A DNA stretch of 64,000 bases, from positions 19,987 through 83,986 of the forward strand of contig JAKLKF010000011.1 of NCBI GenBank assembly GCA_023150805.1. Reading direction: 5' to 3'. A program made the position numbers and the translations under genes. The DNA is from Myxococcota bacterium (GTDB lineage: Bacteria > Myxococcota_A > UBA796 > UBA2385). Of the stretch, positions 1 to 64,000 are shown piece by piece (positions within the stretch are counted from its first letter, which is position 1; each line of letters starts with the position of its first letter). A model generated the notes under the pieces. The model saw only the letters and a list, made by a program, of their open reading frames with translations. It ran no database searches and was not told the DNA's origin.

Positions 1-832
1 CCGCCTCGTTGCCGCCCAGCATCACGACGACCAGGTCCGGGTCGCGCTGCGCGACCTGGGGGGCCAGGGCCTCGGCCGCGAAGGTCGAGAAGGAGCGGCT
101 GCCGACGCCGCTGACGGCCAGGGTCTCCCAGGTGGCTCCGGCGGCTCCGCTCTCCAGGACCAGCCCGTAGACGGGCACCGTGCCGCCCGAGGAGGCGATC
201 CGCACCTCGGAGAAGGCCGCGGGCGGGTCCAGCGAGAGGCGCCGGTCCTCGGTCGCGGCGGCCCGGGCGGGCTCGCGGCGGGCCTCGACCCCGTCGAGCT
301 GCACGACCAGGTCGCCGTAGCCCACGCCGGCCTGGTACCAGACCTCCAGGCGGCGCTGGGGGCGCACCTGCACGGCGTCGGCGGCGTCGGCACGGACCGC
401 CTCCACGCGCACGGACGCCCCCGGGCGCAAGATGCCCACGATGCCGCCCAGGCCGTAGCGGCCGCCCCCGCCGCCGTACAGGATGGTGCGCCAGGCCCAG
501 TCTCCGCCGCGGCGCGCGCGCACGTCGCTGCGCACGGACCACTGCGGGAGGAAGGAGGCGGGCACGAAGCCGGGGCCGGCGTCGCCGAAGCGGGCCTGCA
601 GGCGATCGCGCACCGTGCGGGCCAGGCCGTCGGCGGCCAGCGTGGAGTCGCCGTAGTGCAGGGCGCGGGCCACGCCCTGGCCGGCGGCGGCGGCGCGCAG
701 GGCCTGGAACCAGGGGTCGAGGTGGTCGGCGCCCTCGACCGGGGTCGGCACGCCGGGAGAGGCGGCGGCCGCGGGCAGGCCGGTCAGCGCGAGGGCGAGG
801 GGAGCGGCGAGGAGGGGGGAGCAGCGGGCCAC
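1..832 (-). CDS. Secreted SGNH/GDSL-family hydrolase or acetyltransferase (3' end runs off the window)
   Basis: Manual translation from GTG at 832 (frame not in the ORF track). Signal-peptide-like N-terminus, block I ALHYGDS, later LAVSGVG and DPDLVVVMLGGNEA (block II/III-like). Confidence 0.75.
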   Translation of the reverse strand, partial: MARCSPLLAAPLALALTGLPAAAASPGVPTPVEGADHLDPWFQALRAAAAGQGVARALHYGDSTLAADGLARTVRDRLQARFGDAGPGFVPASFLPQWSVRSDVRARRGGDWAWRTILYGGGGGRYGLGGIVGILRPGASVRVEAVRADAADAVQVRPQRRLEVWYQAGVGYGDLVVQLDGVEARREPARAAATEDRRLSLDPPAAFSEVRIASSGGTVPVYGLVLESGAAGATWETLAVSGVGSRSFSTFAAEALAPQVAQRDPDLVVVMLGGNEA

Positions 833-1025
833 GGAATCGACCGGGGAGGCGGGGGCCAGGCCCTCTACCGCCGTCGGCCGGGCTGGTACACTGGCCTCGG
901 CACCCGGAGGCCCCGTGCCCGACTTCCAGCGTCCTCGCCCCGCCGACCGGCGGCCCGCTCCGCCCCTGCCCCCGCGCCGACCCGAGCGCCCCGCCAACGG
1001 CCCCGGCCGCTGGGGCAACGGCGCG

Positions 1026-1940
1026 ATGAACGATCACGTCGAGCAGCAGCAGGGCGGGGCAGCGCAGCAGGGCGGGGCCGCGCAGCAGGGCGGGGCCGCG
1101 CAGCAGGGAGCGGTCCCCGCCGCCGGGACCTACGGGGCCCTGGCCACCGCCGCGCGCACCACCGTCGCCACCGCCGCCGTCGCCGCCCTGCCCGCCGCCG
1201 TGCGCGACAGCACCAACGCCGACCTGAAGGCCCGGGTCGAGGCCGCCGTCACCGCCGCCGCCGGCGCCGCCTTCGACGGCTGCCTGGCGGTCGCGATGCG
1301 CGGCGCCCCGGCCCCGGCCGCCGGCCAGGCGCAGGAGGCGACCCAGGCGCAGGTGGCCGCGGCGCGGACCGCCTACGACGCGGGCCCCGGCGTCGCCGTC
1401 GGCAAGTTCGGCCAGTACCTGGACGAGGTGCGCGGCCAGGCCAGCGCGACGGACGCCCACGTCGAGTCGGCGCTGACCCGCTACACCACCCGCACCGCCC
1501 GCTCGGTGCGGGCCTACACCGGCATCCAGCAGAGCGAGAACGTCGAGCTGCTCAACTTCCACGTCAGCGGCGTGCGGGACCAGGCCAACGCCGCGCAGAA
1601 CGTCGAGGACATCGTCGCCGGCGAGAAGATCCAGGTCAGCGCCTACGGCAACGCCCCCGGCGGCTCCGTCGAGCCCGATGACACCGTGCTCGACGCGATC
1701 ATCTCGCTCCAGCGGACCTACAGCTTCCGCATCACCGAGCTGGCCGGTGGCTCGCACAGCCGCAACTCGGCCCACTACACGGCCGACGCCTTCGACGTGG
1801 ACCAGCTCGACGGCGCGGGCGTGACCTCGCGCAACCGCAGCGTCGCCGGCTTCATGCAGGCCTGCCGCGACCTGGGGGCAAGCCTGGTCCTGGGCCCCGG
1901 CAGCGCCGGCCACGACACCCACGTCCACGCCGAGTGGTGA
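1026..1940 (+). CDS. Ala/Gln-rich protein with C-terminal M15-like (LAS-fold) Zn peptidase domain, probable peptidoglycan hydrolase
   Basis: ATG at 1026 within ORF 915..1940. Motif SHSRNSAHYTADAFD ... GHDTHVH fits the H-x6-D / H-x-H zinc ligands of LAS/M15 peptidases. Confidence 0.7.
   Translation: MNDHVEQQQGGAAQQGGAAQQGGAAQQGAVPAAGTYGALATAARTTVATAAVAALPAAVRDSTNADLKARVEAAVTAAAGAAFDGCLAVAMRGAPAPAAGQAQEATQAQVAAARTAYDAGPGVAVGKFGQYLDEVRGQASATDAHVESALTRYTTRTARSVRAYTGIQQSENVELLNFHVSGVRDQANAAQNVEDIVAGEKIQVSAYGNAPGGSVEPDDTVLDAIISLQRTYSFRITELAGGSHSRNSAHYTADAFDVDQLDGAGVTSRNRSVAGFMQACRDLGASLVLGPGSAGHDTHVHAEW
1047..1108 (+). repeat. 18-bp coding tandem repeat (about 3.5 copies, QQGGAA)
   Basis: cagcagggcggggc(a/c)gcg units start at 1047, 1065, 1083 and 1101 (partial). 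Confidence 0.9.
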
Positions 1941-2434
1941 GGCTGCTGCTGCTCCTGGCCTGCGCCCGTCCGGGGGCGGGCACGGGAGCCGGAGGAGGCG
2001 CGATGTCCGAGGCCGAGACCGCCTGGCGGCCCGCCGCCCCGGCGGACCTGATGGTCGGCCAGGCGCCGTCGGGCGCAGCCCTTGATGCGTGGATCGACCT
2101 GAACGGCGACGGCCGGGCCGAGCGCGTGCGGATCGAGGTCGACGACGCGGCCGGCCAGGCCCGCGTGGTCGTCGTCGGTGGTCCGATCCTGGGGGAGATG
2201 CCACCGGCGCCCCACGGCCCCGTCTCGACCGGCCTGTGGGCGCACCCGCCTGGCGCCGCGCCCCTCTCGGACCGCGCGCCCGATTCGCTGCGCGCCTTCT
2301 CCCAGGCCCACGCCCTGGTCGAGTGGTGCCTGCCGCCCCCGGGCCAGCCCTGGAGCGCCGGGTCGGCCTGCTATGGCGCCCGCTTCGTCGGTGTGGAGGG
2401 CGGGGTGGTGCGGTCCTGGGAGGTCTGGGACTGA
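1937..2434 (+). CDS. Putative lipoprotein with a DxNGDG calcium-binding-like motif
   Basis: GTG start overlaps the upstream TGA (GTGA). N-terminus MRLLLLLAC is lipobox-like and DLNGDGRAE follows. Confidence 0.55.
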   Translation: MRLLLLLACARPGAGTGAGGGAMSEAETAWRPAAPADLMVGQAPSGAALDAWIDLNGDGRAERVRIEVDDAAGQARVVVVGGPILGEMPPAPHGPVSTGLWAHPPGAAPLSDRAPDSLRAFSQAHALVEWCLPPPGQPWSAGSACYGARFVGVEGGVVRSWEVWD

Positions 2435-4293
2435 GCTGCCGCCTGCCCGGTGGAGCGCGGCAGGTGGACCCAGAAGCAGGCCCCCGAGGTGCGGCGAGAG
2501 GGCTCCACGCCCAGGCGCCCGCCGTGCAGCTCGACCATCCGACGCGCGATGTACAGCCCCAGACCCGTGCTGCGCTCGCCGCCGGTCGGGCGCGCCTCCC
2601 CGCGGGTGTAGGGCTGGAAGAGGGCGCCGGCCCGGAGGGGGTCCACACCCGGCCCGCCGTCGTGCACCTCGATCCGCGCGCCATCGCCGTCGTCGTCGGG
2701 CCCGACCACCACCTGGAGGGAGGCCCCCGGCGGGCTGTACTTGATCGCGTTGTCGATCAGGTTCGCCACCGCGTGGAACAGGCGGCCGGCGTCCACCGGC
2801 AGGCGCACGGGGCGCGCGTGGAGCTGCAGGCGCTGGTCCTTGGCCCTCGCCGCGGGCAGGTGCTCGGCCGAGATGGCCTCGACCAGCAGCTCCAGGGCCT
2901 CGGTCTGCGGGGTCAGCGCCGCCTGGCCCTGCTCGTCGGCCATGTCGACGCCCAACGCGTCGATCACGCGGCTGATGCGCTGCTGGTTGGCCAGGATCTG
3001 GCGGCATGCCTCTCGCAGCCGGGGCTCGGTCACGTCCTCCCGCAGGCTCTCGGCCATCAGCATCGTGGCGGTCAGCGGCCCACGCAGATCGTGCGCCACC
3101 ATCGCCACCAGCTCCGCGCGCGCGCGGGCCGCCGCCATCAGCTCTCCGACCCGTCGCCGGGCGGCGCGCCCCTGGGACAGGACCTCGTCCCGCTGGCTGG
3201 CCAGGGCCACCCGCGCCAGGCGCTGGGCCCGGTCGGCGCCCGCTTGCTGGTCGTCGGCCTGTGCCGCGCGCCGGTAGTGCTCCAGCGCCGCCTCCGCCTC
3301 GCCCAGCGCCTCGCAAGCGCGCGCCGCGCCGCGGTGGGCGCGTGCCCGCAGGCCCAGGCCCGTCGCCGCCAGCGCGGCCGCCTCCTCGAAGGCCCGGCGC
3401 GCCTCGGCCGGCGCCTCAGCCGCCTCCCCGACGGCCAGCAGCGCGCGGCACACCGTCCAGGCCTCGCCCGAGGCACGGGCCGCGTCCATCGCCGGCGTCA
3501 GGAGCGCGCGGGCGGCCGACGGGTCGCGGTCCGCCAGGTGCAGGGCCAGGCTGCCCAGCGCCTCGCTGCGCACCGCCGGCAGGCCCTGGCTGGCCGCCTC
3601 CTCGGCCGCCGCGCGCAGCAGGGCCTGGCCCTCGTCGGACCGTCCCGTCGCTGCCAGCACCGCGCCCCAGGTCGCCTGCGCGTAGCTGCGGAAGGCCGGG
3701 ACCTCCAGCCCGCGGGCGATCTCCCACGCCCGCTCCGCCAGCGGCCGCGCCGTGTCCACGTCGTCCAGCTCCCGCCAGGTCTGGACCGTGTTCACCAGCG
3801 CCACCGCCTCGCCGTAGGGGTCCCCCAGGTCCCGGAACTGCCGCGCCGCGTGCCCCATCAGCTCCAGCGCCCGCGCGTGATCGCCGAGCTGCCGCATCAC
3901 CAACGCCAGGTTGACCTTCACCCCGGCGTGCCCCGGCCCGTCCCCCGCCCGCAGGAACTCCGCGTCCGCCTGCTCCAGGTGCCGCACGGCCTCCACCAGG
4001 TGCCCCTCGGTCAGCTCCAGCGCCCCCAGCACCGCGTGGACGCGCCCGCGCGCGCCCGCCTCGGTCGCCCGCTCGGCCCGCGCCACCGCCGGCCCCAGCG
4101 CCGCGCGCGCCAGGTCCAGCCTGCCCAGGCGCAGGTAGCCATAGGCCAGGGCCGCGCCGCCGCGCGCCGCCACCGCGTCGTCGCCGTGCCCCACCAGGGT
4201 CGAGCCCAGCGCCACGGCTCCCGCCGGATCGGAGCTGCGCAGGGACCAGGCCTGCTCCGCGAGCAGGGCGGCCGGATCGGAGGCGGGGACCAT
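2371..4293 (-). CDS. Cytoplasmic TPR-repeat sensor histidine kinase
   Basis: TPR-like helices, then H-box AHDLRGPL, N-box NLIDNAIKYS, G1 DGGPGV and G2 STGLGLYIA. No transmembrane segment is apparent. Confidence 0.9.
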   Translation of the reverse strand: MVPASDPAALLAEQAWSLRSSDPAGAVALGSTLVGHGDDAVAARGGAALAYGYLRLGRLDLARAALGPAVARAERATEAGARGRVHAVLGALELTEGHLVEAVRHLEQADAEFLRAGDGPGHAGVKVNLALVMRQLGDHARALELMGHAARQFRDLGDPYGEAVALVNTVQTWRELDDVDTARPLAERAWEIARGLEVPAFRSYAQATWGAVLAATGRSDEGQALLRAAAEEAASQGLPAVRSEALGSLALHLADRDPSAARALLTPAMDAARASGEAWTVCRALLAVGEAAEAPAEARRAFEEAAALAATGLGLRARAHRGAARACEALGEAEAALEHYRRAAQADDQQAGADRAQRLARVALASQRDEVLSQGRAARRRVGELMAAARARAELVAMVAHDLRGPLTATMLMAESLREDVTEPRLREACRQILANQQRISRVIDALGVDMADEQGQAALTPQTEALELLVEAISAEHLPAARAKDQRLQLHARPVRLPVDAGRLFHAVANLIDNAIKYSPPGASLQVVVGPDDDGDGARIEVHDGGPGVDPLRAGALFQPYTRGEARPTGGERSTGLGLYIARRMVELHGGRLGVEPSRRTSGACFWVHLPRSTGQAAAQSQTSQDRTTPPSTPTKRAP

Positions 4294-4356
4294 CCCTAGG
4301 AGGATAGCGGCTTTTCGGGCCGGCGCATGCGACGCAGCGTCCCACTGGGGCCCTGT

Positions 4357-6780
4357 TCAGAACAGGACCTGCAGGATCGCCGACAGCACCACCTCTCCCG
4401 TCGAGGGCGAGGGCGGAGTCCCGGACTCGGGGTCGATCACCGGGCCGGCCGCGTAGTCGCCGTCCACCTCGTAGCCGTTGCCGGCCCACACGACGCTGCC
4501 GTAGCCCGAGGCGATGTTGTCGCGACCACCCGAGACCATCGAGGCGGCGCCCGAGGCCAGGTTGTTGTTTCCGCCGGCCACGGTGGCCATGCTCTCGGCG
4601 GCGTCGTTCTCGTAGCCGCCCAGCACCGTCGCCCCCGTCGACCAGGCCCGGTTCTCGTAGCCGCCCACCACCGCCGACCGGTCGCCCGTGGTGCGGTTGC
4701 TCGACCCGCCCAGGATGGCCGAGTACCCCCAGGTTGCCTGGTTCATCGAGCCGCCGACGACCGCCGCCCAACGCTCGTCGACCTCCCAGCCACCTTCGAG
4801 CACGCCGCCGGAGAGGATCATCTTGCCCTCGTCCAGGTACTCGCACTCGCTGGAGTAGCAGTCGTAGCCCGTGACGTTGCGGTGCCCGCCGACGATGCTG
4901 CCGGTGGTGTAGGTCCAGTTCTGGGTGCCTCCCAACACGGCGCTGTAGCGGGTGGGGGCGCCGTTGAGGTAGCCGCCGCCGACAAATGCCGTCAGGCCCG
5001 CCGCCTCGTTCTTGGAACCTCCGCCGATCACCGCGCCCTGGCCGGTGGCTTCGTTGGCTTCGCCGCCGACGACGACCGGCCAACGCAGGAAGTCCTCCTC
5101 GAAGCGCCCGGACCAGCAGCCGTCGGGCCCGCACTCCTGCCCCGCGGTGTTGCCGCTGCCGCCGAGCACGACGCCGCCGTCGTCGGCGCTGCCGTTGTTG
5201 CCGGCCACCACACCGGAGAGGTAGCCCGTCGCCGTGTTCAGGTAGCCGCCCGTCACGAAGGAGGCGTAGCCCGTGGCGGTGTTGACCACGCCGCCCAGCA
5301 CGGCCGCCGCCTGTCCATCCGCCTCGTTCTCGCTGCCGCCGGCCACGCTGGCGCGCAGGCCCGAGGCGACGTTGTACTGGCCGCCGCTGACGACGGCCGC
5401 CTCTCCGGAGGCGGTGTTCTCCCGACCGCCCAGCACCACCGCCAGCTCTCCCGAGGCGACCCCCCCTTCGCCGCCGAGCACGCTGGCGTACGGGGCCGTC
5501 GCGCTGCTCCCGGTGCCGGCCACGATGGCGCCGTAGCTGGCGTAGCTGTGGCCGGGGCCCACCACCAGGTTGTGGCTGCCGCCGCGCTCCTCGTCTCGGA
5601 TGCGCGCGTCCTCGTACTCGTTGTAGCCGATGATCACGTTGCCCAGGCCGTTGGGCTCGGCGTCCGTCGCGCCCTCACCCGACCGGACCACCAGGTTGGC
5701 CCCGTCGATGTAGATCGTGTCGTTGGCGGTGTTGACCGAGAGGTAGGCCGACAGCCCGCCAATGCCCCCGTCCAGCGCGTCGACCGCGGCGTTGGTCAGG
5801 GCCAGCTCGTCGCCCAGCCCGGCGACGCTGGCGGCGACCGCGAGCAGGTCGGTGCCCAGGGAGGCCAGGTCCGCCGCCAGCGAGGCGACCTCGGTTCCCA
5901 GCAGGTCGAGCTGGACCACCGTGTCCGCCAGGCCGGCCGCCAGCGCGTCCAGCTCGGCCTGGTGGCTGTCGAGCAGCAGCTCCGCCGCGGCCAGTCCGGT
6001 CTGCACGTCGGAGAGCCCGACGGAGAGCGAGGCGATGGTCGCGTTCACCGAGGCGACCGCCGAGGTCAGGCTGGCCAGCGCCGAGGTGAGGTCCAGGTTC
6101 GCGTCGGCCAGGTCGTCCACCATGGTGGCGGTCGCGTCCCAGTCGCCCGTCCAGCTCCCGCCGACCCACACCTCGTCGACCAGCGCCTCGCTGCCGGTGC
6201 CGCCCAGGGTCACGCCGCCCTCTCCCGAGATCAGGTTGCCCTCTCCGCCCGCGGCCAGCGCGTAGCTCGCGCCCGCGGTGTTCAGCGTGCCGCCCGCCGT
6301 CGTGGCGTAGCTGCCGGTGGCGTCGTTGTCGAAGCCGCCCAGGGTCGTGGCATAGGCGGCGCTGGCCGTGTTGGTCCGCCCGCCGATGGCCGTGGAGTAG
6401 CTGTTGCTGACCCGGTTGTTCACGCCGCCCACGACCGCCGTCGAGATGCCCTTGAGCTGGTGGTTGTGCCCCGCCACCAGCCCACCGGTCGCCGTGTAGA
6501 GGTGCTTGTCGCCCACCACGACGTTGTGCGAGCCGGTCCGCGTGTCGCTACTGTCGGCCGTGTTGTAGCCGACCACCAGGTTGCCCAGCCCGTTGGCGAT
6601 AGTGGTGGCACCCGCGCCGTTGCGCACGTTCACGTTGCAGCCCGAGAAGGTCAGCTCGGTGCCGTCGATGGTGATTGCGCAGCCCGCGTCGTTGCTGTAT
6701 AGCGTGTCGGCGGCCAGGGCGGGAGCGGAGAGGACCAGCGACAGAAGGGCCAGCAGAGAGGTGGGCATGCGGCGCGACAT
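4357..6780 (-). CDS. Secreted fibre/adhesin-like protein with Gly-Asn beta-roll repeats and a coiled-coil stalk
   Basis: Start set at ATG 6780 (signal peptide ...SAPALA). Many GGxxNxAxGxxSxVxGG repeats, a heptad-rich segment, and a duplicated NGLGN..GYN..GSHN module. Confidence 0.7.
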   Translation of the reverse strand: MSRRMPTSLLALLSLVLSAPALAADTLYSNDAGCAITIDGTELTFSGCNVNVRNGAGATTIANGLGNLVVGYNTADSSDTRTGSHNVVVGDKHLYTATGGLVAGHNHQLKGISTAVVGGVNNRVSNSYSTAIGGRTNTASAAYATTLGGFDNDATGSYATTAGGTLNTAGASYALAAGGEGNLISGEGGVTLGGTGSEALVDEVWVGGSWTGDWDATATMVDDLADANLDLTSALASLTSAVASVNATIASLSVGLSDVQTGLAAAELLLDSHQAELDALAAGLADTVVQLDLLGTEVASLAADLASLGTDLLAVAASVAGLGDELALTNAAVDALDGGIGGLSAYLSVNTANDTIYIDGANLVVRSGEGATDAEPNGLGNVIIGYNEYEDARIRDEERGGSHNLVVGPGHSYASYGAIVAGTGSSATAPYASVLGGEGGVASGELAVVLGGRENTASGEAAVVSGGQYNVASGLRASVAGGSENEADGQAAAVLGGVVNTATGYASFVTGGYLNTATGYLSGVVAGNNGSADDGGVVLGGSGNTAGQECGPDGCWSGRFEEDFLRWPVVVGGEANEATGQGAVIGGGSKNEAAGLTAFVGGGYLNGAPTRYSAVLGGTQNWTYTTGSIVGGHRNVTGYDCYSSECEYLDEGKMILSGGVLEGGWEVDERWAAVVGGSMNQATWGYSAILGGSSNRTTGDRSAVVGGYENRAWSTGATVLGGYENDAAESMATVAGGNNNLASGAASMVSGGRDNIASGYGSVVWAGNGYEVDGDYAAGPVIDPESGTPPSPSTGEVVLSAILQVLF

Positions 6781-6913
6781 GGCAGGCTCCGGAGAGAGGG
6801 TGAACAGATCCGGGGGGCCTCGGATCGGGTGGAGACGTGCCCTCGTCACCCGCGGCCGGGGGTCCCGTCCCGCGCCCGCCACATCCTGCAACACGACACA
6901 ACGGGGCTGAAGC

Positions 6914-8296
6914 GTGCCTGCGCAGCGGTCCCAGGTGCCCCTCGAGCTCGGCACCGTCGACCTGATCCGGGGGGTGCTGTATGGCCCCCAGGGCGAGGTC
7001 CGCCTGTCCGTGCACCAGGTCGAGCTGTTGCGATACCTCTCGGAGCGCCCTGGGGTGACCGTGTCCCGAGACGAGCTGCTGCGCGAGGTGTGGCGACACC
7101 CCGGCTCCGACCTGCGCACACGCGCGCCCGACTTCGCCATGCATCGCCTGCGAGCGCTGCTGGAGCGCGACCCGGCGGCGCCGCGCCACCTGCGCACCCA
7201 CGCCGGCCAGGGCTATCGCTTCGAACCGCTGGCCGACGTGCCGGACCCGGACCCGCCGGTTTCCGCCCCGGGCCGCCCGGCGGACGAGCACAGCACCTTC
7301 TCCTTCCCGCCGACCGAAGGCGTGCGTGCCGCCATCGCCCCGCCCGGCACCCCCTACGATCCCGCCTTGCACGTGCCCCGCCCCGCGGCCGAGCGGGACG
7401 CGCGGGACCGCCTGGCCGGTCCGGGTGCGCCGCTGGTGCTCGCGGGCCCGCGGGGCATCGGGAAGTCCTGGTTGCTGGAGCGGCTGCTCGCGGACCTGGC
7501 CGACGAGGATCGGGTCGCGTGGGTGGACGCCGCCGCCATCCCCCACCGACACGAGCCCCGCGCCGTGATGCTCCACATGGGCCTGGCGCTCGCCGAGGCG
7601 GTCGACCTGGATCCGTCGCAGGTGGGCGCGCGCTTCGACGGTGGCGGGGACGGCTTCCGCGCCCTGGGCGCCCTGCTCCAGGGAGAGGTGCTGCCGCGGA
7701 CCCCCGGGCGCCTGCTGTGGGTGATCGACCATGCCGACCGCCTTCGAGTGGCGGCGGAGGGTGCGGCCATCTTCGCCCTGCTCCGCAGCTTCGCGGCGCG
7801 CGCGCGGTCGCCCTGGGAGCGCCTGCGCCTCGCGCTGCTGGTCTCCACCGAGCCGGCCCTGCTGGTGGAGGACCCACACCTCTCGCCCTTCAACCTGGTG
7901 CCCCCCGTCGAGCTGGGCCCCCTGACCGAGGCGGACCTGGCACCGCTGGTGCAGCGGTGCGGTCTGCGCGGGGTCGAGGCGCTGGTCGAGGCCACCGGCG
8001 GGCACCCCTGGCTCGTCCGGCTGGCGCTGCACGCGGCGGTCTACCGCGGGCAGGAGCTGGCGCGGGTCCTCGCGGACGGCGACGTCTTCGCGGCCCACCT
8101 CCACGGGCGGCTGCAGGCGCTCCGAGCGCGCCCCGCGCTGCTGACCGCCTACCAGGACGCGCTGGCGGGGCGGCGGATCGACCCGCTGCTGGCGGCGCGG
8201 CTGGCCAGCGTTGGCCTGCTCGACCGGCAAGGTCGTGCCGGCGCCGGGATCTACCTGCGCTTCTTCGGCAGTGGACCCCTGGGCCCGGGCGTGTGA
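6914..8296 (+). CDS. OmpR-type winged-helix domain + AAA_35 STAND NTPase
   Basis: N-terminal VSRDELLREVW ... LRTHAGQGYRF (Trans_reg_C-like). Walker A GPRGIGKS, Walker B-like LWVIDHAD, and the AAA_35-typical SPFN and TGGHPWL motifs. Confidence 0.8.
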   Translation: MPAQRSQVPLELGTVDLIRGVLYGPQGEVRLSVHQVELLRYLSERPGVTVSRDELLREVWRHPGSDLRTRAPDFAMHRLRALLERDPAAPRHLRTHAGQGYRFEPLADVPDPDPPVSAPGRPADEHSTFSFPPTEGVRAAIAPPGTPYDPALHVPRPAAERDARDRLAGPGAPLVLAGPRGIGKSWLLERLLADLADEDRVAWVDAAAIPHRHEPRAVMLHMGLALAEAVDLDPSQVGARFDGGGDGFRALGALLQGEVLPRTPGRLLWVIDHADRLRVAAEGAAIFALLRSFAARARSPWERLRLALLVSTEPALLVEDPHLSPFNLVPPVELGPLTEADLAPLVQRCGLRGVEALVEATGGHPWLVRLALHAAVYRGQELARVLADGDVFAAHLHGRLQALRARPALLTAYQDALAGRRIDPLLAARLASVGLLDRQGRAGAGIYLRFFGSGPLGPGV

Positions 8297-11229
8297 GCCC
8301 CCCGCGGCTCCAGGTCGGCGGTGCCCTGCGGGAGGGGGCGCTCTACGTGCGGCGCCCGGCGGACACCGACCTGCCCGCGCGCCTCCTCTCGGGAGCCTGG
8401 TGCGCGGTCCTGGCGCCGCGACAGATGGGCAAGTCCTCGCTGCGGGTCCGCGCGGGAGCCGCCCTGGCCGCCGCCGGGCGCCGCGTGCTGCACGTCGATC
8501 TCACGGCGGTCGGGACCGCCAGCCTGGGCGCCGCCGGCTGGCTCTCGGCCTTCGCGGGCGAGGTGGCCGACGAGGCCGGGCTCGATCCACCGCCCTCGGA
8601 TCGTCCGGGCGCCTCGCCGGAACAGGCGCTGCTGCGCTTCTTCGAGCGGGCCCTCCTCCCCGGCGGGCCGACCGTGCTCTTCCTGGACGAGATCGACGCC
8701 CTGCGCAGCCTGGGGCCCGCCGGCGACGCGTTGATGGCCGTGCTCCGTGTCGCCGCCGATCGGCGCGCCCAGGACCCCGCCTGGGGCCAGCTCACCGTCT
8801 GCCTGCTGGGCGCCGCCCCGCTGGCTCGCCTGCAGCGACAAGGTCCGCCGCTGTCCGCGGCCCATCCGGTGCGCCTCGCCGACTTCGGACCGGCCGAGGC
8901 CGCGCAGCTCCGCGCGGCACTGCCGGCCGTGCCTGTCGAACGCGTCCTGCACTGGAGCGGCGGCCACCCCTACCAGACCGCGCGGATCTGCGAGCACCTG
9001 CTCCGGGAGGGCGGAGAGGTGGACGAGGTCGTGCAAGGGCTCTTCCTGCGCGAGGGGCGGGCCCGCGAGGTGGGCCTCGCAGCGGCCGAGCGCGAGCTGT
9101 TGGACGGCGATCCCGCCGAGGGCGCCCGGCTGCGCCTGCTGGGCGCGCTGCACCGGGGCCCCCAGCCCCTGGCCGGCCTCGCGCCCGGGACCGCCGGCGA
9201 CCTGGTGCTGGCGGGCGTCGCCGCCGAGCGTGACGGCCACCTCGCCCTGCGCAGCCCCATCTTCGCGGGCACCTTCGACCTCGCCTGGGTGGCCGAGGCC
9301 CAGCGGCGGCGTCCGCTGGCCCTGCTGGTCGAGCGGTGGCGCGCGGGGGGGCGTCGAGGGATCGACCTGCTGCGCGGTCGGGCGCTGGACGAGGCGCGGG
9401 ACTGGGCCGGCGAGCGCACCGACCTGTCTCCCGACGAGGTGCGCTTCCTGGCGGCCAGCGAGGCGGCGGCCCGCGCGCGCGGGTGGGCGCGCCTGGCCGT
9501 GGGGGCGCTCCTGCTCGCGCTGGTCCTGGCCGGCGCCGGCCTGTTCGTGTTGCAGGCACAGGTGCGCAAGGCGGAGGAGGCCGCGGCCCGGGCCGAGCGC
9601 CTGCGCCAGGCCGCCGCCGCCGTCGCCATGGCCCCCCAGGCCGGACGCGCGCCCGAGGCCCTGGCCGTCGCGCTCTCCACCCTCGCCGAGGGGCCCGTGG
9701 GCACGGCCGCCCTCGCCGAGGTCCTGCGGCACGCCGCGGGCCTGCGCTGGCAGGCCCACGAAGGGCCGGTCGTGCAGGTCGGCTGCGATGGCCAGCAGGC
9801 GCACAGCCGCGGCGCGGACGGCCAGGTCCTTCGCTGGCGCCTGGTTGACGGCGCTGCCCTGGGACCGGGCCAGCTCCCGCCCCCGCCCGCGCCGCCGGCG
9901 TTGGAGATCCTGCCGCGGCGGGTCGCCGAGCTGGGGGGAGCCGCCCTCGCGCCGCCGGTGGACCGGGGCCAGCTCCAGCTCCAGGCCAGGACCGCCGGGG
10001 TCTCGGCAGAGGAGGCCGACCTGATGGTGGCGGTCGACCCGCTCGCCGACCGCGTCCTCCACGCGCTCTACGAGGGTCCGCTGCGTGTCACCACGCGGCA
10101 GGGCGCGCTGCTCGCCACCCTGCCGGGCCACCCGGGTGGTCCGGCGACCTGGGCCGCCTTCCTCCCCGAGGGGCTGCTCACCACCGGCGCCGACGACTCC
10201 TGGCGCCTGTGGGACCCCGGATCGGGCAGGTTGTTGGCGGGCGCGGCACTGGCGCCGAGGCCTCCCACCGACCTGGAGGTCTGCGGGCGCCGCCTGCTCG
10301 CCGGCCACGCCGACGGCACGCTCACGACCTGGGAGATGGTGGCGGGCGCCGGCCGCCTCGCGCTGCCTGGCGCCGCCCTGCGCGCGGGCTGGAGCGCCGA
10401 GGGCGACGCCGTCGTCACCATCGACGAGCAGGGGGCCTTCGCCGCCTGGGCCCGCGCGGACGGCGCCCCCGTCGCGCTGCCCTTGGACCACGCCCTCCGC
10501 GTGCCCGGCCGCATGGCCGCCGACGGCGACCTCCGCTTCGAGGTGGACCGGGACCGCGTCCAGGTCGGCGGCGTGCCGCTTCAGGGGCCGGCCACGCCCT
10601 TGTGGTGCGGCCGCCGGGCCCCTGGCGGCGATCGGGTCGCCATCGCCTGGGGCGAGGGCACCACGACGGTCTGGGAGCGTGCCACCGGCCGGCGCCTGGT
10701 GGACCTGCCTGCCGGGCCGGGCCGCGGCGCCTGCCCCGCCTGGTCGCCGGACGGGCAGTCCCTGGTGCTGGCGGGTCGGGACCACGTGGCCTGGCGGGTC
10801 GACGCCGACGGCGGGCAGCGGGTGGAGCTGCGGGGGCACGAGGGGCTGGTCTACGCCTCGGCCTGGTCTCCCGACGGGCAGGTCATCGCCACCGCCTCCT
10901 TCGATCACACCGCCGCCACCTGGGATCCCCAGGGCCGCCTCCTGCTGCGCCTTCGTGGTCCCGAGAGCCTGCTGCGCGCCCTCACCTTCTCCCCGGACGG
11001 CCAGCGCCTGGCTGCCGGCGGCGACGACGGCCAGGTCTACCTCTGGTCCCTCTCCGACGGCGCCCTGCTCGCGCGCCTCTCGGGCGTGCTGGGGGTCGTG
11101 CGGTCGCTCTCCTTCTCGCCCGACGGCCAGGAGCTGGTCGCGGTCGGGGACGCGCGGATCCCGGTGGTCTTCCCGGCCAGCGCCGACGCGCTGGAGCGGC
11201 TCGCGCGGCTCCGGGCAGGCCTGCGTTGA
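8293..11229 (+). CDS. AAA_35 STAND NTPase with transmembrane helix and C-terminal WD40 repeats (NLR-like)
   Basis: Likely start is GTG 8293 (GTGA overlap). YVRRPAD, Walker A APRQMGKSS, Walker B LFLDEID, WSGGHPYQT, a hydrophobic helix, and GH...WSPDG...WD repeats. Confidence 0.85.
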   Translation: MSPPRLQVGGALREGALYVRRPADTDLPARLLSGAWCAVLAPRQMGKSSLRVRAGAALAAAGRRVLHVDLTAVGTASLGAAGWLSAFAGEVADEAGLDPPPSDRPGASPEQALLRFFERALLPGGPTVLFLDEIDALRSLGPAGDALMAVLRVAADRRAQDPAWGQLTVCLLGAAPLARLQRQGPPLSAAHPVRLADFGPAEAAQLRAALPAVPVERVLHWSGGHPYQTARICEHLLREGGEVDEVVQGLFLREGRAREVGLAAAERELLDGDPAEGARLRLLGALHRGPQPLAGLAPGTAGDLVLAGVAAERDGHLALRSPIFAGTFDLAWVAEAQRRRPLALLVERWRAGGRRGIDLLRGRALDEARDWAGERTDLSPDEVRFLAASEAAARARGWARLAVGALLLALVLAGAGLFVLQAQVRKAEEAAARAERLRQAAAAVAMAPQAGRAPEALAVALSTLAEGPVGTAALAEVLRHAAGLRWQAHEGPVVQVGCDGQQAHSRGADGQVLRWRLVDGAALGPGQLPPPPAPPALEILPRRVAELGGAALAPPVDRGQLQLQARTAGVSAEEADLMVAVDPLADRVLHALYEGPLRVTTRQGALLATLPGHPGGPATWAAFLPEGLLTTGADDSWRLWDPGSGRLLAGAALAPRPPTDLEVCGRRLLAGHADGTLTTWEMVAGAGRLALPGAALRAGWSAEGDAVVTIDEQGAFAAWARADGAPVALPLDHALRVPGRMAADGDLRFEVDRDRVQVGGVPLQGPATPLWCGRRAPGGDRVAIAWGEGTTTVWERATGRRLVDLPAGPGRGACPAWSPDGQSLVLAGRDHVAWRVDADGGQRVELRGHEGLVYASAWSPDGQVIATASFDHTAATWDPQGRLLLRLRGPESLLRALTFSPDGQRLAAGGDDGQVYLWSLSDGALLARLSGVLGVVRSLSFSPDGQELVAVGDARIPVVFPASADALERLARLRAGLR

Positions 11230-11280
11230 GCCGCCGCGCTGCAGCCCGCTTCGTCCCCTCCCGCGCTACCCTGCCTGCCC

Positions 11281-11928
11281 ATGCGCACCTTTCTCCTCGC
11301 CGCCCTGTCCGCCCTGCTCCTCGCCTCCCCCCCGGCCCTGGCCCAGGAGGCGCCCGTGCTCACCGTCGGCCAGCCCGTCGTGCTGGGCCCGCTGGACGCC
11401 GCCGTCGTGCAGGCCGGCGTGGCCCAGCGGCTCAAGGCCGTCGAGCGCTGCTACAGCCCCGCCCTGGCCACCAGCCCCGGCCTGTACGGCCACGTCCGCG
11501 TGCGCCTGGCCATCGGCGCCGACGGCCAGGTCGCCTCCGCCTCCCTGGTCGACCAGACCCTGGGCGACGAGACCGTCGCGACCTGCATCGCCGGCGTGCT
11601 CCAGGTCGTGCCCCTCGCCGCGGGCCCCGCCGGCAGCGAGGCCGTCGCCACCGTGCCCCTGCTGCTCACGCCGGCCCCCGTCATCGTGCCGCGCAGCAAG
11701 CTGGAGGAGCGCCTGCGCGCCTGCGCCCCCGCCGCCGTGGGCGACGCCAGCACCCGCACCGTCCTGGCCCGCATCGACGTCGACGGGGGCCGCGCCACCG
11801 CCGTCGAGGTCAAGCGCCTGGCCCTGGTGGACGAGACCGCCCTGGCCTGCGTGACCCAGGCCCTGCAGCTCGGCCCGCACCGCATGGGCACGGGGAGCCG
11901 GTGGTACCAGTGGGACCTGCCGGAGTAG
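11281..11928 (+). CDS. Exported protein with AgmX/PglI C-terminal (TonB-C-like) domains
   Basis: Signal peptide. VERCYSPALATSPGLYGHVRVRLAIGADGQV ... TCIAGVL resembles myxobacterial AgmX/PglI C-terminal domains. Confidence 0.7.
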   Translation: MRTFLLAALSALLLASPPALAQEAPVLTVGQPVVLGPLDAAVVQAGVAQRLKAVERCYSPALATSPGLYGHVRVRLAIGADGQVASASLVDQTLGDETVATCIAGVLQVVPLAAGPAGSEAVATVPLLLTPAPVIVPRSKLEERLRACAPAAVGDASTRTVLARIDVDGGRATAVEVKRLALVDETALACVTQALQLGPHRMGTGSRWYQWDLPE

Positions 11929-11986
11929 GCGGGGGGGCGACCGCGGCGAGGGGGTCAGCTGGATCCTCGACCGGACTCGCCTTGGT

Positions 11987-14900
11987 ATGCTCCCCCGCCA
12001 GCCATCGGGGTCCCTGTTGTCACTTCCAGAGCCGGGCCAGATCGTCCGCGTTCGTTCCCGCCAGTACCTCGTCGAAGAGGTCTCCCCTGGCGGCGCGCCC
12101 GAATTCGACTCCCGCGTCCGCCTCTCCTGCGTCGACGACGACGCGCAGGGCGACGAGCTGGAGGTCCTGTGGGAGCGTGAGGTCGACGCCGAGCTGCGGG
12201 TCGCCACCTGGCAGGCCGCGCTGCACAAGGGCTTCGACGACCCCAAGCTGTTCAGCGCCTGGCTGCACACCCTCCGCTGGAACTGCGTCACCAGCACGCG
12301 CCCCGACCTGTTCCAAGCCCCCTGGCGCGCCGGCATCGAGGTCAAGGCCTTCCAGCTCGAGCCGCTGCGCAAGGCGCTGCGCCTGCCCCGGGTGAACCTG
12401 TTCATCGCAGACGACGTGGGCCTGGGGAAGACTATCGAAGCCGGCCTCATCCTTCGTGAGCTGTTGATGCGCCAGAAGGTGCGGCGCGTCGTGATCTGCG
12501 TGCCCCCCTCCGTCTCGCTTCAGTGGCGCGACGAGATGGAGAGCCGCTTCGGGCTCGGCTTCGTCGTGCTGGACCGCGAGTACCTGGCCACCTGCCGCCG
12601 CGAGCGAGGCTTCGGCGTGAACCCGTGGACCACCCACACCCGGTTCATCCTCTCGCACGCCCTGCTCCGTGACGAGGCCTACGCGGGCACCCTGCGCGAG
12701 TGGCTCGGCAAGGTCATCCCCGCGCCAGGCACGCTGCTCATCCTGGACGAGGCGCACAACGCCGCACCGGCCAGCGGCGCCCGCTACGCCGTGGACTCCC
12801 GCTTCACCGAGGCCGTCCGCGACATCGCCAAGCGCTTCGAGCACCGGCTGTTCCTGTCGGCCACCCCCCACAACGGGCACAGCAACAGCTTCGCCGCCCT
12901 GCTCGAGATCCTCGACCCGCAGCGATTCTGCCGCGGGGTCAAGACCGGCCCCGCGCTCACCGAGCCGGTGATGGTGCGCCGCCTCAAGGACGACCTGCGC
13001 GAGGTCGAGGGGGGCTTCCCCCGACGCGACGTGGTTCGGGTGGTGCTGGACCGCCTGCCCGCCGATGCGGCCGAGCTGGTCCTGTCCCGCCTGCTCGCCG
13101 AGTACCGAACCGCCCGCGAGCAGCGCCTGGCCGGCCTGCCCCGTGGCCAGGTCAATGCCGCCATGCTGGTGCTCATCTCGCTCCAGAAGCGCCTGCTGTC
13201 CTCGGTCGACGCCTTCGCCCGCACCCTGCGCGCCCACCGGAACCGCTCCGCCCTGGCGCCCACCCCCGCTCCCGCCCCGGTCGCCGCGCAGGCCTCCTTG
13301 ATCCTGTCGGGAGTCACCAGCGACGACGACCGCGCCGAGCTGTCCGAGGACGAGGTGGACGCCGAGGAGGAGGCCGAGGTCGAGCGCGCCACCGCGGCCA
13401 CAGGGCTCGACCTGCCCGCCCGCGAGCGGGAGCTGCTGGCCCGCATGTCCGCGATCGCCGAGGAGGCCCGCCACCAGGCCGACGCCAAGGTCCGCTGGCT
13501 GCACGACTGGGTCCGGCGCGAGATGTTCGACGGTGGCGCCTGGAACGGACGGCGTGTGGTCGTCTTCACCGAGTACGCCGACACCCGGCGCTACCTGGTC
13601 ACGCAGCTCGAAACCCTGCTCGGTGAGGCAGCTCGCGGGCGCATCCTGACCTTCCACGGGGGCATGAACGAGGCCGCGCGAGAGGACGTGAAGCGCGCCT
13701 TCAACACCAGCCCCGCCGAACACCCCGTCCGCATCCTGGTCGCCACCGACGCCGCCCGCGAGGGTGTGAACCTCCAGAACCACTGCGCCGACCTGGTGCA
13801 CTTCGACGTGCCCTGGAACCCCAGCCGGATGGAGCAGCGCAACGGCCGCATCGACCGCAAGCTCCAGCGGGCCGAGGTGGTGCGTTGCCACTACTTCGTC
13901 ATGCCGCAGCGGGCCGAGGACCGCGTGCTGGACGTGCTCGCCGACAAGACCCGGACCATCCGCGAGGAGCTGGGCGTCTACCCGCCGCTGCTGGACGGCC
14001 TGGTGGAGAAGGCCCTGGCCCAGGGCATTCGCCACTCCGACACGGAGCGTCTCGCGGACGATATCCGGGGCCTGCGCCCCCCCCGGACCGCCGTCGACGA
14101 AGAGCTGGAGTCTGTTCGCGTGCGACGCAACGGCCTGCACGCGCAGCTCCAGGAGCTTCGGGGCCTGCTCGACCTGTCCAAGGAGTGGCTCGGGCTCGAC
14201 GACGACGCCTTCCGGGACGCGGTCTCGGCCTCGCTTCGGGTGCTGCAGGTCCCCGCGTTGCGCCCGATGGACACCTCTCGGGTGGCCGACGACCCGGCGC
14301 GCACCCCCTGGGAGTTCCCGGCGCTCGACCGCACCGCGGCCGGCCACGGCTGGGCCGACACGCTCGACGCCCTGCGCGTGCCTCGCCGCCGCGACCAGCG
14401 CCTGGCCGACTGGCGCCGTGACGCGCCGCTGCGCCCCATCGTGTTCCGCGACCCGGGCAGCCTGGACGGCAAGGTCGTCCACCTGCACCTGGAGCACCGC
14501 GTCGTGCAGCGCCTGCTCGGGCGCTTCATGTCCCAGGGCTTCGTCCACGACGACCTGTCGCGCGCCGCCGTCGTGCTGTCCGACGAACCCTCACCCTACG
14601 TGCTCGTGCTGGGGCGCCTGTCGCTCTACGGCGACCACGCCGCGCGCCTGCACGACGAGCTGCTGATCGCCGCCGCAGAGTGGGTCGAGCCCGAGCTGCG
14701 CGCGCGCAAGCTCCGACCGATGGGCGAGGAGGACCGCCGACAGACCCTGGCCCTGCTGGAGCGCTCGCTCCTGCACGCCCGCCCCGTCCCCCCGGGGGTG
14801 AGCGCCCGCCTGGCCGAGATCGCCCCCCGCGACGTCGCCGAGCTGGAGGGCCACCTCCGCCGCCGTGCGGAGACCCGCGCCAACGCCGCCGTCCGCGAGC

Positions 14901-15202
14901 TGGGCAAGCGCGCCGAGGCCGAGGCCAGGGACATGGTCGGCATCCTGCGCGAGCAGCGCAAGCACATCGAGGCCACCCTGGCCGACTGGCGCAGCAAGGA
15001 GCAGGAGCGGCAGACCTTCTTCGACTTCCCCGAGGCGGAGCGCCGCCAGGTCGCCGCCGACAAGCGCTACCAGGAGCAGCGCCTCAGGGACATCGACGCC
15101 GAGCTGTCCACCGAGCCCGAGCGCATCCGGCGGACCTACACGGTCAAGGCGCGGCGCGTCGAGCCGGTGGGCATCGTGTACCTCTGGCCCCGGACGGGGT
15201 AG
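11987..15202 (+). CDS. drmD: DISARM SNF2-like helicase DrmD
   Basis: ADDVGLGKT, LILDEAHN, SATPHNG, ATDAAREGVNLQ and WNPSRMEQRNGRIDR. First gene of a drmD-drmMI-drmA-drmB-drmC series. The start could be TTG 12017. Confidence 0.85.
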   Translation: MLPRQPSGSLLSLPEPGQIVRVRSRQYLVEEVSPGGAPEFDSRVRLSCVDDDAQGDELEVLWEREVDAELRVATWQAALHKGFDDPKLFSAWLHTLRWNCVTSTRPDLFQAPWRAGIEVKAFQLEPLRKALRLPRVNLFIADDVGLGKTIEAGLILRELLMRQKVRRVVICVPPSVSLQWRDEMESRFGLGFVVLDREYLATCRRERGFGVNPWTTHTRFILSHALLRDEAYAGTLREWLGKVIPAPGTLLILDEAHNAAPASGARYAVDSRFTEAVRDIAKRFEHRLFLSATPHNGHSNSFAALLEILDPQRFCRGVKTGPALTEPVMVRRLKDDLREVEGGFPRRDVVRVVLDRLPADAAELVLSRLLAEYRTAREQRLAGLPRGQVNAAMLVLISLQKRLLSSVDAFARTLRAHRNRSALAPTPAPAPVAAQASLILSGVTSDDDRAELSEDEVDAEEEAEVERATAATGLDLPARERELLARMSAIAEEARHQADAKVRWLHDWVRREMFDGGAWNGRRVVVFTEYADTRRYLVTQLETLLGEAARGRILTFHGGMNEAAREDVKRAFNTSPAEHPVRILVATDAAREGVNLQNHCADLVHFDVPWNPSRMEQRNGRIDRKLQRAEVVRCHYFVMPQRAEDRVLDVLADKTRTIREELGVYPPLLDGLVEKALAQGIRHSDTERLADDIRGLRPPRTAVDEELESVRVRRNGLHAQLQELRGLLDLSKEWLGLDDDAFRDAVSASLRVLQVPALRPMDTSRVADDPARTPWEFPALDRTAAGHGWADTLDALRVPRRRDQRLADWRRDAPLRPIVFRDPGSLDGKVVHLHLEHRVVQRLLGRFMSQGFVHDDLSRAAVVLSDEPSPYVLVLGRLSLYGDHAARLHDELLIAAAEWVEPELRARKLRPMGEEDRRQTLALLERSLLHARPVPPGVSARLAEIAPRDVAELEGHLRRRAETRANAAVRELGKRAEAEARDMVGILREQRKHIEATLADWRSKEQERQTFFDFPEAERRQVAADKRYQEQRLRDIDAELSTEPERIRRTYTVKARRVEPVGIVYLWPRTG

Positions 15203-15210
15203 GGACACCC

Positions 15211-16317
15211 ATGCTGAAGACCGTCCACTTCCAGTCCATCAAGGCCCTCCAGGACGTCCGCCTGGACCTGGCCCCCCTGACCTTCCTGGTGGGGCCCAAC
15301 GGCTGCGGGAAGAGCACCCTGCTGGACCAGATCGAGGTCCTCTGCGGGTGTAGCCACCACGATCCCGGGTCTCGGCATGCGCTCGGCCGCGCCGGTGAGG
15401 TCCTCAGCGCGGTCGACCCACCATCGCTTCGGACCGAAGGCGACAGCGACGGATCGATGAGCTGGCAGGGGCAGGACAGCTCGGGCGCCACCTTCTCCAT
15501 CGAGTGCCCTGCGGGACCCGCGAAGGGCTGGTATGACAGGGTGAAGCTCGTCGCGAGTGCGGACGGGCGCGCGCTGGCCATGGATGTCAATGAGCTACGG
15601 CAGGAGAAGCGAGCGGAGTTCGATGATCTCCTGTCTTCCCACTTGTCGTGGTGGTCCCAGCGGCTGCGACTGATCCCCCAGTACATCGCCGCTCCGGTGG
15701 ACGTTCGGGAGGAGAGGCTCGATCCCAGCGGCTACGGCCTGGCCTCCATCCTGACCGCATTCGCTTTGAACGACCAGCAGGCCTACGCCGCCCTCCAGGC
15801 CGACATGGCAGCCATCGTGCCCGAGTTCCAGCGCATTCACATCTCGAAGGTCGAGATCGAGGGCAAGGACAAGGTGAAGCACGGCGGCGTCTCGCTTGGC
15901 ATGGTCTTTCGGGGTGCCGGACGTCGCCCCGCGAGCCAGATCAGCGATGGCACCCTCGTCGCCCTGGCGCTGCTCACCGCCACCCACAACCGGGAGATGC
16001 CGCCCCTGGTGCTCATGGACGACATCGACCATGGCCTGCACCTCGGCGCGCAGATGACCCTCATCCGAGCGATCCGCAAGGTCATGGAGGTCCGCCCCGA
16101 TCTGCAGGTGGTGTGCACCACCCACTCGCCCTACCTGTTGGATGCGGCGAAGCCGGATGAGGTACGGGTCATGGCGCTCGACGCCAACGGCCACACCGTG
16201 GTCCGCCCACTCACCGCCTACCCCGACTTCGAGCGCCACCATCGCGGGCTCCAGACCGGCGAGTTCTGGGCGACCTTTGGGGAAGGCTGGGTCGCAGACA
16301 CGGGGGGCGTAGCGTGA
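15211..16317 (+). CDS. ABC-type (AAA_21-like) ATPase, cargo inside DISARM
   Basis: ATG 15211. Walker A GPNGCGKST, signature-like ISDGT, Walker B LMDDIDHGLH, H-loop TTHSPY. Confidence 0.85.
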   Translation: MLKTVHFQSIKALQDVRLDLAPLTFLVGPNGCGKSTLLDQIEVLCGCSHHDPGSRHALGRAGEVLSAVDPPSLRTEGDSDGSMSWQGQDSSGATFSIECPAGPAKGWYDRVKLVASADGRALAMDVNELRQEKRAEFDDLLSSHLSWWSQRLRLIPQYIAAPVDVREERLDPSGYGLASILTAFALNDQQAYAALQADMAAIVPEFQRIHISKVEIEGKDKVKHGGVSLGMVFRGAGRRPASQISDGTLVALALLTATHNREMPPLVLMDDIDHGLHLGAQMTLIRAIRKVMEVRPDLQVVCTTHSPYLLDAAKPDEVRVMALDANGHTVVRPLTAYPDFERHHRGLQTGEFWATFGEGWVADTGGVA

Positions 16318-17129
16318 GTGAAGGGGGGGTGCCGGTCTACGTCGTGGGGGAGGACCAGGTCCACAGGGCGCTCGGGATGGCCCTGGTGGACGCGGTGATC
16401 TCGAAGCTCGCGCACGACCGCGACGCCGACTGGGTCGATCCGGACACCGTCCGGCGCTGGTCGGCCCTGGCCGAGCCGCCGGGCATCGCCGAGAACCGCC
16501 GCTGGGGCAACATCAACGGTCCGTCCACGATCCGCCTGCACGGGCGCCTCGACGGCGCTCCGTACCTCCCGGGCGCTCGCCAGCTCCGAAGCGCCGTCGT
16601 CGAGCACGCGCGGGCCGAGCGCTCGCCGGGCCTGCTGGTGCTCCTGCGCGACACGGACGGGGATCCCGAGATCGCCCGCGGCGCACAGCAGGTGCGCGAC
16701 TGGATCGACAGTCGCCACGATCTCCCCCCAACGGCCAGCGGCTGCCCCCACCGCGACGCCGAGGCCTGGTTCTTCGCCGCAAGTGGCCTGACCGGTGAGG
16801 AAGCGCAGCGACTCGACCAGGCCTGCAAGGTGCTGAGCTTCGACCCGACCCGCCAGCCCGAGCGGCTCACCTCCAGCCCCAACGACGCCCGGACCGATGC
16901 CAAGCGCGTCGTCCGGTTCGTCCTCCTGGCCGAGGGAAGCAAGCTGGCGAAGGGGACCCCGGCCAGCCGGCCCCCGTCGCCCGACCAGGCGGACGCCCTG
17001 GCCGAGCGGGTGGCATCCGACCTCGACCAACTGGCGTCATACGACGACTGTGGCCTTGCACCCTTCGTCGACGGCCTGGAGAAGGCCCTTGTCGTCGCCC
17101 TCGACAGCCACCTCCCGCGGGCACCATGA
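16314..17129 (+). CDS. TOPRIM-like putative nuclease (DUF4276/RloB/AriB-like), partner of the upstream ATPase
   Basis: YVVGEDQ (TOPRIM Glu), LLRDTDGD (DxD) and DAEAWF. 4-bp overlaps on both sides. Confidence 0.55.
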   Translation: MSEGGVPVYVVGEDQVHRALGMALVDAVISKLAHDRDADWVDPDTVRRWSALAEPPGIAENRRWGNINGPSTIRLHGRLDGAPYLPGARQLRSAVVEHARAERSPGLLVLLRDTDGDPEIARGAQQVRDWIDSRHDLPPTASGCPHRDAEAWFFAASGLTGEEAQRLDQACKVLSFDPTRQPERLTSSPNDARTDAKRVVRFVLLAEGSKLAKGTPASRPPSPDQADALAERVASDLDQLASYDDCGLAPFVDGLEKALVVALDSHLPRAP

Positions 17130-20100
17130 GCGACCCCTCCACCCGCGCCCACCTCGCCTGGCTCGGCTACGTCCAGCCGGTGGGCCTGGTCGTGTCTCCC
17201 CCGGCGCTGGTGTCCGCCCAGTGCGCCCCTCCGCTCGACCTGGTCGCTCGACAGGCCAGGCTGCTGGAGCTGTGCCCGGACGGCCGGCTGGGCGACCTCG
17301 CCGCCTTCGCCCAGGGGCTGCTGGACTGGCAGCCAGGGGATCTGGTCCAGGCCGGGGACCTGGCCGACCTGGAGGTCCCCCTCCCCGAGTACAACGACGC
17401 CCTGCGGCCAGGCTGGGCGGTGCCGAAGCCCGATGGCGAGCCCGGTTGGCAGATGCTGATCGTCCGCGTGCCCGGCGACACCGACCTGGACGTCGCCCCC
17501 GAGGACGCCACACCCGACCGGGCGGGCGCCGGCTGGCGGGCCAGCCCCCAGGCCCGCATCGAGCGCCTGCTCCGCGAGCGCGAGGTGCCGGTCGGCCTGC
17601 TGTGCAACGACCACGTGCTGCGCCTGGTCTACGCCCCCAAGGGCGAGACCTCCGGCCACTTGAGCTTCGAGCTGGCCGCGATGCGGGCGGTGGCCGGCCG
17701 GCCCATCCTGGGCGCACTGTGCATGCTGCTCGGCGCCGAGCGACTGTTCGTGGTGCCCCCGAACAAGCGCCTGCCCCGCGTGCTGGAGGAGAGCCGCAAG
17801 TACCAGAACGAGGTCTCCACCCGGCTGGCTGAGCAGGTGCTGGCCGCCCTGGACGAGCTGGTCCGCGGCTTCGAGCTGGCGGACGCGGACCGCAAGGGCG
17901 ACCTGCTGCGCCACGCGCTGACCGTCGACCCCCAGCACGTCTACGGTGGCCTGATCACCGTGCTCCTGCGGCTGGTCTTCCTGCTCTATGCCGAGGAGCG
18001 GGACCTGATGCCCGCCGACCCGGTGTACGTGCAGCACTACTCGGTGGGCGGCCTGTACGAGCGGCTGCGTGCCGACGCCGGGCGGTACCCGGACACGATG
18101 GACCAGCGCTTCGGAGCCTGGGCCCGGCTGGTGTCGCTCTTCCGCCTGGTCCACGACGGCGGTGGCGACCAGGCCCTGCGCCTGCCCGCGCGCAGGGGCT
18201 CGCTCTTCGACCCCGAGGTCTACCCCTTCCTGGAGGGGCGCCCCTACCGCCAGATCACCAGCGAGCAGGCGCCCATCCAGGTGCCGCGGGTGCCCGACGG
18301 CGTGGTGTGGAAGGTGCTCGACGCGCTCTTGATGCTCAAGAACGGGGACCACGCCGAGCGCGTGGCCTTCCGCTCATTGGACGTCGAGCAGATCGGCTCG
18401 GTCTACGAGGCGATGATGGGCTTCGAGCTGAAGCGGGCCAGCGCCCCCAGCCTGGCCCTGCGCCCCAAGCGGATCGTCGTGAGCCTGCTGCACCTGCTGC
18501 ACACCAAGCCCGCCGACCGGGCCAGGGTGCTCAAGGCCGAGGCGGACTGCGGGCTGACGGGCACCGCCGCGACGGCGCTCAAGGACGCGCGCACCGCCGA
18601 GGAGCTGGCCGCCGCGCTGTCCCGCAAGGCCGTGGACGGGCGCATCATCGCCGCCGGCGGGCTGTACCTCCAGCCCGGGGAGGAGCGGCGCCGGTCGGGC
18701 TCGCACTACACCCCCCGCAGCCTGACCGAGCCCATCGTGCGCACGACGCTCCGCCCGGTGCTGGAGGCGCTCGGCCCCCGGCCCCGCCCCGAGCAGATCC
18801 TGGGGCTCAAGGTCTGCGACCCGGCCATGGGCAGCGGCGCCTTCCTGGTCGAGGCCTGCCGCCAGCTCGGCGCCGCACTGGTCCAGGCCTGGTCGCAGCA
18901 CCAGGCCACGCCCCCGATCCCCACGGACGAGCAGCCGGTGCTGCACGCCCAGCGGCTGGTGGCCCAGCGCTGCCTGTACGGCGTGGACAAGAACCCCTTC
19001 GCCGTCAGCCTGGCCAAGCTCTCCCTGTGGCTGGTCACCCTGGCCCGGGACCACGCCTTCACCTTCGTCGATCACGCGCTCAAGCACGGCGACTCGCTGG
19101 TGGGGCTGAGCCGCCGGCAGATCGGGCGCTTCGACTGGGGCGAAGACGACGCCGCGCTGCCGCCGCTGCTGGCCTGGATTCAGCGGCAGACGGCCTCGGC
19201 GAAGGCCCACCGCGCGGCCGTGCAGGGGGCCGGCGAGGGCGAGGAGGCGCGGCAGCGCGCGGAGTGGAAGGAGGCCGAGGACGCGGTCGAACCGGCCCGG
19301 GTGGCCGGAGACCTGTGCGTGGCCGCCTTCTTCGCCGCGGACAAGGACAAGGCGCGGGAGGAGCAGCGGCGGGAGCACCAGGCGCTGCTCGGGCGTTGGC
19401 GCGAGGGGGACCCGCAGGCAAGGGTCGGGGTCGTGCAGGTCCGGGATGGGCTGCGACGGAGCGGGGTGGTGCCCTTTCACTGGGAGGTGGAGTTTCCGGA
19501 GGTGTTCGATGGGGGCGGGTTCCATGCGGTGGTGGGGAATCCGCCGTTCTTGGGGGGAAAGAGGATCAGCACCGCTCATGGTGAGCAATTTCGCGACTGG
19601 CTTGTAACGGTACACCCTGACTCCAGCAGCAACTCGGATCTCGTTGCCCACTTCTATCGCCGGGCGTTTGGGCTTCTGCGCACTGGCGGCGCCTTCGGAC
19701 TGATCGCAACCAATACCATTGCCCAGGGTGACACTCGCGCAACCGGGCTGCGATGGATCCGCCAACAGGGTGGGAGTATCTATCACGCGACGCGGCGACT
19801 GAGTTGGCCCGGGTTGGCCGCCGTTGTGGTCAGCGTGGTGCATGTCGCGAAGGGCAGCACGGTCAAGCCGGCCCGGCTTGACGACAAGAAGGTCGATCAT
19901 GTCACCGCCTTCCTGTTCCCGAGCGGTCCAGACGACGACCCGGCGGCACTGGCAGCGAACGAAGGGCAGAGCTTCATCGGATTCCAGTTGACGGGTACCG
20001 GATTCACGTTCGACGACGAGAACGAGGAGGCGTCGTCCTTGGATGAAATGCGCCGGCTGGTTGCGGCAAACTCGCGCAACTCCGAACGCATCTTCCCGTA

Positions 20101-21076
20101 CATTGGTGGGCAGGAAGTCAACGAGAGCCCGACCCACGCTCATCGGCGATACGTGATCAACTTCGGCGAGCTGACGGAGGAGGAGGCGAGAAGGTGGCCG
20201 GAGCTGATGGCGATCATTGAGGACAAGGTGAGGCCATTCCGTCAGCAGGTGAACCGTGCCCGTCACCGTCAATTTTGGTGGCAGTTTGGTGAGACGCGGT
20301 CTGGCCTTGTGAAGGCTGTCAAGGGGTTGAGGCGCGTGCTGGTCGCTTGTATCGTGTCAAACAAGCCGAGCTTTGCCTTTCTTCCGGCAAACATGGTCTT
20401 TTCCCACAAGCTCGTCGTCTTCCCCCTCGACTCCTTCGCCGCGTTCGCCCTGCTCCAATCGCGCATTCACGACCTTTGGGCGCGCATGTTCTCGTCGACC
20501 ATGAAGGACGACCTAAACTACGCCCCCGCGGACTGCTTCGAGACCTTCCCCTTCCCCCCCGACTGGACCACTTCGCCCGCCCTCGAAGCCGCCGGCCAGG
20601 CCTACTACGACTTCCGCGCCGCCCTGATGGTCCGCAACAACCAGGGCCTCACCGCCACCTACAACCGCTTCCACGACCCCGACGAGACCGACCCCGACAT
20701 CCTCGAACTCCGCCGCCTGCACGCCGCCATGGACCGCGCCGTGCTCGACGCCTACGGCTGGACCGACATCCCCACCGACTGCGAGTTCCGCCTCGACTAC
20801 GAAGACCCCGAGGACGAGGACGACGACCCGGCCAGCAGCCCCCGCCGGAAGAAGAAGCCCTGGCGCTTCCGCTGGCCCGAGGCCGTCCACGACGAGGTCC
20901 TTGCCCGCCTGCTCGCCCTGAACCAGGAGCGCGCCGAGGCCGAGCGCAAGCTGGCCGCGCCCGAGAAGAAGGCCCGGCCCACTGCCGCGGCCCCCCGGCG
21001 CGGCCGAGCCAAGAAGGGCGCCGCGCCCCCCGCCCCCGACCTGTTCACCTCTAGAAAGCCAGGAACTGGTGACTGA
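17126..21076 (+). CDS. drmMI: DISARM N6-adenine DNA methyltransferase DrmMI (Eco57I/type IIG-like)
   Basis: Motif I DPAMGSGAFL, motif IV VGNPPF, GSHYTP, and its position within the DISARM gene order. Confidence 0.85.
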   Translation: MSDPSTRAHLAWLGYVQPVGLVVSPPALVSAQCAPPLDLVARQARLLELCPDGRLGDLAAFAQGLLDWQPGDLVQAGDLADLEVPLPEYNDALRPGWAVPKPDGEPGWQMLIVRVPGDTDLDVAPEDATPDRAGAGWRASPQARIERLLREREVPVGLLCNDHVLRLVYAPKGETSGHLSFELAAMRAVAGRPILGALCMLLGAERLFVVPPNKRLPRVLEESRKYQNEVSTRLAEQVLAALDELVRGFELADADRKGDLLRHALTVDPQHVYGGLITVLLRLVFLLYAEERDLMPADPVYVQHYSVGGLYERLRADAGRYPDTMDQRFGAWARLVSLFRLVHDGGGDQALRLPARRGSLFDPEVYPFLEGRPYRQITSEQAPIQVPRVPDGVVWKVLDALLMLKNGDHAERVAFRSLDVEQIGSVYEAMMGFELKRASAPSLALRPKRIVVSLLHLLHTKPADRARVLKAEADCGLTGTAATALKDARTAEELAAALSRKAVDGRIIAAGGLYLQPGEERRRSGSHYTPRSLTEPIVRTTLRPVLEALGPRPRPEQILGLKVCDPAMGSGAFLVEACRQLGAALVQAWSQHQATPPIPTDEQPVLHAQRLVAQRCLYGVDKNPFAVSLAKLSLWLVTLARDHAFTFVDHALKHGDSLVGLSRRQIGRFDWGEDDAALPPLLAWIQRQTASAKAHRAAVQGAGEGEEARQRAEWKEAEDAVEPARVAGDLCVAAFFAADKDKAREEQRREHQALLGRWREGDPQARVGVVQVRDGLRRSGVVPFHWEVEFPEVFDGGGFHAVVGNPPFLGGKRISTAHGEQFRDWLVTVHPDSSSNSDLVAHFYRRAFGLLRTGGAFGLIATNTIAQGDTRATGLRWIRQQGGSIYHATRRLSWPGLAAVVVSVVHVAKGSTVKPARLDDKKVDHVTAFLFPSGPDDDPAALAANEGQSFIGFQLTGTGFTFDDENEEASSLDEMRRLVAANSRNSERIFPYIGGQEVNESPTHAHRRYVINFGELTEEEARRWPELMAIIEDKVRPFRQQVNRARHRQFWWQFGETRSGLVKAVKGLRRVLVACIVSNKPSFAFLPANMVFSHKLVVFPLDSFAAFALLQSRIHDLWARMFSSTMKDDLNYAPADCFETFPFPPDWTTSPALEAAGQAYYDFRAALMVRNNQGLTATYNRFHDPDETDPDILELRRLHAAMDRAVLDAYGWTDIPTDCEFRLDYEDPEDEDDDPASSPRRKKKPWRFRWPEAVHDEVLARLLALNQERAEAERKLAAPEKKARPTAAAPRRGRAKKGAAPPAPDLFTSRKPGTGD

Positions 21077-21078
21077 CC

Positions 21079-22635
21079 ATGGCCAACACGCAAATACTCG
21101 CCCTCACGGTTGAACGGTTCAAGAGCTACGAGAAAGCAACGCGCATCGACCTGAAACCGCTGACGGTGGTGCTGGGCCGGAACAGCGGCGGCAAGAGTAC
21201 ACCGGACCCCCGCAGCGAAGTACCGATCAAGCTGGAGGGCTTGGTCGAGGCATTCAACTTGCGCGAGTTGACCTGGGGATGGCCGCCCGCCAACGGTCGG
21301 GTGCCTGGGCCGATCGTGGAGATTGAGTGGACCTCTGATGTCGACATTGCTCAGGCGCGCCATGTGGGCCGAAACCCCGACCCGGAGAATTTGGCGAAAC
21401 ACGCACACGTTGAGTGGTTTCGCGACCTTCCCCCGCGCGCGAACCTTCGAAGTGCCTTGCGGATCGAGACCGCAGAGCATCAAGGAGTCACGCGAATCGA
21501 ACGGCTGACGGTTACGGCAAAGTGCGTGAATGGTGAGCCGTCGTTCGTGTTGACCCAAGAAGGCGGTAGTTGGAAGCTCAGCTACAGGGGTGACCTCGCG
21601 GGGAGACTCGCGGTGGAAGTTGACCACTTCATCCCATACCTCCGGATCGACAGGTCTGACGTTGGCCCGCGTAGCCGGGAGCGCGCGTGGTTCAACGCCT
21701 GGCTCATCTTGTTCGCGCAGCCGCTCGAATCGCTCAAGCGCGCGCTCACCGACCTGCAATACCTTGGGTCAACGCGGGTGCCGCCGCCTTCGCTGTTCCG
21801 TCCGGTGACGGTGGCCCCGCAGGAGATCGGAGTCAGCGGCGAGTTCGCCGCGCAGCTCCTGCACCGGCGCGAACGGGACGTGGTCCACTACCTCCCCGCC
21901 CTCGTGGTCACCGAGGCCTCGGCCTCGATTCCCGAGAACGTCCTCGCACTGCCTCTCGTCGACGCGGTCAACTCCGTGCTGGCAGACCTCTCCATCGGGA
22001 GCCCGGTGAAGGTAGAGGTTGTTCAGGAGATCGGGTTCCGCCTTCTGTTCGGGAATGCGAGCCTCACCCATGTAGGACGCGGGCTGACCTACCTCCTTCC
22101 GCTCGTGGAGTTGGGGTTGTTTGCAGACCCGCTCCGATTCTCAGGTAGTGCGGCGGAGACGCCCCTTGCCGACTACCTTGCGGCCTGTGAGAGTCACTCA
22201 CACATCGCTTTGGAAGAGCCCGAGGCCCACCTGCACCCCAAGGTCCAGAGCCGGTTGGCGCACTGGCTCGTCAGCCTTGCCCTATCGAGGCGACGCCTCA
22301 TCGTCGAGACGCACAGCGATCACCTCGTCCGGCGCTTGAGGGGCCTGGCTGCCAGAGCCGGGGTCGGCAGCCCGCTGGAGAAGTGGCTGCTGGAGAACGT
22401 CGCCGTGATTGAAGTCGAGCAGGATGCGCAGGGACGATCGACCGTACGAACGGGCGGACTCACTGCGGAGGGGGGGATCACGGAGTCCTGGCCTGCCGAC
22501 TTCATGGATGAGGCAAGCGCCGAGGATTCCGCGATCTTCTACGCGGGGCTTGCGAAGGCCCCTGTTGAGTCCCAGGCGCCAGTCGCGTCACCATTCATTC
22601 ATGACGAGGGTGACGAGGATGAGGTGGAGCCGTGA
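21079..22635 (+). CDS. ABC-type ATPase with C-terminal DUF3696-like region (apparent deletion after Walker A)
   Basis: Walker A GRNSGGKST, Walker B ALEEPEAHLHP, H-loop VETHSDH, C-terminal GGITESWPADFMDE. Confidence 0.8.
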   Translation: MANTQILALTVERFKSYEKATRIDLKPLTVVLGRNSGGKSTPDPRSEVPIKLEGLVEAFNLRELTWGWPPANGRVPGPIVEIEWTSDVDIAQARHVGRNPDPENLAKHAHVEWFRDLPPRANLRSALRIETAEHQGVTRIERLTVTAKCVNGEPSFVLTQEGGSWKLSYRGDLAGRLAVEVDHFIPYLRIDRSDVGPRSRERAWFNAWLILFAQPLESLKRALTDLQYLGSTRVPPPSLFRPVTVAPQEIGVSGEFAAQLLHRRERDVVHYLPALVVTEASASIPENVLALPLVDAVNSVLADLSIGSPVKVEVVQEIGFRLLFGNASLTHVGRGLTYLLPLVELGLFADPLRFSGSAAETPLADYLAACESHSHIALEEPEAHLHPKVQSRLAHWLVSLALSRRRLIVETHSDHLVRRLRGLAARAGVGSPLEKWLLENVAVIEVEQDAQGRSTVRTGGLTAEGGITESWPADFMDEASAEDSAIFYAGLAKAPVESQAPVASPFIHDEGDEDEVEP

Positions 22636-23558
22636 TAGCGCTACTGGACCCGGCACTGTTCCTGCGCCCTGGACGCCCTGGGATTCCCCTGGCCGCCCAA
22701 GATGAGGCGGCACTTCTGACGGAGTTGAGGGGAGTGCTCGCGGCCATGAGGATTGCGGGAGCGGACCTCGCGGCAGTGGACGGGTATTGGAGCCCGCTTT
22801 GGACTGAGATCATCGGCCCGCTTCAACGAAGGATGAAGACGGTGGATGGGCCAAAGCTGTTGCAGGAGCTGCGAAAGGCGGGCAGGACATACGAGGGGCT
22901 GGGACCCGTGGCCCCAGGTACGAGAATATGGGGGTTTCGGGCCATGTTCGGTCATGGCTCTGGTGTTCCGGCGGAGTGGGAGGAACGGCTCGCAGTAGCC
23001 GCTGCCCGGCTGGTCGCCATCGGGCGCCCGTTGCTGGTCCTGACCCGGCTCGTCGAAGGTCGCAACTTGCACACCCACATGGGCAAGGCGCACTCCTCCA
23101 TCGCTGAGGTCACCCGATGGCGGCTCTCAGTTCGCCCGCCTCGTTCGGCCGCCAGTACACACATCCCCTGCGTGCGCGCACCCTCGCAGATTCAGCGTCC
23201 CTGGACGGTGCGGTTCGATCCCCGCCTCCCCACCGACCGCGACCTTGTTCGATACCCCTTCTGCCTCCCACAACGGTGGGACCGCCGCGACATCGTCGCA
23301 GTTCGCACCTTCTCCTCTGCACCGGCCTGGGTGGACGCGGCTGGGCGAGAATGGGAGCGCCCGAACATCCCCGAGGGGCGAGGACACCACTGGGACGTCT
23401 TCCTCGATTCTCCTCATGACGTCGGCCGAGTCGGGGTTGACCAGCTCAACATCGTGGAGTTCGGAGCGCCACCGCGCGAGGGCACACCGGGAACGATTCA
23501 CCACGTTCCAGCGGCGAAGGCCGGCCGGGTGACGGACGTAGGTTGGGGCTGTCCATGA
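22632..23558 (+). CDS. Hypothetical protein, possible C-terminal RNase-toxin-like domain
   Basis: GTGA overlap with the ATPase. C-terminal WVDAAGREW ... GHHWDV ... LNI motif. Confidence 0.6.
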   Translation: MIALLDPALFLRPGRPGIPLAAQDEAALLTELRGVLAAMRIAGADLAAVDGYWSPLWTEIIGPLQRRMKTVDGPKLLQELRKAGRTYEGLGPVAPGTRIWGFRAMFGHGSGVPAEWEERLAVAAARLVAIGRPLLVLTRLVEGRNLHTHMGKAHSSIAEVTRWRLSVRPPRSAASTHIPCVRAPSQIQRPWTVRFDPRLPTDRDLVRYPFCLPQRWDRRDIVAVRTFSSAPAWVDAAGREWERPNIPEGRGHHWDVFLDSPHDVGRVGVDQLNIVEFGAPPREGTPGTIHHVPAAKAGRVTDVGWGCP

Positions 23559-23628
23559 GCGCAACTCATCTCGTGGCGAGCTACTGCCACTGCCTCCAGT
23601 GGGCCGCTATCAGCCGAGGAGATCTGTC

Positions 23629-24447
23629 ATGGAAGTCCTGAGCAGCACCGACATCTCCCGCGAGGTCCTCTCCCTCATCGAGGGCTCGCGCCAGTTCCTC
23701 CTGTTGATCTCCGCCTACTTCGACCCATGGGACCGGCTGTCCACCGAGATCAAGCGCGCTGCCACCCGGCCGGGGCTCAAGGTCCTATTGCTGCTCCGCG
23801 GCGGCGACGACCAGAAGAAGCACGCCGAAAAGGCCACCGATCTGGAGCGCGTGGGGGTCAAGGTCCAGTACCTGACCCGCCTGCACGCCAAGGTCTACAT
23901 CAGCGAGTCCCAGGCCATCGTGACCTCGATGAACCTGGTCAAGGCCTCAGCGCTGGACTCCTGGGAGATCGCGATTCGCATCGACCGCGACAAGGACGGC
24001 GAGGCCTACGCCGAGGTGGTCAAGCATGCCAAGGAGCTGCTGACGCGCTCGCGGGACGAGACGACCATCGCGGGGCGGGCGAAGGCCGACGCCCAGGTGG
24101 ACTCGCTGGCTTCGTTGTTCACCCCGGGCAACCTGGGCGCGGTCGCCAAGGTCGTCGAGGCCCTGGTCGGCGCGACCTCGTCGGGCTCCGGCCCCATGAA
24201 GAAGAGCAAGGCGGCGACGCGCAAGACCTCAGGCGCCCGGAAGAGCGCGGCGCCCACTGGTACCTGCATCCGCTGCGGAGATGACATCGCGTTGAACCCC
24301 GACAAGCCCCTATGCGGCTCCTGCTACAAGGAGTGGGCCACCTACGGCAACGCCGACTACAAGGAGAGCTACTGCCACGCCTGCGGGGACGAGCACGTCA
24401 CGACGATGGCCAAGCCCTTGTGCAGGGCCTGCTGGCGGGCCGCATGA
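23629..24447 (+). CDS. PLD-family (HKD) nuclease with C-terminal tandem zinc ribbons
   Basis: LHAKVYISE ... TSMNL (HxKxxxxE ... SxN). Four CxxC pairs: CIRC, CGSC, CHAC, CRAC. Confidence 0.8.
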   Translation: MEVLSSTDISREVLSLIEGSRQFLLLISAYFDPWDRLSTEIKRAATRPGLKVLLLLRGGDDQKKHAEKATDLERVGVKVQYLTRLHAKVYISESQAIVTSMNLVKASALDSWEIAIRIDRDKDGEAYAEVVKHAKELLTRSRDETTIAGRAKADAQVDSLASLFTPGNLGAVAKVVEALVGATSSGSGPMKKSKAATRKTSGARKSAAPTGTCIRCGDDIALNPDKPLCGSCYKEWATYGNADYKESYCHACGDEHVTTMAKPLCRACWRAA

Positions 24448-27400
24448 CGCCGGAGCAGGTGCGCAGCACCCTCGTCGACGCCCTCCGCCTGGACCTGGTC
24501 GGGCCCTCTCCCGACGACGTCCTCCACGCCGCCGAGACCCTGCCCACGTCGCCCTCGACCTGGTACCTCACGGGCTTCCTGGTGCCCTTCGAGGCCGCCG
24601 AGCCCGACGACACCGCCACCGAGCAGGTCGACCAGCTCCGCGCGCGACCGGGCGCCGACGACGACCCGGCGCCCGACCGCAGCTCAGCCCGCAAGGCGCC
24701 CTTCCCGTCCTCCATCGGCCTGTCGGTGCTGCTGCCCGCCGATGCCCGGGCGCTCGACCTGGAGTTCTCCTGGGGCGACTACGCGCCCCTGCCGAAGGAA
24801 GACCCCGAGACGCCCGGTCCGGTCCGGTGGGTGCGCACGCCCCGGTCCGCCCGGCTCTCGGTGCGCCTGGACGAGCGGGCGCCGGTGGCCATCCCGGGCA
24901 GCGGTGGCCTGCGGGTCCAGGTCGCCTGCCGGCCGGCGCGGACCGGCAACGGCGGCGCGCCGGTCCAGGCCGCCTCGGTCTTCCTGGTGAACCACCGGCC
25001 CGCCGCGCCCGACGTGGGGCGGGACGCGGCCTTCGCCTTCCAGGCGACGCTGCGCCTGGTTTCGGATCACCCCTTCGTGGCCCGCCCGGACCTGCGAGGG
25101 CACGGGGGCTCCGACCGCGACGAGCGGGTCGCCGAGCTCCAGTTCCGCGACTGTTTCGAGTACGCCGTCGGCCACGGCGTGGCGACGGTGGCCGAGGCCG
25201 ATCCGGACGGCGCCTGCCGCGCGGTCCGCACGGAGTGGGTGCCCCAGGCCGACGTGGAGCGGGTCGAGCCCAGCAAGGTCGACGGTGTCGAGCTGGGCAT
25301 GGAGGCCCTGGCCGGGCTGCCGGACGGCCAGGCGGCGCGCCGGGCGCTGGGCATGCTGCCGCAGCGGTACGCCGACTGGATCGAGCGCCAGCGGGCCACC
25401 CCCCTCGACACCGAGCCCCGGCGGGCGCTGTCCGCCGAGCTGATGGACGCGGCCGACTTCGCCCGCAGCCGCATCGAGGCGGGCATCGCGCTGCTGGACG
25501 ACGACCGCGTGCGAGGTGCGTTCACCCTCGCCAACCGGGTCATGGCCGCGGCCGCCCGGCAGCGGGACGCGATCCGGACCGGCATGGCCCCGGCCGCGGT
25601 GGATCCACCGACCTGGCGGCCCTTCCAGCTCGCCTTCCTGCTGCTGAACCTCCGCGGCATCGTTCAGCCCGGCCACGCCGAGCGGCGCACCGTCGACCTG
25701 CTGTTCTTCCCCACCGGCGGTGGCAAGACCGAGGCCTACCTGGGACTGGCGGCCTTCTCGCTGGTCTGGCGGCGCCTGGGGAACCCGGGCATCGCCAGCG
25801 CCGGGGTCACGGTCCTGATGCGCTACACGCTGCGCCTGTTGACCTTCGACCAGCTCGGGCGCGCCGCGGCGCTGGTCTGCGCCTTGGAGCTGGAGCGGCA
25901 GCGCGACCCGGCGACGCTGGGCACGTGGCCCTTCGAGATCGGGCTGTGGGTGGGCATGGCGGCCACGCCCAACCGCATGGGCACGCGGGACAACCCCGAC
26001 CCGAACACCGCGCGGGTCAAGGTGGACCGCTTCGCGCGGGGCAAGGGGCCCAGCCCCATCCCGCTCGAGACCTGCCCGTGGTGCGGCACGCAGTTCAAGC
26101 CGCTGTCCTTCCAGCTCGTGCCCGACGCCAACTACCCCTCCGACCTGCGGCTCGTCTGCGTCAACCGGGGCTGTCCCTTCGGCGGCAGGAACCCGCTGCC
26201 CATCCTCACGGTGGACGAGCCCATCTACCGCCGCCTGCCGGGCTTCCTCGTCGCCACGGTGGACAAGTTCGCCCAGCTCCCCTGGGTGGCCGAGTCGGGC
26301 AAGCTGCTCGGCCGGGCCGAGCGATATGACAGCGCCGGCTTCTACGGGGCGGCAGAGCCGGGGGCTGGCATTCCGCTCCCGGGGGGTGCCCTGCTCCCGC
26401 CGGACCTGGTCATCCAGGACGAGCTGCACCTGATCTCCGGCCCGCTCGGCACGATGGTGGGGCTGGTTGAGACCGCCATCGACGCGCTGTCGGCGCGGGT
26501 GGTGGACGGCCACCCGGTCCGGCCCAAGGTGGTCGCCTCGACGGCGACGGTGCGACGGGCGGAGCGCCAGATCCAGGCGCTCTTCGGGCGCGGCTCGGTG
26601 GAGGTCTTCCCGCCGCCCGGGCCGGACCGGCGGGACAGCTTCTTCGCCGAGACGGTACGCACCAGCGCGGTGCCGGGCCGGCGCTACGTCGGCGTGGCCG
26701 CCCAGGGGCGCAGCCTCAAGGTCGTGTTCCTGCGCACGCTCCTGGCGATCTTGTCCGCGGCGCAGACGGCGTGGGAGGACGCGGGCGGCAAGCGGGCGAA
26801 ACCGAACCCCGCCGACCCGTACATGAGCCTGGTGGCCTACTTCAACAGCCTGAGAGAGCTGGGTGGCAGCCGGCGCATCGTCGAAGACGAGGTCGCCTCT
26901 CGCCTGGCCGGCTACGGCTCGCGCCGGCGGGAGGGAGAGCCCACCGGACCCTTCCGCGACCGTCGCATCGCCCAGCCGGTGGAGCTGACCTCGCGGGAGA
27001 GCACGAGCAAGGTGGCAGACACCAAGCGCCGCCTGGAGCTGTCCTTCCACGATGACGACCGCGTCGATGTCGCCCTGGCCACCAACATGATCTCGGTGGG
27101 CCTGGACATCACGCGGTTGGGCCTGATGGTCGTCGTCGGCCAGCCCAAGATGTCGTCCGAGTACATCCAGGCCACCAGCCGCGTGGGGCGCGATCCGACC
27201 CGGCCGGGCCTGGTGGTCACCCTGATGAACCTCCACCGGCCACGCGACCGCTCCCACTACGAGAGCTTCGCCGCCTACCACCAGTCCTTCTACCGCTCGG
27301 TCGAGGCCACCAGCGTCACGCCCTTCTCGCCCCGGGCCATCGACCGGGGGATCGCCGGGGTGACCGTCACCCTGGCCCGGCACGGCCTGCGCTCGCTGAC

Positions 27401-27803
27401 CGCGCCGGTCGACGCGGTGCGGATGCGGACAGAGCGCGGCCGCGTGGACTTCGTGGCCGACGAGGTCGCCGAACGGGCGGCGAACCACCAGAGCGACCTC
27501 GACCCCGCGGTGCGCGACGAGCTTCGGCAGCGCAGCCGGGGGCGCGTGGCCGACCTGCTCGACGACTGGGTCAAGATCGCCGACCGCAAGCACAACGTGG
27601 GGGCCGGGTTGATGTACCAGAAAGGCGAGCGCGGCGACGCCCCGCCGCTCTTGCGGGACCCGCTCAACCCCGAGCTGGCCACCGTCTCGCCCGAGGAGCG
27701 GCGCTTCAAGGCGAACCGCTCGATGCGGGACGTGGAACCGAGCGTGAACCTGTGGGCAAAGACCCTCGACGGCCAGGACGTGGCGTCGGAGGAGGGGGAA
27801 TGA
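24444..27803 (+). CDS. drmA: DISARM helicase DrmA
   Basis: ATG 24444 (ATGA overlap). FPTGGGKTEAY, QDELHLI, ATNMISVGLDI and QATSRVGR. Confidence 0.9.
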   Translation: MTPEQVRSTLVDALRLDLVGPSPDDVLHAAETLPTSPSTWYLTGFLVPFEAAEPDDTATEQVDQLRARPGADDDPAPDRSSARKAPFPSSIGLSVLLPADARALDLEFSWGDYAPLPKEDPETPGPVRWVRTPRSARLSVRLDERAPVAIPGSGGLRVQVACRPARTGNGGAPVQAASVFLVNHRPAAPDVGRDAAFAFQATLRLVSDHPFVARPDLRGHGGSDRDERVAELQFRDCFEYAVGHGVATVAEADPDGACRAVRTEWVPQADVERVEPSKVDGVELGMEALAGLPDGQAARRALGMLPQRYADWIERQRATPLDTEPRRALSAELMDAADFARSRIEAGIALLDDDRVRGAFTLANRVMAAAARQRDAIRTGMAPAAVDPPTWRPFQLAFLLLNLRGIVQPGHAERRTVDLLFFPTGGGKTEAYLGLAAFSLVWRRLGNPGIASAGVTVLMRYTLRLLTFDQLGRAAALVCALELERQRDPATLGTWPFEIGLWVGMAATPNRMGTRDNPDPNTARVKVDRFARGKGPSPIPLETCPWCGTQFKPLSFQLVPDANYPSDLRLVCVNRGCPFGGRNPLPILTVDEPIYRRLPGFLVATVDKFAQLPWVAESGKLLGRAERYDSAGFYGAAEPGAGIPLPGGALLPPDLVIQDELHLISGPLGTMVGLVETAIDALSARVVDGHPVRPKVVASTATVRRAERQIQALFGRGSVEVFPPPGPDRRDSFFAETVRTSAVPGRRYVGVAAQGRSLKVVFLRTLLAILSAAQTAWEDAGGKRAKPNPADPYMSLVAYFNSLRELGGSRRIVEDEVASRLAGYGSRRREGEPTGPFRDRRIAQPVELTSRESTSKVADTKRRLELSFHDDDRVDVALATNMISVGLDITRLGLMVVVGQPKMSSEYIQATSRVGRDPTRPGLVVTLMNLHRPRDRSHYESFAAYHQSFYRSVEATSVTPFSPRAIDRGIAGVTVTLARHGLRSLTAPVDAVRMRTERGRVDFVADEVAERAANHQSDLDPAVRDELRQRSRGRVADLLDDWVKIADRKHNVGAGLMYQKGERGDAPPLLRDPLNPELATVSPEERRFKANRSMRDVEPSVNLWAKTLDGQDVASEEGE

Positions 27804-29674
27804 GCACCAAGCGACCGCACGGCAGCATCCGTCGCAGCCAGGTGCTGACGACCTACGGGCCCGGCTCGATGGTGGACCTGCCCACCCGATCCGTCATCAT
27901 CGGCGGGCTGGAGTGCTGGTCCGAAGGCGGCCGCGAACCCGTGTTCGAGGACCGCCTGGTCCGCCGCCTCCAGCGCGAGTTGGGCGTTCCGGGACTCCGT
28001 CTGTTCACGCCGCCGGGTGACACGGGCGACCCCGCCCAACCCTACACGGGCATCACCGGCTGGATCTTCCCCGACTGGTTCGTGGGCCCCTACGTCGAGC
28101 CGGACGACCCGGACGATCGGCCTCGCGACGGGCGGCGTTCGCGCCCCCTGGTCCACCGCGAGAAGCTGGTGGACGGCAAGTACCAGGTCCAGGTCGATGG
28201 GAAGACCCGCAAGCTCGATGTCGTGCCCATCCGCTTCGTGCAGGCCTGCGCCAACGGCCACATCGACGACATCGACTGGTACGGCTTCGTCCACGACCAC
28301 GGCGACACGTGCCGGCGACAGCTCTGGGTGGACGAGCGCGGCACCACCGGCGATCTCGCCAACGTCACCATCCGATGCGAGTGCGGGCGCGCGCGCTCGA
28401 TGGCGACCGCCGAGTTCCGGCGGTCCAAGGATGACGAGACGCCCACCCAGGGCAAGGGCACCGCTCCGCTGGGCTACTGCCGGGGGCGCCGGCCCTGGCT
28501 CGGGCCCCGCTCCAGCGAGCGCTGCGTGAACGACAAGGGGGAGTCCGAGATCAACCGCCTGCTGGTGCGGTCGGCGTCCAACGCGTGGTTCTCCGAGACC
28601 GTGTCGGTGATCTCCATCCCCGACATCGACGCGGAGCTGGGCACGGCGCTGGAGACCGTGTGGGGTTTGGTCACCGGGTGCAGCACACCCGAGGAGTACA
28701 AGACCGTCAAGAACCTGGTGCCGCCGGTCAAGGCGGCGCTGGGTCGGTGGTCCGACGAGCGGGTGTGGGAGGCCGTCCTGCGCAAGCGGGCTCCCGGCGA
28801 GGCACCGGAGAAGGGCTTCAAGCGCGCGGAGCTGGAGATGCTCCTGGAGAGCAAGGACGAGCTGGGCACCGACGTTCCTGACGGGGACTTCTACGCCCGG
28901 CGCCTGCCCCTCTCGCCCGACTTCCCCTTCGCTGAACAGGTCGACCGCGTCGTGCTCGTGCACCGGCTGCGCGAGGTCATGGCGCTGATCGGCTTCACGC
29001 GCTTCGAGTCCCCCGTGCCGGACGAGGACGGTGAGCTGGGGCTGGGCGTGCGGCGCGCGGCCATCGCCAGGGAGCTGACCTGGGTGCCGGCCGTCGAGAA
29101 TCGCGGAGAGGGCATCTTCATCGGCTTCAAGGAAGCCGCCATCCACACCTGGGCCCGGCGCGCCGACGCGCGCTGGCAGCAGCTCCGGGCCGGGCAGAAC
29201 CGCTGGAAGAAGCGCCACCCTCGGTTCCGCGGCGAGCTGCCGGGGTTGCCCTACCTGTTCCTCCACTCCCTGTCGCACCTGCTGATCACCAGCGTCGCCC
29301 TCGACTGCGGCTACGCCTCGACCTCCATCCGGGAGCGCATCTACGCCATCCCCGGGCTCGGCTACGGCATCCTGCTCTACACCGGCACCACCGACGCCGA
29401 GGGCACGCTCGGCGGGCTCGTCCAGGTCGGCCGCAGCATCGAGCGCCACCTGCTCATGGCCCTGGAGCGCGGGCGCCTTTGCAGCCACGACCCCATCTGC
29501 GCACACCACCAGCCGGACAACCCCCACGAGGAGCGGTACCTGCACGGGGCCGCCTGCCATGGCTGCCTGCTCATCTCCGAGACGAGCTGCGAGCAGCGCA
29601 ACGAGCTGCTCGACCGGGCCCTGGTCGTCCCGACGGTCGATGACGCCGGGGCGGCGTTTTTTGAGATCCGATGA
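27800..29674 (+). CDS. drmB: DISARM DUF1998-domain protein DrmB
   Basis: ATG 27800. N-terminal IRRSQVLTTYGPGS. C-terminal HSLSHLLI ... CSHDPIC ... GAACHGCLLISETSCE (DUF1998 Cys cluster). Confidence 0.9.
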   Translation: MSTKRPHGSIRRSQVLTTYGPGSMVDLPTRSVIIGGLECWSEGGREPVFEDRLVRRLQRELGVPGLRLFTPPGDTGDPAQPYTGITGWIFPDWFVGPYVEPDDPDDRPRDGRRSRPLVHREKLVDGKYQVQVDGKTRKLDVVPIRFVQACANGHIDDIDWYGFVHDHGDTCRRQLWVDERGTTGDLANVTIRCECGRARSMATAEFRRSKDDETPTQGKGTAPLGYCRGRRPWLGPRSSERCVNDKGESEINRLLVRSASNAWFSETVSVISIPDIDAELGTALETVWGLVTGCSTPEEYKTVKNLVPPVKAALGRWSDERVWEAVLRKRAPGEAPEKGFKRAELEMLLESKDELGTDVPDGDFYARRLPLSPDFPFAEQVDRVVLVHRLREVMALIGFTRFESPVPDEDGELGLGVRRAAIARELTWVPAVENRGEGIFIGFKEAAIHTWARRADARWQQLRAGQNRWKKRHPRFRGELPGLPYLFLHSLSHLLITSVALDCGYASTSIRERIYAIPGLGYGILLYTGTTDAEGTLGGLVQVGRSIERHLLMALERGRLCSHDPICAHHQPDNPHEERYLHGAACHGCLLISETSCEQRNELLDRALVVPTVDDAGAAFFEIR

Positions 29675-30471
29675 CGGGCCATCTGCACGAAGTGCCCGAG
29701 GGAATCCTGCTCGCGGTGATGCATGCGCTGCGGATGGGAAAGCTCAAGCCACCCTTCACGCGGGCCAGCGTCGAGCACATCGTCGGCGGTCCCCCCTGGC
29801 TCGCTGACGAGCTGTCCAGCCTGGTGGCCCAGGGCCTCTCTCCGGCCGCGATGGCCTGGGGGATCTCCTTGCTGGCCGAGGCCAAGGCCGAGGCGCGCTT
29901 TCACCGCGCCGGCGTCGAGTTGACCTGGACCGGCCCCCCCGACGTCATCACCGAGACCCGCGACACCGGCGCCGTCGCCCGCCAGCTCTTCGCGGCGGCC
30001 AGGACGGACCTGTTGGTCAGCACCTTCGTTGTCGATGGGGGCGACAAGGCCGCCGCTCTGCTCGGTGTGCTCCGCGACCGGCTGGTGCAGCTTCCCGACC
30101 TGCGTGTGCGCTTCTTCCTCAACTTCGCGCGCGCCCACGGCGACACCCGACCCAGCGCGGACCTGCTCGCAGGGCACGCTCGCCGCTTCCTGGAGGATGT
30201 CTGGCCCTGGACCCCCCGGCCCGAGGTCTTCTACGACCGCCGCGCGCTCGATCCCACCCCGGGCCCGCGGTCCTGCCTGCACGCCAAGTGCATCGTCCAG
30301 GACGAGGTGAAGACGCTGATCACGTCGGCCAACCTGACCGAGGCGGCGCAGGAGCGGAACATCGAGGCCGGCGTGCTCGTCACGGATGGTGGCTTCGCGC
30401 GGGAGGTCGTGCTGCAGTTCGAGCGGTTGGTGGCGGCGGGGGTGTTGGTGAGGATGGGGGAGGGGCGGTGA
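29671..30471 (+). CDS. drmC: DISARM phospholipase D nuclease DrmC
   Basis: LHAKCIVQD ... TSANLT ... NIEAG HKD motif, directly downstream of drmB. Confidence 0.9.
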   Translation: MTGHLHEVPEGILLAVMHALRMGKLKPPFTRASVEHIVGGPPWLADELSSLVAQGLSPAAMAWGISLLAEAKAEARFHRAGVELTWTGPPDVITETRDTGAVARQLFAAARTDLLVSTFVVDGGDKAAALLGVLRDRLVQLPDLRVRFFLNFARAHGDTRPSADLLAGHARRFLEDVWPWTPRPEVFYDRRALDPTPGPRSCLHAKCIVQDEVKTLITSANLTEAAQERNIEAGVLVTDGGFAREVVLQFERLVAAGVLVRMGEGR

Positions 30472-30556
30472 CCGTTCACCCGCCTTGGCTCGGCGCCTGT
30501 TCCGACGGCTGTGGCGTCGCGGGTGTGGGGACTGCTGCGGCGGTGGAAACGTCGTG

Positions 30557-30567
30557 TTCTGGGAAAC
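30557..30567 (+). promoter_or_regulatory. Putative promoter/operator motif TTCTGGGAAAC (copy 1, upstream of the CHAT gene)
   Basis: An identical 11-mer occurs at 35223..35233. Both copies lie 50-55 nt upstream of a GGAGGYCCGATG start. Confidence 0.4.
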
Positions 30568-30617
30568 TCGACGACTCCAAGGTCGGGCCGCAGTAGGCCC
30601 TGGGGGTTGGAGGCCCG

Positions 30618-33600
30618 ATGAAGACCCGCAAGGACGACCCGGCCCGTCTGCGCTCCCTGTTCCGGATGTACCCATACTTCGACGCGGTCTCGCGCGCGCG
30701 GAGCCGCGCCGACGACGGGACCCGCCGGGAAGACGATGTCTTCCGCCTGCTCCTCTCGGCGATGGACAAGTGGGCCCGGCGCCCGTCGCTCGACGAGATG
30801 ATGAACTTCCTGCCGTTCGCCCTGAACACTGACGAGGTGGCCTGGTTCGCGCTCATCTACGCGGCGCACCGCTGGCATCGGGACACGCCGGGCGCGGCGC
30901 CGGGGCTGGTCGCGGTCACGAACGCGTTGGCTCGTTCGGATGTCGCTCGGAACAAGTCCAGTGCCTTGTGGACCGCCTTGTGGCCACGCGCCATCGAGCT
31001 GGCTCGCAGCCTCGGCGACGGGGAGGGAGCCAGGCTGTCCCGTTGGGGACTGGAAGAGACGTTCGGGTCCACGCTGGCCGGCCACCGTGACTCGGTCACG
31101 CGGATGCGGGGGCGGGACCTGCTCCTTGGTCTCCGCAACGAGCTGGAGGAAGCTCTGGCTGGCGGTTTGGAGGGCAAGCTGGCTGAGAACGTCGCCTTCC
31201 TCTATGGCCGCTGCCTGGCCAACCTCGGCCAGACCTACACCGACATCGGGCTGCACGACGACTCGCTTGCGACCTTGGAGCAGGCGCTCGCTTTTCACGA
31301 CCAGGCAATGGCGGTCCCAGCCCGCATGGCCTTCGTGCAGTGCCGGTACCACTCGCTGCGGATGCGCTCGACCACCCGCAAGCTGGTCGCGCACCGACTG
31401 GGCGAGGACCAGTCCGACCGCGCGCGCACCCTGCTCGACGGCGCCCTGGCCGACGTGGAGGCGGCAGTGGCGCTCTACCGCCAGCACCCGGCGGTCCGTG
31501 AGATCGACGGCGAGGGAATCCTCCGCAACCTGGCCAGCACTCGCATGGACTGGGTTCACCAAAGACTCCTCGCCGAGGACCTGGATCCCACCCAGGCAGC
31601 GCGCATGCTGGAGGAGGTGGAGGCGCTGCTCACCGAGGTGCGCCGCTCCACCGATCCTCGGGTGCTGGTGGGGCTGGCCCAGACCGAGCTGGAACTGAGG
31701 CAGGTGCGGGGGCTCCTGGACGCTGGTCAGGATGCCATCGAGCTGGGGGATCTGGCCGTCATCTTGGGCTCGGCCCTGGCGACCCGCGAGCTTCCCGGTG
31801 GCCACGGCGTCGATGGTCAGCGTGCAAGGCATGCCGTCCACGCCCTGCATGGGTGGGCGTCCCGTGACGATGCACGGCTCCCTGCAGCGATGTGGCACAT
31901 GCTCGCGGAGTTCCTGGCCTGGCTGGAGCCCGAGGAGGTGGGGCTGGACCTCTTGACCGGTGCCATCGCCGCCGAGGTGACCCTGCTTTCGCGGGAGGAC
32001 GGTCGCCCCCACGACGGCTGGGACCCGGTCAACTACTTCTACGAGGCACTGCGCGAGTTCGACCGGCGCTTGCGTGACCCGGGCCTGACCAACGCCGAGC
32101 GCCTGCTCTATGCGGGCTGGATGCGGCGGCTCGTCCAGGTCCGGTATTCCTGGTCCGTGTGTTCCGAAGGGCGCCCCCTTTCCACCGAGGAGGAACTGAC
32201 CCTGCCAGATCGCCTGGGCTCCTCGGCCTGGCGCTCGGACCTGAACTTCTTCGGTGCAGGGGCGGTCAAGGAGGACCTGACGTACACCGAGCAGGGCTGG
32301 CGCTGCGACCTCTACCGGACCCGCTGGCAGCGTGACGCGGCGGCGAAGGTCCTGGAGATCGAAGCGCTCGCCAGGTGGGTGCCCGAGGCCGGTGAGTGGC
32401 TGCAGCACCTCGCGCGCGGCCAGGTCACCTGTGAGGTCCTGCCCCATGACACGCCCGAGGTGGTTGTCCGCCAGAAGGCCGCCGGGGGAGAGTGGTTCAC
32501 CTCGCCTGATGGCATCATGATCCCGACGCGATGGACGCCCGACTTCGCCAGGGAGCAGCTCCGCGTACTGGAGGCGGAGCTGCTGCTCGCCCTGCAGGTG
32601 GGCAAGGACCAGGGATGGCGCCCGGCGACGAACCAGTCCATCCCGCTGCCCAGCGCCGAGGGGGTCACCGCCTGGCTGGCCGCCCACCCGGCGGTCGCTC
32701 TCCTCCTGGTCGGTGAAGGCCCGGCGCGGCTCTGCCATGCCGCCAAGGGTGGACTGCACTGGCATCGCGTCGACCTTCCGATCGGCCACCCGCTCTCCGA
32801 GCGGGTCGGCGACTACATCCACGCCCGCGATGAGCACTCCTTCGGGAGCGCGGAGGACACCGACGAGGCGCAGGCCCAGATCGCCTGCTCGCTTTCCAAC
32901 ATGGAGGGGGACCCAGAGCAACACAGTGCAAAGCGGACCTCCGTCGCCACACCGCACGCGGCCGCCCGGCTGGGCAAAGCCCTGGACGGCCTGCTCGACC
33001 TGCTCGGAGAGGTCCTGCGGCCGGCGCTCGAAGGGGCGATCGCGGCGGGCGTGCGCCACCTGCTCGTCCTCCCACGCGGCTGGGCGCGCCACGTGCCTTG
33101 GGGCGCCGTACGCCTGAGAGGGGCCGTACTCGCGGACAGGCTCCCGGTGTCGATGGTGGAGACGCTCGCCGATGTCGAGCGTGTCGCAGCGCGTCGTGGT
33201 CCCACGCTGCTGTACGTCGGCGGTCAGGCCGGCCCGGAGAGCCCTCTGCATGTCGGAAAGCTCTGCCTGACCCCGCACGCAGACCAGGTCGCAGGCCCCC
33301 TTGGCCGCGACGGCTTCGAGGACCTCGCCCGCCGCGCCCGCGTGCTCCGCGTCATGGCGCACGGCGAAGCCCTCGTGGTATTCCAGCAGTCCAGCGGCAT
33401 CATCCTGGATGAGTTCTATCCCGAGGGTCACAACCGCTACGCGGCGGACGAGATGCGGGCCCTGGACTTGCGCGGAGCGCGGCGGGTCGAGCTGTGGGCC
33501 TGCGAGAGCGGGCGGGACGACGAGACCTTCCGCGATCTCTTCCACCATGACGAGCCCGGCGGCCTGGATGGCGCGCTGCTGCTTGCGGGCGCCGAGGTCG

Positions 33601-34040
33601 TCGTCAGCTCGCTGTGGGTGCAATACGCGCTCAGCGCCGCCATGATCGGGGAGGCCTTCGCAGTACGCGCACAGGCGCACCCAGACCGCTCGGAAGCCGA
33701 AGCGTTGGCCTGGGCGGTTTCCCAGTACCGGGCGGCAATGGAGACCGATGGCGTCTTCGCCTCGGCGGTCGAGGTGCGCCTGCGCGCCGGTCGCTGTTCC
33801 AACGAGGAGGCATTGGTGAACGGGCTTCTCGCCTGGCGCGCGAGCCTCGGGATCGAGATGGGTGACGCTGTGTTCGTCCATGGCGACGTGCTGGCACAGC
33901 TCGGCAAGGCGCTTCCTTCGCGAAGCTCGCCGCGCGCCCGCGCGGATGACCTGCTCGGGCCGCTCCGCTCGCCGGTGGCCTGGGCGGGGTGGAAGATCAC
34001 GCTCCGGAGCAAGGAGGTGCTGTGGCCCGCGCGCGGTTGA
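30618..34040 (+). CDS. TPR-like helical protein with C-terminal CHAT (caspase-like, clan CD) protease domain
   Basis: Catalytic His in RVMAHGE and Cys in ELWACESG, followed by GLDGALLLAGAEVVVSSLW. TPR-like GRCLANLGQTYTDIG...LEQAL. RBS GGAGG. Confidence 0.85.
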   Translation: MKTRKDDPARLRSLFRMYPYFDAVSRARSRADDGTRREDDVFRLLLSAMDKWARRPSLDEMMNFLPFALNTDEVAWFALIYAAHRWHRDTPGAAPGLVAVTNALARSDVARNKSSALWTALWPRAIELARSLGDGEGARLSRWGLEETFGSTLAGHRDSVTRMRGRDLLLGLRNELEEALAGGLEGKLAENVAFLYGRCLANLGQTYTDIGLHDDSLATLEQALAFHDQAMAVPARMAFVQCRYHSLRMRSTTRKLVAHRLGEDQSDRARTLLDGALADVEAAVALYRQHPAVREIDGEGILRNLASTRMDWVHQRLLAEDLDPTQAARMLEEVEALLTEVRRSTDPRVLVGLAQTELELRQVRGLLDAGQDAIELGDLAVILGSALATRELPGGHGVDGQRARHAVHALHGWASRDDARLPAAMWHMLAEFLAWLEPEEVGLDLLTGAIAAEVTLLSREDGRPHDGWDPVNYFYEALREFDRRLRDPGLTNAERLLYAGWMRRLVQVRYSWSVCSEGRPLSTEEELTLPDRLGSSAWRSDLNFFGAGAVKEDLTYTEQGWRCDLYRTRWQRDAAAKVLEIEALARWVPEAGEWLQHLARGQVTCEVLPHDTPEVVVRQKAAGGEWFTSPDGIMIPTRWTPDFAREQLRVLEAELLLALQVGKDQGWRPATNQSIPLPSAEGVTAWLAAHPAVALLLVGEGPARLCHAAKGGLHWHRVDLPIGHPLSERVGDYIHARDEHSFGSAEDTDEAQAQIACSLSNMEGDPEQHSAKRTSVATPHAAARLGKALDGLLDLLGEVLRPALEGAIAAGVRHLLVLPRGWARHVPWGAVRLRGAVLADRLPVSMVETLADVERVAARRGPTLLYVGGQAGPESPLHVGKLCLTPHADQVAGPLGRDGFEDLARRARVLRVMAHGEALVVFQQSSGIILDEFYPEGHNRYAADEMRALDLRGARRVELWACESGRDDETFRDLFHHDEPGGLDGALLLAGAEVVVSSLWVQYALSAAMIGEAFAVRAQAHPDRSEAEALAWAVSQYRAAMETDGVFASAVEVRLRAGRCSNEEALVNGLLAWRASLGIEMGDAVFVHGDVLAQLGKALPSRSSPRARADDLLGPLRSPVAWAGWKITLRSKEVLWPARG

Positions 34041-34621
34041 CCGATGCGGAGGAGGCCGAGCTGGTCGACGAGCTGGCCCGCGCGCTCGAAGCCGTCGTGG
34101 ACACGAGCGGCTGCCGGGACATGCTCTCGCTCTACCTCCTCGCCACGCAGCAGCCACGCCGCGAGTTCCTGGCCGACGACCCTTGGGGGCGGAGCGCACC
34201 ACCCCTCTCCCCGCGCCTGGCCGGGATGGTGAAGGGATCGCGCAGCAAGTACGGTGCGCTCGCCGCCTGGCGTCACGCAGTGCTCTGGCGGGAGGTGCGC
34301 GACCGGGTCGACCCACACTTCTGCGAGGCGATGGACGTTCTCTACTTCGGGCCCTACGCCGAGAACGCACCGCCGTACGCGTGGACCCGGCGGTCGTCGG
34401 AAGCTCCGGGAGCGGATCGCTTCTCCGGCCCCAACGAGCTGGATCGCTTCGCGCGTGAGGGGTGCTGGTCGACCGTCCAGGTGCTTCGGGAAGTGGCACG
34501 CTCCGGCGGAGGCTCGGTGCGAGACGAGGCACGGCGCGCTTTCGTTCGAGCCGGTGTGAAACGATCGTTGCGCGACGTGTTGCGGCTGGAAGAGCAGTGG
34601 GAGGACGACTCAGATGACTGA
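34022..34621 (+). CDS. Hypothetical protein, weakly sigma-70 region 4-like
   Basis: AAGGAGG precedes GTG 34022 and the gene overlaps both neighbours. WREVRDRVDPHFCEAMDVLYFG and VLREVARSGGGS..RAGVKRSLRDVL loosely echo sigma regions 4.1 and 4.2. Confidence 0.6.
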   Translation: MARARLTDAEEAELVDELARALEAVVDTSGCRDMLSLYLLATQQPRREFLADDPWGRSAPPLSPRLAGMVKGSRSKYGALAAWRHAVLWREVRDRVDPHFCEAMDVLYFGPYAENAPPYAWTRRSSEAPGADRFSGPNELDRFAREGCWSTVQVLREVARSGGGSVRDEARRAFVRAGVKRSLRDVLRLEEQWEDDSDD

Positions 34622-35222
34622 AGACACGCTGCGTGCCTGGCTCCGCGGGCACCTTTCACCGGTGCGCCGGCGCGAGGTGACCGTCTGGATGTTGCGATGC
34701 AAGGACCCGGCCCTGCCCCTCCTGCTCGAAGCGCTCACCCGCGAGTATGAAGACGAGCAGGCGGACCGGAGGCTGCTCGCGCGTGTCCCGGGGGCCTCCC
34801 CGGTCGTGGAAGGCTGGCGCTGGTTGCTCGAGATGGGGCGTGCGGCGTGGACTGCCGGGCAGTCCGCAGCCGCGTTGGCGGTGCTGTCCACGGGGGAGAG
34901 GGTCACGGAGGAGGGGCTCTTGGTGGTGGCCGCCGAAGAAGGCGCCCTCCGACTGGGTGTCCGGTTGCGGACGGGCGGCCAGGTGGCGCTGTTCGTTTCT
35001 GACGATGCGGGAGGTGCACCCACGGCGCTTCTCAATGAGCCGCTGGGCCCGGGGACCTGGAACGACCTGGCGGCGTGGCAGCCAGAGTTGGGCGATGGCC
35101 GGATCACGCTCTGGCTCTTTTTCGCGCCGCAGACCCTGCCGGACTCGTTGGGCGGGTGCCTGGATGCCGCCCGCCGAGGTTCGGCCCAGGCGTGGGCACG
35201 CCGCTGGGAGGCCGATGGTTGA
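34614..35222 (+). CDS. Putative anti-sigma-factor-like protein (degenerate ZAS-type N-terminus plus beta-rich C-terminal domain)
   Basis: EDTLRAWLRGHLSPVRRREVTVWMLRC parallels the L.ayldGeL....r..ve.Hl..C pattern of zf-HC2 anti-sigmas but lacks the full zinc ligand set. Confidence 0.55.
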   Translation: MTEDTLRAWLRGHLSPVRRREVTVWMLRCKDPALPLLLEALTREYEDEQADRRLLARVPGASPVVEGWRWLLEMGRAAWTAGQSAAALAVLSTGERVTEEGLLVVAAEEGALRLGVRLRTGGQVALFVSDDAGGAPTALLNEPLGPGTWNDLAAWQPELGDGRITLWLFFAPQTLPDSLGGCLDAARRGSAQAWARRWEADG

Positions 35223-35233
35223 TTCTGGGAAAC
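35223..35233 (+). promoter_or_regulatory. Putative promoter/operator motif TTCTGGGAAAC (copy 2)
   Basis: Identical to 30557..30567 and located immediately after the stop codon at 35222. Confidence 0.4.
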
Positions 35234-35288
35234 CCGGCTCCCCGGTAGCCCCGGCGGGACATGGAGGGCACGAACCCCAGGAGGTCCG

Positions 35289-35573
35289 ATGTCTTCAAGG
35301 AGTACAGTCGCTTTCCGTCCAGACCGCACCCGCGTCGCCGTGCTCGGTGGCGACGGCCGGTTCCGACCCGAGACCCTCACCGGCTGTGAGGTCCGGGTTT
35401 TTCTCGGTCGTCGCTACGGTGGCAATGGCGAGCTGAGGCGCCTGGAGCGGTCGCTGCGATCGGGCCGCATCGATCGGGTCCTCATCCTGGCGCGCTGGAA
35501 CGGCCACTCGGCGACAACCCTGGTGATCCGCCTCTGCCGGGCGCTCGGGATCCCGGTCGAGGTGCGGCCGTGA
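35289..35573 (+). CDS. Small DUF2325-like protein
   Basis: Strong RBS AGGAGG. VAVLGG ... IDRVLILARWNGHSAT ... CRALGIPV resembles the DUF2325 pattern. Confidence 0.65.
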   Translation: MSSRSTVAFRPDRTRVAVLGGDGRFRPETLTGCEVRVFLGRRYGGNGELRRLERSLRSGRIDRVLILARWNGHSATTLVIRLCRALGIPVEVRP

Positions 35574-35628
35574 CCGGTCGCTGTCCGGACTTCCTTCTCG
35601 CCCGCGTCTCTGACCTACGAGGTGCACC

Positions 35629-37197
35629 ATGACGACCCGCTCCCCCTCCCTACTGCTTGTCGATCCCGGCTCATCGCGCAGCGAGCTGAACGAGCCCATC
35701 GGCATCGACGCCGTGGCGGCGGCCGCCGCAGCGACCACCGGGGCCACGGTCCACCAGTCCTTCGCTCCACTCTCGCGCCTGCCTGTGCCTGCCGACTACG
35801 AGAACGCCGACATCCTCGGCCTGTCGATGCCGCTGGGCTCGCTCGCGGCCTCGCGTGCCTTCGTGCAGGGGTGGCGCTCGTTGCCCGCACAGCTTCGGCC
35901 TCTGCTCGTGCTGGGCGGGCTCCTGCCGACCTTCGCCACGGACGCCGTGCTGGACGAGTTCCCCGAGGCGATCCTGGTGGTCGGTGAGGGGGAAGACGCC
36001 ATCGGCGGGCTGGTGGCCGCCGTCGCCAATGGCCCGGGCGCCGGAGTCCGAGGACGGCTCGAACAGGGGTCCGTCCCCAACCTGGTCTTCCGCGCAGGGG
36101 ACCAGGTGGTGCGCACGCCGCGCCGCCTGGTCGAGCTGGCGGATGCCCTGCCGCCAACCCGCGCGTGGACGGGACAGGTCGCCACCCAGGGCGGCATCGT
36201 GCGTGCCGAGGCCTCGCGGGGATGCTCTTGGGGCCGGTGCACCTTCTGCGCCATCCAGCACAAGTACTGCGACCAGGCCCGCTGGCGCGACTTCCCCGTC
36301 GCGCGTGTACTCGAGCAACTCGAACACCTCTCCGCCGCCGGGGTCCGCCACCCCTACTTCACGGACGAGGACTTCGTCGGCGACGACCCGGTGCGCACGA
36401 TCCTCCTCGCGCGCGGGATCACGGAGGCGAAGGCCCGCGGGCAGATCGCGCGGGAGCTGACGCTCTACGTGGACATGCGCGTGGACAGCATCCTGGCCGC
36501 CGGGTCCGCCAGGGGGCCGTCCGGTGCCGATGTCCTGGTGGCGCTCCGCGCGGCCGGCCTGCGGGAGGTCTTCGTCGGCATCGAGTCCGGATCGCGCGAG
36601 CAGGTGCGCCGGTACAAGAAGCCCGCAACAGCGGCTCGCAACCTGCGCGCCCTCTCGCTCCTCCGCGAGCTGGGCATCGAGGTCGACGTCGGCTTCATCT
36701 TCTTCGACCCCGAGATGTCGCTCGACGAGGCGGCTGCCAACCTGGACTTCCTGCGAGAAGCCGGGCTCTGGTCCCACGACGCGCGTCTTACCAAAGAGGT
36801 TCGCGTGCAGGCCGGCACGCCCCTGGTCGACCAGTACCGGGACAGGGGCTTCCTAGTCGGTCCACTCGATGTGGACGACCTGACCTTCCCCTACCGCTGG
36901 GTCGATCCCCGCGTCGAGGCCGTGCACGAGGCCTTCCGAGCCTGGGAGTCCATCGACCGGGCTGGAGTCTACCTGCTCCAAGCGGCCACCCGCGGCGAGG
37001 TGCTCGTCGCCCGTCAACGCCGTGCGCGGCGCGACCTGCTCGGTCGGATCCGAGCCGTGGAGCACGAGGCGCTGGAGGCGCTCGTGCGCGCAGCACAGGC
37101 AGGTCGCGACCCGGGGGCGGTGGAGCTGGGGTGGTTCACCGAGCGACGGCGGGCGCTGCTCGACTCGTGGGCCTCGGTGGAAGAGCGAGCGGCGTGA
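35629..37197 (+). CDS. Cobalamin-binding (class B) radical SAM enzyme
   Basis: B12-binding-like LVLGGLLPT ... VVGEGE, cluster motif RGCSWGRCTFC, then VFVGIESGS and GFIFFDP. RBS GAGG. Confidence 0.9.
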   Translation: MTTRSPSLLLVDPGSSRSELNEPIGIDAVAAAAAATTGATVHQSFAPLSRLPVPADYENADILGLSMPLGSLAASRAFVQGWRSLPAQLRPLLVLGGLLPTFATDAVLDEFPEAILVVGEGEDAIGGLVAAVANGPGAGVRGRLEQGSVPNLVFRAGDQVVRTPRRLVELADALPPTRAWTGQVATQGGIVRAEASRGCSWGRCTFCAIQHKYCDQARWRDFPVARVLEQLEHLSAAGVRHPYFTDEDFVGDDPVRTILLARGITEAKARGQIARELTLYVDMRVDSILAAGSARGPSGADVLVALRAAGLREVFVGIESGSREQVRRYKKPATAARNLRALSLLRELGIEVDVGFIFFDPEMSLDEAAANLDFLREAGLWSHDARLTKEVRVQAGTPLVDQYRDRGFLVGPLDVDDLTFPYRWVDPRVEAVHEAFRAWESIDRAGVYLLQAATRGEVLVARQRRARRDLLGRIRAVEHEALEALVRAAQAGRDPGAVELGWFTERRRALLDSWASVEERAA

Positions 37198-37255
37198 CGC
37201 GGCATCCCTGATAGCACGACGGACGCCCCCTCCCTCCCCCCGCCCCCGGACCCCC

Positions 37256-37726
37256 ATGCGCATCTGGATCGACGCCGACGGCGCCCCCGCCGCCATGCTG
37301 GAGATCGTCTACAAGGCCAGCCAGCGGCTGAAGGTGCCGGTCACCCTGGTCGCCAACCGCTGGGTGCAGACGCCGCCCTCGCGGCTCATCACGGCGGTCC
37401 AGGTGGGCCAGGGCCTGGACGTGGCCGACGCCTTCATCGTGGACCGCTGCGAGGCCGGGGACGTCGTGATCAGCAACGACATCCCGCTGGCGGCCGAGGC
37501 CATCGCCAAGGGGGCGGCGGTGCTGCAGCACCGGGGCGAGGTGCTGGACGCCGACAACGTGGGCCAGCGCCTGGCGATGCGCGACTTCATGGAGGAGCTG
37601 CGCGCGGGCGGGGTGATGGGCGGCGGCCCGCCTCCCTACGACGCAAAGGCCCGGCAGGCCTTCGCCAACGGGCTGGACCGGCTGCTCATGGCCTGGCAGC
37701 GGCGGCAGGGGGGTGGGACGGCCTGA
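37256..37726 (+). CDS. YaiI/YqxD (DUF188) family protein
   Basis: MRIWIDADGAP ... VTLVAN ... ADAFIV ... DVVISNDIPLA ... MRDFMEELR. Confidence 0.9.
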   Translation: MRIWIDADGAPAAMLEIVYKASQRLKVPVTLVANRWVQTPPSRLITAVQVGQGLDVADAFIVDRCEAGDVVISNDIPLAAEAIAKGAAVLQHRGEVLDADNVGQRLAMRDFMEELRAGGVMGGGPPPYDAKARQAFANGLDRLLMAWQRRQGGGTA

Positions 37727-37795
37727 TCCGCGCGGCCCGCTCGCCGCGCCCGTCCCGGTGCCTACCCTTCGCACGCCTCGCTCCCGGAGCCGCTC

Positions 37796-38839
37796 GTGAC
37801 CACGCCTCCCCCCGCCGTCGACCCCGCCCTGCGCCAGCAGGTCATGCAGCAGGCCCAGGGCAACCTGTCGCTGGCCCTGGCCTACGTGGGCGTCACCAAC
37901 CACCTCTACGCGACGCTGCACCAGCAAGGACCCTGCACGGTCGAGCAGCTCGCGTCGCACACGGGATCGGACAGGGCCTACGTGCTGCGCTGGGCGGACG
38001 CCGCCGCGGCTTTCGGTCATCTCACGCGGCAGGGAGACTCCTTCGCCCTGGCGCCGCTGGGCGCGGCCTTCCTGCCCGAGGCGCCCGGCACCCTGATGCC
38101 CGTGGCGATGCAGGCGGTGATGGCCGCCTTCATGGGCGAGCGGGTCTCCCGCTTCCTGGCGACGGGCGAGCGCCCCGGCGAGCGGGTGCTGGGCGAGCCT
38201 TCCAGCATCCTGCCGTGGTTCGGCCCCATGCTGGAGGCGACCTTCGGCCCGGTCTTCGCCGACATGGTGCTGCCGCGCCTGCCCGAGGTGGCCCTGGTCG
38301 GGGCGCGGGGCGGCCTGGCGGTGGACCTGGGCTGCGGCAGCGGCTGGTACCTGCGGCGGCTGGCGGCGCGCTACCCGGCCTTGCGCGGCGTGGGCCTGGA
38401 CATGCTGCCCGCCAACGTCGCCACCGCCCAGGCGGCCGCGGAGCGCGAGGGGCTGTCCGATCGCCTGTCCTTCCGCCAGGGCGACCTGCACCACTTCACC
38501 GTGGACGAGCCCGTCGACCTGGTGGCCATGAACAGAGCCCTGCACCACGTGTGGGCCGAGGGGCCCGAGCAGGTGATGGCGGGCCTGGCCAGCCACCTGG
38601 TGCCCGGGGGCCTGCTGGTGATCTGGGAGCCGCGCTGGCCCGACGATCCGGCCACCCTGGGCAGCGACCCACGCCTGCGCGGCATGGCCTTCCAGAACCT
38701 GTCCGAGCACGTCCAGGGCAACCACTTCCTGCGCCCGCAGGAGGTGGAGGAGGCGATGCGACAGGCGGGGCTGGCGCCGGTGACGCACCTGTTCGGCGAG
38801 GGGACCGAGATGGTGGTGGTGGGGCGCAAGGCGGGGTGA
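37796..38839 (+). CDS. Class I SAM-dependent methyltransferase with N-terminal winged-helix/dimerisation domain
   Basis: VDLGCGSGWY, GVGLDM, FRQGDL and LVPGGLLVIWE. Confidence 0.85.
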   Translation: MTTPPPAVDPALRQQVMQQAQGNLSLALAYVGVTNHLYATLHQQGPCTVEQLASHTGSDRAYVLRWADAAAAFGHLTRQGDSFALAPLGAAFLPEAPGTLMPVAMQAVMAAFMGERVSRFLATGERPGERVLGEPSSILPWFGPMLEATFGPVFADMVLPRLPEVALVGARGGLAVDLGCGSGWYLRRLAARYPALRGVGLDMLPANVATAQAAAEREGLSDRLSFRQGDLHHFTVDEPVDLVAMNRALHHVWAEGPEQVMAGLASHLVPGGLLVIWEPRWPDDPATLGSDPRLRGMAFQNLSEHVQGNHFLRPQEVEEAMRQAGLAPVTHLFGEGTEMVVVGRKAG

Positions 38840-38842
38840 GGC

Positions 38843-41800
38843 TCAGGCCTCGAACAGCCGCAGCACCCAGTGCAGGTAGCGGAAGGGGTGCTCGCCCTCC
38901 TGGGGGGTGAAGCGGGCCCGCAGGCGGCGGGCGGGCTCGCCCTCGGGCGCGCCCTTGCGGCGGGTGAGCTGCAGGCGGTCGGGGTGGGCCTGGAGCACGG
39001 CGACGACCTTCTCGGCGGCGACGGGGGTCGTCTCGTGGAAGTCCAGCTCGACCCGCAGGTCCAGCCACTTCAGCCGCTCGATGCCCAGCGCCCGGCAGCG
39101 CAGCTTCGTCTCGGTGAGCCAGCCCAGGTTGAGCACCTCGGGCGGGGGCTCGCCGTAGCGGTCCTCCCAGGCGCTGACCAGGTCGCGGACCTGCTGCGGG
39201 CTGCGGCAGGAGGCGATGCGGCGGTACTCGGCCAGGCGATCGTCCAGGTCCTCGACCCACGACTCGGGGATGAGGGCGGGGACGGGCAGCTCCAGCTCGG
39301 GGTCCAGGCGGGCGCGGGTGATCTCGCCGCGGGCGGCGTGCACGGCCTCCTCCAGCAGCTCGACGTAGGTCTCCAGGCCCACGGCCTGGATGCTGCCGTG
39401 CTGCTTGTCGCCCAGCAGGTTGCCGCTGCCGCGCAGCTCCAGGTCGGCGTTGGCGATGTGGAAGCCCGCACCCAGCTCCTGGTGCTCGGTCAGCACCTGC
39501 AGGCGGCGGGCGGCGTCATGTGCGACGTCGCTGTCCGCCGGCACCAGCAGGGTGCAGTAGCCGCGGCGGTTGGCGCGGCCGACCCGCCCGCGGAGCTGGT
39601 AGAGCTGGGCCAGGCCCAGGCGGTCGGCGCGGTTGACGATCATCGTGTTGACGTTGGGGATGTCGACCCCGCTCTCGATGATGGTCGAACAGACCAGGAC
39701 GTGGCTGTCGCCGGCGACGAAGCTGACCAGGGCGCGCTCCAGCTCCTCCTCTGGCATCTGTCCATGTGCGACGGTGAAGCGGGCCTCGGGCACCAGCTCC
39801 CGCAGCTTGCTGGTGATGCGCTCGATGGTCTCGACGCGGTTGTGGACGAAGAAGACCTGGCCGCCGCGGCGCAGCTCGTGGCGGATCTCGTCGCGGATCC
39901 GCTCCTCGTCGAAGCGGGCGACGCGGGTGCGCACCTCCTGCCGGCCGGCGGGCGGGGTGGTGATCATGCTCACGTTGCGCAGGCCGCCCATGGCCATGTA
40001 GAGCGTGCGGGGGATGGGGGTGGCGGACATGGCCAGGTAGTCGACGGGCACGCCGGCCTGGACCTGGGTCAGGCGCTTGAGCTTCTCCTTCTGCTTGACC
40101 CCGAAGCGGTGCTCCTCGTCGACGACGACCAGGCCGAGCTGGCGGAAGCGCAGCTCGCGGCCCAGCAGGGCGTGGGTGCCGATGACGATGTCGACCAGGC
40201 CCTTGCTGGTCTCGGCCTGGATCGCCCGGATCTGCGCGGGCGACTGGAAGCGGGAGAGCAGCTCGACCCGGGCGCCGGTGCCCTCGAAGCGCTGGCGGAA
40301 GGTGCGGGCGTGCTGGAAGGCCAGGACGGTGGTCGGACAGAGCACGGCGACCTGGCGGCCCTCCAGGATGACGCGCATGGCGGCCCGCATCGCCACCTCG
40401 GTCTTGCCGAAGCCGACGTCGCCCACCAGCAGGCGGTCCATGGGCCGCTCGCTCTGCAGATCGGACATCACCTCGTCGATGGCCTGCTGCTGGCCCTCGG
40501 TCTCGACGTAGGGGAAGGACTCGACGAACAGGCGGTACTGCTCGGGCTCGCCGGGGTAGGCGTGGCCCACGGCGACCTGGCGCATCGCGTGCAGCTCCAG
40601 GATCTCGTGGGCCATGGCCAGGACCTGGTCGCGGACCTTCTGCTTGCGCCGCGCCCAGGTCTCGCCGCCCAGCTTGTCCAGGCGCGGCTCGATCTCGCCG
40701 ACGGCGCGGTACTGGAAGAGCTGGTCGAGCCGGGTGACCGGCAGGTACATCCGGTCGCCGTCTCGGTACTCGAGCTCGGCGTAGTCCTGCTCGACGCCCG
40801 AGAGCTGCAGCCGGCGCAGGCGCAGGAAGCGGCCGATGCCGTGCAGGGCGTGCACGACCAGGTCGCCCTGCTTGAGCTGGGTGTGGCTGCTGAGGACCGC
40901 CTCCTTGAGGTCCTTGGGCACGTGGGCGGCGCGGGCGCGGTCCTTGGGGGTGAACAGCTCGTCGGCGCAGAGGACCGCGAGCTGGTCGGGCTCGCTGTGG
41001 AAGCCGCGGGGCAGGTCGCCCTGCCACAGGACCAGGCTGCCGGGGCGGCCCAGGTCGCCGCGCTCCCGGTCCTGCAGGCGCAGGCCGTGGGGCTCCAGCA
41101 GCGCCCGCACCCGCTCGGCCCGGGCGCGGCCGTCGCAGGTGAGCGCGAGCTGCCAGCCCTCGTCCAGCCAGGCGGCCAGGCGCTCCACGACCGGGGCCAG
41201 CTCGCCGTGCTCGACGCGCAGGCCGTCGTTCTCGCGGCCGCCCAGGTCGGGCACCTCGTCCAGCGCCAGCGCGTCCAGCCGGATCGCGGGCGCCAGGGCG
41301 GCGCGGACCTCAGCGGCCGCGGCGAAGCGGCCCTCGGGCAGGACGGGGGCGCGGTCCTGGACGGCGGTGGCCTCCCAGCGGCCGCGCCACAGCCCCTCGA
41401 AGCGCTCCAGCTCGGCGTCGACGGCGGGCGGGTCCAGCAGGACGACGGGCGCGTCGGCGGGCCACCAGGACAGCGGCAGGACCAGCTCGTGCAGGGCGCC
41501 CAGGAAGTCCTCGGCGCCGGGGAACCACAGACCCTCCTTCAGGTCGGCCAGCACCCGTCGGCGGGTCCCCTGGCCGCCGCCCATGCGGTCGACCGCGAGG
41601 TTGGTGTGGGCGCTGGCGCGCGAGAGGGCCTCGGGGGTGACGACGGCCTCCCGCGCGGGCAGCACGTGGACACGGCCGATCCGCGGCCCCGAGCGCTGCC
41701 GCGCCGGATCGAGGGAGCGGATCTCCTCGATCTCGCCGTCGAACCACTCGATGCGCACGGCGCCGCCGCCGGGCGACCACAGGTCGAGCACGCCGCCGCG

Positions 41801-42292
41801 GCTGGCGACGGTGCCGGGCTCCTCGACCTGGTGCACGGCCAGGTAGCCGCGGTCGGCCAGGGCCTGCAGCAGGGCCGCCCGGTCGTGGGTCTGCCCCTCG
41901 GCCAGGTCCAGGCGCAGGCCCCGCAGGGTGTCGGGTGACAGCACGCGGTGCTGCAGGCCGCGGGCGCAGGCGACGACGACCACCCGCGCGCCGCGCTCCA
42001 GGGCGTCGAGCACGGCCAGGCGCTGGCGCGGCAGGTCGGGGTGGGGCGAGACGCCGTCCCAGGTGCGCACGTCGTCGCCGGGGAAGGGCAGGACGGGCGG
42101 GTCGCCGGGTCGGCACAGGTGGAAGGCCAGGCCCTGGGTGACGCGGTCGGCGTCGGCGCGGGTCGAGGCGACCACGAGCAGGCTGCGCCCGTCCCGGCGG
42201 GCCAGGTCGGCCAGCGCCCAGGTGGCCGCGCCCTCGGGCAGGCCGGCCAGGCGCGCGCCGGGGCGCGCCAGGTCTGGGAAGCGCCGGATCAA
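38843..42292 (-). CDS. mfd: Transcription-repair coupling factor
   Basis: CarD-like VVHALHGIG, DRLLVGDVGFGKTEVA, VVDEEHRFG, SATPIPRT, QLYQLRGRVGR, LELRGSGNLLG and a TRCF C-terminus. Start placed at TTG 42292 (TTGA overlap), giving about 1149 aa. Confidence 0.95.
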   Translation of the reverse strand: MIRRFPDLARPGARLAGLPEGAATWALADLARRDGRSLLVVASTRADADRVTQGLAFHLCRPGDPPVLPFPGDDVRTWDGVSPHPDLPRQRLAVLDALERGARVVVVACARGLQHRVLSPDTLRGLRLDLAEGQTHDRAALLQALADRGYLAVHQVEEPGTVASRGGVLDLWSPGGGAVRIEWFDGEIEEIRSLDPARQRSGPRIGRVHVLPAREAVVTPEALSRASAHTNLAVDRMGGGQGTRRRVLADLKEGLWFPGAEDFLGALHELVLPLSWWPADAPVVLLDPPAVDAELERFEGLWRGRWEATAVQDRAPVLPEGRFAAAAEVRAALAPAIRLDALALDEVPDLGGRENDGLRVEHGELAPVVERLAAWLDEGWQLALTCDGRARAERVRALLEPHGLRLQDRERGDLGRPGSLVLWQGDLPRGFHSEPDQLAVLCADELFTPKDRARAAHVPKDLKEAVLSSHTQLKQGDLVVHALHGIGRFLRLRRLQLSGVEQDYAELEYRDGDRMYLPVTRLDQLFQYRAVGEIEPRLDKLGGETWARRKQKVRDQVLAMAHEILELHAMRQVAVGHAYPGEPEQYRLFVESFPYVETEGQQQAIDEVMSDLQSERPMDRLLVGDVGFGKTEVAMRAAMRVILEGRQVAVLCPTTVLAFQHARTFRQRFEGTGARVELLSRFQSPAQIRAIQAETSKGLVDIVIGTHALLGRELRFRQLGLVVVDEEHRFGVKQKEKLKRLTQVQAGVPVDYLAMSATPIPRTLYMAMGGLRNVSMITTPPAGRQEVRTRVARFDEERIRDEIRHELRRGGQVFFVHNRVETIERITSKLRELVPEARFTVAHGQMPEEELERALVSFVAGDSHVLVCSTIIESGVDIPNVNTMIVNRADRLGLAQLYQLRGRVGRANRRGYCTLLVPADSDVAHDAARRLQVLTEHQELGAGFHIANADLELRGSGNLLGDKQHGSIQAVGLETYVELLEEAVHAARGEITRARLDPELELPVPALIPESWVEDLDDRLAEYRRIASCRSPQQVRDLVSAWEDRYGEPPPEVLNLGWLTETKLRCRALGIERLKWLDLRVELDFHETTPVAAEKVVAVLQAHPDRLQLTRRKGAPEGEPARRLRARFTPQEGEHPFRYLHWVLRLFEA

Positions 42293-43035
42293 GGGGCCGC
42301 GGCCGGCTCCGGGGCCTTGGCGTCGGCGGCAGCCTGCAGGGCCTGGGTGCGGCCTTCGTAGAGCTTGTAGAAGGACACGTTGACGATGAAGAAGATGAGG
42401 CTGATCAGGCTGAAGACGCCGGCAAGGACGAAGACGCCCTGCTGCAGGGCCCACAGCTCGGCCAGGGCGACCACCTGCACCAGGATGGCGACCGGCAGGT
42501 AGATCAGCACGATGCTGCCGCGGCGGCCGCGGGTCAGCTTCTTGCTGCGGTCGATGGGCCACACCTTCTGCTCCAGGCAGGCCACGCTGTCGACGAAGGC
42601 GTACATGCTGACGTAGATGACGCCGGGGAAGAGCAGCAGCATCAGGCCGATCTGGATGCTGAGCTGGGCGATCATCCGCGGCACGAACAGGCGGCTGTAG
42701 CGCCCGAGCGCGAAGTTGACCGCGTTGTACAGGCTGGCGGACTGGCCGGCGGAGTGCAGGCGGCCGATGTAGACGGCGACGGCGCCCACGATGGGGCCGA
42801 GCAGGATCTCCTGCACCAGGGCCACGCCCGTCCAGGCCAGCAGCACCTTGATGAAGGTGCCCTGGTCCTGGTTCTCCGCGCCGCCGAGCTGGTGGTACAG
42901 GAAGCTGTCCGCCCCCGCCGCCACCAGGCCCATCACCAGCATCAGCGGGAGGACCGTGCCCAGGTTCTTGAAGGTCGCCGCCGTGCCCCCGCCCAGGGCG
43001 GAGATCGCGTTTCCGAAGGTGCTGGGCTTGGACAT
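42289..43035 (-). CDS. Integral membrane protein of unknown function
   Basis: About 5-6 hydrophobic segments and typical codon usage. Coupled to mfd. Confidence 0.75.
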   Translation of the reverse strand: MSKPSTFGNAISALGGGTAATFKNLGTVLPLMLVMGLVAAGADSFLYHQLGGAENQDQGTFIKVLLAWTGVALVQEILLGPIVGAVAVYIGRLHSAGQSASLYNAVNFALGRYSRLFVPRMIAQLSIQIGLMLLLFPGVIYVSMYAFVDSVACLEQKVWPIDRSKKLTRGRRGSIVLIYLPVAILVQVVALAELWALQQGVFVLAGVFSLISLIFFIVNVSFYKLYEGRTQALQAAADAKAPEPAAAP

Positions 43036-43142
43036 GGCGCGCTGCTAACGACGGGTTCCGGGGCCAGCAACCGCCGGCGCTGCCGCATGGTGGGCCCGCG
43101 GCCGGCGCGGCGCGTTACCCATGGGGAACTCCCAGGGAAGCC

Positions 43143-44327
43143 GTGTCTGCCGCCGTCCCCCCCGCCGACACCGCCACGCTGGTCTCCAGCCTCTCGGCGC
43201 TGCCGGCTGCCTTCCGCCTGGACCTCGCCGACCTGGAGGCGGTGCGCCTGGTGCTGCGGGGAGACAGCGTCATCGACTGGAACCGGGCGGCCTTCGCCGA
43301 CCTGCGGGCCGTCGATCACTACCTGCGGCTGCACCGGCTGGACTGGCAGGACCCAGAGGATCGCCGCCGCGTGGAGTACGTGCACATCCAGGCGATCAGC
43401 TACCTGGAAGAGCACCTGGGCCTGCGCTTCCCCACCGAGCTCAAGGAGCCGTCGGACGTGCGGCAGGTCTTCCTGGCTGCCAGCCAGACCGGGGGCTTCC
43501 GGCGGCGGCAGGTCCTGGCCTGCGTGGTGCTCAAGCTGATGCACACGATCGCGCACCTCGAGGCCGCCGAGCTGCGCTTCCAGACCGCCCTGTCCGAGGC
43601 CGACCTGCTGGACCAGGCCGAGCGGCGGATCCGCGACTGCGCCGAGCGCATGCGGGCCGACGGCCTGCCCCTGGTCTCCTTCTACGGCAACCGCAAGAGC
43701 CGCAACTCGATCATCACCAAGCTGCTCGCCAAGAAGGAGGCGACCGCGGCCACGGTCTTCGACAAGCTGCGCTTCCGCGTGGTGGTCGAGGAGCGGGAGC
43801 ACATCGTCCCCGCCATCGCGTGGCTGACCCGCAACCTGCTGCCCTTCAACTACGTGATCCCGGGCGAGAGCCACAACAACCTGGTCGATCTCGTGGGCGA
43901 GCTGCAGCGGCCGGAGTGGCGAAGGCTGGCGGGCCAGCTCCACGGCTTCACCGAGGACCCCGACCAGGCCTACAACCCCGAGGAGAACCCCTTCTCGGGC
44001 AAGAGCTACCGGGTGGTCAACTTCATCGTGGACTTCCCGGTGCGCATCGACCACCTGGGCCTGCAGCGCTACGGCTCGTCCATGCTCGGGCGGGTGGTCT
44101 TCGTCCTGGTCGAGTTCCAGGTGCTGGACGCCGCGACGGCCGAGTCCAACGAGACGGGGGACGCCTCGCACGCGCTGTACAAGGAGCGGCAGCGCGCGAT
44201 CGTGGCCAGCCGCCTGCGCAAGGGCGGGCGCTACAAGCGCAAGCGGGTGACGCGGGCCGAGCGGGAGGCCAACGGCGACCACGACGCCAACAGCAACGGC
44301 GAGGGGCCGGCGGCGGACGAGGAGTAG
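43143..44327 (+). CDS. TIGR04552-like protein with RelA/SpoT-type nucleotidyltransferase features
   Basis: RLVLRGDSVIDW, FDKLRFRVV, SGKSYRVVNF, VEFQV and SHALYKERQ. The family is recalled as myxobacterial. Confidence 0.65.
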   Translation: MSAAVPPADTATLVSSLSALPAAFRLDLADLEAVRLVLRGDSVIDWNRAAFADLRAVDHYLRLHRLDWQDPEDRRRVEYVHIQAISYLEEHLGLRFPTELKEPSDVRQVFLAASQTGGFRRRQVLACVVLKLMHTIAHLEAAELRFQTALSEADLLDQAERRIRDCAERMRADGLPLVSFYGNRKSRNSIITKLLAKKEATAATVFDKLRFRVVVEEREHIVPAIAWLTRNLLPFNYVIPGESHNNLVDLVGELQRPEWRRLAGQLHGFTEDPDQAYNPEENPFSGKSYRVVNFIVDFPVRIDHLGLQRYGSSMLGRVVFVLVEFQVLDAATAESNETGDASHALYKERQRAIVASRLRKGGRYKRKRVTRAEREANGDHDANSNGEGPAADEE

Positions 44328-44362
44328 CTGGCCCCGGCCGGGAGGGCCGATAGCGACAGGGC

Positions 44363-45811
44363 ATGCTCGCGCCCGTCGATCGCCTCCGTCCCCTGAACGA
44401 CGCCCCCCTCCGCCGCGAGGGGGCCTGGGTGCTGTACTGGATGGTGGCCAGCCGCCGTGCCGGCTGGAGCTTCGCCCTGGACCACGCCCTGGCCCGCGCC
44501 CGGGAGCTGGGCCGGCCGCTGCTGGTGCTGGAGGCGCTGCGGCTGGACCACCCGCACGCCAGCGCGCGGCTGCACCGCTTCGTGCTGCAGGGCATGGCCG
44601 ACAACGCGCGGGCCTTCGCGGGCTCGCCCGTGGGCTACCTGCCCTTCGTCGAGGAGACGCCGGGCCAGGGCCGGGGCCTGCTGCGGGCGCTGGCGGACCG
44701 GGCCTGCCTGGTGGTGACCGACGACTGGCCCGCCTACTTCCTGCCCCGGATGCAGGCGGCCGCGGCCGCGGCCCTGCCGGTGCGGCTGGAGGCGGTGGAC
44801 GGCGTGGGCCTGCTGCCCTGGCGCTCGGTCGACCGGGCCTTCGGGCGCGCGGTGGATTTCCGCCGCCACCTGCAGCGCCAGCTGGCGCCGCACCTGCGCG
44901 TGCTGCCCTCGCCCGCGCCGCTGTCGGGCCTGGACCTGCCGCCCTGCCCCCCGCTGCCCGACGCCCTGCGCGCCCGCTGGCCGGCCGCCTCCGACCGGCG
45001 CCTGTCGGGCCAGGTCACCGACCTCCCCGTGGACCAGGGCGTCGGACCGGTGGCGCAGGAGGGGGGCGCGGGGGCGGCGCGCGCGCGGTGGCGGCGCTTC
45101 CGCGACGAGGGGCTGTCCCGGTACGACGAGGAGCGCAGCCACCCGGACGCCGACGCCAGCAGCGGCCTGTCTCCCTGGCTGCACTTCGGCCACCTCTCGG
45201 TGCACGAGCTGTGGGCCGACATCGCCGGGCGCGAGGGCTGGAGCCCCGAGCGGCTGGGCCCGGTGACCGCCAGCAAGGCCGGCTGGTGGGGGCTGTCCGC
45301 GTCGTCCGAGGCCTTCCTCGACGAGCTGGTCACCTGGCGCGAGCTGGCCCTGAACGGCGCCGCCCTCCTGCCGGACCACGACCGCTACGCGGGGACCCCG
45401 GCCTGGGCGCAGCAGACCCTGGCCCAGCACCGCGCCGATCCTCGGCCGCACCGCTACGACCTGGAGACGCTGGATCGTGCACAGACCCACGACCCGGTGT
45501 GGAACGCCGCCCAGCGGCAGCTCCGCGAGAGCGGAGGCATGCACAACTACCTGCGCATGCTGTGGGGCAAGAAGGTGCTGGAGTGGGTGGACGATCCCGC
45601 GACGGCTTTCGACATCCTGCTGCACCTCAACGACCGCTACGCCCTCGACGGCCGCGACCCGAACTCGACGGCGGGGGTGGGCTGGGTCTTCGGCCGCTAT
45701 GACCGCCCCTGGGGGCCGGTGCGGCCGATCTTCGGCACCGTGCGCTACATGAGCTCCGAGAACACGGTGCGCAAGCTGCGGATGGGTCGGTACCTGGCCC
45801 GGTGGGGCTGA
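44363..45811 (+). CDS. phrB: Deoxyribodipyrimidine photolyase, class II-like
   Basis: VLYWM, SGLSPWLHFGH, WNAAQRQL ... MHNYLRMLWGKK and DGRDPNS. Confidence 0.85.
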   Translation: MLAPVDRLRPLNDAPLRREGAWVLYWMVASRRAGWSFALDHALARARELGRPLLVLEALRLDHPHASARLHRFVLQGMADNARAFAGSPVGYLPFVEETPGQGRGLLRALADRACLVVTDDWPAYFLPRMQAAAAAALPVRLEAVDGVGLLPWRSVDRAFGRAVDFRRHLQRQLAPHLRVLPSPAPLSGLDLPPCPPLPDALRARWPAASDRRLSGQVTDLPVDQGVGPVAQEGGAGAARARWRRFRDEGLSRYDEERSHPDADASSGLSPWLHFGHLSVHELWADIAGREGWSPERLGPVTASKAGWWGLSASSEAFLDELVTWRELALNGAALLPDHDRYAGTPAWAQQTLAQHRADPRPHRYDLETLDRAQTHDPVWNAAQRQLRESGGMHNYLRMLWGKKVLEWVDDPATAFDILLHLNDRYALDGRDPNSTAGVGWVFGRYDRPWGPVRPIFGTVRYMSSENTVRKLRMGRYLARWG

Positions 45812-45828
45812 AGGCCCGGCGGGGCCGG

Positions 45829-47442
45829 TCAGAGCGCGGAGAGGATGCGCCGCAGCTCCTCGAGGTCGCCATCGCCGGGGTTGGTCACGGCGGCGGCGTC
45901 CAGCGCGTCGTGGGCGAGGGCGAGGGCCTCGGCCTCGGTCATCCCGATGGGCTCGCCCCGGGCCGCGCGCAGGGCGTCGGTCGCGGCGAGGATGGCCGCG
46001 CCCTTGTCCACGGGCGCCCGGTCGGCCGCGACCAGGGCCCCCCAGGTGGTGTCCAGGTGCGCGGTCTTGCGCTCCCAGGTCACGGCGTCGCGGTAGTGCG
46101 CGGTGACGGCGATCGGACTGTCGTCGTCGGGAGTGACGGGCTCGCAGCGACGGATGACATGGTGGAAGACCATGGCGTCGTTGGGTGCGATGTTCTGCGG
46201 CTCGACCTCGGCGCGGTCGGTGGACAGCTCCTCGCCGGAGAAGCGCACGATCTCGAAGCCCGGCGGCAACGTGAGCTCGACCTCGACCTCGCGGGCGGCC
46301 ACCTCCAGCGTGGACAGGAAGCGGTCGCCGAAGATGCGCCCGATCTCGTCCTCGTCCGGAATGAAGACGCTGGCGCCCTTGCCAGCGTCGGTGACGTCGT
46401 CCATCAGGTCGTCATTGTAGCCGATGCCCTCCCCCACACCCACGCCGACCAGGTACACGCCGTCGTCTCCCTCCTCCCCGGCGTGGGCGGCGATGAGCTC
46501 GATGTCGGTGATGCCGGCGTTGGCTCCGCCGTCGGAGAGCAGGATGACGCGGTTGGTCATGCTGGGGTCGTAGGACACCAAGGCCAGCTCATAGCCCTCC
46601 GACAGCCCTCGGTTCAGGTCGGTGCCGCCGCCGGCCTCCAGCGAGGAGATGGCCGCGAGCAGGGTCTCGTCGGAGGGATCGACGATGGTGTGGTTGGCCA
46701 TTCGGACGGTGTGGCTGGTGTCCCAGGTGACCATGGACACGACATCTCCGGGTCGCAGGTGGCCGGCGATCTCCAGCAGGCTCCTGCGCACCAGCTCGAT
46801 GGGCTCGCCGGACATCGACCCGCTGGTGTCGACCGAGAAGACCAGGTTCATCGGGTCGCGGTCGTCCAGGTCGACGGTCTCGCTGGCCAGGCCGAGCTGC
46901 AGGCGCCAGGTGTCGGGGACCCCGGTGGGCACGATGGCGGCGTGCAGGACCAGCTCCCCGGCCGCCGCCGCCGGGTAGTCCCAGGTGGCGTAGTTGAAGA
47001 ACTCCCAGGGGCGCACGGGGACGTAGCGGATGCCGCCCGAGCCGTGCAGCACCGCGTCGCGTACCTGGACGGGCGAGGACATGGAGTTGCTGTCGTCCGG
47101 CGACAGCCACAGGGGCACCACTTCCTCGTCCAGGCAGTCCTCCTCGTCGGGGGTGCCGGTGTCGTCGGGATCGCCCGTGTCGCCCGCTCCGCCGTCGCCG
47201 TCGGTCCCTCCGTCGCTGCTGCCGCCGTCCCCGGCGCCGCCGTCGGAGGTCCAGCCGCTGCCGCCGTCGGAGGTCCAGCCGCCGCCATCGCCGCCGTCGC
47301 CGCTCCCGCCCCCGGTGGAGCCGCCATCCGAGGCGCCACCGTCGCCCTGGGCGCCGTGTGCGTCGTCGTCGCGTGCGCCGGGGCCGTCGCAGGCCAGCAG
47401 GGCGAGGAGGAGGGAGGAGGGGGCCAGGATCCTGGTGCGCAT
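45829..47442 (-). CDS. vWA-domain lipoprotein with Gly/Asp-rich linker
   Basis: Start ATG 47442 with lipobox LLALLAC. MIDAS DTSGSM, GGGTDL and ILLSDGGAN. Confidence 0.85.
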   Translation of the reverse strand: MRTRILAPSSLLLALLACDGPGARDDDAHGAQGDGGASDGGSTGGGSGDGGDGGGWTSDGGSGWTSDGGAGDGGSSDGGTDGDGGAGDTGDPDDTGTPDEEDCLDEEVVPLWLSPDDSNSMSSPVQVRDAVLHGSGGIRYVPVRPWEFFNYATWDYPAAAAGELVLHAAIVPTGVPDTWRLQLGLASETVDLDDRDPMNLVFSVDTSGSMSGEPIELVRRSLLEIAGHLRPGDVVSMVTWDTSHTVRMANHTIVDPSDETLLAAISSLEAGGGTDLNRGLSEGYELALVSYDPSMTNRVILLSDGGANAGITDIELIAAHAGEEGDDGVYLVGVGVGEGIGYNDDLMDDVTDAGKGASVFIPDEDEIGRIFGDRFLSTLEVAAREVEVELTLPPGFEIVRFSGEELSTDRAEVEPQNIAPNDAMVFHHVIRRCEPVTPDDDSPIAVTAHYRDAVTWERKTAHLDTTWGALVAADRAPVDKGAAILAATDALRAARGEPIGMTEAEALALAHDALDAAAVTNPGDGDLEELRRILSAL

Positions 47443-47573
47443 GGTGACCTCGCGTCGGGGTGCGAGGGGAACATGCCCGCCGGGCGGCCCCTCCTCAATG
47501 GCGGTTCCGCACATACCATGGGGTGGAGATGCCGATGGGTGTGCAGAAACGACGAGCCGCGGGCGCAGACGGA

Positions 47574-47598
47574 GGCACCCCCGCCCGGGCGGGGTGCC
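47574..47598. other. Near-perfect 25-bp palindrome in the intergenic region (hairpin or operator)
   Basis: GGCACCCCCGCCCGGGCGGGGTGCC is self-complementary except for one extra C. Confidence 0.5.
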
Positions 47599-47672
47599 GG
47601 GGCGGGGGTGGAGCACCCGCGCGACGCGCGACCCGGCCGCGGATCTCCCGCGGGCCAGGCGACCGGTCGCGC

Positions 47673-48053
47673 CTACCGGGCGCCGTCGGGCTGAGCGAGG
47701 AGCCTGCGGACGCCGCTGACCAGGCGGGCAAGCGCAGAGGGGGTGGTCCCACCCTGCGCGCCTCCGCCGGTGTCGCCGCCGGTGTCGGTCCCGCCGGTGT
47801 CGCCGCCGGTGTCGGTCCCGCCGGTGTCGCCGCCATCGCCCGAGCCACCGTCGCCGGCACCGCCGTCGCCGGAGCCGCCGTCGCCGCCGCCGTCTCCGCC
47901 ACCGTCGCCAGCGCCGCCGTCCGTCGTGCCGCCGTCCGTCGCGCCGCCGTCGTGCACGTCCTCCCCCTCCTGGCCGCCGATCCCCCAGGGATCGGTGCAC
48001 GCGGGGGCGAGGGAGAGCACGAGCAGGAGGGTGAGCGAGGGCGAGCGGCGCAT
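47673..48053 (-). CDS. Small Gly/Asp/Thr-rich putative lipoprotein
   Basis: MRRSPSLTLLLVLSLAPAC followed by DGG/DTGG repeats, 126 aa. Confidence 0.55.
   Translation of the reverse strand: MRRSPSLTLLLVLSLAPACTDPWGIGGQEGEDVHDGGATDGGTTDGGAGDGGGDGGGDGGSGDGGAGDGGSGDGGDTGGTDTGGDTGGTDTGGDTGGGAQGGTTPSALARLVSGVRRLLAQPDGAR
47764..47833 (-). repeat. 27-bp coding tandem repeat (about 2.5 copies, GGDTGGTDT)
   Basis: ccgccggtgtcgccgccggtgtcggtc units start at 47764, 47791 and 47818 (partial). Confidence 0.85.
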
Positions 48054-48168
48054 CGGTGGGCTCCGTCCCTCCACCATGGTCGCCCTGGCGCACAGGCGCA
48101 AGGCCGGAGCTGCACTCTCCATGGCCCGGACTGGCGACCTGCTGTGCAGTCCTGGTAGATCACGCCCC

Positions 48169-49152
48169 ATGGACATCGACTTCGACCAGGTCGCCTGTGA
48201 GCTGCTTCGAGCCCTGCGCGGGCGCCGCTCCCAGGTGCAGTGGAGCCGCCGCCTGGGCTACCGCAGCAACGTGGCCTGGTCGTGGGAGAAGGGGCGCCGC
48301 TGGCCGACGGGGGCCGAGACCTTGCGCGCCTGCCGGCGGGCGGGCGTGGACCCGGCGGACGCGCTGACGCGCTTCTATGGTCAGCCGCCGACCTGGCTGC
48401 CGGACGTGGACCCCGCCACCCCGCAGGCGGTGGCGCTGCTCCTGGACGATCTGCGGGGCAGCACCACGGTGGTCGAGCTGGCCCGGCTGGCGGGGCTGTC
48501 GCGCTACTCGGTCACTCGGTGGCTCTCGGGCCAGACCCAGCCGCGGCTGCCGGACCTGCTCCGGGTGGTCGAGGCGGCCAGCACGCGGATGGTCGACCTG
48601 GTGGCCTGCCTGGTGGATCCGCTGGCCCTGCCCTCGGTGGCGCCGCACTGGCGGGCGATCCAGGCGCGGCGCCGCAGCGCGGCCGAGCTGCCGTGGACCC
48701 AGGCGGTGCTGCGGGCGGTGGAGCTGGCGGAGTACCAGGCGCTGCCGGCCCACGAGCCGGGCTGGATCGCGCGCCGCCTGGGCATCCAGGAGGAGGAGGA
48801 GGCGCGCTGCGTGGCCTTCCTGCGCAACCACGGCCAGCTCATCTGGACGGGAACGCACTTCCAGCCACAGACCCGCGCGGTGGACACCCGCGCCCTTCCC
48901 GAGGTGGGACGCACGCTGAAGGCGCACTGGTCGCGTGTGGCGGCGGATCGCATCGAGGGCGGGCGACCCGGGCAGTTCAGCTACAACGTCTTCACCTGCT
49001 CTCGCGCCGACCTGGAGCGCATCCGGCAGGCCCACCTGGCCTACTTCCACGCCCTGCGCGCCATCGTGGCTGACAGCCAGCCCGACGAGGTGGTGGTGGT
49101 GGCCAACGTGCAGCTCTTCCCCCTGGAGCCGGGCGAGGGGCGCGGCGGGTGA
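48169..49152 (+). CDS. XRE-type regulator with two HTH domains and DUF4423-like C-terminus
   Basis: SQVQWSRRLGYRSNVAWSWEKGRRWP and VVELARLAGLSRYSVTRWLSGQTQPRL, with C-terminal FSYNVF ... NVQLFPL. Confidence 0.75.
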   Translation: MDIDFDQVACELLRALRGRRSQVQWSRRLGYRSNVAWSWEKGRRWPTGAETLRACRRAGVDPADALTRFYGQPPTWLPDVDPATPQAVALLLDDLRGSTTVVELARLAGLSRYSVTRWLSGQTQPRLPDLLRVVEAASTRMVDLVACLVDPLALPSVAPHWRAIQARRRSAAELPWTQAVLRAVELAEYQALPAHEPGWIARRLGIQEEEEARCVAFLRNHGQLIWTGTHFQPQTRAVDTRALPEVGRTLKAHWSRVAADRIEGGRPGQFSYNVFTCSRADLERIRQAHLAYFHALRAIVADSQPDEVVVVANVQLFPLEPGEGRGG

Positions 49153-49551
49153 TCAGCCCTCCAGCGGCGCCAGCAGGTCCTGCAGCTCGGCGGCCAGCGA
49201 CGGGTCGGCGGCCAGCGCGCGGTCGACCAGGGCCTGGCCGCGGTGGGCCTGGGCAAGGGCCTCCTCGCCGCGCCCCAGGGCCGCCAGCGCCTCGCCGCGC
49301 TCGCGCAGCAGCAGGCCGGCCGCCAGCACCCGGGCGACGTCCAGCTCTTCGCCGGGGCTGAGCAGGGCCAGCAGCGTCGGCAGGGGCAGGCGCGCGACCA
49401 GGCCCAGGTCCAGGCCCAGCAGCGAGCGGCCGCTGGTGTCCAGGGCGTCCAGGGCCTGCTCCAGGGCGGCCTCCTGTCGCTGCCGGCGGCTGCCGACCAG
49501 GGCGACGATCACCTGGCGGATCAGCCGCAGCAGGAAGTCCTCGCGGATCAT
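49153..49551 (-). CDS. Small helical hypothetical protein (DUF6483-like)
   Basis: ATG 49551, MIREDFLLRLIRQ. Its stop abuts the convergent stop at 49152. Confidence 0.6.
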   Translation of the reverse strand: MIREDFLLRLIRQVIVALVGSRRQRQEAALEQALDALDTSGRSLLGLDLGLVARLPLPTLLALLSPGEELDVARVLAAGLLLRERGEALAALGRGEEALAQAHRGQALVDRALAADPSLAAELQDLLAPLEG

Positions 49552-49568
49552 CCGCGCTCCTCTCGGGC

Positions 49569-50207
49569 TCAGCGGCCGGCCGCGGCGCGCACCGGCTCCA
49601 GCGGCGGCGGCGGGGCCAGGCCCTCGCGCCACCACAGGCGCCCCTCCTCCAGGTCCTGCTGCCAGGCCAGCCACAGGTCCAGCGGCGCCCGCCGCAGGCA
49701 GCCCTCGTCGACGAGCAGGCGGCCGTCGCCGAGCACGGCGATCTCGTCGGCGGGTACGCGGCAGCCGTCCTCGAGCACCAGGTCGGTGACTTGCTGCCGC
49801 AGGTGGTCGACCACCACGGTCTCGACCCTGCCCAGGACGGTCCCGCCGCAGTCCACCACGTCGGCGTCGCGCACGCCCGAGACCCAGCGCAGGCCGACCG
49901 AGGTCGGGTCGGCCAGCAGCCAGCCCCGGCCGTTCGACGGGGGCACCCGCACCTGGCCCGAGCGCATCGGCGTGGTGAAGACCGCCTCGACGATGGGCCG
50001 GCCCCCGTCCTGGTCGTCGATGCGCAGCGCGGCGATCCGCCCGGATCCGACGCGGAAGGCCAGGTCCAGCACCTGTCGCACCGGCCCGGCGTGCTGGGCG
50101 CCCGGCACGGCCAGGTCGCCCCGCGGCCGCGGCACGAAGGACAGGCGGGGGCGGGCGGAGTCGCGGGACAAGGGCAGACACCTCTGGCGAGCCGAGGGGT
50201 CACCCAT
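49569..50207 (-). CDS. Hypothetical protein with PRC-barrel-like repeats
   Basis: VLDLAFRVGSGRIAALRI and DVVDCGGTVLGRVETVVVDHLRQQVTDLVL patterns. Confidence 0.5.
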   Translation of the reverse strand: MGDPSARQRCLPLSRDSARPRLSFVPRPRGDLAVPGAQHAGPVRQVLDLAFRVGSGRIAALRIDDQDGGRPIVEAVFTTPMRSGQVRVPPSNGRGWLLADPTSVGLRWVSGVRDADVVDCGGTVLGRVETVVVDHLRQQVTDLVLEDGCRVPADEIAVLGDGRLLVDEGCLRRAPLDLWLAWQQDLEEGRLWWREGLAPPPPLEPVRAAAGR

Positions 50208-50337
50208 AGAGCGCCTGCCCTGGATCGTCGTCCTGCCAGGGGGGCAATTCACCTGATCGTCGACGTGTTTCGGGCGTGTGACGGCGTTCCCCGTGGAACG
50301 GCCGCTCGGCCCGCCAGCCCGCCCCGGGCGGTCCCGC

Positions 50338-51780
50338 TCAGCCCAGGGCGGCGACCACCTTCTCCATGGTCTCGCGGGCATCCCCGAAGAGCATGCGGGT
50401 GTTGGGCAGGACGAAGAGCGGGTTCTCGACGCCGGCGTAGCCGCTGCCCATGCCGCGCTTGAGCACGATCACGGTGCCGGCCTTCCAGGCCTCCAGCACC
50501 GGCATCCCGGCGATGGGGCTGTCGGGGTCGGTCTGGGCGCTGGGGTTGACGATGTCGTTGGCGCCGATGACCAGCACGACGTCGGTCTCGGGGAAGTCCT
50601 CGTTGATCTCCTCCATCTCGAGCACGATGTCGTAGGGCACGCCCGCCTCGGCCAGCAGCACGTTCATGTGGCCCGGCAGGCGGCCGGCGACCGGGTGGAT
50701 GGCGTAGCGGACGGTCTTGCCCCGCTTGCGCAGGATGGAGGTGAAGCGCTCGACGGGGTGCTGGGCGCGGGCGACGGCCATGCCGTAGCCGGGCACGATC
50801 ACGACGTGCTTCGCGGCGTCCAGCAGCTCGACCAGCTCGGGCGCCTCGATGGGCGAGACGTCTCCCTGGACGGCCTGGGCGGCAGCCGAGGGCTTCTTGT
50901 CGCCCGTGCCGAAGCCGCCGAAGACCACGTTCCAGATGGAGCGGTTCATCGCCTGGCACATGATGTGGCTCAGGATGGCGCCCGAGCTGCCGACCAGGGC
51001 GCCGGTGACGATGAGCAGGTCGTTGGAGAGCATGAAGCCGGCCGCGGCGGCGGCCCAGCCCGAGTAGCTGTTGAGCAGCGAGACGACGACGGGCATGTCG
51101 GCGCCGCCGATGGCCAGGACCAGGTGCAGGCCCATCAGGCAGGCGACGAAGGTCAGCACCAGCAGCAGCGGCAGGCCCAGGCCGTCCAGGCCCGCGACCA
51201 GCCCCGCGTCGCCGGCCGTCATGGCCAGGCCCGAGCCGACCACGACGATCAGGGCGGTGAGGTTCAGCCAGTGCCGCGCGGGCAGCAACAGCGGCTTGCC
51301 CGACAGGCTGCCGCGCAGCTTGCCCCAGGCGACGACCGAGCCCGTGAAGGTGATGGCGCCGATGGCCACGCCCAGCCACACCTCGGTGTGGTGGACGATC
51401 TGCTGGGCCGTGCTGTCCAGCGCCCCATGGGGGTGCAGGTAGCTGGCCAGTCCGACCAGGACGGCGGCCAGGCCCACGAAGCTGTGCAGGAGGGCGACCA
51501 GCTCGGGCATGGCGGTCATGACGACGCGCTTGGCCAGCACCGCGCCGATGCTGCCGCCGACCGCCACGGCCCCGGCCATCAACCACGGGCTCTGGATGTC
51601 GGGGTGCAGGGCGGTGACCAGGATCGCCACGGCCATGCCGATGATGCCGAACAGGTTGCCGCGCTGGGAGGTCTGCTGGCTGCTCAGGCCGCCCAGGCTC
51701 ATGATGAACAGGACGCTGGCCGCCAGGTAGGCCGCTGCCAGCAGGCTCTCGGGGAGGCCCCCTTCCAGTGCCGTGGACAT
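50338..51780 (-). CDS. pntB: NAD(P) transhydrogenase subunit beta
   Basis: [53 protein letters not shown] and GANDIVNP. Start ATG 51780. Confidence 0.97.
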
Positions 51781-51788
51781 GGCCGCTC

Positions 51789-53357
51789 CTACCGGTGGAA
51801 CATCCGCAGCATGCGCTGCGTGACGAAGAAGCCGCCGGCGATGTTGATGCTGGCGAACAGGATGGCGATGGCGCCCAGGATGGCGGCGGCGTCGATCTCG
51901 GCGTTGCCCGCCGTCAGCATGCCGCCCAGCACGATGATGCCGCTGATGGCGTTGGTGACGCTCATCAGCGGGGTGTGCAGGGCCGGGGTGACGTTCCAGA
52001 TGAGCTGCCAGCCGACGAAGCAGGCCAGCACGAAGACCGTGAGGTGCTGCAGGAACTCGCCGGGGGCGGTCACGCCGAGCACGGCCAGGACCACCGCGGC
52101 CACCAGGACCGCGCCACGCTTCCAGGCGCCCGTGTGGGCCGGGGGCTTCTGGGCGATCGCCGGCACGTGGGCGTCGGGCGCCTTGGCCACGGCGGCGGCG
52201 GGGGCGGTCGGGGGGGGCGCCTCGGCCTTGGGGAAGGGCTCGATGGGCCAGCGGACCTGGCCGTCGAGGACGACGGCGGACTGGTGCAGGACCTCGTCCT
52301 CCAGGTTGATCCGGGTCTTGGCGCCGCCGCCCATGTCGTCGAGCAGGTGCGCCACGTTCTGGCCGTAGAAGCGGCTGGCGACCGGCGCCATGCGGCTGGG
52401 CAGGTCGGTGTAGCCGACGATGCTGACCCCGTGCTCCACCGCGACCTGGCCCGGGCGGGTCAGCTCGCAATTGCCGCCCGTCGCGGCCGCCATGTCCACG
52501 ACCACGCTGCCCGGCCGCATCGCGGCGACGTGCTCGGCCGTGATCAGGATCGGCGCCCGCTTGCCGGGGATGAGGGCCGTCGTGACGATGATGTCGCACT
52601 GCCGGGCCTGCTCGAGGAACAGCGCCATCTCGGCGGCGATGAACTCCGGCGACATCGTCTTGGCGTAGCCGCCCGCCCCCTCGCCGCTCTCCTCGACGGA
52701 GACCTGCAGGAAGGTGGCGCCCATGCTCTCCACCTGCTCGCGGCAGGCCGCGCGCACGTCGAAGGCCCGCACGTCCGCGCCCAGCGCCCGGGCGGCGCCG
52801 ATGGCGGCCAGGCCCGCCACGCCGGCGCCGATCACCAGGACCCGGGCCGGCGGCGCCTTGCCCGCGGCGGTCATCTGGCCGGTGAAGAAGCCGCCGTAGA
52901 GCGTCGCCGCCTCGACCACCGCCCGGTAGCCCGCGATGTTGGCCATGCTGGAGAGCACGTCCATCTTCTGGGCGCGGGTGATGCGCGGGATGCGCTCCAT
53001 GGCGATGGCGCTGGCGCCGACCGCCGCGATGCGGGCCAGCAGCTCGCCGTTGCGGGCGGGGTCGAGCTGGCTGATCAGGATGGCCCCGGCGCGCAGGTCG
53101 TCGACCTCGTGCCGGCCGTCGTCGCGGACCCCGGGAGGCTCGATGTGGGCGACGATGTCGCTGCCCCAGGCCGTGTCGCGGTCCACGACCCGCGCCCCCG
53201 CGTCCAGGTAGGCCTGGTCGGAGAAGCCCGCGAGCGTCCCGGCGCCCGTCTCCACCGCGACGGTGTAGCCGAGCTTCAGGAGTCGGGGAACGGTGTCGGG
53301 AGCGACGGCCACCCGTCGCTCGGCGACGGACAGCTCCTTGGGTACGCCGACCTGCAT
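51789..53357 (-). CDS. pntA: NAD(P) transhydrogenase subunit alpha (single chain)
   Basis: [35 protein letters not shown] and [15 protein letters not shown]. Confidence 0.97.
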
Positions 53358-53399
53358 GGGGTGCTCCAGCAAGGCCGGCGCACCTAATGTGTTGGCGGC

Positions 53400-54113
53400 C
53401 TACGTGCCCGGCGTGTCGGCCGGCCGCTTGCCCCGATGGCGCCAGTCCTCGCCGCGGACCAGGAACAGCACGTGCTCGGCCAGGTTCGTGCCGTGGTCGC
53501 AGATGCGCTCGTAGTACTTGGCCGCCGCCTGGAGCTGCACGCCGCGCCGCACGTTGCTGGTGTCGGCCAGCATCTCGCGCAGGACCTCGTCGAAGAAGCG
53601 GTTGTACAGCTCGTCCATCTCGTCGTCGCGGGCGATGACGGCGTGGGCCTTGGACTCGTCGCCGGCGACGAAGGCGTCCAGCGCGTCGTGCACCATGGAG
53701 CGGGCCAGGGTGCCCATCTGCTCCAGGCGACCGTTCTGGCCGTCGGGCGGCAGGCGGGCCAGGTCCTGGGCCCGCTCGCAGACGTTGACGGCCAGGTCGC
53801 CGATGCGCTCCATGTCGGTGACCATCTTGAGCACCAGGGTCACGAATCGCAGGTCGCGCGCCACCGGGTTGCGCCGGGCGAGGATCCGCAGGCAGGCCCG
53901 GTCCAGCTCGATCTCGTCCTCGTTCACCTTGCGGTCGGAGAGGATGGTCTGCCGGGCCAGCTCGACGTCGCGCTCCACCACCGCGCGGGTGGACTGGGTG
54001 ATCATCTCCTCCACCCGAGCGCCCATGAGCAGCAGCCGCTCGTGCAGGACGGCCAGCTCGGCGCGGAACTCGCGATCGGTGTGCAGGTGGGGGGTGCGCT
54101 CTTCGTCGTGCAT
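53400..54113 (-). CDS. phoU: Phosphate transport regulator PhoU
   Basis: ATG 54113. [11 protein letters not shown] ... [11 protein letters not shown] ... [12 protein letters not shown], directly downstream of pstB. Confidence 0.95.
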
Positions 54114-54142
54114 GGCGGGGATCATAGCCGAGGGCACTGCAA

Positions 54143-54916
54143 TCAGCCGAACTTGCCGGTGATGTAGTCCTCCGTACGCTGGTCCTTGGGGGAGGTGAAG
54201 ATGTTGTCGGTGTCGTCCACCTCGACCAGGTCGCCCATCAGGAAGAAGGCCGTCCGGTCGCTGACCCGCGCGGCCTGCTGCATGCTGTGGGTCACGATGG
54301 CGATGGTGTACTGCTCCTTCAGCTCGTGGATCAGGTCCTCGATCCGGGCGGTGGCGATGGGGTCGAGCGCGCTGGCCGGCTCGTCCATCAGCAGCACCTC
54401 GGGCTCGACCGCCAGCGAGCGCGCGATGCACAGGCGCTGCTGCTGGCCGCCGGACAGGCTGGCGCCGCCCTTGTCGAGCTGGTCCTTCACCTCGTCCCAC
54501 AAGGCGGCGCCGCGCAGGCTGCGCTCGACGATCTCCTCGGCCCGCGACCGGTCCAGCCGCCCGGTCAGCCGCAGGCCCGACAGGACGTTCTCGCGGATCG
54601 ACATGGTCGGGAAGGGGTTGGGCTTCTGGAAGACCATGCCGACCTTGCGCCGGAGCAGGACCGGGTCGACGTCCTTGCCGTAGACGTCGACGTCGTCCAG
54701 GATCACCTGCCCCTCGGCCCGCGCGCCCCGCACCAGCTCGTGCATCCGGTTCAGGCAGCGGATGAAGGTGGACTTGCCGCAGCCCGAGGGCCCGATGATC
54801 GCCGTGACCTCGCGGTCGTGGAAGACCATGTCGATGCCGTGCAGCGCCTCCTTGGCGCCGAACCAGGCGCGAAGCCCACGCGTCTCGATGCGGACGGGCT
54901 TGATCGGATCGGGCAT
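54143..54916 (-). CDS. pstB: Phosphate ABC transporter ATP-binding protein
   Basis: [30 protein letters not shown] and [12 protein letters not shown]. Confidence 0.97.
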
Positions 54917-54934
54917 GGTCTCCTCGGGACGGGC

Positions 54935-55834
54935 TCAGGCGCGGCGCTGGGCGCGCTGGCGTATCCAGATCGCCGTGGCGTTCATGGCCAGCAGCGTGAG
55001 CAACAGCACCGTGATGCCTGCCGCCGCGTTGATGTCGAAGCCCGCCTTCGGTCGGCTCACCCAGTTGAAGATCTGGATGGGCAGCGCCGTGAAGGGCGAC
55101 ATCGGCCCGTCGGGCAGGAAGGTCATGTAGGTCAGGGCGCCGACGACGATGAGCGGCGCCGTCTCGCCCATCGCGCGGCTCACGGCCAGGATGGCGCCCG
55201 TCAGGATGCCAGGCAGCGCCTGCGGCAGGATCACCGAGCGGATGACCTGCCAGCGCGTCGCCCCCAGGCCGTAGGCAGCCTCGCGCACGTTGTCCTGGAC
55301 CGTGCGCATCGCCTCGCGCGAGCTGATGATGACGATGGGCAGGACCAGCAGGGCCAGCGTGGCCGCGCCGGCCAGCAGGCTGCGGTCCAGGCCCAGGAAG
55401 CGCACGAAGACGCCCAGGCCCAGCAGGCCGTAGATCACGCTGGGCACGCCGGCCAGGTTCGCGATGTTGACCTCGATGAGGCGCGCCAGCCGGCTGCGAC
55501 CGCCGTACTCCTCCAGGTAGATCGCCGCCCCGACCCCCACCGGCAGCGCCATCCCCGCCGCCAGGGTGATCAGGTAGACGCTGCCGACCAGGGCGGGCAG
55601 GATGCCGGCCTTCTCGGCCTTGCGGCTGGGGTAGCCCGTCAGGAAGTCCCAGCTCAGGCGGCCCAGGCCGTCCAGCGTCGTCTCGCCCACCAGGTAGAGC
55701 AGCAGGGCCAGCGGCGCGAAGACCGAGACCAGGCACAGCGCCAGGAAGGCCTTCTCCAGGCGCTTGGACCCCGCGCGGGAGGCGGTCAGCTCGGCGCGGG
55801 CCGTCCGCGCGCGGGGAGCGGTCGCTTCGTTCAC
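54935..55834 (-). CDS. pstA: Phosphate ABC transporter permease
   Basis: [11 protein letters not shown], intact EAA loop [13 protein letters not shown], and [10 protein letters not shown]. Confidence 0.95.
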
Positions 55835-56741
55835 AGGCGCCCCCGCTTGCCCTGGGCCAGGCGCTGGCTGAGCACGTTCATCACGAAGGTGAGGGCGAAG
55901 AGGGTGGCGCCCACCGCGAAGATGGTCCGGTACTCCAGGGTGCCCGCCGGCGTGTCGCCCATGCTGACCTGGACGATGTAGGCCGTCATCGTCTCCACCG
56001 GCACCCGCGGGTCCAGCGTGAGCCGCGGCTGCTGGCCGGCGGCGATGGCCACGATCATCGTCTCGCCGACGGCGCGGGAGACCGCCAGCGTCAGCGCCGC
56101 GAAGATGCCCGAGCGCGCGGCGGGCAGGACGACCCGGAAGATGGTCGCTCGGGCACCGCGTAGATGGCGTCCTCGGCCAGCGACGAGATCATGGGCATGA
56201 TCATGATGCCCATCACGATGCCCGCCCCCAGCGCGTTGAAGCCGGCCAGGTCCGGCACCACCGCCTGCAGCATCGGCGTGATGGTCACCAGCGCGAAGTA
56301 GCCGTAGACGATGGTCGGCACCCCGGCCAGCAGCTCGAGCATCGGCTTGAGCACCGCGCGGGTCCGCTGGGTGGCGAACTCCGCCAGGTAGATGGCCGCC
56401 ACCAGCCCGAGCGGAAGCGCGACGACCATCGCGATGGCGCTGGTCAGCAGCGTGCCGACCAGCAGCGGCCAGATGCCGAAGTGCTTGTCGGCGAAGAGGG
56501 GGGTCCACTGGGTGTCGAACAGGAAGGCGCCGAGCGAGACCTCGGAGAAGAAGGCCAGCGTCTCCTCGGCCAGCACCGCCAGGAGGCCTGCCGTCGTCAC
56601 CACGGAGAGCACGCCGCAGGCCAGCAGCACGGCCTCGATCACCCGCTCGCCCATGCCGCTGGCGCGACCACGCAGGTCCACCCCCCGCGACAGCGGGACG
56701 GGCGCCGGGCGCAGGACCGGGCCTTCTTCGTGCTCGGACAT
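55831..56741 (-). pseudogene. pstC: Phosphate ABC transporter permease PstC, frameshifted by an apparent deletion of about 43 nt that removes the EAA loop (or an assembly error)
   Basis: The N-terminal frame reads ...[11 protein letters not shown] and the C-terminal part [14 protein letters not shown]...SRAVGETM is in a different frame. The junction is at about 56148-56153. Confidence 0.85.
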
Positions 56742-56792
56742 CGGGACCTCGGAGGCGGCGGCCATCGGCGGCTCGTGGGTGGGAGGAGGGCC

Positions 56793-57833
<1,041 letters not shown>

Positions 57834-57880
57834 GGGCCACCGGGGTGCGAGGGAGGGAAGGCGCCATCCTTAGGTGCCCC

Positions 57881-57909
57881 ATGTGACATCTTCATGGCGC
57901 GCCCGTGAC
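57881..57909 (-). promoter_or_regulatory. Putative Pho box (PhoB-binding direct repeats) upstream of pstS
   Basis: Minus strand reads GTCACgggcgc GCCATgaagat GTCACat, i.e. three half-sites with exact 11-bp periodicity, about 50 nt upstream of pstS. Confidence 0.7.
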
Positions 57910-57935
57910 TTCCACCACCCCGCGGCCCAGCCGCC

Positions 57936-59747
57936 TCAGGCATCCCGCGGCGCAGCCGGCAGGCGGACCCAGAAGACGCAGCCCGTCGGCTGCCGGGGGT
58001 CCAGGCCCACGCTGCCGCCCATGTGCTCGGCCAGGTTCTTGACGATCGCCAGGCCCAGCCCGGTGCCGCCCTGGTGGCGGGCCCGGCCCGGGTCGACCCG
58101 GTAGAAGCGCTCGAAGACGCGCTCGCGGTGGCGCTCGGGGACCCCGGGGCCGTCGTCCTCCACCTCCACGCGGACCTGGGCCTCCTGGCCCTCTCCCGGT
58201 GGCAGCAGGCGGGCCCGCACCCAGATGTGCCCCCCCTCCCGGGTGTACTTCACGGCGTTCTCCAGCAGGTTCACCAGGATGTGCTCCAGGGCGACCGGGT
58301 CTCCCAGGAAGCGCAGCTCCGGCGGCACCTCGACGGCCACGCTGCGGTCGGAGCGGGGGGCCCGGTCGTGGACCGCCTCCACGGCCCGCTCGACCACCGG
58401 CCGGATCTGCGTGGGCGCCCGGCGCAGATCCATGCGCCCCGACTCGATGCGCGACAGGTCGAGCAGGTCGCTGATCGTCGCGCCCAGGCGCTCGGCGTTG
58501 CGCTGGATCGCCGCCAGGAAGGTCCGCGCGACGGCCGGGTCCTCCAGGGCGCCGTCGGCCAGGCTCTCGGCGTTGGCGCGGATGATGCTGACGGGCGTGC
58601 GCAGCTCGTGGCTCACGTTGGCCACGAAGTCGCGGCGCACCCGCTCCAGGCGCCGCACCCCGGTCATGTCGTGCAGCACCAGCACGCAGCCCGCGCCGTC
58701 TTCCAGCGGCCGCGCGGTCGCCAGCAGGGTCCTGCCCCCCGGCAGCTCCACCTCGGCTGCCGCGTCCGGCTCGCCGCCCAGGGCCTCCCGGGCGACCGCC
58801 ACCAGGTCCGGCGCCCGCACGACGTCGACCAGCGGGCGGTCCTGGGGCGGCGCCTCCAGGCCCAGCAGCGCCGTCGCCGCCGGGTTCGCCAGCCGGACGC
58901 GGCAGTCGGGGTCCAGCGCCAGCACGCCCTCGCTCATGCTGGAGAGCAGCGCCTCCAGCCGCGCGCGCTCGGCGGAGACCTCGCTGACGGCGGTGCGCAG
59001 GCGATCGGCGAGATCCTGCACCCCGCCGGCCAGCATGGACAGCTCGTCGTCGTGCGGGCGAGGGATCGCCTCGGTGCGGCTGCGCGCCAGCACGTCCCGG
59101 ATCCGCGCCAGCATCGCGCTCACGTCGCGCGAGGCCAGGTGGCTGGCCAGGCCGCTCATGAAGACGGCCGCGCCCAGGCCCACCAGGCCCGCCGCCAGGA
59201 CGGCCACGTCGAAGGCCGCCAGTCCCTGGTCCACCTGCCGGACCTCGATGGCGGTCCGCACCACGCCGCGGTGGCCCGGCGCCTGGTAGGGCACGGCCGC
59301 GTACAGCATCTCGCTGTCCAGGGTGGTGCTGTAGCGGGCCTCGAAGACCGCGGCGCCCTCGTCGAGGGCGCGACGCACCTCCGGCCGGTTGTCGTGGCGC
59401 TCCAGCCCCCGGACCTGGTCGATGTCCAGGCGCGAGTCGCCCAGCACCACGCCGTCGTCCCGGATGACCGAGACCCGGATGTCGCCGGTCGCGCCCAGCT
59501 CGTCGGCGAGGGGATCCAGCACCTCCACCACGTCGCTGGGCGCCAGCCCCTCGACCGCCACGCGGCTGGCCACCGCCAGGCGGGTCAGCTCGGCCGCGGT
59601 GCGGTCGTGCAGGATCTCGCGCAGCGACAGGCGCAGCCACGAGGCGCTGACCGTGCCCACCAGCGAGATGAGCACCACCGAGACGACGAACAGGCGCCCG
59701 CGGATGCCCATCGCCGCCAGGGTGCGCGCCAGGCGGTCGCGCGGCAT
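57936..59747 (-). CDS. phoR: Phosphate regulon sensor histidine kinase
   Basis: Two transmembrane segments and a PAS-like region. DFVANVSHELRTPV, NLLENAVKYT, ERFYRVD and GGTGLGLAIVK. Confidence 0.9.
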   Translation of the reverse strand: MPRDRLARTLAAMGIRGRLFVVSVVLISLVGTVSASWLRLSLREILHDRTAAELTRLAVASRVAVEGLAPSDVVEVLDPLADELGATGDIRVSVIRDDGVVLGDSRLDIDQVRGLERHDNRPEVRRALDEGAAVFEARYSTTLDSEMLYAAVPYQAPGHRGVVRTAIEVRQVDQGLAAFDVAVLAAGLVGLGAAVFMSGLASHLASRDVSAMLARIRDVLARSRTEAIPRPHDDELSMLAGGVQDLADRLRTAVSEVSAERARLEALLSSMSEGVLALDPDCRVRLANPAATALLGLEAPPQDRPLVDVVRAPDLVAVAREALGGEPDAAAEVELPGGRTLLATARPLEDGAGCVLVLHDMTGVRRLERVRRDFVANVSHELRTPVSIIRANAESLADGALEDPAVARTFLAAIQRNAERLGATISDLLDLSRIESGRMDLRRAPTQIRPVVERAVEAVHDRAPRSDRSVAVEVPPELRFLGDPVALEHILVNLLENAVKYTREGGHIWVRARLLPPGEGQEAQVRVEVEDDGPGVPERHRERVFERFYRVDPGRARHQGGTGLGLAIVKNLAEHMGGSVGLDPRQPTGCVFWVRLPAAPRDA

Positions 59748-60460
59748 CAGCCGTCCTCGCCCTCACCCGAGGGCGGCACGGAGCGGAAGCGGTAGCCGAA
59801 GCCCCGGCGGGTCTCGATGTAGTTGCCCGCGGCGCCCAGCTTCTGGCGCAGCCGCTTGACGTGGGTGTCCACCGTGCGCGTCGTCACCGCCGAGGCCATG
59901 CCCCAGACCTCCTCCAGCAGGACCTCGCGCGACTGCACCCGGCCGCGGCGCTCCAGGAGGAAGGTGAGCAGCTTGAACTCCAGCGCCGTCAGGCCGATCT
60001 CGACGCCGTCGACCCAGGCCAGGTGGGCGCCCTCGTCCACCCGCAGCCGGCCGAAGACCAGCTTCTCGGGCTCCGGCGTCGCCGGCCGGGCGCGCCGCAT
60101 CACCGCTCGGATCCGCAGCATCAGCTCGCGCGGGCTGAAGGGCTTGGTGACGTAGTCGTCCGCGCCCACCTCGAAGCCCACCACCCGGTCGATCTCCTCG
60201 TCCCGGGCCGTCACCATGATGATCGCCACCTCGCGGGTGCTGGGGTCGGCGCGGAGCTGGCGGCACACCTCGGTGCCCGGCAGGTCGGGAAGCATCAGGT
60301 CCAGCACCACCAGGTCGGGCCGGGGCTCCAGCCGCGCCTGGGCCAGGGCCTGGGCGCCCGTCGCGGCCGTGCGGACCTGGAAGCCCTCGCGCTGCACGGT
60401 CCAGGCGAGGGACTGCACGAGCTCCTGCTCGTCGTCGACGATGAGGACGATGCCGGCCAT
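59747..60460 (-). CDS. phoB: Phosphate regulon response regulator (OmpR family)
   Basis: LIVDDE, VLDLMLP, GADDYVTKPFS and RTVDTHVKRLRQKL. TGATG overlap with phoR. Confidence 0.88.
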   Translation of the reverse strand: MAGIVLIVDDEQELVQSLAWTVQREGFQVRTAATGAQALAQARLEPRPDLVVLDLMLPDLPGTEVCRQLRADPSTREVAIIMVTARDEEIDRVVGFEVGADDYVTKPFSPRELMLRIRAVMRRARPATPEPEKLVFGRLRVDEGAHLAWVDGVEIGLTALEFKLLTFLLERRGRVQSREVLLEEVWGMASAVTTRTVDTHVKRLRQKLGAAGNYIETRRGFGYRFRSVPPSGEGEDG

Positions 60461-60651
60461 GGCGTCTCCGGGGCGAGGGGCACCGGCGCTGGCGGGCGCC
60501 GGTCCCGGTGGGCGCTCCCATAGCGCCGGGGGTTCCCGACCACCAGCCGGCCGCCGCCGCCGTCCGCCGCGTGTGACGGACGCGCGACGAAGGCGACGGG
60601 GCGGCGACCGGCGTCTGCACGATCGTCACCCGGGCCGGGTCGCCAGGGCCG

Positions 60652-60709
60652 GTCACACCGTCGCCGTGCGTGTCGTCGGCCAGGTCACGGCGCGACCCCG
60701 ACACGTCAC
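60652..60709 (+). promoter_or_regulatory. Possible Pho-box-like GTCAC repeats upstream of the lipoprotein/TonB operon
   Basis: GTCAC at 60652, 60684 and 60705 (spacings 32 and 21, same helical face), GCCGT at 60663, and an extra GTCAC at 60625. Confidence 0.35.
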
Positions 60710-60798
60710 GATGGCTCTCCGGGGCCGCCACGTCCCGCCCATAGATGGTCGGCCTTCCCACCCGCCGGCCCCCGCCGGTCTCCCTCGGAGGCGACGAC

Positions 60799-62181
60799 AT
60801 GAACCACAGCATCTTCTCCCGGCTGGCCCTTGGGGCCTCCCTCGGCCTGGTCCTCCTCGGCGCCGCCTGCGGCGACAAGGACGAGGACGACACGGGCACC
60901 GGCGGCGACGGTGGCGCGGACGGCGGCGGCGACGGTGGCACCGGCGACGGCGGCACCACCGGCGAGGTCGAGTGCGAGGACGGTGTCTGCATCGTCAGCG
61001 GCACCATCACCGAGGACCAGGTGTGGTCCGCCGACTACGCCTGGCTGCTGCGCGGCGGCGTCTTCATCGGCGACGACGAGAACCAGACCGTGCTGACCAT
61101 CGAGCCGGGCACCACGGTCTACGGCGAGAGCGCCACCGACGGCATGCTGGTCATCCGCCGCGGCAGCAAGCTGATGGCCGAGGGCACCGCCGAGGCACCC
61201 ATCGTCTTCACCAGCAGCAAGTCGCCGGGCAGCCGCGCCCGCGGCGACTGGGGCGGCCTCATCATCAACGGTCGCGCCCCCATCAACGCCTGCTCGGACC
61301 CCGAGGCCGTGGACTGCGAGGCCTACGGCGAGGGTGGCACCGGCTGGTACGGCGGCAGCGACCCCGAGGACAGCAGCGGCGCCCTGCAGTACGTCCGCGT
61401 CGAGTTCGCCGGCACCCTGATCAGCCCGGACAACGAGCTCAACGGCATCGCCTTCCAGGGTGTCGGCCGCGGCACCACCATCGAGCACATCCAGGTCCAC
61501 ATGAACTCCGACGACGGCGTCGAGTTCTTCGGGGGCACGGCCCAGGCGAGGTACCTGCTGACGACCGGCATCGGCGACGACAACCTGGACTGGACCGACG
61601 GCTGGCAGGGCAAGGTCCAGTTCATGGTCGCCCAGCAGTACGACGACAACGGCGACAACGGCATCGAGGCGGACAACAACGCCGAGGACAACGCCGCCGA
61701 GCCGGCCAGCAACCCCACCATCAGCCACGTCACGCTCATCGGCAGCCCCGACAGCGCCGACAGCGACGTCGGCATGCTGCTGCGCGAGGGCACCCGGGCC
61801 AGCATCAGCAACGCGATCGTCGTCGGCTGGAACGACGCCTGCATCGACATCGACAACGACCAGACCTGGCTGAACGCCGACGCCGGCGACCTGGCGCTGG
61901 ACCACAGCCTGGTCTCCTGCGCCACCAACTTCACCGCCGACGACGACCCGGGCAGCGTGCAGGACTGGTTCGAGGGCGGCACGGGCAACAGCGCGGCCGA
62001 CCCCAAGCTGGGCGACGCCTTCAACCAGGCCGCCCCCGACTTCGTCCCCGGCAGCGGCAGCCCCGCCCTGTCCGGCGGCAGCGCGCCGACCGACTCCTTC
62101 TTCCAGGCGGCCACCTTCATCGGTGGCGTGGACCCGGCCGACGACTGGACCGCCGGCTGGACCACCGCCGCGGCGAACTGA
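60799..62181 (+). CDS. Surface lipoprotein with beta-helix-like domain, of the type often found beside TonB-dependent receptors
   Basis: RBS GGAGG, lipobox LGAAC and DGG linker. LTIEPGT ... PIVFTS ... GDWGGLII ... YVRVEFAG ... DDGVEFFGG. Confidence 0.75.
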   Translation: MNHSIFSRLALGASLGLVLLGAACGDKDEDDTGTGGDGGADGGGDGGTGDGGTTGEVECEDGVCIVSGTITEDQVWSADYAWLLRGGVFIGDDENQTVLTIEPGTTVYGESATDGMLVIRRGSKLMAEGTAEAPIVFTSSKSPGSRARGDWGGLIINGRAPINACSDPEAVDCEAYGEGGTGWYGGSDPEDSSGALQYVRVEFAGTLISPDNELNGIAFQGVGRGTTIEHIQVHMNSDDGVEFFGGTAQARYLLTTGIGDDNLDWTDGWQGKVQFMVAQQYDDNGDNGIEADNNAEDNAAEPASNPTISHVTLIGSPDSADSDVGMLLREGTRASISNAIVVGWNDACIDIDNDQTWLNADAGDLALDHSLVSCATNFTADDDPGSVQDWFEGGTGNSAADPKLGDAFNQAAPDFVPGSGSPALSGGSAPTDSFFQAATFIGGVDPADDWTAGWTTAAAN

Positions 62182-62184
62182 GCC

Positions 62185-62961
62185 ATGAGGTCCCCCGCTC
62201 CTGCGATCCTGGCCGGGATCCTGCTCGGCGCGCCCGCCCTCGCCGGCGACCTGACCGAGCAGGCCCGCCAGCTCGCCAGCCTGCGCGCCGAGGTCGAGGC
62301 CCTCTCTGCCCAGCTCACCCTGGAGCAGGAGGATCTCTCGGCCCGGCTGCGGGCGACCGACGCCCAGCGCACCGACCTGGAGGTCCAGGTCCGCCGGGAG
62401 GAGCTGCGCCTGCAGCAGCTCGACCAGGCGGCGCAGGAGCAGCGCCAGGCCGTCCTGGCGGCCTCGGCGGCGGGAGAGGTGCTGCGCCCGGCCCTGGCGG
62501 AGAGCTTCTCCGCCATCGGCCGCAGCATCGAGCAGGGGCTGCCCTACCGCAAGCAGGAGCGCCTGCAGGCCCTGGCCGACCTGCAGGGCCAGCTCGACCA
62601 GGGGCTGCTGCCGCCCCAGCAGGCCGCGGCCCGGCTGTGGGCCCTGGTCGAGGACGAGCGCCGCCTGGCCCGCGAGCACGCCCTGGACCGCCAGGTCGTC
62701 ACCCTCGACGGCCAGGAGGTGCTGGTCCGCGTCGCCCGCCTGGGCATGGTCGCCCTGCTGTGGGCGGCCGACGACGGCCGGGTCGGCTGGGCCGAGCAGG
62801 GCCCCGACGGCGCCTGGCGCTACGCCGTCGCCGCCGACCGCGGCCAGCAGGCCCGCGTCGTCGCCGTCTTCGACTCGCTCGAGAAGCAGGTCCGCGTGGG
62901 CTGGTTCGAGGTCCCCGGCCCGGCCCTGGCCCACCTCGCCGCGCCCGGAGGTGCCCCGTGA
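62185..62961 (+). CDS. DUF3450-family coiled-coil periplasmic protein (TonB2/Ttp-system type)
   Basis: Signal peptide, coiled coil, LPYRKQERL and VARLGMVAL. Directly upstream of an ExbB-like gene. Confidence 0.75.
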   Translation: MRSPAPAILAGILLGAPALAGDLTEQARQLASLRAEVEALSAQLTLEQEDLSARLRATDAQRTDLEVQVRREELRLQQLDQAAQEQRQAVLAASAAGEVLRPALAESFSAIGRSIEQGLPYRKQERLQALADLQGQLDQGLLPPQQAAARLWALVEDERRLAREHALDRQVVTLDGQEVLVRVARLGMVALLWAADDGRVGWAEQGPDGAWRYAVAADRGQQARVVAVFDSLEKQVRVGWFEVPGPALAHLAAPGGAP

Positions 62962-64000
62962 TCTTCTCCGCCTCCGCCCTCGCCCTGGGCCTGCTGCTGG
63001 CGGGCCCGGCCCGCGCCCAGGACGGCGCCGCCGGCGCCAACTCCGGCGCCGCCCTCTCCGACCTCGACCGCGCCTACCAGAAGGAGTTCGCCTTCCTGCA
63101 CGCCGAGAAGGCCAGCCTGCAGGCGCGGCTCGCCGAGCTGCAGGCCGAGCGCGCCCGCCGCGTGGGCGGCGCCGACGGGGAGCTGGACCGGCTGCAGGGG
63201 CGGCTGTTGTCCCTGACCCGCCAGGCGGACGCCGCCGAGGCCCTGCTGGCCGACACGCAGCGGGCCGGCGACCGCGCCACCGAGGGCGCGCAGGTGCTGG
63301 AGACGACGCTCTCGCAGGCCGCCGCCACCCTGGAGCGGCCCGAGCTGGTGCCCGCCGAGGGCGAGGCCGGCGGGGTCGGCGCGGGCGGACCGGTCGACGG
63401 CGCCGCGACCGAGGCCCAGGCCCGCGCGCTGGCCTCGCTCTTCACCGTCGCGGCCGAGGACCTGGCCCGCGGCGGCGCCCTGCGCACCGTCCCGGGCGAG
63501 GTCTTCCTGGCCGGCGGGACCGCGGCCCGGGGCACCGTGGTCGAGGTCGGCGAGGTGGCCCGCTTCGCCGTCGTCGACGGGCAGGGCGCCGCCCTGGTCC
63601 CCGCCGGCGAGGGGCGGCTGCGCGTGGCGCCCGGCCTGGGCGCCGCCGAGGCGACGGCCCTCTCGGCCGGCAGCGTGCCCGAGGTGGTGGGCCTGCACCT
63701 CTACGAGTCGCTCTCCCGCCGGGTCGAGGACCGGGCCGAGAAGACGCTGTCGGACTGGATGGCCGCCGGTGGCCTGATCGGCTGGGTCATCATGGGCCTG
63801 GGCGCCGTGGCCGTGATCATGGCCACCATCCGCGCCGCGGTCCTGCTCGCCGCCGGCCGCGGGGTCGAGGCGCTGGGCGCCCGGGTGGCCGAGGCGCTGG
63901 CGCGCGGGCGGGCCGACGAGGCGCTCTCGGCCGCCCGCCAGGCGGGGGGCCCCGGCGGGCGCCTGCTGTCGACCGTCGTGGCCGCCTGGCAGGCCGCCCC
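62958..64000 (+). CDS. MotA/TolQ/ExbB proton-channel protein with large periplasmic N-terminus (TtpC-like), truncated by the window end
   Basis: GTG 62958 (GTGA overlap), manually translated. DRAYQKEFAFL ... DWMAAGGLIGWVIMGLG. The frame is open to the window end. Confidence 0.75.
   Translation, partial: MIFSASALALGLLLAGPARAQDGAAGANSGAALSDLDRAYQKEFAFLHAEKASLQARLAELQAERARRVGGADGELDRLQGRLLSLTRQADAAEALLADTQRAGDRATEGAQVLETTLSQAAATLERPELVPAEGEAGGVGAGGPVDGAATEAQARALASLFTVAAEDLARGGALRTVPGEVFLAGGTAARGTVVEVGEVARFAVVDGQGAALVPAGEGRLRVAPGLGAAEATALSAGSVPEVVGLHLYESLSRRVEDRAEKTLSDWMAAGGLIGWVIMGLGAVAVIMATIRAAVLLAAGRGVEALGARVAEALARGRADEALSAARQAGGPGGRLLSTVVAAWQAA

Follow-up and report, generated by a model that had tools for sequence, protein, structure and literature searches.

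Gene content of the locus

In the window, namely the whole stretch of 64,000 nucleotides of Myxococcota DNA that was analysed, a complete class 1 DISARM core was identified by PADLOC and NCBIfam profiles, with drmD, drmMI, drmA, drmB and drmC lying in this order on one strand (Table 1). Two further genes, coding for an ABC-type ATPase (P0001) and a smaller partner protein (P0002), were found nested between drmD and drmMI, as claimed in a preliminary description of this DNA, and both flanking genes were recognised by PADLOC with E = 0. The locus thus departs from canonical class 1 DISARM, where drmD stands directly before drmMI, whereas two cargo blocks are intercalated in the operon of the window.

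Table 1. Coordinates of the pair, of the ATPase insert and of the surrounding DISARM genes in the window.
Feature	Position (nt)	Strand	Remarks
drmD (SNF2 helicase, 1071 aa)	11987..15202	+	frames the insertion site on the left; PADLOC DrmD, full length; Pfam SNF2-rel_dom, Helicase_C
Spacer, 8 nt, GGGACACC	15203..15210	+	drmD stop to ATPase start; read from the sequence
ABC-type ATPase (P0001), 368 aa, AAA_21/SMC-like	15211..16317	+	ATG start; Pfam AAA_21 1.8e-27
Hypervariable ATPase insert, residues 41-140, Walker A to Q-loop	15331..15630	+	candidate sensing surface
Partner (P0002), 271 aa, distant HEC-01B/DUF4276 relative, presumed metal-dependent nuclease	16314..17129	+	GTG start
drmMI (N6-adenine methyltransferase, 1316 aa)	17126..21076	+	right frame gene; PADLOC DrmMI
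drmA, drmB, drmC (rest of class 1 DISARM)	24312..30471	+	PADLOC DrmA 1e-284; NCBIfam DrmB_fam 5e-164, DISARM_DrmC_I 1.7e-48

The stop codon of drmD (nt 15200-15202) is followed, after 8 nt, by the ATG of the ATPase gene, and spacers of 8-15 nt with G-rich, RBS-like runs occur in the other loci where this junction is filled. The C-terminus of DrmD (...LWPRTG, then stop) is kept in filled and empty junctions alike. The ATPase and partner genes share a 4-nt GTGA overlap (nt 16314-16317), and an ATGA overlap (nt 17126-17129) joins the partner stop to the drmMI start. Both start codons are matched by homologues starting at the aligned position with ATG (e.g., MSEGGTPFYVVGEDE in P0005), and the GC3 values of 0.87 for the ATPase gene and 0.89 for the partner gene are typical for coding frames in the window. 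Many homologues with conserved order were retrieved for both proteins, so that the pair does not consist of ORFs arising by chance from the 72% GC content of the genome. The two ORFs are real, translationally coupled genes within a complete class 1 DISARM operon, flanked by drmD and drmMI; the coupling previously described, as well as the GED, DxD and ExW motifs of the partner, was confirmed in full. A scan of nt 11500-17600 found no promoter- or terminator-like site between the pair and DISARM, which at 72% GC is merely consistent with a single operon.

The ATPase

The ATPase had been credited with an intact ABC motif set. All motifs could indeed be located, including Walker A (GPNGCGKST, residues 28-36), a candidate Q-loop (LIPQ, residues 154-157), the signature (ISDGT, residues 244-248), Walker B (LVLMDD, residues 266-271) and the H-loop (TTHSP, residues 303-307), but one catalytic residue is altered. 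In ABC ATPases a catalytic Glu usually follows directly after the Walker B Asp, and here this position is occupied by a second Asp. The replacement is family-wide, being common to all 10 close ATPase homologues and found in 19 out of 24 ATPases that accompany partner genes in the phylum. This suggests a slow, switch-like ATPase, and hydrolysis might be poor or absent.

The best PADLOC matches of the ATPase were HEC-01A (8.7e-31, in two stretches), PDC-M07A and mad3 (3.9e-25, full length). The top NCBIfam match was MADS3, at 81 bits versus an equivalog cut-off of 420, and MADS3 ranked first also for the three close homologues tested. Sequence matches in the PDB (phmmer, E <= 1e-3) comprised PtuA, an unnamed AAA ATPase and the TsOLD nuclease.

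Variability is concentrated between Walker A and the Q-loop. Among eight close homologues, the insert spanning residues 41-140 shows a mean pairwise identity of 16-25%, compared with 65-79% at the catalytic motifs, and its GC3 is 0.80 versus 0.88-1.00 elsewhere in the gene.

The partner protein

The partner P0002 has no match in Pfam or NCBIfam, and its conserved residues were defined from alignments of 18 close homologues and 71 relatives. They include E13 of the motif G12-E13-D14 (at least 90% of the 71 sequences), D113 and D115 of D113-T-D115 (both invariant), W152 of E150-A-W152 (invariant in both alignments) and K197 (invariant); E150 is nearly invariant in the set of 18 sequences and invariant in that of 71.

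In PADLOC, the HEC-01B model matched the partner over residues 89-164 only (76 residues, 2.4e-3), and matched 12 of the 18 close homologues with a best value of 1.4e-6. When the profile of the partner family was aligned with the genuine HEC-01B encoded in the same genome (hhalign), a probability of 89% (E = 2e-6, 94 columns) was obtained, with the alignment spanning the DxD, ExW, DP and DAK motifs. Pfam DUF4276 (PF14103) did not match P0002 and matched 4 of the 71 relatives (best 1.6e-4, under the gathering score), while hhalign against 28 DUF4276 proteins gave a local P = 0.003 and a global P = 6e-6, with colinear motifs. At the level of profiles, the relation between partner and DUF4276 is thus one of remote homology only. 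DUF4276/Mad4 has been assigned to the Toprim superfamily (PMC12065111) and HEC-01B has been called TOPRIM-like (10.1101/2024.01.29.577857).

An AF2 model of the partner (pLDDT 93) shows a beta-alpha-beta-alpha-beta-alpha-beta-alpha core, with E13 placed after the strand formed by residues 6-12 and D113-T-D115 after that formed by residues 107-111. This is a TOPRIM-like placing, with Glu after strand 1 and DxD after strand 3. Foldseek searches at E <= 1e-3 retrieved nothing for the full model, in either the PDB or BFVD, or in the PDB for a core-only model (residues 1-160). The top matches were generic alpha/beta domains (NifH, LDH and Argonaute, the latter presumably through its MID domain), mostly with TM of about 0.25, and no TOPRIM protein was among the top PDB matches, in a PDB copy that extends to April 2026 and probably predates the MAD4 structure (October 2026). 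BFVD also yielded a few entries for primases and topoisomerases, at E = 0.2-0.7, values without evidential weight. HMM searches of the PDB with the family profiles A1 and A2 gave nothing meaningful. Likeness to OLD-type TOPRIM domains was rejected at the profile level, as hhalign of profile A2 against nine OLD-like TOPRIM regions gave P = 0.29, with the DxD motif alone aligning. Since three Foldseek searches gave no TOPRIM protein, a TOPRIM fold is proposed for the partner on the placement of its motifs and on remote homology. The partner is probably a small nuclease, presumed to be metal-dependent.

Relationship with HEC-01, MADS and PARIS

HEC-01, for Hma-embedded candidate 01 (PADLOC-DB; Payne et al. 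2024, 10.1101/2024.01.29.577857), resembles the pair in its two-gene arrangement, in which the gene for a small TOPRIM-like partner follows that of the ABC ATPase, and in its occurrence inside methylation-based defence operons. The PADLOC models nevertheless matched a genuine HEC-01 pair of the same genome far more strongly, and over its full length (1.2e-77 for HEC-01A in one stretch and 1.9e-38 for HEC-01B), than the pair of the window. HEC-01B is of about 197 aa, versus 271 aa in the window, where about 37 residues are inserted behind strand 2 of the partner and its helical C-terminal part is longer; moreover, the EE that follows Walker B in the genuine HEC-01A corresponds to DD in the ATPase of the window.

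In the MADS system, MAD3 and MAD4 assemble into a DNA-cleaving ATPase-nuclease complex of 2:2 stoichiometry (PMC13662399). Here too a separate ABC-type ATPase is combined with a Toprim-like (DUF4276-type) nuclease in a methylation-based defence operon, and the acidic residues and Lys of the partner resemble the MAD4 pocket (D12, D81/E83, E119/E121, K164; PMC13662399), as judged from their order and spacing, without an alignment. Apart from the low MADS3 score of the ATPase, the differences are that the MADS4 model does not match the partner and matches one of its 71 relatives, at 0.002; that the host operon is DISARM, with DrmD, DrmMI, DrmA, DrmB and DrmC as neighbours, and not mad1-mad8; and that a pair of the window type is absent from most DISARM loci.

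In the preliminary description, the pair had been read as a PARIS/RloAB-like ATPase with a TOPRIM-like protein. An ATPase joined to a small protein with acidic motifs, as in modules of that kind, was indeed found, whereas the PARIS/RloAB identity was not supported by the profile comparisons that the same description had proposed. The partner gave no signal of DUF4435, AriB or RloB: neither Pfam DUF4435 nor RloB (PF13707) was matched by P0002 at E <= 10 or by the 71 relatives at E <= 0.01, and PADLOC gave no AriB match (AriB was compared through Pfam and PADLOC HMMs). DUF4435 itself is carried by 2 of 251 genomes of the phylum. As for the ATPase, its PADLOC matches to 'AriA' were considered generic, because the models concerned, of 304 and 373 positions, agree in length and score with Pfam AAA_21 and AAA_15; no PARIS/AriA chain was among its PDB sequence matches (E <= 1e-3). 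Judged from these comparisons, the pair is not PARIS and represents a diverged branch, so far uncatalogued, of a known candidate defence pair (HEC-01 / MAD3-MAD4), outside curated thresholds.

PARIS is activated by anti-restriction proteins such as Ocr and cleaves tRNA. By analogy, and in line with the preliminary description, the ATPase of the window might sense an anti-restriction protein, such as an Ocr- or ArdA-type DNA mimic disabling DISARM, and free the nuclease for abortive infection. The two systems share the general architecture of a split ABC ATPase and small nuclease, a variable ATPase insert and, conceptually, a sensor-effector role (PMC11464382); the hypervariable insert between Walker A and Q-loop is the positional analogue of AriA IS1, which has been proposed to recognise the trigger (PMC11464382). 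The repeated capture of the pair inside a methylation-based system (see below) would fit such a role, as would the report that a number of ABC-ATPase systems have anti-defence proteins as their triggers (Payne et al., 10.1101/2024.01.29.577857). On the other hand, AriA is a protein of 53-55 kDa, the ATPase of the window being much smaller, and there is no homology to AriB/DUF4435, nor are there AriA-specific features. Most family members, moreover, lie far from methyltransferase-based systems, so that guarding such systems cannot be their general role. We consider a PARIS-like guard quite unlikely.

Distribution of the pair and occupancy of the drmD-drmMI junction

About 1000 clusters (50% identity) make up the wider family, which is present in 8% of the genomes of the phylum. 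A P0001-like ATPase gene directly precedes a partner gene in about 24 loci of 401 phylum genomes, and the ATPase gene comes first and the partner second in every locus examined. No DrmD or DrmMI was found in the 1.5-kb flanks of these 24 or so loci, nor any N6_Mtase/Eco57I domain within 10 kb of these standalone modules, the nearest being 22 and 26 kb away, and a general tie of the family to restriction-modification systems was therefore rejected. The family is mostly standalone, most members having no methyltransferase within 10 kb. Standalone are also the close homologues in loci L010, L011, L076 and L079, as well as the closest relatives of the window pair with known context (58% identical). 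One genome carries five copies of the pair.

DrmD abuts DrmMI with no gene between them in 26 of the 29 DrmMI (DISARM) loci of the phylum. The closest empty locus, L090, has a DrmD 76% identical to that of the window and a 2-nt spacer between TGA and ATG. Since the junction is empty in so many loci, the pair is cargo. The same junction is filled by the pair in at least seven loci (the window, L001, L004/L005, L008, L009, L077 and L078), the ATGA overlap with drmMI being repeated in L001 and four other filled loci, and in L006 it holds other defence-type cargo. When filled loci were compared, DrmD was 73-88% and DrmMI 67-95% identical, versus 42-56% for the ATPase and 46-55% for the partner. 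In the tree, standalone members are interspersed among embedded ones. As far as these alignments tell, the diversification of the pair is rapid, in a manner typical of conflict genes.

These data bear on the possibility that the pair is not an independent module and is an integrated restriction arm, namely a nuclease that works with DrmD, DrmMI and DrmABC against unmethylated DNA, as MAD3-MAD4 does in MADS. There is a precedent, since in MADS mad3 and mad4 are each needed for defence, and mad5 can be deleted only if mad2 or mad3 is deleted as well (10.1101/2023.03.30.534895; PMC13662399). The recurrence of the same junction and ATGA coupling in the window and the other filled loci listed above argues in the same direction, as does the uninterrupted stretch between the pair and DISARM in the promoter and terminator scan. 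Most DISARM loci, however, have no gene at the junction, the family is mostly found away from methyltransferases, the closest relatives of known context are standalone, and the divergence of the pair by far outpaces that of the DISARM frame, which would be unusual for a core catalytic subunit. An integrated arm is thus unlikely.

The standalone copies also raise the question of whether the pair serves in defence at all, or is a selfish addiction-type module or a DNA-maintenance ATPase module (RecF/SMC-like) riding in defence islands. Consistent with this are the copies sitting among housekeeping genes in L010, L011 and L076, the genome with five copies, the weak hydrolysis suggested by the DD of Walker B, and the first HEC-01 assay, in which no defence was detected (10.1101/2024.01.29.577857). 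Against it stands the homology of the pair with HEC-01 and MAD3/MAD4, systems with reported defence or nuclease activity (PMC13662399; 10.1101/2024.09.26.614923); in particular, when a HEC-01 representative was challenged in E. coli B with T4, T5 and T7, it gave protection from at least one of these three phages (10.1101/2024.09.26.614923). The insertion in the DISARM junction, the defence-type cargo held by the same junction in L006 and the rapid diversification likewise point to defence, and a role outside it appears very improbable.

Discussion

The two genes probably form an autonomous ATPase-nuclease module for defence, of the same kind as HEC-01 and MAD3-MAD4 (split OLD-like), inserted as cargo precisely between the drmD stop and the drmMI start, and co-transcribed and translationally coupled with DISARM. 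A few observations run counter to this autonomous module: the partner falls under the thresholds of Pfam, NCBIfam and PADLOC, Foldseek gave no TOPRIM protein, the Asp after Walker B might impair or abolish hydrolysis, the OLD-type profile comparison was null, and so was the original HEC-01 assay.

Complex formation, nuclease activity, substrate, trigger and defence we infer by analogy with MAD3-MAD4 and PARIS. An ATP-dependent ATPase dimer would hold the small nuclease in a hetero-oligomer, and a phage-derived cue would be recognised by the fast-evolving insert (residues 41-140). Recognition would then license the putative metal-dependent nuclease centre, formed by E13, D113, D115, E150 and K197, to act on a nucleic acid, which may be DNA, as with MAD3-MAD4, or RNA, as with AriB.

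That at least seven loci have the pair at this junction, coupled to drmMI through the same ATGA, could indicate a functional tie to DISARM, and not mere passage. One form of such a tie would be a dedicated DISARM guard, in which a HEC-01-like lineage has independently reached a PARIS-like anti-anti-restriction role, its insert sensing phage inhibitors of DISARM and triggering an abortive nuclease. Such a role would account for the capture of divergent alleles at one and the same drmD-drmMI junction, in constant translational coupling with drmMI and within a conserved DISARM frame. We regard this guard role as rather improbable.

[quoted passage not shown] What is new is a large sister family, missed by Pfam, NCBIfam and PADLOC, whose hallmarks are the DD of Walker B and a partner of 270 aa, together with a clean natural comparison between empty and filled drmD-drmMI junctions, in which a conserved DISARM frame is set against a fast-diverging cargo with its variability concentrated in one ATPase insert. 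The locus also offers a tractable setting in which to ask if embedded modules protect the system that hosts them or are simply carried along by it.

Genomic context of the ATPase and partner genes

In the window, which has a GC content of about 72%, the 368-aa ATPase gene and the 271-aa partner gene are flanked by two long ORFs, identified by PADLOC and NCBIfam as members of a complete class 1 DISARM. The ATPase ATG lies 8 nt beyond the upstream stop at 15202, the ATPase stop overlaps the partner GTG (GTGA), and the partner stop overlaps the ATG of drmMI (ATGA). Scanning of 11500–17600 revealed no promoter-like or terminator-like site interrupting this arrangement. Both genes show a GC3 of 0.87–0.89 and have many homologues with starts at aligned positions; they are real genes and not spurious ORFs of high-GC DNA. 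The nesting of a coupled ATPase and 271-aa ORF between drmD and drmMI, as reported in the preliminary description, is thus borne out by the ORFs, the two overlaps and the matches of the neighbours.

Features of the DISARM region (window coordinates)
Feature	Position	Strand	Remarks
AAA_35 STAND-type NTPase	6829-11229		C-terminal WD40 repeats
DrmD	11987-15202		E = 0
ATPase	15211-16317	+	ATG start
ATPase Walker A	residues 28-36		GPNGCGKST
ATPase Walker B	16006-16029		LVLMDD
Partner	16314-17129	+	GTG start
DrmMI	17126-21076		E = 0
Second cargo pair	21079-23558		518-aa and 308-aa proteins
PLD-like gene	23599-24447		PLDc_2 1.1e-9; DrmC weak, 4.7e-6
DrmA	24312-27803		PADLOC/NCBIfam
DrmB	27752-29674		PADLOC/NCBIfam
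DrmC	29671-30471		PADLOC/NCBIfam

A second cargo block occupies the drmMI–drmA interval. It consists of an NsnB-like ABC ATPase (PADLOC NsnB/Menshen, 1.3e-39) coupled to a protein without family match, and of a PLD-like gene, just before drmA, that comes on top of the genuine drmC. The GC3 of the coupled genes (0.72–0.78) is below that of the DISARM genes (0.90–0.94), which suggests a more recent acquisition. The large STAND-type NTPase precedes drmD by about 750 bp.

ATPase motifs and family matches

The ATPase matched Pfam AAA_21 (1.8e-27) and, besides the Walker motifs, a Q-loop candidate, the signature ISDGT and the H-loop TTHSP were located. The motif set had been described as intact, and it is so as regards the presence of all motifs, but an Asp replaces the catalytic Glu directly after the Walker B Asp. 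This DD is common to all ten close ATPase homologues and to 19 of the 24 ATPases paired with the partner family across the phylum (loci L047–L070), where hhhhDD[ILV][DE]xxLH is found instead of the usual hhhhEEPE. The three loci in which the match of the partner to this profile was weak and partial retain EEPE, and the genuine HEC-01A of the same genome carries the usual EE. Because of the Asp substitution, a slow, switch-like ATPase may be proposed.

The best PADLOC matches were HEC-01A (8.7e-31, in two stretches), PDC-M07A and mad3 (3.9e-25, a single full-length stretch), and the top NCBIfam family was MADS3, with 81 bits versus a cut-off of 420. PADLOC "AriA" matches were read as generic, since their models (304 and 373 positions) resemble Pfam AAA_21 and AAA_15 in length and score. 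In the PDB sequence search the best matches were PtuA, an unnamed AAA ATPase and TsOLD, with no PARIS chain at E <= 1e-3.

The partner belongs to a large family without a model

The partner matched nothing in Pfam beyond noise even at E <= 10, nothing in NCBIfam, and in PADLOC only HEC-01B, weakly (2.4e-3, residues 89–164). A word-indexed search retrieved 18 relatives, whose profile matched 1007 proteins at E <= 1e-3 (664 at E <= 1e-10) among 1.84 billion representatives; the family is therefore large and simply lacks a model. HMM comparison, which the preliminary description had proposed for DUF4435, DUF4276 and RloB among others, covered 71 sampled members: DUF4276 was touched by four (best 1.6e-4, the window partner itself being unmatched), HEC-01B by eight, MADS4 by one, and DUF4435 and RloB by none. 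Membership was accordingly rejected both for PARIS, DUF4435 and a PARIS chain from the PDB being missing, and for RloAB, and with the "AriA" matches read as generic the PARIS/RloAB-like label was dropped. The associated reading of the pair as a guard detecting DNA mimics appears quite unlikely.

A canonical HEC-01 pair lies elsewhere in the same genome (contig C362, 1300–3140, minus strand). Its 416-aa ATPase (HEC-01A 1.2e-77, full length) overlaps the B gene, coding for a 197-aa protein (HEC-01B 1.9e-38, full length; DUF4276 0.002). The partner family profile aligned with this HEC-01B across the DxD, ExW, DP and DAK motifs (probability 89%, E = 2e-6), and by hhalign with 28 DUF4276 proteins, all motifs being colinear (local P = 0.003, global P = 6e-6). 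These profile alignments argue for the partner being a remote homologue of HEC-01B/DUF4276, proteins classed as Toprim-like (10.1101/2024.01.29.577857; PMC12065111; MAD4 structure, PMC13662399).

In the AlphaFold2 model built from 18 sequences (pLDDT 93, pTM 0.92), the N-terminal core alternates strands (6–12, 47–50, 107–111 and 140–143) with helices, one after each strand. E13 follows strand 1, D113-T-D115 strand 3 and E150/W152 strand 4, the predicted placement being that required of a TOPRIM domain. Foldseek retrieved nothing at E <= 1e-3, either with the whole model from PDB and BFVD or with the core (residues 1–160, pLDDT 86) from PDB. Three-layer alpha/beta domains of a generic kind headed the matches, most of them at TM scores of about 0.25, and the MAD4 coordinates are probably newer than the PDB copy searched. 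The hhalign comparison with OLD-type TOPRIM regions was also negative. Since the motif placement fits and these searches were negative, a TOPRIM fold is considered only likely.

Embedded, standalone and empty loci

Sampling covered representative genomes of one phylum and metagenome contigs. ATPase and partner were always together, ATPase first, in every close locus examined; this pairing was also seen in about 24 loci from the positive genomes (32 of the 401 of the phylum). The pair lies between DrmD and DrmMI, as in the window, in L001, L004/L005, L008, L009, L077 and L078; in L001, L004, L008, L009 and L077 the sequence shows the same ATGA overlap at the start of drmMI. In L004 (14811–20441) drmMI is followed by a 1876-aa protein-kinase-domain protein in place of the second cargo of the window; in L009 (3261–7227) it is split into ORFs of 865 and 423 aa, followed by a PDDEXK_4 gene. 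The more distant DISARM-like locus L006 (1–18731; DrmD 38%, DrmMI 42% identical) holds at the same junction about 15 kb of cargo, comprising an EH_Signature and a SNF2 protein, which look Zorya-like, besides the pair itself and three genes without a family assignment.

Standalone pairs were found in L010, L011, L076 and L079, partly amid housekeeping genes; a non-defence module is judged very improbable. The 1.5-kb flanks of the phylum-wide copies contained neither DrmD nor DrmMI, and no N6_Mtase or Eco57I domain lay within 10 kb of any of them. One genome (G285) carries five separate partner-family copies on five contigs.

DrmD abuts DrmMI in 26 of the 29 DrmMI loci of the phylum. The closest of these empty junctions in representative genomes, L090 (DrmD 76% and the N-terminal 400 residues of DrmMI 79% identical to the window), has only 2 nt between stop and start (1450–1540; ...LWPRTG*, TGA-CC-ATG) and provides a natural "before insertion" comparator. 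The pair has therefore been inserted precisely between the stop of one gene and the start of the next, and is accessory to DISARM. That it acts as an integrated restriction arm of DISARM, for which MADS offers a precedent, seems unlikely.

Proposed role and evolution

We regard as moderately probable that the pair is an autonomous ATPase–nuclease defence module, carried as DISARM cargo and expressed with DISARM. Complex formation, substrate, trigger and defence role are what we infer from related systems: the pair would work like HEC-01, MAD3-MAD4 and PARIS. MAD3-MAD4 is a 2:2 heterotetramer whose assembly is needed for ATPase and DNA-cleavage activities (PMC13662399). By analogy with it and with PARIS (PMC11464382), the ATPase may hold the nuclease in complex, a variable ATPase insert may sense a phage cue, and E13, D113, D115, E150 and K197 of the partner would form a metal-dependent active site.

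Between filled DISARM loci, DrmD is 73–88% and DrmMI 67–95% identical, the ATPase 42–56% and the partner 46–55%. The ATPase varies mostly in residues 41–140, which lie between Walker A and the Q-loop (mean pairwise identity 16–25% versus 65–79% at the motifs). In the maximum-likelihood tree (moderate supports, 83–94) the embedded members form two groups; the window sequence neighbours three standalone homologues (P0005, P0006, P0007) and an embedded one (P0009), and its closest relatives of known context, 58% identical, are standalone. Either divergent alleles are exchanged at a conserved site or evolution in place is very fast, both typical of genes contacting phage products.

Pairs of this kind embedded in DISARM, BREX and Hma have already been published (10.1101/2024.01.29.577857). 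The present pair is homologous to HEC-01, yet falls outside its models, and fails the equivalog thresholds of MAD3/MAD4. What is new here is a large sister family without a model, marked by DD in Walker B and by an extended partner.

What the first reader, a model, noticed from the sequence alone, without database searches (positions are those of the whole stretch)
19441..20900. Mirror-image strand skew flanking variable segments: G-rich on the left, C-rich on the right
Seen (hand counts): 19441-19560, just before the variable part of drmMI, has 57 G versus 23 C, with unusual T/G-ending codons (TTT, GAT, CAT, AAT, TTG, AGG, GGG). 20581-20700, just after it, has 26 G versus 56 C. The same polarity recurs at the end of drmC before the CHAT cassette (30421-30470: 33 G, 4 C), at the start of drmA after the cargo (24481-24560: 42 C, 19 G), and by eye at the starts of drmD, drmMI and the yaiI-like gene. 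Much of the skew sits at synonymous sites. Inference: this is the footprint of repeated cassette exchange (strand-specific mutation at recombination tracts) or selected G-tract/C-tract structures (G4/i-motif or loose long-range pairing) marking exchange points.
Basis: partly seen in the sequence, partly recalled or inferred. Interest (0 to 1): 0.66.

Follow-up and report, generated by a model that had tools for sequence, protein, structure and literature searches.

The report
Mirror-image strand bias at DISARM cassette borders
In a bacterial anti-phage (DISARM) operon, the conserved DNA just left of each swappable segment is G-rich and the DNA just right of it is C-rich, mostly at silent codon positions; relatives from other phyla share the pattern, so it looks like a selected signal at exchange borders, though its mechanism is unproven.

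Summary
All four hand counts are exact. Given the amino acids and the next base, 19441-19560 (z=+6.9) and 30421-30468 (z=+5.6) lie in the top 0.01% of the genome's coding windows. 20581-20700 lies in the lowest 0.2%. 24481-24560 is not unusual in this genome.

Closely related drmMI genes (85-93% identical at the nucleotide level in the N part) all carry unrelated variable parts (45-52%). The breakpoints are sharp, at nt ~19550-19565 and ~20516-20546. The gene-wide maximum and minimum of skew abut these two breakpoints.

The bias at four-fold sites recurs at the same positions in distant homologues: G excess on the left in 21 of 23, C excess on the right in 18 of 23.

Core genes that follow a variable slot (drmD, drmMI, drmA) start C-rich. 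drmD and drmC end G-rich. drmB and drmC starts and 39 cargo genes do not show this, and the drmMI 3' end breaks the rule.

G-quadruplex motifs, specific left-right pairing, optimal-codon usage and a simple deamination scar are each not supported.

Best reading (about 40%): a selected, polar composition that marks the edges of conserved recombination anchors. RNA-level explanations remain open.

The parts
11987..15202 (+). drmD (SNF2 helicase). C-rich first ~90 nt and G-rich last ~60 nt across the clade.
   Evidence: PADLOC DrmD 1073 bits. First-60-nt skew -0.25 and last-60-nt skew +0.29, n=5. Four-fold G/(G+C) is 0.08-0.36 in the first 20 codons and 0.60-0.91 in the last 20.
15211..17129 (+). 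Variable cargo slot 1 (ATPase plus a 271-aa protein). Relatives carry different or no genes here.
   Evidence: Gene orders of L044-L049. Identity falls to the random level (0.3) right after the drmD stop.
17126..19165 (+). drmMI N-terminal conserved part. Start is C-rich, then synonymous composition is near neutral and drifts towards G.
   Evidence: PADLOC DrmMI 1308 bits. Residual z is about 0 over 17126-19100. Clade four-fold G rises 0.32 -> 0.44 -> 0.49 -> 0.55.
19166..19560 (+). G(/T)-rich, C-poor left border block, ending with methyltransferase motif IV (NPPF). It peaks at 19441-19560.
   Evidence: z=+6.9 after amino-acid and context control. Clade four-fold sites are G 0.76, C 0.11, and two-fold Y sites are 51% T. 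Gene-wide skew maximum at aa 786-803.
19561..20515 (+). Replaced cassette: C-terminal half of the MTase domain plus the target recognition domain. GC3 is lower (0.65-0.85).
   Evidence: 45-62% nucleotide identity between relatives whose N parts are 75-93% identical. Breakpoints at aa ~810-814 and ~1131-1141. GC3 profile. Pfam MmeI_Mtase and MmeI_TRD.
20516..20900 (+). C-rich, G-poor right border block (FETFPFPP...RNNQGLTATYNRFHDPDE). In this genome the C-richness already starts at ~20366.
   Evidence: z=-3.8 to -5.2. Clade four-fold sites are C 0.83, G 0.13, and A at R sites is 0.17 against 0.04 elsewhere. Gene-wide skew minimum at aa 1131-1150. Least structured RNA of the gene for its GC.
21079..24447 (+). 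Variable cargo slot 2 (AAA ATPase, 308-aa protein, PLD-like protein).
   Evidence: Pfam and PADLOC hits. Relatives carry different cargo.
24444..24600 (+). Start of drmA. C-rich in the clade. In this genome it is only modest and not significant after amino-acid control.
   Evidence: First-60-nt skew -0.42 over six loci; Q itself is -0.13, then -0.6 to -0.2 further in. 24481-24560 gives z=-1.8. ATGA overlap at 24444 read.
30421..30471 (+). G-rich, C-free tail of drmC. All 16 last codons end in G, including TTG x2 and AGG.
   Evidence: z=+5.6, 3e-5 of genome windows. The same codons occur in L046, which has a different downstream gene. Sequence read.

Best explanation
The locus is a class 1 DISARM operon built from four conserved blocks: drmD, the drmMI N part, the drmMI C part, and drmA-drmB-drmC. 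These are separated by DNA that is replaced wholesale between relatives: two cargo slots and, inside drmMI, a ~1-kb segment that encodes the C-terminal half of the methyltransferase domain and the target recognition domain.

Shown:
- The edges of the conserved blocks carry a polar composition at synonymous sites.
- Block starts are C-rich and G-poor. Block ends are G(/T)-rich and C-poor. At both edges, therefore, the strand whose 3' end points towards the variable DNA is the G-rich one.
- The bias peaks within 20-30 codons of the homology breakpoints.
- It persists at homologous positions in drmMI genes of several phyla.

Inferred:
- Because synonymous sites are near saturation between these genes, the bias is held by selection on the nucleic acid, not by ancestry or a mutation scar.

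Most likely function (inferred, unproven): the edges act as polar recombination anchors. After a break in or next to the variable DNA, 5'-3' resection would leave 3' tails that are G/T-rich. This is the composition RecA filaments prefer and the polarity on which RecBCD reads Chi-type signals. Strand invasion would then start in the conserved edge, and a homologous allele could donate a different cassette.
For: Locus identity:
- All five DISARM class 1 genes are present.

Cassette replacement:
- Six homologues that are 84-93% identical at the nucleotide level in the N part and 83-95% in the C block have variable parts that are only 45-52% identical.
- Q's cassette is closest to that of L048, whose backbone is the most distant one.
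- Breakpoints are sharp: identity 87-91% falls to 40% at aa 804-823, and 55% rises to 86% at aa 1122-1150.

Co-location:
- Among 270 windows over the whole gene, the maximum of clade-mean skew is at aa 786-803 (+0.61) and the minimum at aa 1131-1150 (-0.52).

Synonymous nature and rarity:
- z=+6.9, -3.8 and +5.6 after amino-acid and next-base control.
- drmMI ranks 6th of 4234 genes for within-gene range of four-fold G/(G+C).

Persistence:
- With each gene's own N part as the null, the left block has a G excess in 21 of 23 homologues (p=3e-6) and the right block a C excess in 18 of 23 (p=1e-3).
- Four-fold identity is close to what composition alone gives in every region.

Association with slots rather than with gene boundaries:
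- First-60-nt skew: drmD -0.25, drmMI -0.35, drmA -0.42. By contrast drmB is -0.11, drmC +0.17, and 39 cargo genes average -0.08.
- Last-60-nt skew: drmD +0.29 and drmC +0.60, against +0.02 for cargo genes.

Other points:
- Ribosomal genes (0.36-0.52) and EF-Tu (0.67) show that this is not an optimal-codon effect.
- MmeI-like paralogues with the same motifs in equally GC-rich relatives lack the bias (L042, L043).
- A RecC-like gene with a RecB-like neighbour is present in the genome.
- RecA prefers TGG-type repeats that resemble Chi (PMC3763553).
- TRDs are known to move by recombination at conserved flanks (PMC3077401, PMC3467074).
- A strong, conserved coding-strand GC skew is held to be important for gene conversion at the Borrelia vls locus (PMC11499132).
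Against: - There is no direct evidence of recombination activity or of breaks.
- The host's Chi sequence could not be inferred.
- The rule fails at the 3' end of drmMI (last-60-nt skew -0.18).
- It is not significant at the drmA start of this genome.
- The bias is weak or absent in homologues with low GC3 and in L004. A universal RecA preference does not predict this.
- As single-stranded DNA, the G-rich strand is only mildly less structured than average. It is the C-rich strand that is unstructured.
- The polarity suits breaks inside the resident variable DNA. It does not suit RecBCD entering an incoming linear fragment.
- The homologues are not phylogenetically independent, and only five core gene families underlie the slot against non-slot contrast (roughly 7 of 8 borders against 0 of 4).
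Confidence: 0.4

Rival explanations
1. RNA-level functions, one for each kind of tract. The C-rich, G-poor tracts keep the mRNA unstructured. At the starts of core genes this would give initiation that does not depend on whatever cargo lies upstream. After the drmMI cassette it would give a long Rho-loading (rut-like) stretch. That stretch would abort transcription of the downstream nuclease and helicase genes if translation of the methylase stops early, which would be a fail-safe against self-attack. The G-rich tracts would serve Shine-Dalgarno-like or ribosome-pausing roles.
For: 20366-20790 is by far the least structured RNA of drmMI for its GC content: MFE -8 to -22 against a mean of -34 kcal/mol per 90 nt. 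20401-21060 has 292 C and 172 G. A full-length Rho homologue is present. The genome shows a weak trend in the same direction at gene starts and ends. The bias is seen mainly in GC-rich homologues, where G/C skew is the only way to lose structure without losing GC. In L046 the G-rich drmC tail carries the ribosome-binding site of the overlapping next gene.
Against: Thirty-nine cargo gene starts and the drmB and drmC starts lack the C-richness. The two strongest tracts lie inside drmMI, far from any start or stop. The G-rich left block is not unstructured as RNA, and this reading gives it no clear role. Two unrelated functions must be invoked for what is a mirror-symmetric pattern.
Confidence: 0.25
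2. There is no function of its own. The bias would be a family idiosyncrasy: conserved protein motifs that are G-rich (GG, VV, W, E) or C-rich (P, F, T, D, Y) by nature, plus context-dependent codon choice and inherited composition. It would coincide with the breakpoints only because the breakpoints must fall where protein conservation starts.
For: Amino-acid composition alone explains about 60% of the variance of window skew genome-wide and about 45% of the right-block skew. The next base matters strongly: P(G3) is 0.26 before T and 0.54 before C. The high nucleotide identity of the C block is compositional and not evidence of recent sharing. Other genes in the genome show comparable within-gene ranges; drmMI is 6th, not 1st.
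Against: The residual after amino-acid and context control is still in the 1e-4 to 2e-3 tails. Genome-wide there is no correlation between amino-acid-driven skew and synonymous residual (r=-0.01). Paralogues with the same motifs lack the bias. The bias persists in 18-21 of 23 homologues at 41-67% protein identity, where synonymous sites should have relaxed. Other highly conserved blocks of drmMI (aa 500-640) are not skewed.
Confidence: 0.17
3. Mutational footprint of repeated exchange. The 3' tails exposed by resection on both sides of the variable DNA suffer cytosine deamination. This would deplete C on the + strand at the left and G on the + strand at the right.
For: Polarity and mirror symmetry are as predicted. 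In the left block, T rises to 51% at two-fold Y sites. A 20-fold C->T excess reproduces that value and gives G > C at four-fold sites. In the right block, A at R sites rises from 0.04 to 0.17.
Against: The same model predicts T of about 0.14 at four-fold sites on the left (observed 0.05). On the right it predicts C of about 0.54 (observed 0.83) with A of about 0.07 (observed 0.01). A scar would also have to be renewed independently in many phyla at the same codons.
Confidence: 0.08
4. Selected G-quadruplex or i-motif structures, or a long-range G-tract to C-tract pairing, that mark or stimulate exchange.
For: The drmC tail reaches G4Hunter 2.16, within the top 0.2% of genome windows, and 20536 reaches -1.92. 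G4 and GC skew are linked to gene conversion at pilE and vls (PMC3585125, PMC4412290).
Against: No canonical four-tract motif with loops of 1-7 occurs in any of the three tracts, although the genome has 1.2 per kb. The left block peaks at only 1.60. The left-right duplex is no better than shuffles (z=-1.1), and the left block pairs equally well elsewhere. Only short, imperfect inverted repeats are found.
Confidence: 0.05

Closest known systems
Movement of target recognition domains by homologous recombination at conserved flanks (Type I HsdS, Type IIG and Type III methyltransferases; 'domain movement', PMC3077401, PMC3467074)
   Same: A specificity-determining segment is replaced as a unit between conserved flanking sequences of a restriction-modification type methyltransferase. 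Backbone and cassette have different histories.
   Different: No mirror-image strand composition of the flanks has been reported for those systems, as far as the papers I searched show. Here the replaced unit also includes motifs of the catalytic domain downstream of motif IV.
Programmed inversions in class 1 DISARM drmMI, BREX pglX and Cj0031-type genes (PMC9881135)
   Same: The same gene family is involved, and the C-terminal specificity part is the variable part.
   Different: Those loci hold inverted partial copies and switch within one genome. This genome has no second copy of the flanks or of the cassette. Variation is seen only between genomes.
Borrelia vls antigenic variation locus, and the pilE G4 of Neisseria (PMC11499132, PMC3585125, PMC4412290)
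   Same: A strong, evolutionarily maintained coding-strand GC skew is tied to a locus that varies by recombination. It is thought to be selected for the exchange process.
   Different: In vls the skew (about 0.5) covers the cassettes themselves, has one sign, comes with G-runs, and works with silent donor cassettes. Here the skew lies in the conserved borders, has opposite signs on the two sides, lacks canonical G4 motifs, and there are no silent cassettes.
Chi sites and the preference of RecA for GT-rich (TGG-type) DNA (PMC3763553, PMC5041463)
   Same: Both are G/T-rich, strand-specific and polar. The left block holds GCGGTGGTGGGG in all eight close homologues. The orientation is the one read by an enzyme moving outwards from the variable DNA.
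   Different: No defined octamer could be identified for this host. The feature is a 100-400 nt compositional tract, not a short site.
Rho utilisation (rut) regions
   Same: A long C-rich, G-poor, unstructured RNA stretch in a genome with a Rho homologue.
   Different: It lies within a translated gene, and termination was not tested. rut sites do not explain the G-rich partner tracts.

Membership tests
Class 1 DISARM | drmD (SNF2 helicase), drmMI (N6-adenine methyltransferase), drmA (helicase), drmB (DUF1998/MZB) and drmC (PLD) in one locus | tested here: met
   PADLOC scores: DrmD 1073, DrmMI 1308, DrmA 945, DrmB 244, DrmC 256 bits. Pfam: SNF2-rel_dom, Eco57I/N6_Mtase, Helicase_C, MZB, PLDc_2.
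MmeI-like (type IIG/IIL) methyltransferase-TRD architecture | Gamma-class N6-adenine MTase domain with an NPPF/Y motif, followed by an MmeI-type TRD | tested here: met
   Pfam MmeI_Mtase 72 bits, MmeI_TRD 57 bits, Eco57I 74 bits. NPPF read at 19529-19540.
MmeI-like (type IIG/IIL) methyltransferase-TRD architecture | N-terminal MmeI-type endonuclease domain | tested here: inconclusive
   MmeI_N scores 25.3 bits, below the curated cut-off of 27.
Cassette exchange by homologous recombination at conserved flanks | Backbone and cassette have discordant similarity, with sharp breakpoints | tested here: met
   N part 84-93% against variable part 45-52% identity. Q's cassette is nearest to that of the most distant backbone, L048. 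Breakpoints at aa ~810-814 and ~1131-1141.
Cassette exchange by homologous recombination at conserved flanks | Exchange observed within a population, or flank tracts shared more recently than the backbone | tested here: inconclusive
   Four-fold-site identity in the flanks is near the value that composition alone gives.
Programmed-inversion (shufflon-like) specificity switch | Inverted partial copies of the variable gene in the same genome | tested here: not met
   blastn and tblastn of the flanks and the cassette against the 7.77-Mb assembly (90.7% complete) find only the gene itself.
G-quadruplex-driven gene conversion (pilE/vls type) | Four G-runs able to form a G4 on the G-rich strand | tested here: not met
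   No G3+N1-7 x4 motif occurs in 19100-19600, 20350-20950 or 30380-30620 on either strand. Only loop 1-12 matches are found, at 19391-19445.
G-quadruplex-driven gene conversion (pilE/vls type) | Silent donor cassettes | tested here: not met
Chi recombination hotspot | A defined, over-represented, replication-strand-skewed oligomer recognised by the host's RecBCD or AddAB | tested here: inconclusive
   RecC-like gene (462 bits, below cut-off) with a RecB-like neighbour. The 8-mer skew scan gave no outlier: best skews 0.55-0.64 against 0.50-0.57 expected.
Rho-dependent terminator (rut region) | At least 80 nt of C-rich, G-poor, unstructured RNA | tested here: met
   20401-21060 has 292 C and 172 G. 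MFE residuals are +13 to +24 kcal/mol per 90 nt. Rho homologue scores 412 bits.
Rho-dependent terminator (rut region) | Rho-dependent 3' ends downstream | not testable with these tools
   No transcript data are available.
Diversity-generating retroelement | Reverse transcriptase plus a template repeat matching the variable region | tested here: not met
   No second copy of the variable region. No RT domain among the ten locus proteins.

The most novel reading that the evidence does not exclude
Defence operons such as DISARM may carry a compositional 'grammar' for plug-and-play exchange. Every conserved block would be written so that its outward-pointing 3' strand is G/T-rich at synonymous sites. 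Any break in an adjacent variable segment (TRD cassette or cargo slot) would then be channelled by RecBCD and RecA into strand invasion at the block edge and replacement of the segment from a homologous allele. In this reading, selection on silent sites maintains evolvability of specificity and cargo across phyla.
Probability: 0.22. Interest if true: 0.85.

Novelty: new variant of a known kind. Interest (0 to 1): 0.62.

Why it matters
Defence systems change their specificity modules and embedded cargo quickly, and this is usually put down to recombination in conserved flanks. If silent sites at those flanks are under selection for a polar composition, three things follow. Exchange borders could be predicted from sequence alone. 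There would be a testable handle (synonymous recoding) on how defence islands stay modular. Methyltransferase specificity swapping would be linked to the strand-skewed recombination loci known from antigenic variation. If instead the C-rich block is a Rho entry site, it would be a built-in safeguard that ties expression of the DISARM effector genes to an intact methylase reading frame. Either way it is a clear case of strong, position-specific synonymous constraint in genes not expected to be highly expressed.

Tried and rejected
- Optimal-codon explanation. Ribosomal protein genes have four-fold G/(G+C) of 0.36-0.52 and EF-Tu 0.67, nowhere near 0.13 or 0.86.
- General gradient along genes. 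Genome-wide meta-profiles show only 0.39 (first 10 codons) and 0.47 (last 20) against 0.44, and no decile trend in 220 long genes.
- Mosaic of donors with different codon usage. Four-fold identity is near compositional chance in all regions. The bias recurs in distant homologues, so it is not inherited from a donor.
- Recent sharing of the C block. Its 91-98% nucleotide identity is explained by extreme C usage plus conserved protein sequence.
- Silent cassettes or inverted copies. None are present in the assembly.
- Specific left-right complementarity. None beyond composition.
- Canonical G4. Absent.
- -1 frameshift or poly-G phase variation at TTGGGGGGAAAG (19549-19560). The G GGA AAG heptamer is not conserved. 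G6-G7 runs occur in only some homologues.
- Overlapping ORFs in another frame (18307-19584 and 20347-21054). These are the expected by-product of G/C at the third positions of drmMI, and I did not pursue them further.
- Chi inference by strand-skewed 8-mers. There was no outlier. Orienting the contigs of this MAG is uncertain.
- Replication-related skew. For this contig the replication-like component at four-fold sites is about -0.01.
- A genome-contig scan with the protein gave no relative closer than 67%. No genome of the same family has a close copy; the best is 52%.

Full report
WHAT IS THERE

The window lies on contig C22 of a 7.77-Mb, 74% GC metagenome-assembled genome with 398 contigs. 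The region 11987-30471 is a complete class 1 DISARM operon. Its core genes are drmD (11987-15202), drmMI (17126-21076), drmA (from 24444), drmB and drmC (29671-30471). Extra genes sit between drmD and drmMI and between drmMI and drmA, and a CHAT-domain gene lies downstream. DrmMI has the MmeI-like layout: an N6-adenine methyltransferase domain followed by an MmeI-type target recognition domain.

CHECK OF THE OBSERVATION

All four hand counts are exact. Against all genome windows of equal size:
- 19441-19560 (skew +0.425) is at about the 99.9th percentile.
- 20581-20700 (-0.366) is at about the 0.3rd percentile.
- 30421-30470 (+0.784) is far outside the 99.9th percentile.
- The wider tracts 19201-19560 and 20401-21060 are beyond the 0.1% tails.

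I called genes with a simple GC3 criterion: 4319 ORFs covering 77% of the genome. I then asked how much skew the amino-acid sequence predicts, given genome-wide codon usage and, in a second model, the following base.

Amino-acid composition explains about 60% of the variance of window skew genome-wide. It does not explain these tracts. Observed G minus C against the expected value:
- Left tract: 35 against 4-6.
- Right tract: -29 against -13.
- drmC tail: 28 against 9-11.

Judged against the empirical genome-wide distribution of such residuals, these lie at 8e-5, 2e-3 and 3e-5. The fourth tract, 24481-24560, is ordinary (z=-1.8).

drmMI ranks 6th of 4234 genes for within-gene range of G/(G+C) at four-fold sites.

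THE VARIABLE SEGMENT AND ITS BREAKPOINTS

The closest proteins in the large collection are about 70% identical. Identity to them is 75-90% up to about aa 800, 25-60% over aa 800-1120, and 80-100% over aa 1141-1260.

I fetched the DNA of six of these loci and used L001 from the genome scan. Six of the genes are 84-93% identical to each other at the nucleotide level in the N part and 83-95% in the C block. Their variable parts are only 45-52% identical. This is replacement, not gradual divergence.

The cassette of this window is closest to that of L048, whose backbone is the most distant one.

The breakpoints are sharp:
- Left: mean pairwise identity falls from 87-91% (aa 786-803) to 40% (aa 814-823).
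- Right: it rises from 55% (aa 1122-1130) to 86% (aa 1141-1150).

Within the variable part, GC3 drops from about 0.95 to 0.65-0.85.

SKEW AND BREAKPOINTS COINCIDE

The eight-sequence mean skew was scored in 270 overlapping 20-codon windows over the whole gene. Its maximum is at aa 786-803 (+0.61; every sequence at +0.46 or above). Its minimum is at aa 1131-1150 (-0.52). Both are directly against the two breakpoints.

THE BIAS IS SYNONYMOUS, DIRECTIONAL AND OLD

At four-fold degenerate sites of the eight genes, G rises along the N part:
- aa 1-200: 0.32
- aa 201-400: 0.44
- aa 401-600: 0.49
- aa 601-680: 0.55
- aa 681-770: 0.63
- aa 771-814: 0.76, with C only 0.11

In aa 771-814, T reaches 51% at two-fold pyrimidine-ending sites, against 5-10% elsewhere. 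After the cassette, C is 0.83 and G 0.13 over aa 1141-1265. There, A at purine-ending two-fold sites is 0.17 against 0.04 elsewhere. The left block therefore avoids C and the right block avoids G.

Identity at four-fold sites is only slightly above what composition alone gives, in every region. The 91-98% nucleotide identity of the C block is therefore a product of extreme composition plus a conserved protein. It is not evidence of recent sharing.

In 30 further loci from several phyla, the same polarity appears in most of the GC-rich genes. With each gene's own N part as the codon-family null:
- The left block shows a G excess in 21 of 23 genes (Wilcoxon p=3e-6).
- The right block shows a C excess in 18 of 23 genes (p=1e-3).

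The bias is weak or absent in genes with low GC3, in L004, and in two MmeI-like paralogues that share the protein motifs. These tests are not phylogenetically independent. At 41-67% protein identity, however, synonymous sites should have relaxed unless something holds them.

OTHER BORDERS

In the close loci, the three core genes that follow a variable slot start C-rich. First-60-nt skew is -0.25 for drmD, -0.35 for drmMI and -0.42 for drmA. By contrast drmB (-0.11), drmC (+0.17) and 39 cargo genes (-0.08) do not.

drmD and drmC end G-rich (+0.29 and +0.60), whereas cargo genes average +0.02. The G-rich drmC tail uses the same codons in L046, where the next gene is different. Identity jumps exactly at these gene borders.

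There are exceptions:
- The 3' end of drmMI is not G-rich (-0.18).
- In this genome, the start at 16314 is G-rich.
- In this genome, the drmA start is only mildly C-rich.

Genome-wide, gene starts and ends show only a faint trend in the same direction.

EXPLANATIONS TESTED

- Optimal codons: rejected.
- Replication skew: negligible on this contig.
- Silent cassettes or inverted copies, as in the programmed inversions described for DrmMI (PMC9881135): none found.
- Specific pairing of the two tracts: none beyond composition.
- Canonical G4 motifs: absent from all three tracts, although the genome has 1.2 per kb. G4Hunter peaks are 1.60, -1.92 and 2.16.
- Deamination scar. A four-state model with raised C->T on one strand, tuned to the two-fold sites, over-predicts T on the left (0.14 against 0.05). 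It fails on the right (C 0.54 against 0.83).

MECHANISM

What remains is selection on the nucleic acid at the edges of conserved blocks. The mirror symmetry means that the strand whose 3' end points to the variable DNA is G-rich on both sides. This is natural for a DNA process.

After a break in variable DNA, resection would leave G/T-rich 3' tails in the block edges. RecA prefers TGG-type sequence (PMC3763553), and RecBCD reads Chi on that strand and in that direction. A RecC-like gene is present. The left block holds GCGGTGGTGGGG in all eight close homologues. TRD movement by recombination at conserved flanks is established (PMC3077401, PMC3467074). A maintained coding-strand GC skew is held to be important for gene conversion at the Borrelia vls locus (PMC11499132).

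I rate this reading at about 0.4. The points against it are:
- The host's Chi could not be found.
- The G-rich strand is only mildly unstructured as single-stranded DNA.
- The pattern fades in homologues with low GC3.

The main rival is RNA-level. The right block is the least structured RNA of the gene. It is C-rich and G-poor over about 400 nt, which is what a Rho entry site looks like, and a Rho homologue exists. Such a site after the cassette could stop transcription of the downstream effector genes when the methylase frame is broken. This rival does not explain the G-rich tracts, and it does not explain why cargo genes lack C-rich starts.

LIMITS

- The baseline gene calls are crude.
- The genome is a MAG with 4.6% estimated contamination.
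- The homologues share ancestry.

Noticed in passing
L044-L049 (whole loci) and window 15211-17129, 21079-24447: Close DISARM relatives carry quite different gene sets in the two slots. Examples are an AAA_15 ATPase with a 250-aa partner, a NucS-like nuclease, PDDEXK_4, PLD, an RVT_1 reverse transcriptase, an HNH protein, a ParA-like ATPase and DUF4276. Some have an empty slot between drmD and drmMI (L044, L048).
   Followed up: partly
window 45829-48093 (- strand): This 754-aa ORF ranks 3rd of 4234 genes for within-gene range of G/(G+C) at four-fold sites (0.90 down to 0.12). It may be another mosaic gene or a mis-called ORF.
   Followed up: no
window 19549-19560; L045 and L047 at the aligned position: A G6 run (TTGGGGGGAAAG) sits exactly at the left breakpoint. 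The homologues L045 and L047 have G7 there. In this genome the run also forms a G GGA AAG heptamer. This is not conserved across the clade.
   Followed up: partly
window 24312-24447: The longest ORF for drmA starts at 24312, inside the PLD-like gene. An ATG at 24444 overlaps that gene's stop (ATGA) and is the more likely start.
   Followed up: partly
L001 (CAMAXZ010000003.1): The closest relative in the species-genome collection (67% identical) has a 68% GC drmMI, on a contig of a MAG labelled Klebsiella pneumoniae. That is far too GC-rich for that species, so the contig is probably mis-binned.
   Followed up: no
whole genome (G000): Coding strands are C-rich at four-fold sites throughout this genome (mean skew component -0.115, sd 0.043 across contigs). 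EF-Tu goes the other way, with G/(G+C) of 0.67.
   Followed up: no
window 20950-21076: The last ~35 codons of drmMI form a second variable stretch (41-66% identity among otherwise close genes), directly before cargo slot 2.
   Followed up: no
window 30472-30617: The spacer between drmC and the CHAT gene stays G-rich for about 90 nt after the stop. The same holds in L046, where the next gene overlaps the stop.
   Followed up: no

Follow-up and report, generated by a model that had tools for sequence, protein, structure and literature searches.

The window, the whole 64,000-nucleotide stretch of Myxococcota DNA analysed here, contains five same-strand genes at positions 30618-37197 that adjoin a DISARM operon (Table 1). 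All five ORFs reported in the earlier note are present, and its coordinates agree with ours: the co-oriented genes begin 146 nt after drmC (from its end at 30471 to the CHAT gene start at 30618), the CHAT gene overlaps the P2 gene by 19 nt, and P2 overlaps P3 by 8 nt. Gaps of 66 nt and 55 nt separate P3 from P4 and P4 from the radical SAM gene. The upstream DISARM system comprises DrmMI, DrmA, DrmB and DrmC, identified by PADLOC, and DrmD, recognised by its SNF2 domain, while host core genes follow on the right (yaiI/DUF188, a methyltransferase gene and mfd). The GC content at third codon positions is 0.79-0.87 in the cassette, compared to 0.93-0.98 in the flanking host genes and 0.90-0.94 in DISARM, bearing out the looser codon usage proposed before. 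A search of PADLOC-DB v2, covering known and candidate systems, gave no match to any of the five proteins at E 1 or below. Contigs from an activated-sludge metatranscriptome span the cassette at 99-100% identity; these are assembled contigs and may contain DNA.

Table 1. Genes and cis elements of the cassette (positions counted from the first letter of the window)
Feature	Position	Strand	Basis or remark
Cis element copy 1, TTCTGGGAAAC	30557..30567	+	50 nt 5' of the CHAT start codon
P1, 1140-aa protease: helical N-terminal region and C-terminal CHAT (caspase-like) domain, dyad H915/C962	30618..34040	+	Pfam
P2, 199-aa all-alpha protein, new family	34022..34621	+	Family alignment, AF2
P3, 202 aa, N-terminal four-helix domain and C-terminal Ig-like beta-sandwich	34614..35222	+	Family representatives, AF2
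Cis element copy 2, TTCTGGGAAAC	35223..35233	+	Straight after the P3 stop, 55 nt 5' of the P4 start codon
P4, 94-aa DUF2325-like protein, putative accessory of the radical SAM cargo	35289..35573	+	Sub-cut-off Pfam match, contexts of homologues
P5, 522-aa predicted cobalamin-dependent radical SAM enzyme, OxsB-like	35629..37197	+	Pfam, PDB relative, cysteines

The first gene encodes a CHAT peptidase. Residues 799-1124 match the Pfam CHAT profile above its gathering score (E 8.6e-16, 58.6 bits against a cut-off of 24), and the His/Cys dyad, previously described as intact, is unchanged in four homologues, down to 42% identity (AHG at H915 and WACESG at C962). The C-terminal tail RSPVAWAGWKITLRSKE is likewise unchanged among homologues. 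The protein had been labelled TPR-CHAT; the CHAT part of this label stands, and the TPR part is weak, since Pfam TPR models match P1 marginally (E 0.04-0.24), with TPR_12 reaching 3e-4 in the relative from locus L019. Comparison of P1 with PDB sequences did not retrieve Csx29.

Alignment of the P2 family revealed a conserved SRSKYxALAAWRH motif. The AF2 model of P2 is a compact all-alpha single domain (pLDDT 84, pTM 0.86), for which Foldseek found no match in the PDB (best E 0.49) or BFVD (best E 0.43). The sequence has no match in Pfam, PADLOC or NCBIfam, Sigma70 regions 2 and 4 are missing among its Pfam matches even at E 1, and neither a helix-turn-helix nor a sigma domain is detectable by Pfam or Foldseek. 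A confident all-alpha model with no PDB or viral match indicates that P2 is not a recognisable sigma factor; its assignment to the ECF sigma factors, which have sigma2 and sigma4 domains, is not supported. For both small proteins, the earlier labels 'sigma-like' and 'anti-sigma-like' had been an interpretation rather than something seen in the sequence.

The P3 family comprises 79 cluster representatives, and the AF2 model of P3 (pLDDT 91) consists of four helices followed by a beta-sandwich, the latter alone giving Foldseek matches, all generic. The likeness of this protein to anti-sigma factors is weak: its helical pattern is similar, 5 of 42 family members give marginal zf-HC2 matches (best E 0.005), and hhalign places P3 in register with a real anti-sigma factor at a P of no more than 0.026. 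Against it, the zinc motif HxxxCxxC of zf-HC2/ASD domains is missing from P3, which has an invariant Trp (W25) at the His position and a single Cys. The N-terminal four-helix domain may thus bear a faint resemblance to anti-sigma (zf-HC2) domains, without the zinc ligands.

The protease, P2 and P3 form a core triad that recurs in about 20 loci. The P2 family is found in 16 of 154 genomes of the host's order, strong P3 family matches occur in 9 of 400 genomes of the phylum, and in every recovered locus with a match to either family both genes adjoin each other and a protease gene. Among neighbours matched by our own profiles or Pfam, no Cas gene was found next to the triad in related loci. The gene-neighbourhood search thus supports the idea of a stand-alone, CRISPR-less, protease-centred module, recurring elsewhere with and without DISARM. 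Most of the loci lie in defence islands, with DISARM, Mrr, pPIWI-RE, SLFN or OLD-like genes; the P2, P3, P4 and CHAT proteins of L070, L101, L102, L099, L104 and L019 had no match in PADLOC-DB v2.

The protease of the triad is exchangeable. A CHAT protease is carried by the window and by L009, L077, L064, L050, L067-L070, L019 and L104, and it is replaced by a subtilase (Peptidase_S8) in L065, L066, L096-L099 and L101-L103, as expected if the small proteins are protease partners or substrates. A 42%-identical CHAT homologue in L006-L008 has no P2 or P3 gene downstream, so the protease can also occur without the pair.

The cassette had been described as appended to DISARM, which is correct as a position and not as a requirement: DISARM proteins were detected in the window and L006 alone among all loci fetched, and are absent from at least 17 related loci. 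The cassette was accordingly rejected as a constant part of DISARM class 1. A regulatory or backup function for the neighbouring DISARM system, exerted by P1 and its partners, is very improbable. Such a role would agree with the two closest CHAT loci with known flanks (the window and L006) both lying beside DrmD-/DrmMI-like genes, and with their similar divergence, the CHAT proteins being 42% and the DrmD-like proteins 34% identical. However, all other triad loci are devoid of DISARM proteins, the CHAT gene flanks DISARM on one side in the window and on the other in L006, and the cis element of the cassette does not occur in the DISARM operon.

This element, which the earlier note overlooked as a two-leader motif conserved across the family, has the form GTTCTGGGAAAC. 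In most loci it precedes both the protease or P2 gene and the cargo, at a distance of 39-62 nt. Its exact 11-mer TTCTGGGAAAC has two copies in the 7.77-Mb host genome, both in cassette leaders, and a degenerate form has 21 matches in 152 kb of system loci versus 2.06 per Mb in the host genome. Homologous sites precede the cargo genes in L009, L077, L064, L099, L101 and L102, and variant sites occupy equivalent places in L097-L101, L103 and L104. Since the motif stands before both the core operon and the small-protein and radical SAM genes, it fits the idea of a transcriptional output. The earlier proposal that a transcriptional response turns on P4 and P5 is compatible with this system-specific motif. 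Inspection of motif-flanking sequences across loci revealed no conserved -10 element downstream. Instead of a promoter, the motif may mark an operator or a feature of the RNA.

The element could also be taken literally as a -35 box, with P2 a degenerate ECF sigma factor, P3 its anti-sigma factor and CHAT cutting P3. The -35 elements of ECF sigma factors are GGAAC/TGAAAC, which GGGAAAC resembles, and it lies at a promoter-like distance from start codons; P2 is all-alpha and of ECF length, the N-terminus of P3 is in register with the zf-HC2 anti-sigma pattern, and CalpL-CalpT-CalpS and Csx29-Csx30-RpoE provide known parallels. This circuit is nevertheless distinctly unlikely, because P2 is modelled as one compact domain with no counterpart among the many sigma structures in the PDB and no Sigma70 match, P3 has no zinc ligands, and the -10 element was not seen.

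The genes after P3 occupy a variable slot. In the window the first of them, P4, matches DUF2325 (PF10087) below threshold (E 0.004, 17.7 bits against a cut-off of 33.6, with 75 of 94 profile positions aligned) and has no match in the PDB; it is a conserved, folded alpha/beta-type domain and not a hypervariable core peptide. Its homologues adjoin three kinds of radical SAM genes, namely OxsB-like (L019, L017), PDC-M51A-type (L101, L102) and pVip (L077, L104), overlapping the pVip gene by 7 nt in both latter loci.

P5 has Pfam matches to Radical_SAM (E 1.5e-11, 45 bits) and, just under the gathering score, to the B12-binding domain (28 bits). Its best PDB relative is OxsB (5UL2; E 2e-51 with a profile, 1.2e-28 with the single sequence), the alignment spanning the cobalamin and radical SAM domains and starting at OxsB residue 142-178. 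The cluster motif CX4CX2C (C199, C204, C207), a peculiarity of OxsB (PMC9204698), is invariant in 27 homologues. Judged by its sequence, P5 is a class B cobalamin-dependent radical SAM enzyme of OxsB-like type. Neither this likeness nor the viperin found in the same slot elsewhere had been recognised in the earlier note. No oxetanocin-type pathway was recovered, as the cassette contains no HD gene (OxsA) and the N-terminal domain I of OxsB is unmatched; with both absent, the inference on substrate is weak, and by analogy P5 might convert a (deoxy)nucleotide into an antiviral analogue. Relatives of P5 have genes for immune-type sensors and nucleotide phosphohydrolases as neighbours: they occur beside NACHT (L010) and TIR-STAND-HEAT (L031) genes, and in L016 metallophosphoesterase and HD proteins are encoded nearby together with STAND ATPases, the only such HD/metallophosphoesterase neighbours found. 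Several OxsB-like proteins are encoded alone amid housekeeping genes (L012, L015).

Across loci the slot holds different cargo. P4 with an OxsB-like radical SAM enzyme is present in the window and L019, a bona fide pVip in L077, L103 and L104 (PADLOC E 1e-73 to 1e-81), and a PDC-M51A radical SAM enzyme in L070 and L101 (PADLOC E 1e-142 to 1e-151). The enzyme of L102 was placed in the PDC-M51A family by its 46-49% identity to those of L070 and L101. Other cargo includes an RNase III-like gene, DUF4258, and a small protein with an MkoA-like helicase; L009, L064 and L099 carry P4 alone, and in L068 no enzyme cargo is evident downstream of P3. Comparison of the window with L019 gave 74% identity for P4 and 53% for the radical SAM enzyme, whereas similarity of CHAT and P2 is barely detectable and that of P3 undetectable by sequence; this contrast of cargo and core points to modularity.

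The diversity of cargo bears on two further explanations. In the first, the cassette would be a secondary-metabolite or RiPP-like pathway with no role in immunity, its radical SAM enzyme modifying a peptide (P4 or another) and its protease serving as maturation peptidase. Cobalamin-dependent radical SAM enzymes are frequent in RiPP and antibiotic pathways, weak NCBIfam matches are in keeping with this, and a protease with small proteins looks like a maturation cassette. Such a pathway is highly improbable here, given the folded nature of P4, the lack of any precursor-like peptide, transporter or other biosynthetic gene, the defence-island contexts, and the viperin, nucleases or helicases that fill the slot in relatives.

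In the second, P2 and P3 would themselves be the effector, either a toxin paired with its inhibitor or a latent complex that proteolysis sets free; the downstream genes would be independent and the motif a shared island promoter or operator. A protease with a latent effector is a common logic, exemplified by gasdermin systems, some loci have P4 only or no enzyme cargo, and pVip and PDC-M51A are catalogued as stand-alone defence genes. This appears rather unlikely, as the genome has the motif nowhere outside the cassette, the motif ties core to cargo across many hosts, and P2 and P3 are unlike any known toxin or pore-former. Three radical SAM families recur in one slot, which chance adjacency would not produce, and the P4 gene overlaps that of pVip in L077 and L104.

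The best reading of the cassette is a protease-gated transcriptional switch for nucleotide-modifying effectors, a candidate new defence system. We lean towards placing it in a modular, horizontally mobile, three-layer system of defence islands, in which the protease gates the cargo. The first layer would be the constant core, a signal-sensing protease (CHAT here, subtilase in many relatives) with the tightly coupled P2-P3 pair; the second the system-borne cis element that precedes the core operon as well as the genes after P3; and the third the variable cargo slot. In uninfected cells P3 would keep P2 inactive through its anti-sigma-like helical domain. Upon a trigger the protease would cut one of the two, most likely P3, and freed P2, conjectured to be a transcription factor of a new fold that binds DNA or RNA polymerase and reads the GGGAAAC elements, would boost the core operon and switch on the cargo. 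Here the cargo is P4 and the OxsB-like enzyme, and the latter is proposed to make an antiviral analogue from a (deoxy)nucleotide, in the way that viperins yield ddhNTPs and OxsB serves the formation of oxetanocin A. The module presumably defends against phage. This reading is favoured by the recurrence of the triad, the swaps of protease and cargo, the motif, the OxsB likeness and the immune-type neighbours of P5 relatives; against it stand the CHAT homologue without the pair, the solitary OxsB-like genes, the missing -10 element and the lack of a helix-turn-helix or sigma domain in P2.

Should this model hold, the cassette would give prokaryotic viperins their first regulatory context, add two more radical SAM families, one of them OxsB-related, to the candidate makers of antiviral nucleotide analogues, and open through its OxsB-related cargo a route to new nucleoside chemistry. 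The protease, P2, P3 and the 12-nt motif would make a compact, portable sensor-promoter pair with potential as an inducible switch in genetic work. Because the motif is conserved, the idea of a transcriptional output can be tested directly. A bolder and more tentative possibility is a new inducible antiviral class, in which a sensor protease (CHAT or subtilase) frees the new-fold P2 from P3, P2 fires GTTCTGGGAAAC promoters, and interchangeable radical SAM enzymes make chain-terminating or toxic nucleotide analogues. OxsB-like enzymes and PDC-M51A would then act in immunity as effectors akin to viperins, a role not recognised so far, many bacteria would use oxetanocin-type chemistry against viruses, and some viperins would be under protease-gated transcriptional control.

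Several known systems share parts of this organisation. Bacterial gasdermin-protease systems also have exchangeable CHAT or subtilase proteases by a small partner in defence islands, but there is no gasdermin here, and the P2 and P3 models match no gasdermin structure. Component A of the PADLOC candidate system PDC-M51 is, like P5, a B12 radical SAM defence candidate that follows the protease-P2-P3 triad (L070, L101, L102) and is preceded by P4 in L101 and L102, although the two enzymes are of separate radical SAM families (E about 1e-7 to 6e-4 in profile comparison). OxsB from oxetanocin A biosynthesis, which converts dAMP, dADP and dATP on the way to an antiviral nucleoside, is by far the closest solved relative of P5 and shares its Rossmann-type cobalamin domain, radical SAM core and unusual cysteine motif. 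In contrast to OxsB, P5 leaves domain I and the C-terminal bundle unmatched and is encoded in a defence island rather than on a producer plasmid, and its cassette has no OxsA-type HD phosphohydrolase, whereas HD and metallophosphoesterase genes flank the L016 homologue.

Prokaryotic viperins are likewise radical SAM effectors of defence islands, and in L077, L103 and L104 they take the very slot of P5; no report of pVips under a protease/P2/P3 module was found. P5 itself differs from them in being predicted to depend on cobalamin, in its length of 522 aa, in its CX4CX2C motif and in matching no PADLOC pVip profile.

The closest parallels in logic are the type III CRISPR switches Csx29-Csx30-Csx31-RpoE (type III-E) and CalpL-CalpT-CalpS, in which a protease gene also adjoins small partners, one of them with an anti-sigma-like element, to which P3 bears a weak likeness. 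The CHAT catalytic domain with a large helical N-terminal region and the proposed proteolytic release of a transcription regulator are further likenesses. Membership in type III-E Craspase was rejected, the neighbours being DISARM and host genes and P2 and P3 having no PDB sequence or fold match. Unlike these switches, the cassette has no linked Cas gene, SAVED domain or cyclic-oligoadenylate sensor, and its P2 and P3 show no detectable sequence or fold kinship to Csx30, Csx31, CalpT, CalpS or sigma factors. In relatives of the cassette the protease can be a subtilase, and a swappable effector slot is marked by a system-borne motif. If the model holds, the cassette would do without CRISPR, and with unrelated proteins, what the Craspase and CalpL protease-to-transcription switches do.

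The five open reading frames of the cassette agree with the earlier note in their coordinates, in the overlaps of P1 with P2 (19 nt) and of P2 with P3 (8 nt), and in the 146-nt spacing between drmC and P1. Pfam searches revealed a CHAT domain in P1 (E 8.6e-16), Radical_SAM and B12-binding domains in P5 and, below threshold, DUF2325 in P4, with no match for P2 and P3; none of the five proteins is named by PADLOC or NCBIfam. Both residues of the CHAT His/Cys dyad, described in that note as intact, are invariant across homologues, and the looser codon usage it reported is confirmed by GC3 values of 0.79-0.87 against 0.93-0.98 for the host genes, in a window with a G+C content of about 72%. The cassette is preceded by a class 1 DISARM system carrying inserted cargo and followed by the host genes yaiI, a methyltransferase gene and mfd; therefore, it is the rightmost part of the island. 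The source bacterium occurs in activated-sludge and wastewater metagenomes. Its genome contains one copy of the cassette, which is unchanged in several sludge assemblies and is matched at 99-100% identity by metatranscriptome contigs, whose coverage hints that the cassette is expressed.

The CHAT protein ends in an invariant C-terminal tail (RSPVAWAGWKITLRSKE.LWP), and since the codons for this tail coincide with the place where P2 begins and with its ribosome-binding site, the P1/P2 overlap is doubly constrained. Downstream of mfd lies a 394-aa open reading frame with a weak match to RelA_SpoT (E 1e-3).

Coordinates of the cassette genes and of other features in the window and in related loci (L numbers) fetched from other genomes
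Sequence	Feature	Coordinates	Length or strand
Window	P1, CHAT protease	30618-34040	1140 aa
Window	P2	34022-34621	199 aa
Window	P3	34614-35222	202 aa
Window	P4, DUF2325-like	35289-35573	94 aa
Window	P5, B12 radical SAM enzyme	35629-37197	522 aa
Window	Insert within DISARM	21079-23558	
Window	PLD-domain gene	23599-24447	
Window	Third motif copy	33717-33727	minus
Window	CHAT C-terminal tail	33990-34040	
Window	ORF with RelA_SpoT match	43143-44327	
L010	Radical SAM and NACHT genes	10001-14833	
L014	Radical SAM gene and large ORF	8001-16922	
L016	Radical SAM gene and neighbours	7241-11529	
L050	Two extra motif copies	973 and 2177	minus
L065	Stretch after second motif copy	~9470-9543	
L096	Stretch after second motif copy	~7990-8062	minus

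The core of protease, P2 and P3 recurs elsewhere. At locus L009, a CHAT protease 71% identical to that of the window is followed by P2 (74% identical), P3 (60%) and P4 (54%), with no radical SAM gene after P4. A word-indexed homologue search with P3 returned only the query itself, so an exhaustive HMMER search was needed; it yielded 79 cluster representatives, each of about 200 aa. Six-frame searches found strong P3 matches in 9 of 400 genomes of the phylum and P2 in 16 of 154 genomes of the order. A narrower P3 alignment added one locus from a metagenome scan. GTDB genomes scanned with a motif of the close CHAT subfamily gave no match. About 20 distinct loci were fetched and scanned with our own profiles, and wherever P2 and P3 were found in them, these two genes are adjacent, with a protease gene beside them. 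The module, for whose recurrence the earlier note proposed a search, is thus found with and without DISARM.

The protease is of the CHAT type in the window, L009, L077, L064, L050/L095, L067-L070, L019 and L104, and is a Peptidase_S8 subtilase (Pfam E 3e-30), encoded co-directionally with or divergently from P2-P3, in L065, L066, L096-L099 and L101-L103. Because the catalytic protease is exchanged while its two small partners stay constant, P2 and P3 are probably its substrates or regulators. The same constant pair might be regarded as an effector in itself; a slot of changing gene content follows it. The exception to the association is a CHAT protein of 42% identity in L006-L008, which has no P2 or P3 downstream. 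In a second clade (L019, L103 and L104), P2 is longer (315-329 aa), the P3-like protein has 190-202 aa and is missed by the P3 profile, and the CHAT proteins are tandem or very large (up to 1880 aa); L103 contains both S8 and CHAT proteases.

Regarding DISARM, to which the cassette had been described as appended, the system does lie upstream in the window, and DrmD- and DrmMI-like genes of similar divergence lie beside CHAT in both the window and L006, which among loci whose flanks are known are closest to each other in CHAT. A role as DISARM accessory is one rival reading of the cassette; DISARM is absent from all other triad loci, and dependence on it was rejected on these grounds. The adjacency is probably co-residence in one island, and a link to DISARM confined to this CHAT subfamily is conceivable. 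Within DISARM lies a two-gene insert of lower GC (GC3 0.72-0.77), encoding an AAA_15/AAA_21 ATPase and a 308-aa protein without family match; in PADLOC the ATPase matches NsnB best (E 1.3e-39). A PLD-domain gene follows the insert.

Judging by gene content, P3 is followed by a slot whose cargo varies and often includes a radical SAM enzyme. In the window and in L019, from a distant proteobacterial MAG, it holds P4 and a P5-type B12 radical SAM enzyme; these two proteins of L019 are 74% and 53% identical to those of the window, yet by sequence the CHAT and P2 of L019 can hardly be matched to their window counterparts, and its P3 cannot be matched at all. The P4 and radical SAM pair could be taken for part of a RiPP-like pathway, and other loci carry different cargo in the same place. 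A true prokaryotic viperin (pVip), a radical SAM protein of ~280 aa (PADLOC E 1e-73 to 1e-81), occupies the slot in L077, with a CHAT 62% identical to that of the window, and in L103 and L104. A third B12 radical SAM family, the PADLOC candidate PDC-M51A, is found in L070/L069, L101 and L102, the assignment being made by PADLOC for L070 and L101 (E 1e-142 to 1e-151) and by 46-49% identity to them for L102. The remaining cargo comprises an RNase III-like gene (L050/L095), DUF4258 (L065), a small protein with an MkoA-like helicase (L097, L098), and P4 alone (L009, L064, L099). In L077 and L104, P4 comes after pVip and overlaps it by 7 nt, and in L101 and L102 it precedes the PDC-M51A-type enzyme; found also beside the P5-type enzyme, it is therefore a companion of three radical SAM families. 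L017 contains P4 and a P5-type enzyme without the triad. A 75-aa open reading frame between P3 and the radical SAM gene of L070 was considered as a P4 analogue and dropped, as it is Arg-rich, begins with TTG and looks spurious.

The leaders before P1 and before P4 share the exact 11-mer TTCTGGGAAAC, which occurs twice in the window and, across the 7.77-Mb host genome, only at these two leaders, with 0.5 occurrences expected by base composition. In the window, L009, L077, L064, L050, L065, L066, L067 and L096-L102, GTTCTGGGAAAC or close variants (GTTCCGGGAAAC, GTTTTGGGAAAC, GATTGGGAAAC) are located 39-62 nt upstream of the start codons of the protease or P2 gene and of the first cargo gene after P3. 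The long-P2 clade (L103, L104) has GGGGGAAACCG in place of GTTCTGGGAAAC at identical positions. A degenerate form of the motif gave 21 matches in 152 kb of system loci, compared with 2.06 per Mb in the host genome. Since the motif moves with the module across hosts and is located at core and cargo alike, it is most simply read as a promoter or operator, presumably recognised by a system-encoded factor. Its core resembles ECF -35 elements; at 16-18 nt after GGGAAAC a conserved -10 element was looked for and not found, and a scan for sigma-70 promoters and terminators gave no informative signal.

Some further copies of the motif were observed. One, with a single mismatch and antisense inside the CHAT gene, is probably due to chance. 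Two in L050 point towards genes that are transcribed away from the CHAT operon, so that this regulon seems, from motif positions, to include at least four promoters. In L065 and L096, GTGTGATTCCAAGG[GA]TGTCA follows the second motif copy and precedes an inverted repeat (TGTCAG...CTGACA or TGTCAC...GTGACA); this stretch could be an additional regulatory element or encode a small RNA.

A literal sigma/anti-sigma pair would correspond to the labels that P2 and P3 had been given from sequence. The P2 model is a single compact all-alpha domain (pLDDT 84, pTM 0.86) with no Foldseek match in the PDB (best E 0.49) or among the viral models of BFVD, and PDB sequence searches with P1, P2, P3 and P4 returned nothing meaningful; with neither fold nor sequence match, the sigma-like label was rejected as a claim of membership. 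In the P3 model (pLDDT 91, from a 42-sequence alignment), residues 3-73 form four N-terminal helices and residues 77-199 an Ig-like beta-sandwich, and the Foldseek matches of the whole model are limited to generic Ig-like sandwiches. Its N-terminal pattern LRxWxRGxLxPxxRRxVxxWxxRCxDPxLP is in register with zf-HC2 anti-sigma factors, but the matches are marginal (5 of 42 members, best E 0.005), the zinc ligands are replaced by other residues, and hhalign comparison of the family with two anti-sigma factors encoded in the host genome was not significant (P 0.026 for one of them). Of the anti-sigma label, a faint resemblance is retained.

Within the cargo of the window, P5 is related to OxsB, the radical SAM enzyme of oxetanocin A biosynthesis. 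A profile of 27 P5 homologues matched OxsB (PDB 5UL2) with E 2e-51, the next structure being at 1.8e-10, and P5 as a single sequence matched it with E 1.2e-28. Its cluster motif, CX4CX2C, is unusual and common to the P5 family and OxsB; the cysteines (C199, C204 and C207) are invariant, and a review notes the motif as a peculiarity of OxsB (PMC9204698). With the HD phosphohydrolase OxsA, OxsB carries out ring contraction of 2'-deoxyadenosine phosphates to the antiviral nucleoside oxetanocin A (PMC9204698). The likeness is confined to the cobalamin and radical SAM core, and the cassette lacks OxsA and OxsB domain I; homology of P4 to that domain was considered and is unsupported by its PDB sequence search.

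The P5 family is rare and patchy, with 76 relatives in a large protein collection and 34 loci in ~185,000 species genomes of bacteria and archaea. Close relatives adjoin immune-type proteins. In L010, within a pPIWI-RE island, an enzyme 60% identical to P5 is followed without a gap by a 1089-aa DUF4145-NACHT protein, and these two genes seem to make up a candidate system of their own. In the SLFN island of L014, a homologue directly precedes a 2447-aa open reading frame without Pfam match, with SLFN_AlbA_2 and SWI2_SNF2 genes beside it, and in L031 the neighbour is a TIR-STAND-HEAT protein. In L016, the genes flanking an enzyme 59% identical to P5 encode a 223-aa metallophosphoesterase, a 476-aa HD-domain protein and two large STAND-like ATPases, an arrangement reminiscent of the OxsA/OxsB pair. 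Solitary members occur in L012 and L015. The slot held in common with viperin, the kinship to OxsB and the phosphohydrolase neighbours of its relatives together suggest that P5 may be a nucleotide-modifying antiviral effector.

The best-supported model of the module is a protease-gated transcriptional switch. The sensor protease would cut P3 (or P2), the freed partner would work at the GGGAAAC sites, and the cargo would be switched on, in the window P4 and the OxsB-like enzyme, the proposed product of which is a nucleotide analogue. The regulatory prediction of this model is directly testable. PADLOC holds no model for any component, and literature searches turned up no account of the module, of a defence role for OxsB-like enzymes or of viperins linked to a protease. 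We place the cassette within protease-triggered defence signalling and rate its internal evidence as unusually good. Its logic is similar to that of Csx29-Csx30-RpoE and of CalpL-CalpT-CalpS, although the proteins of both systems are unrelated to those of the cassette.
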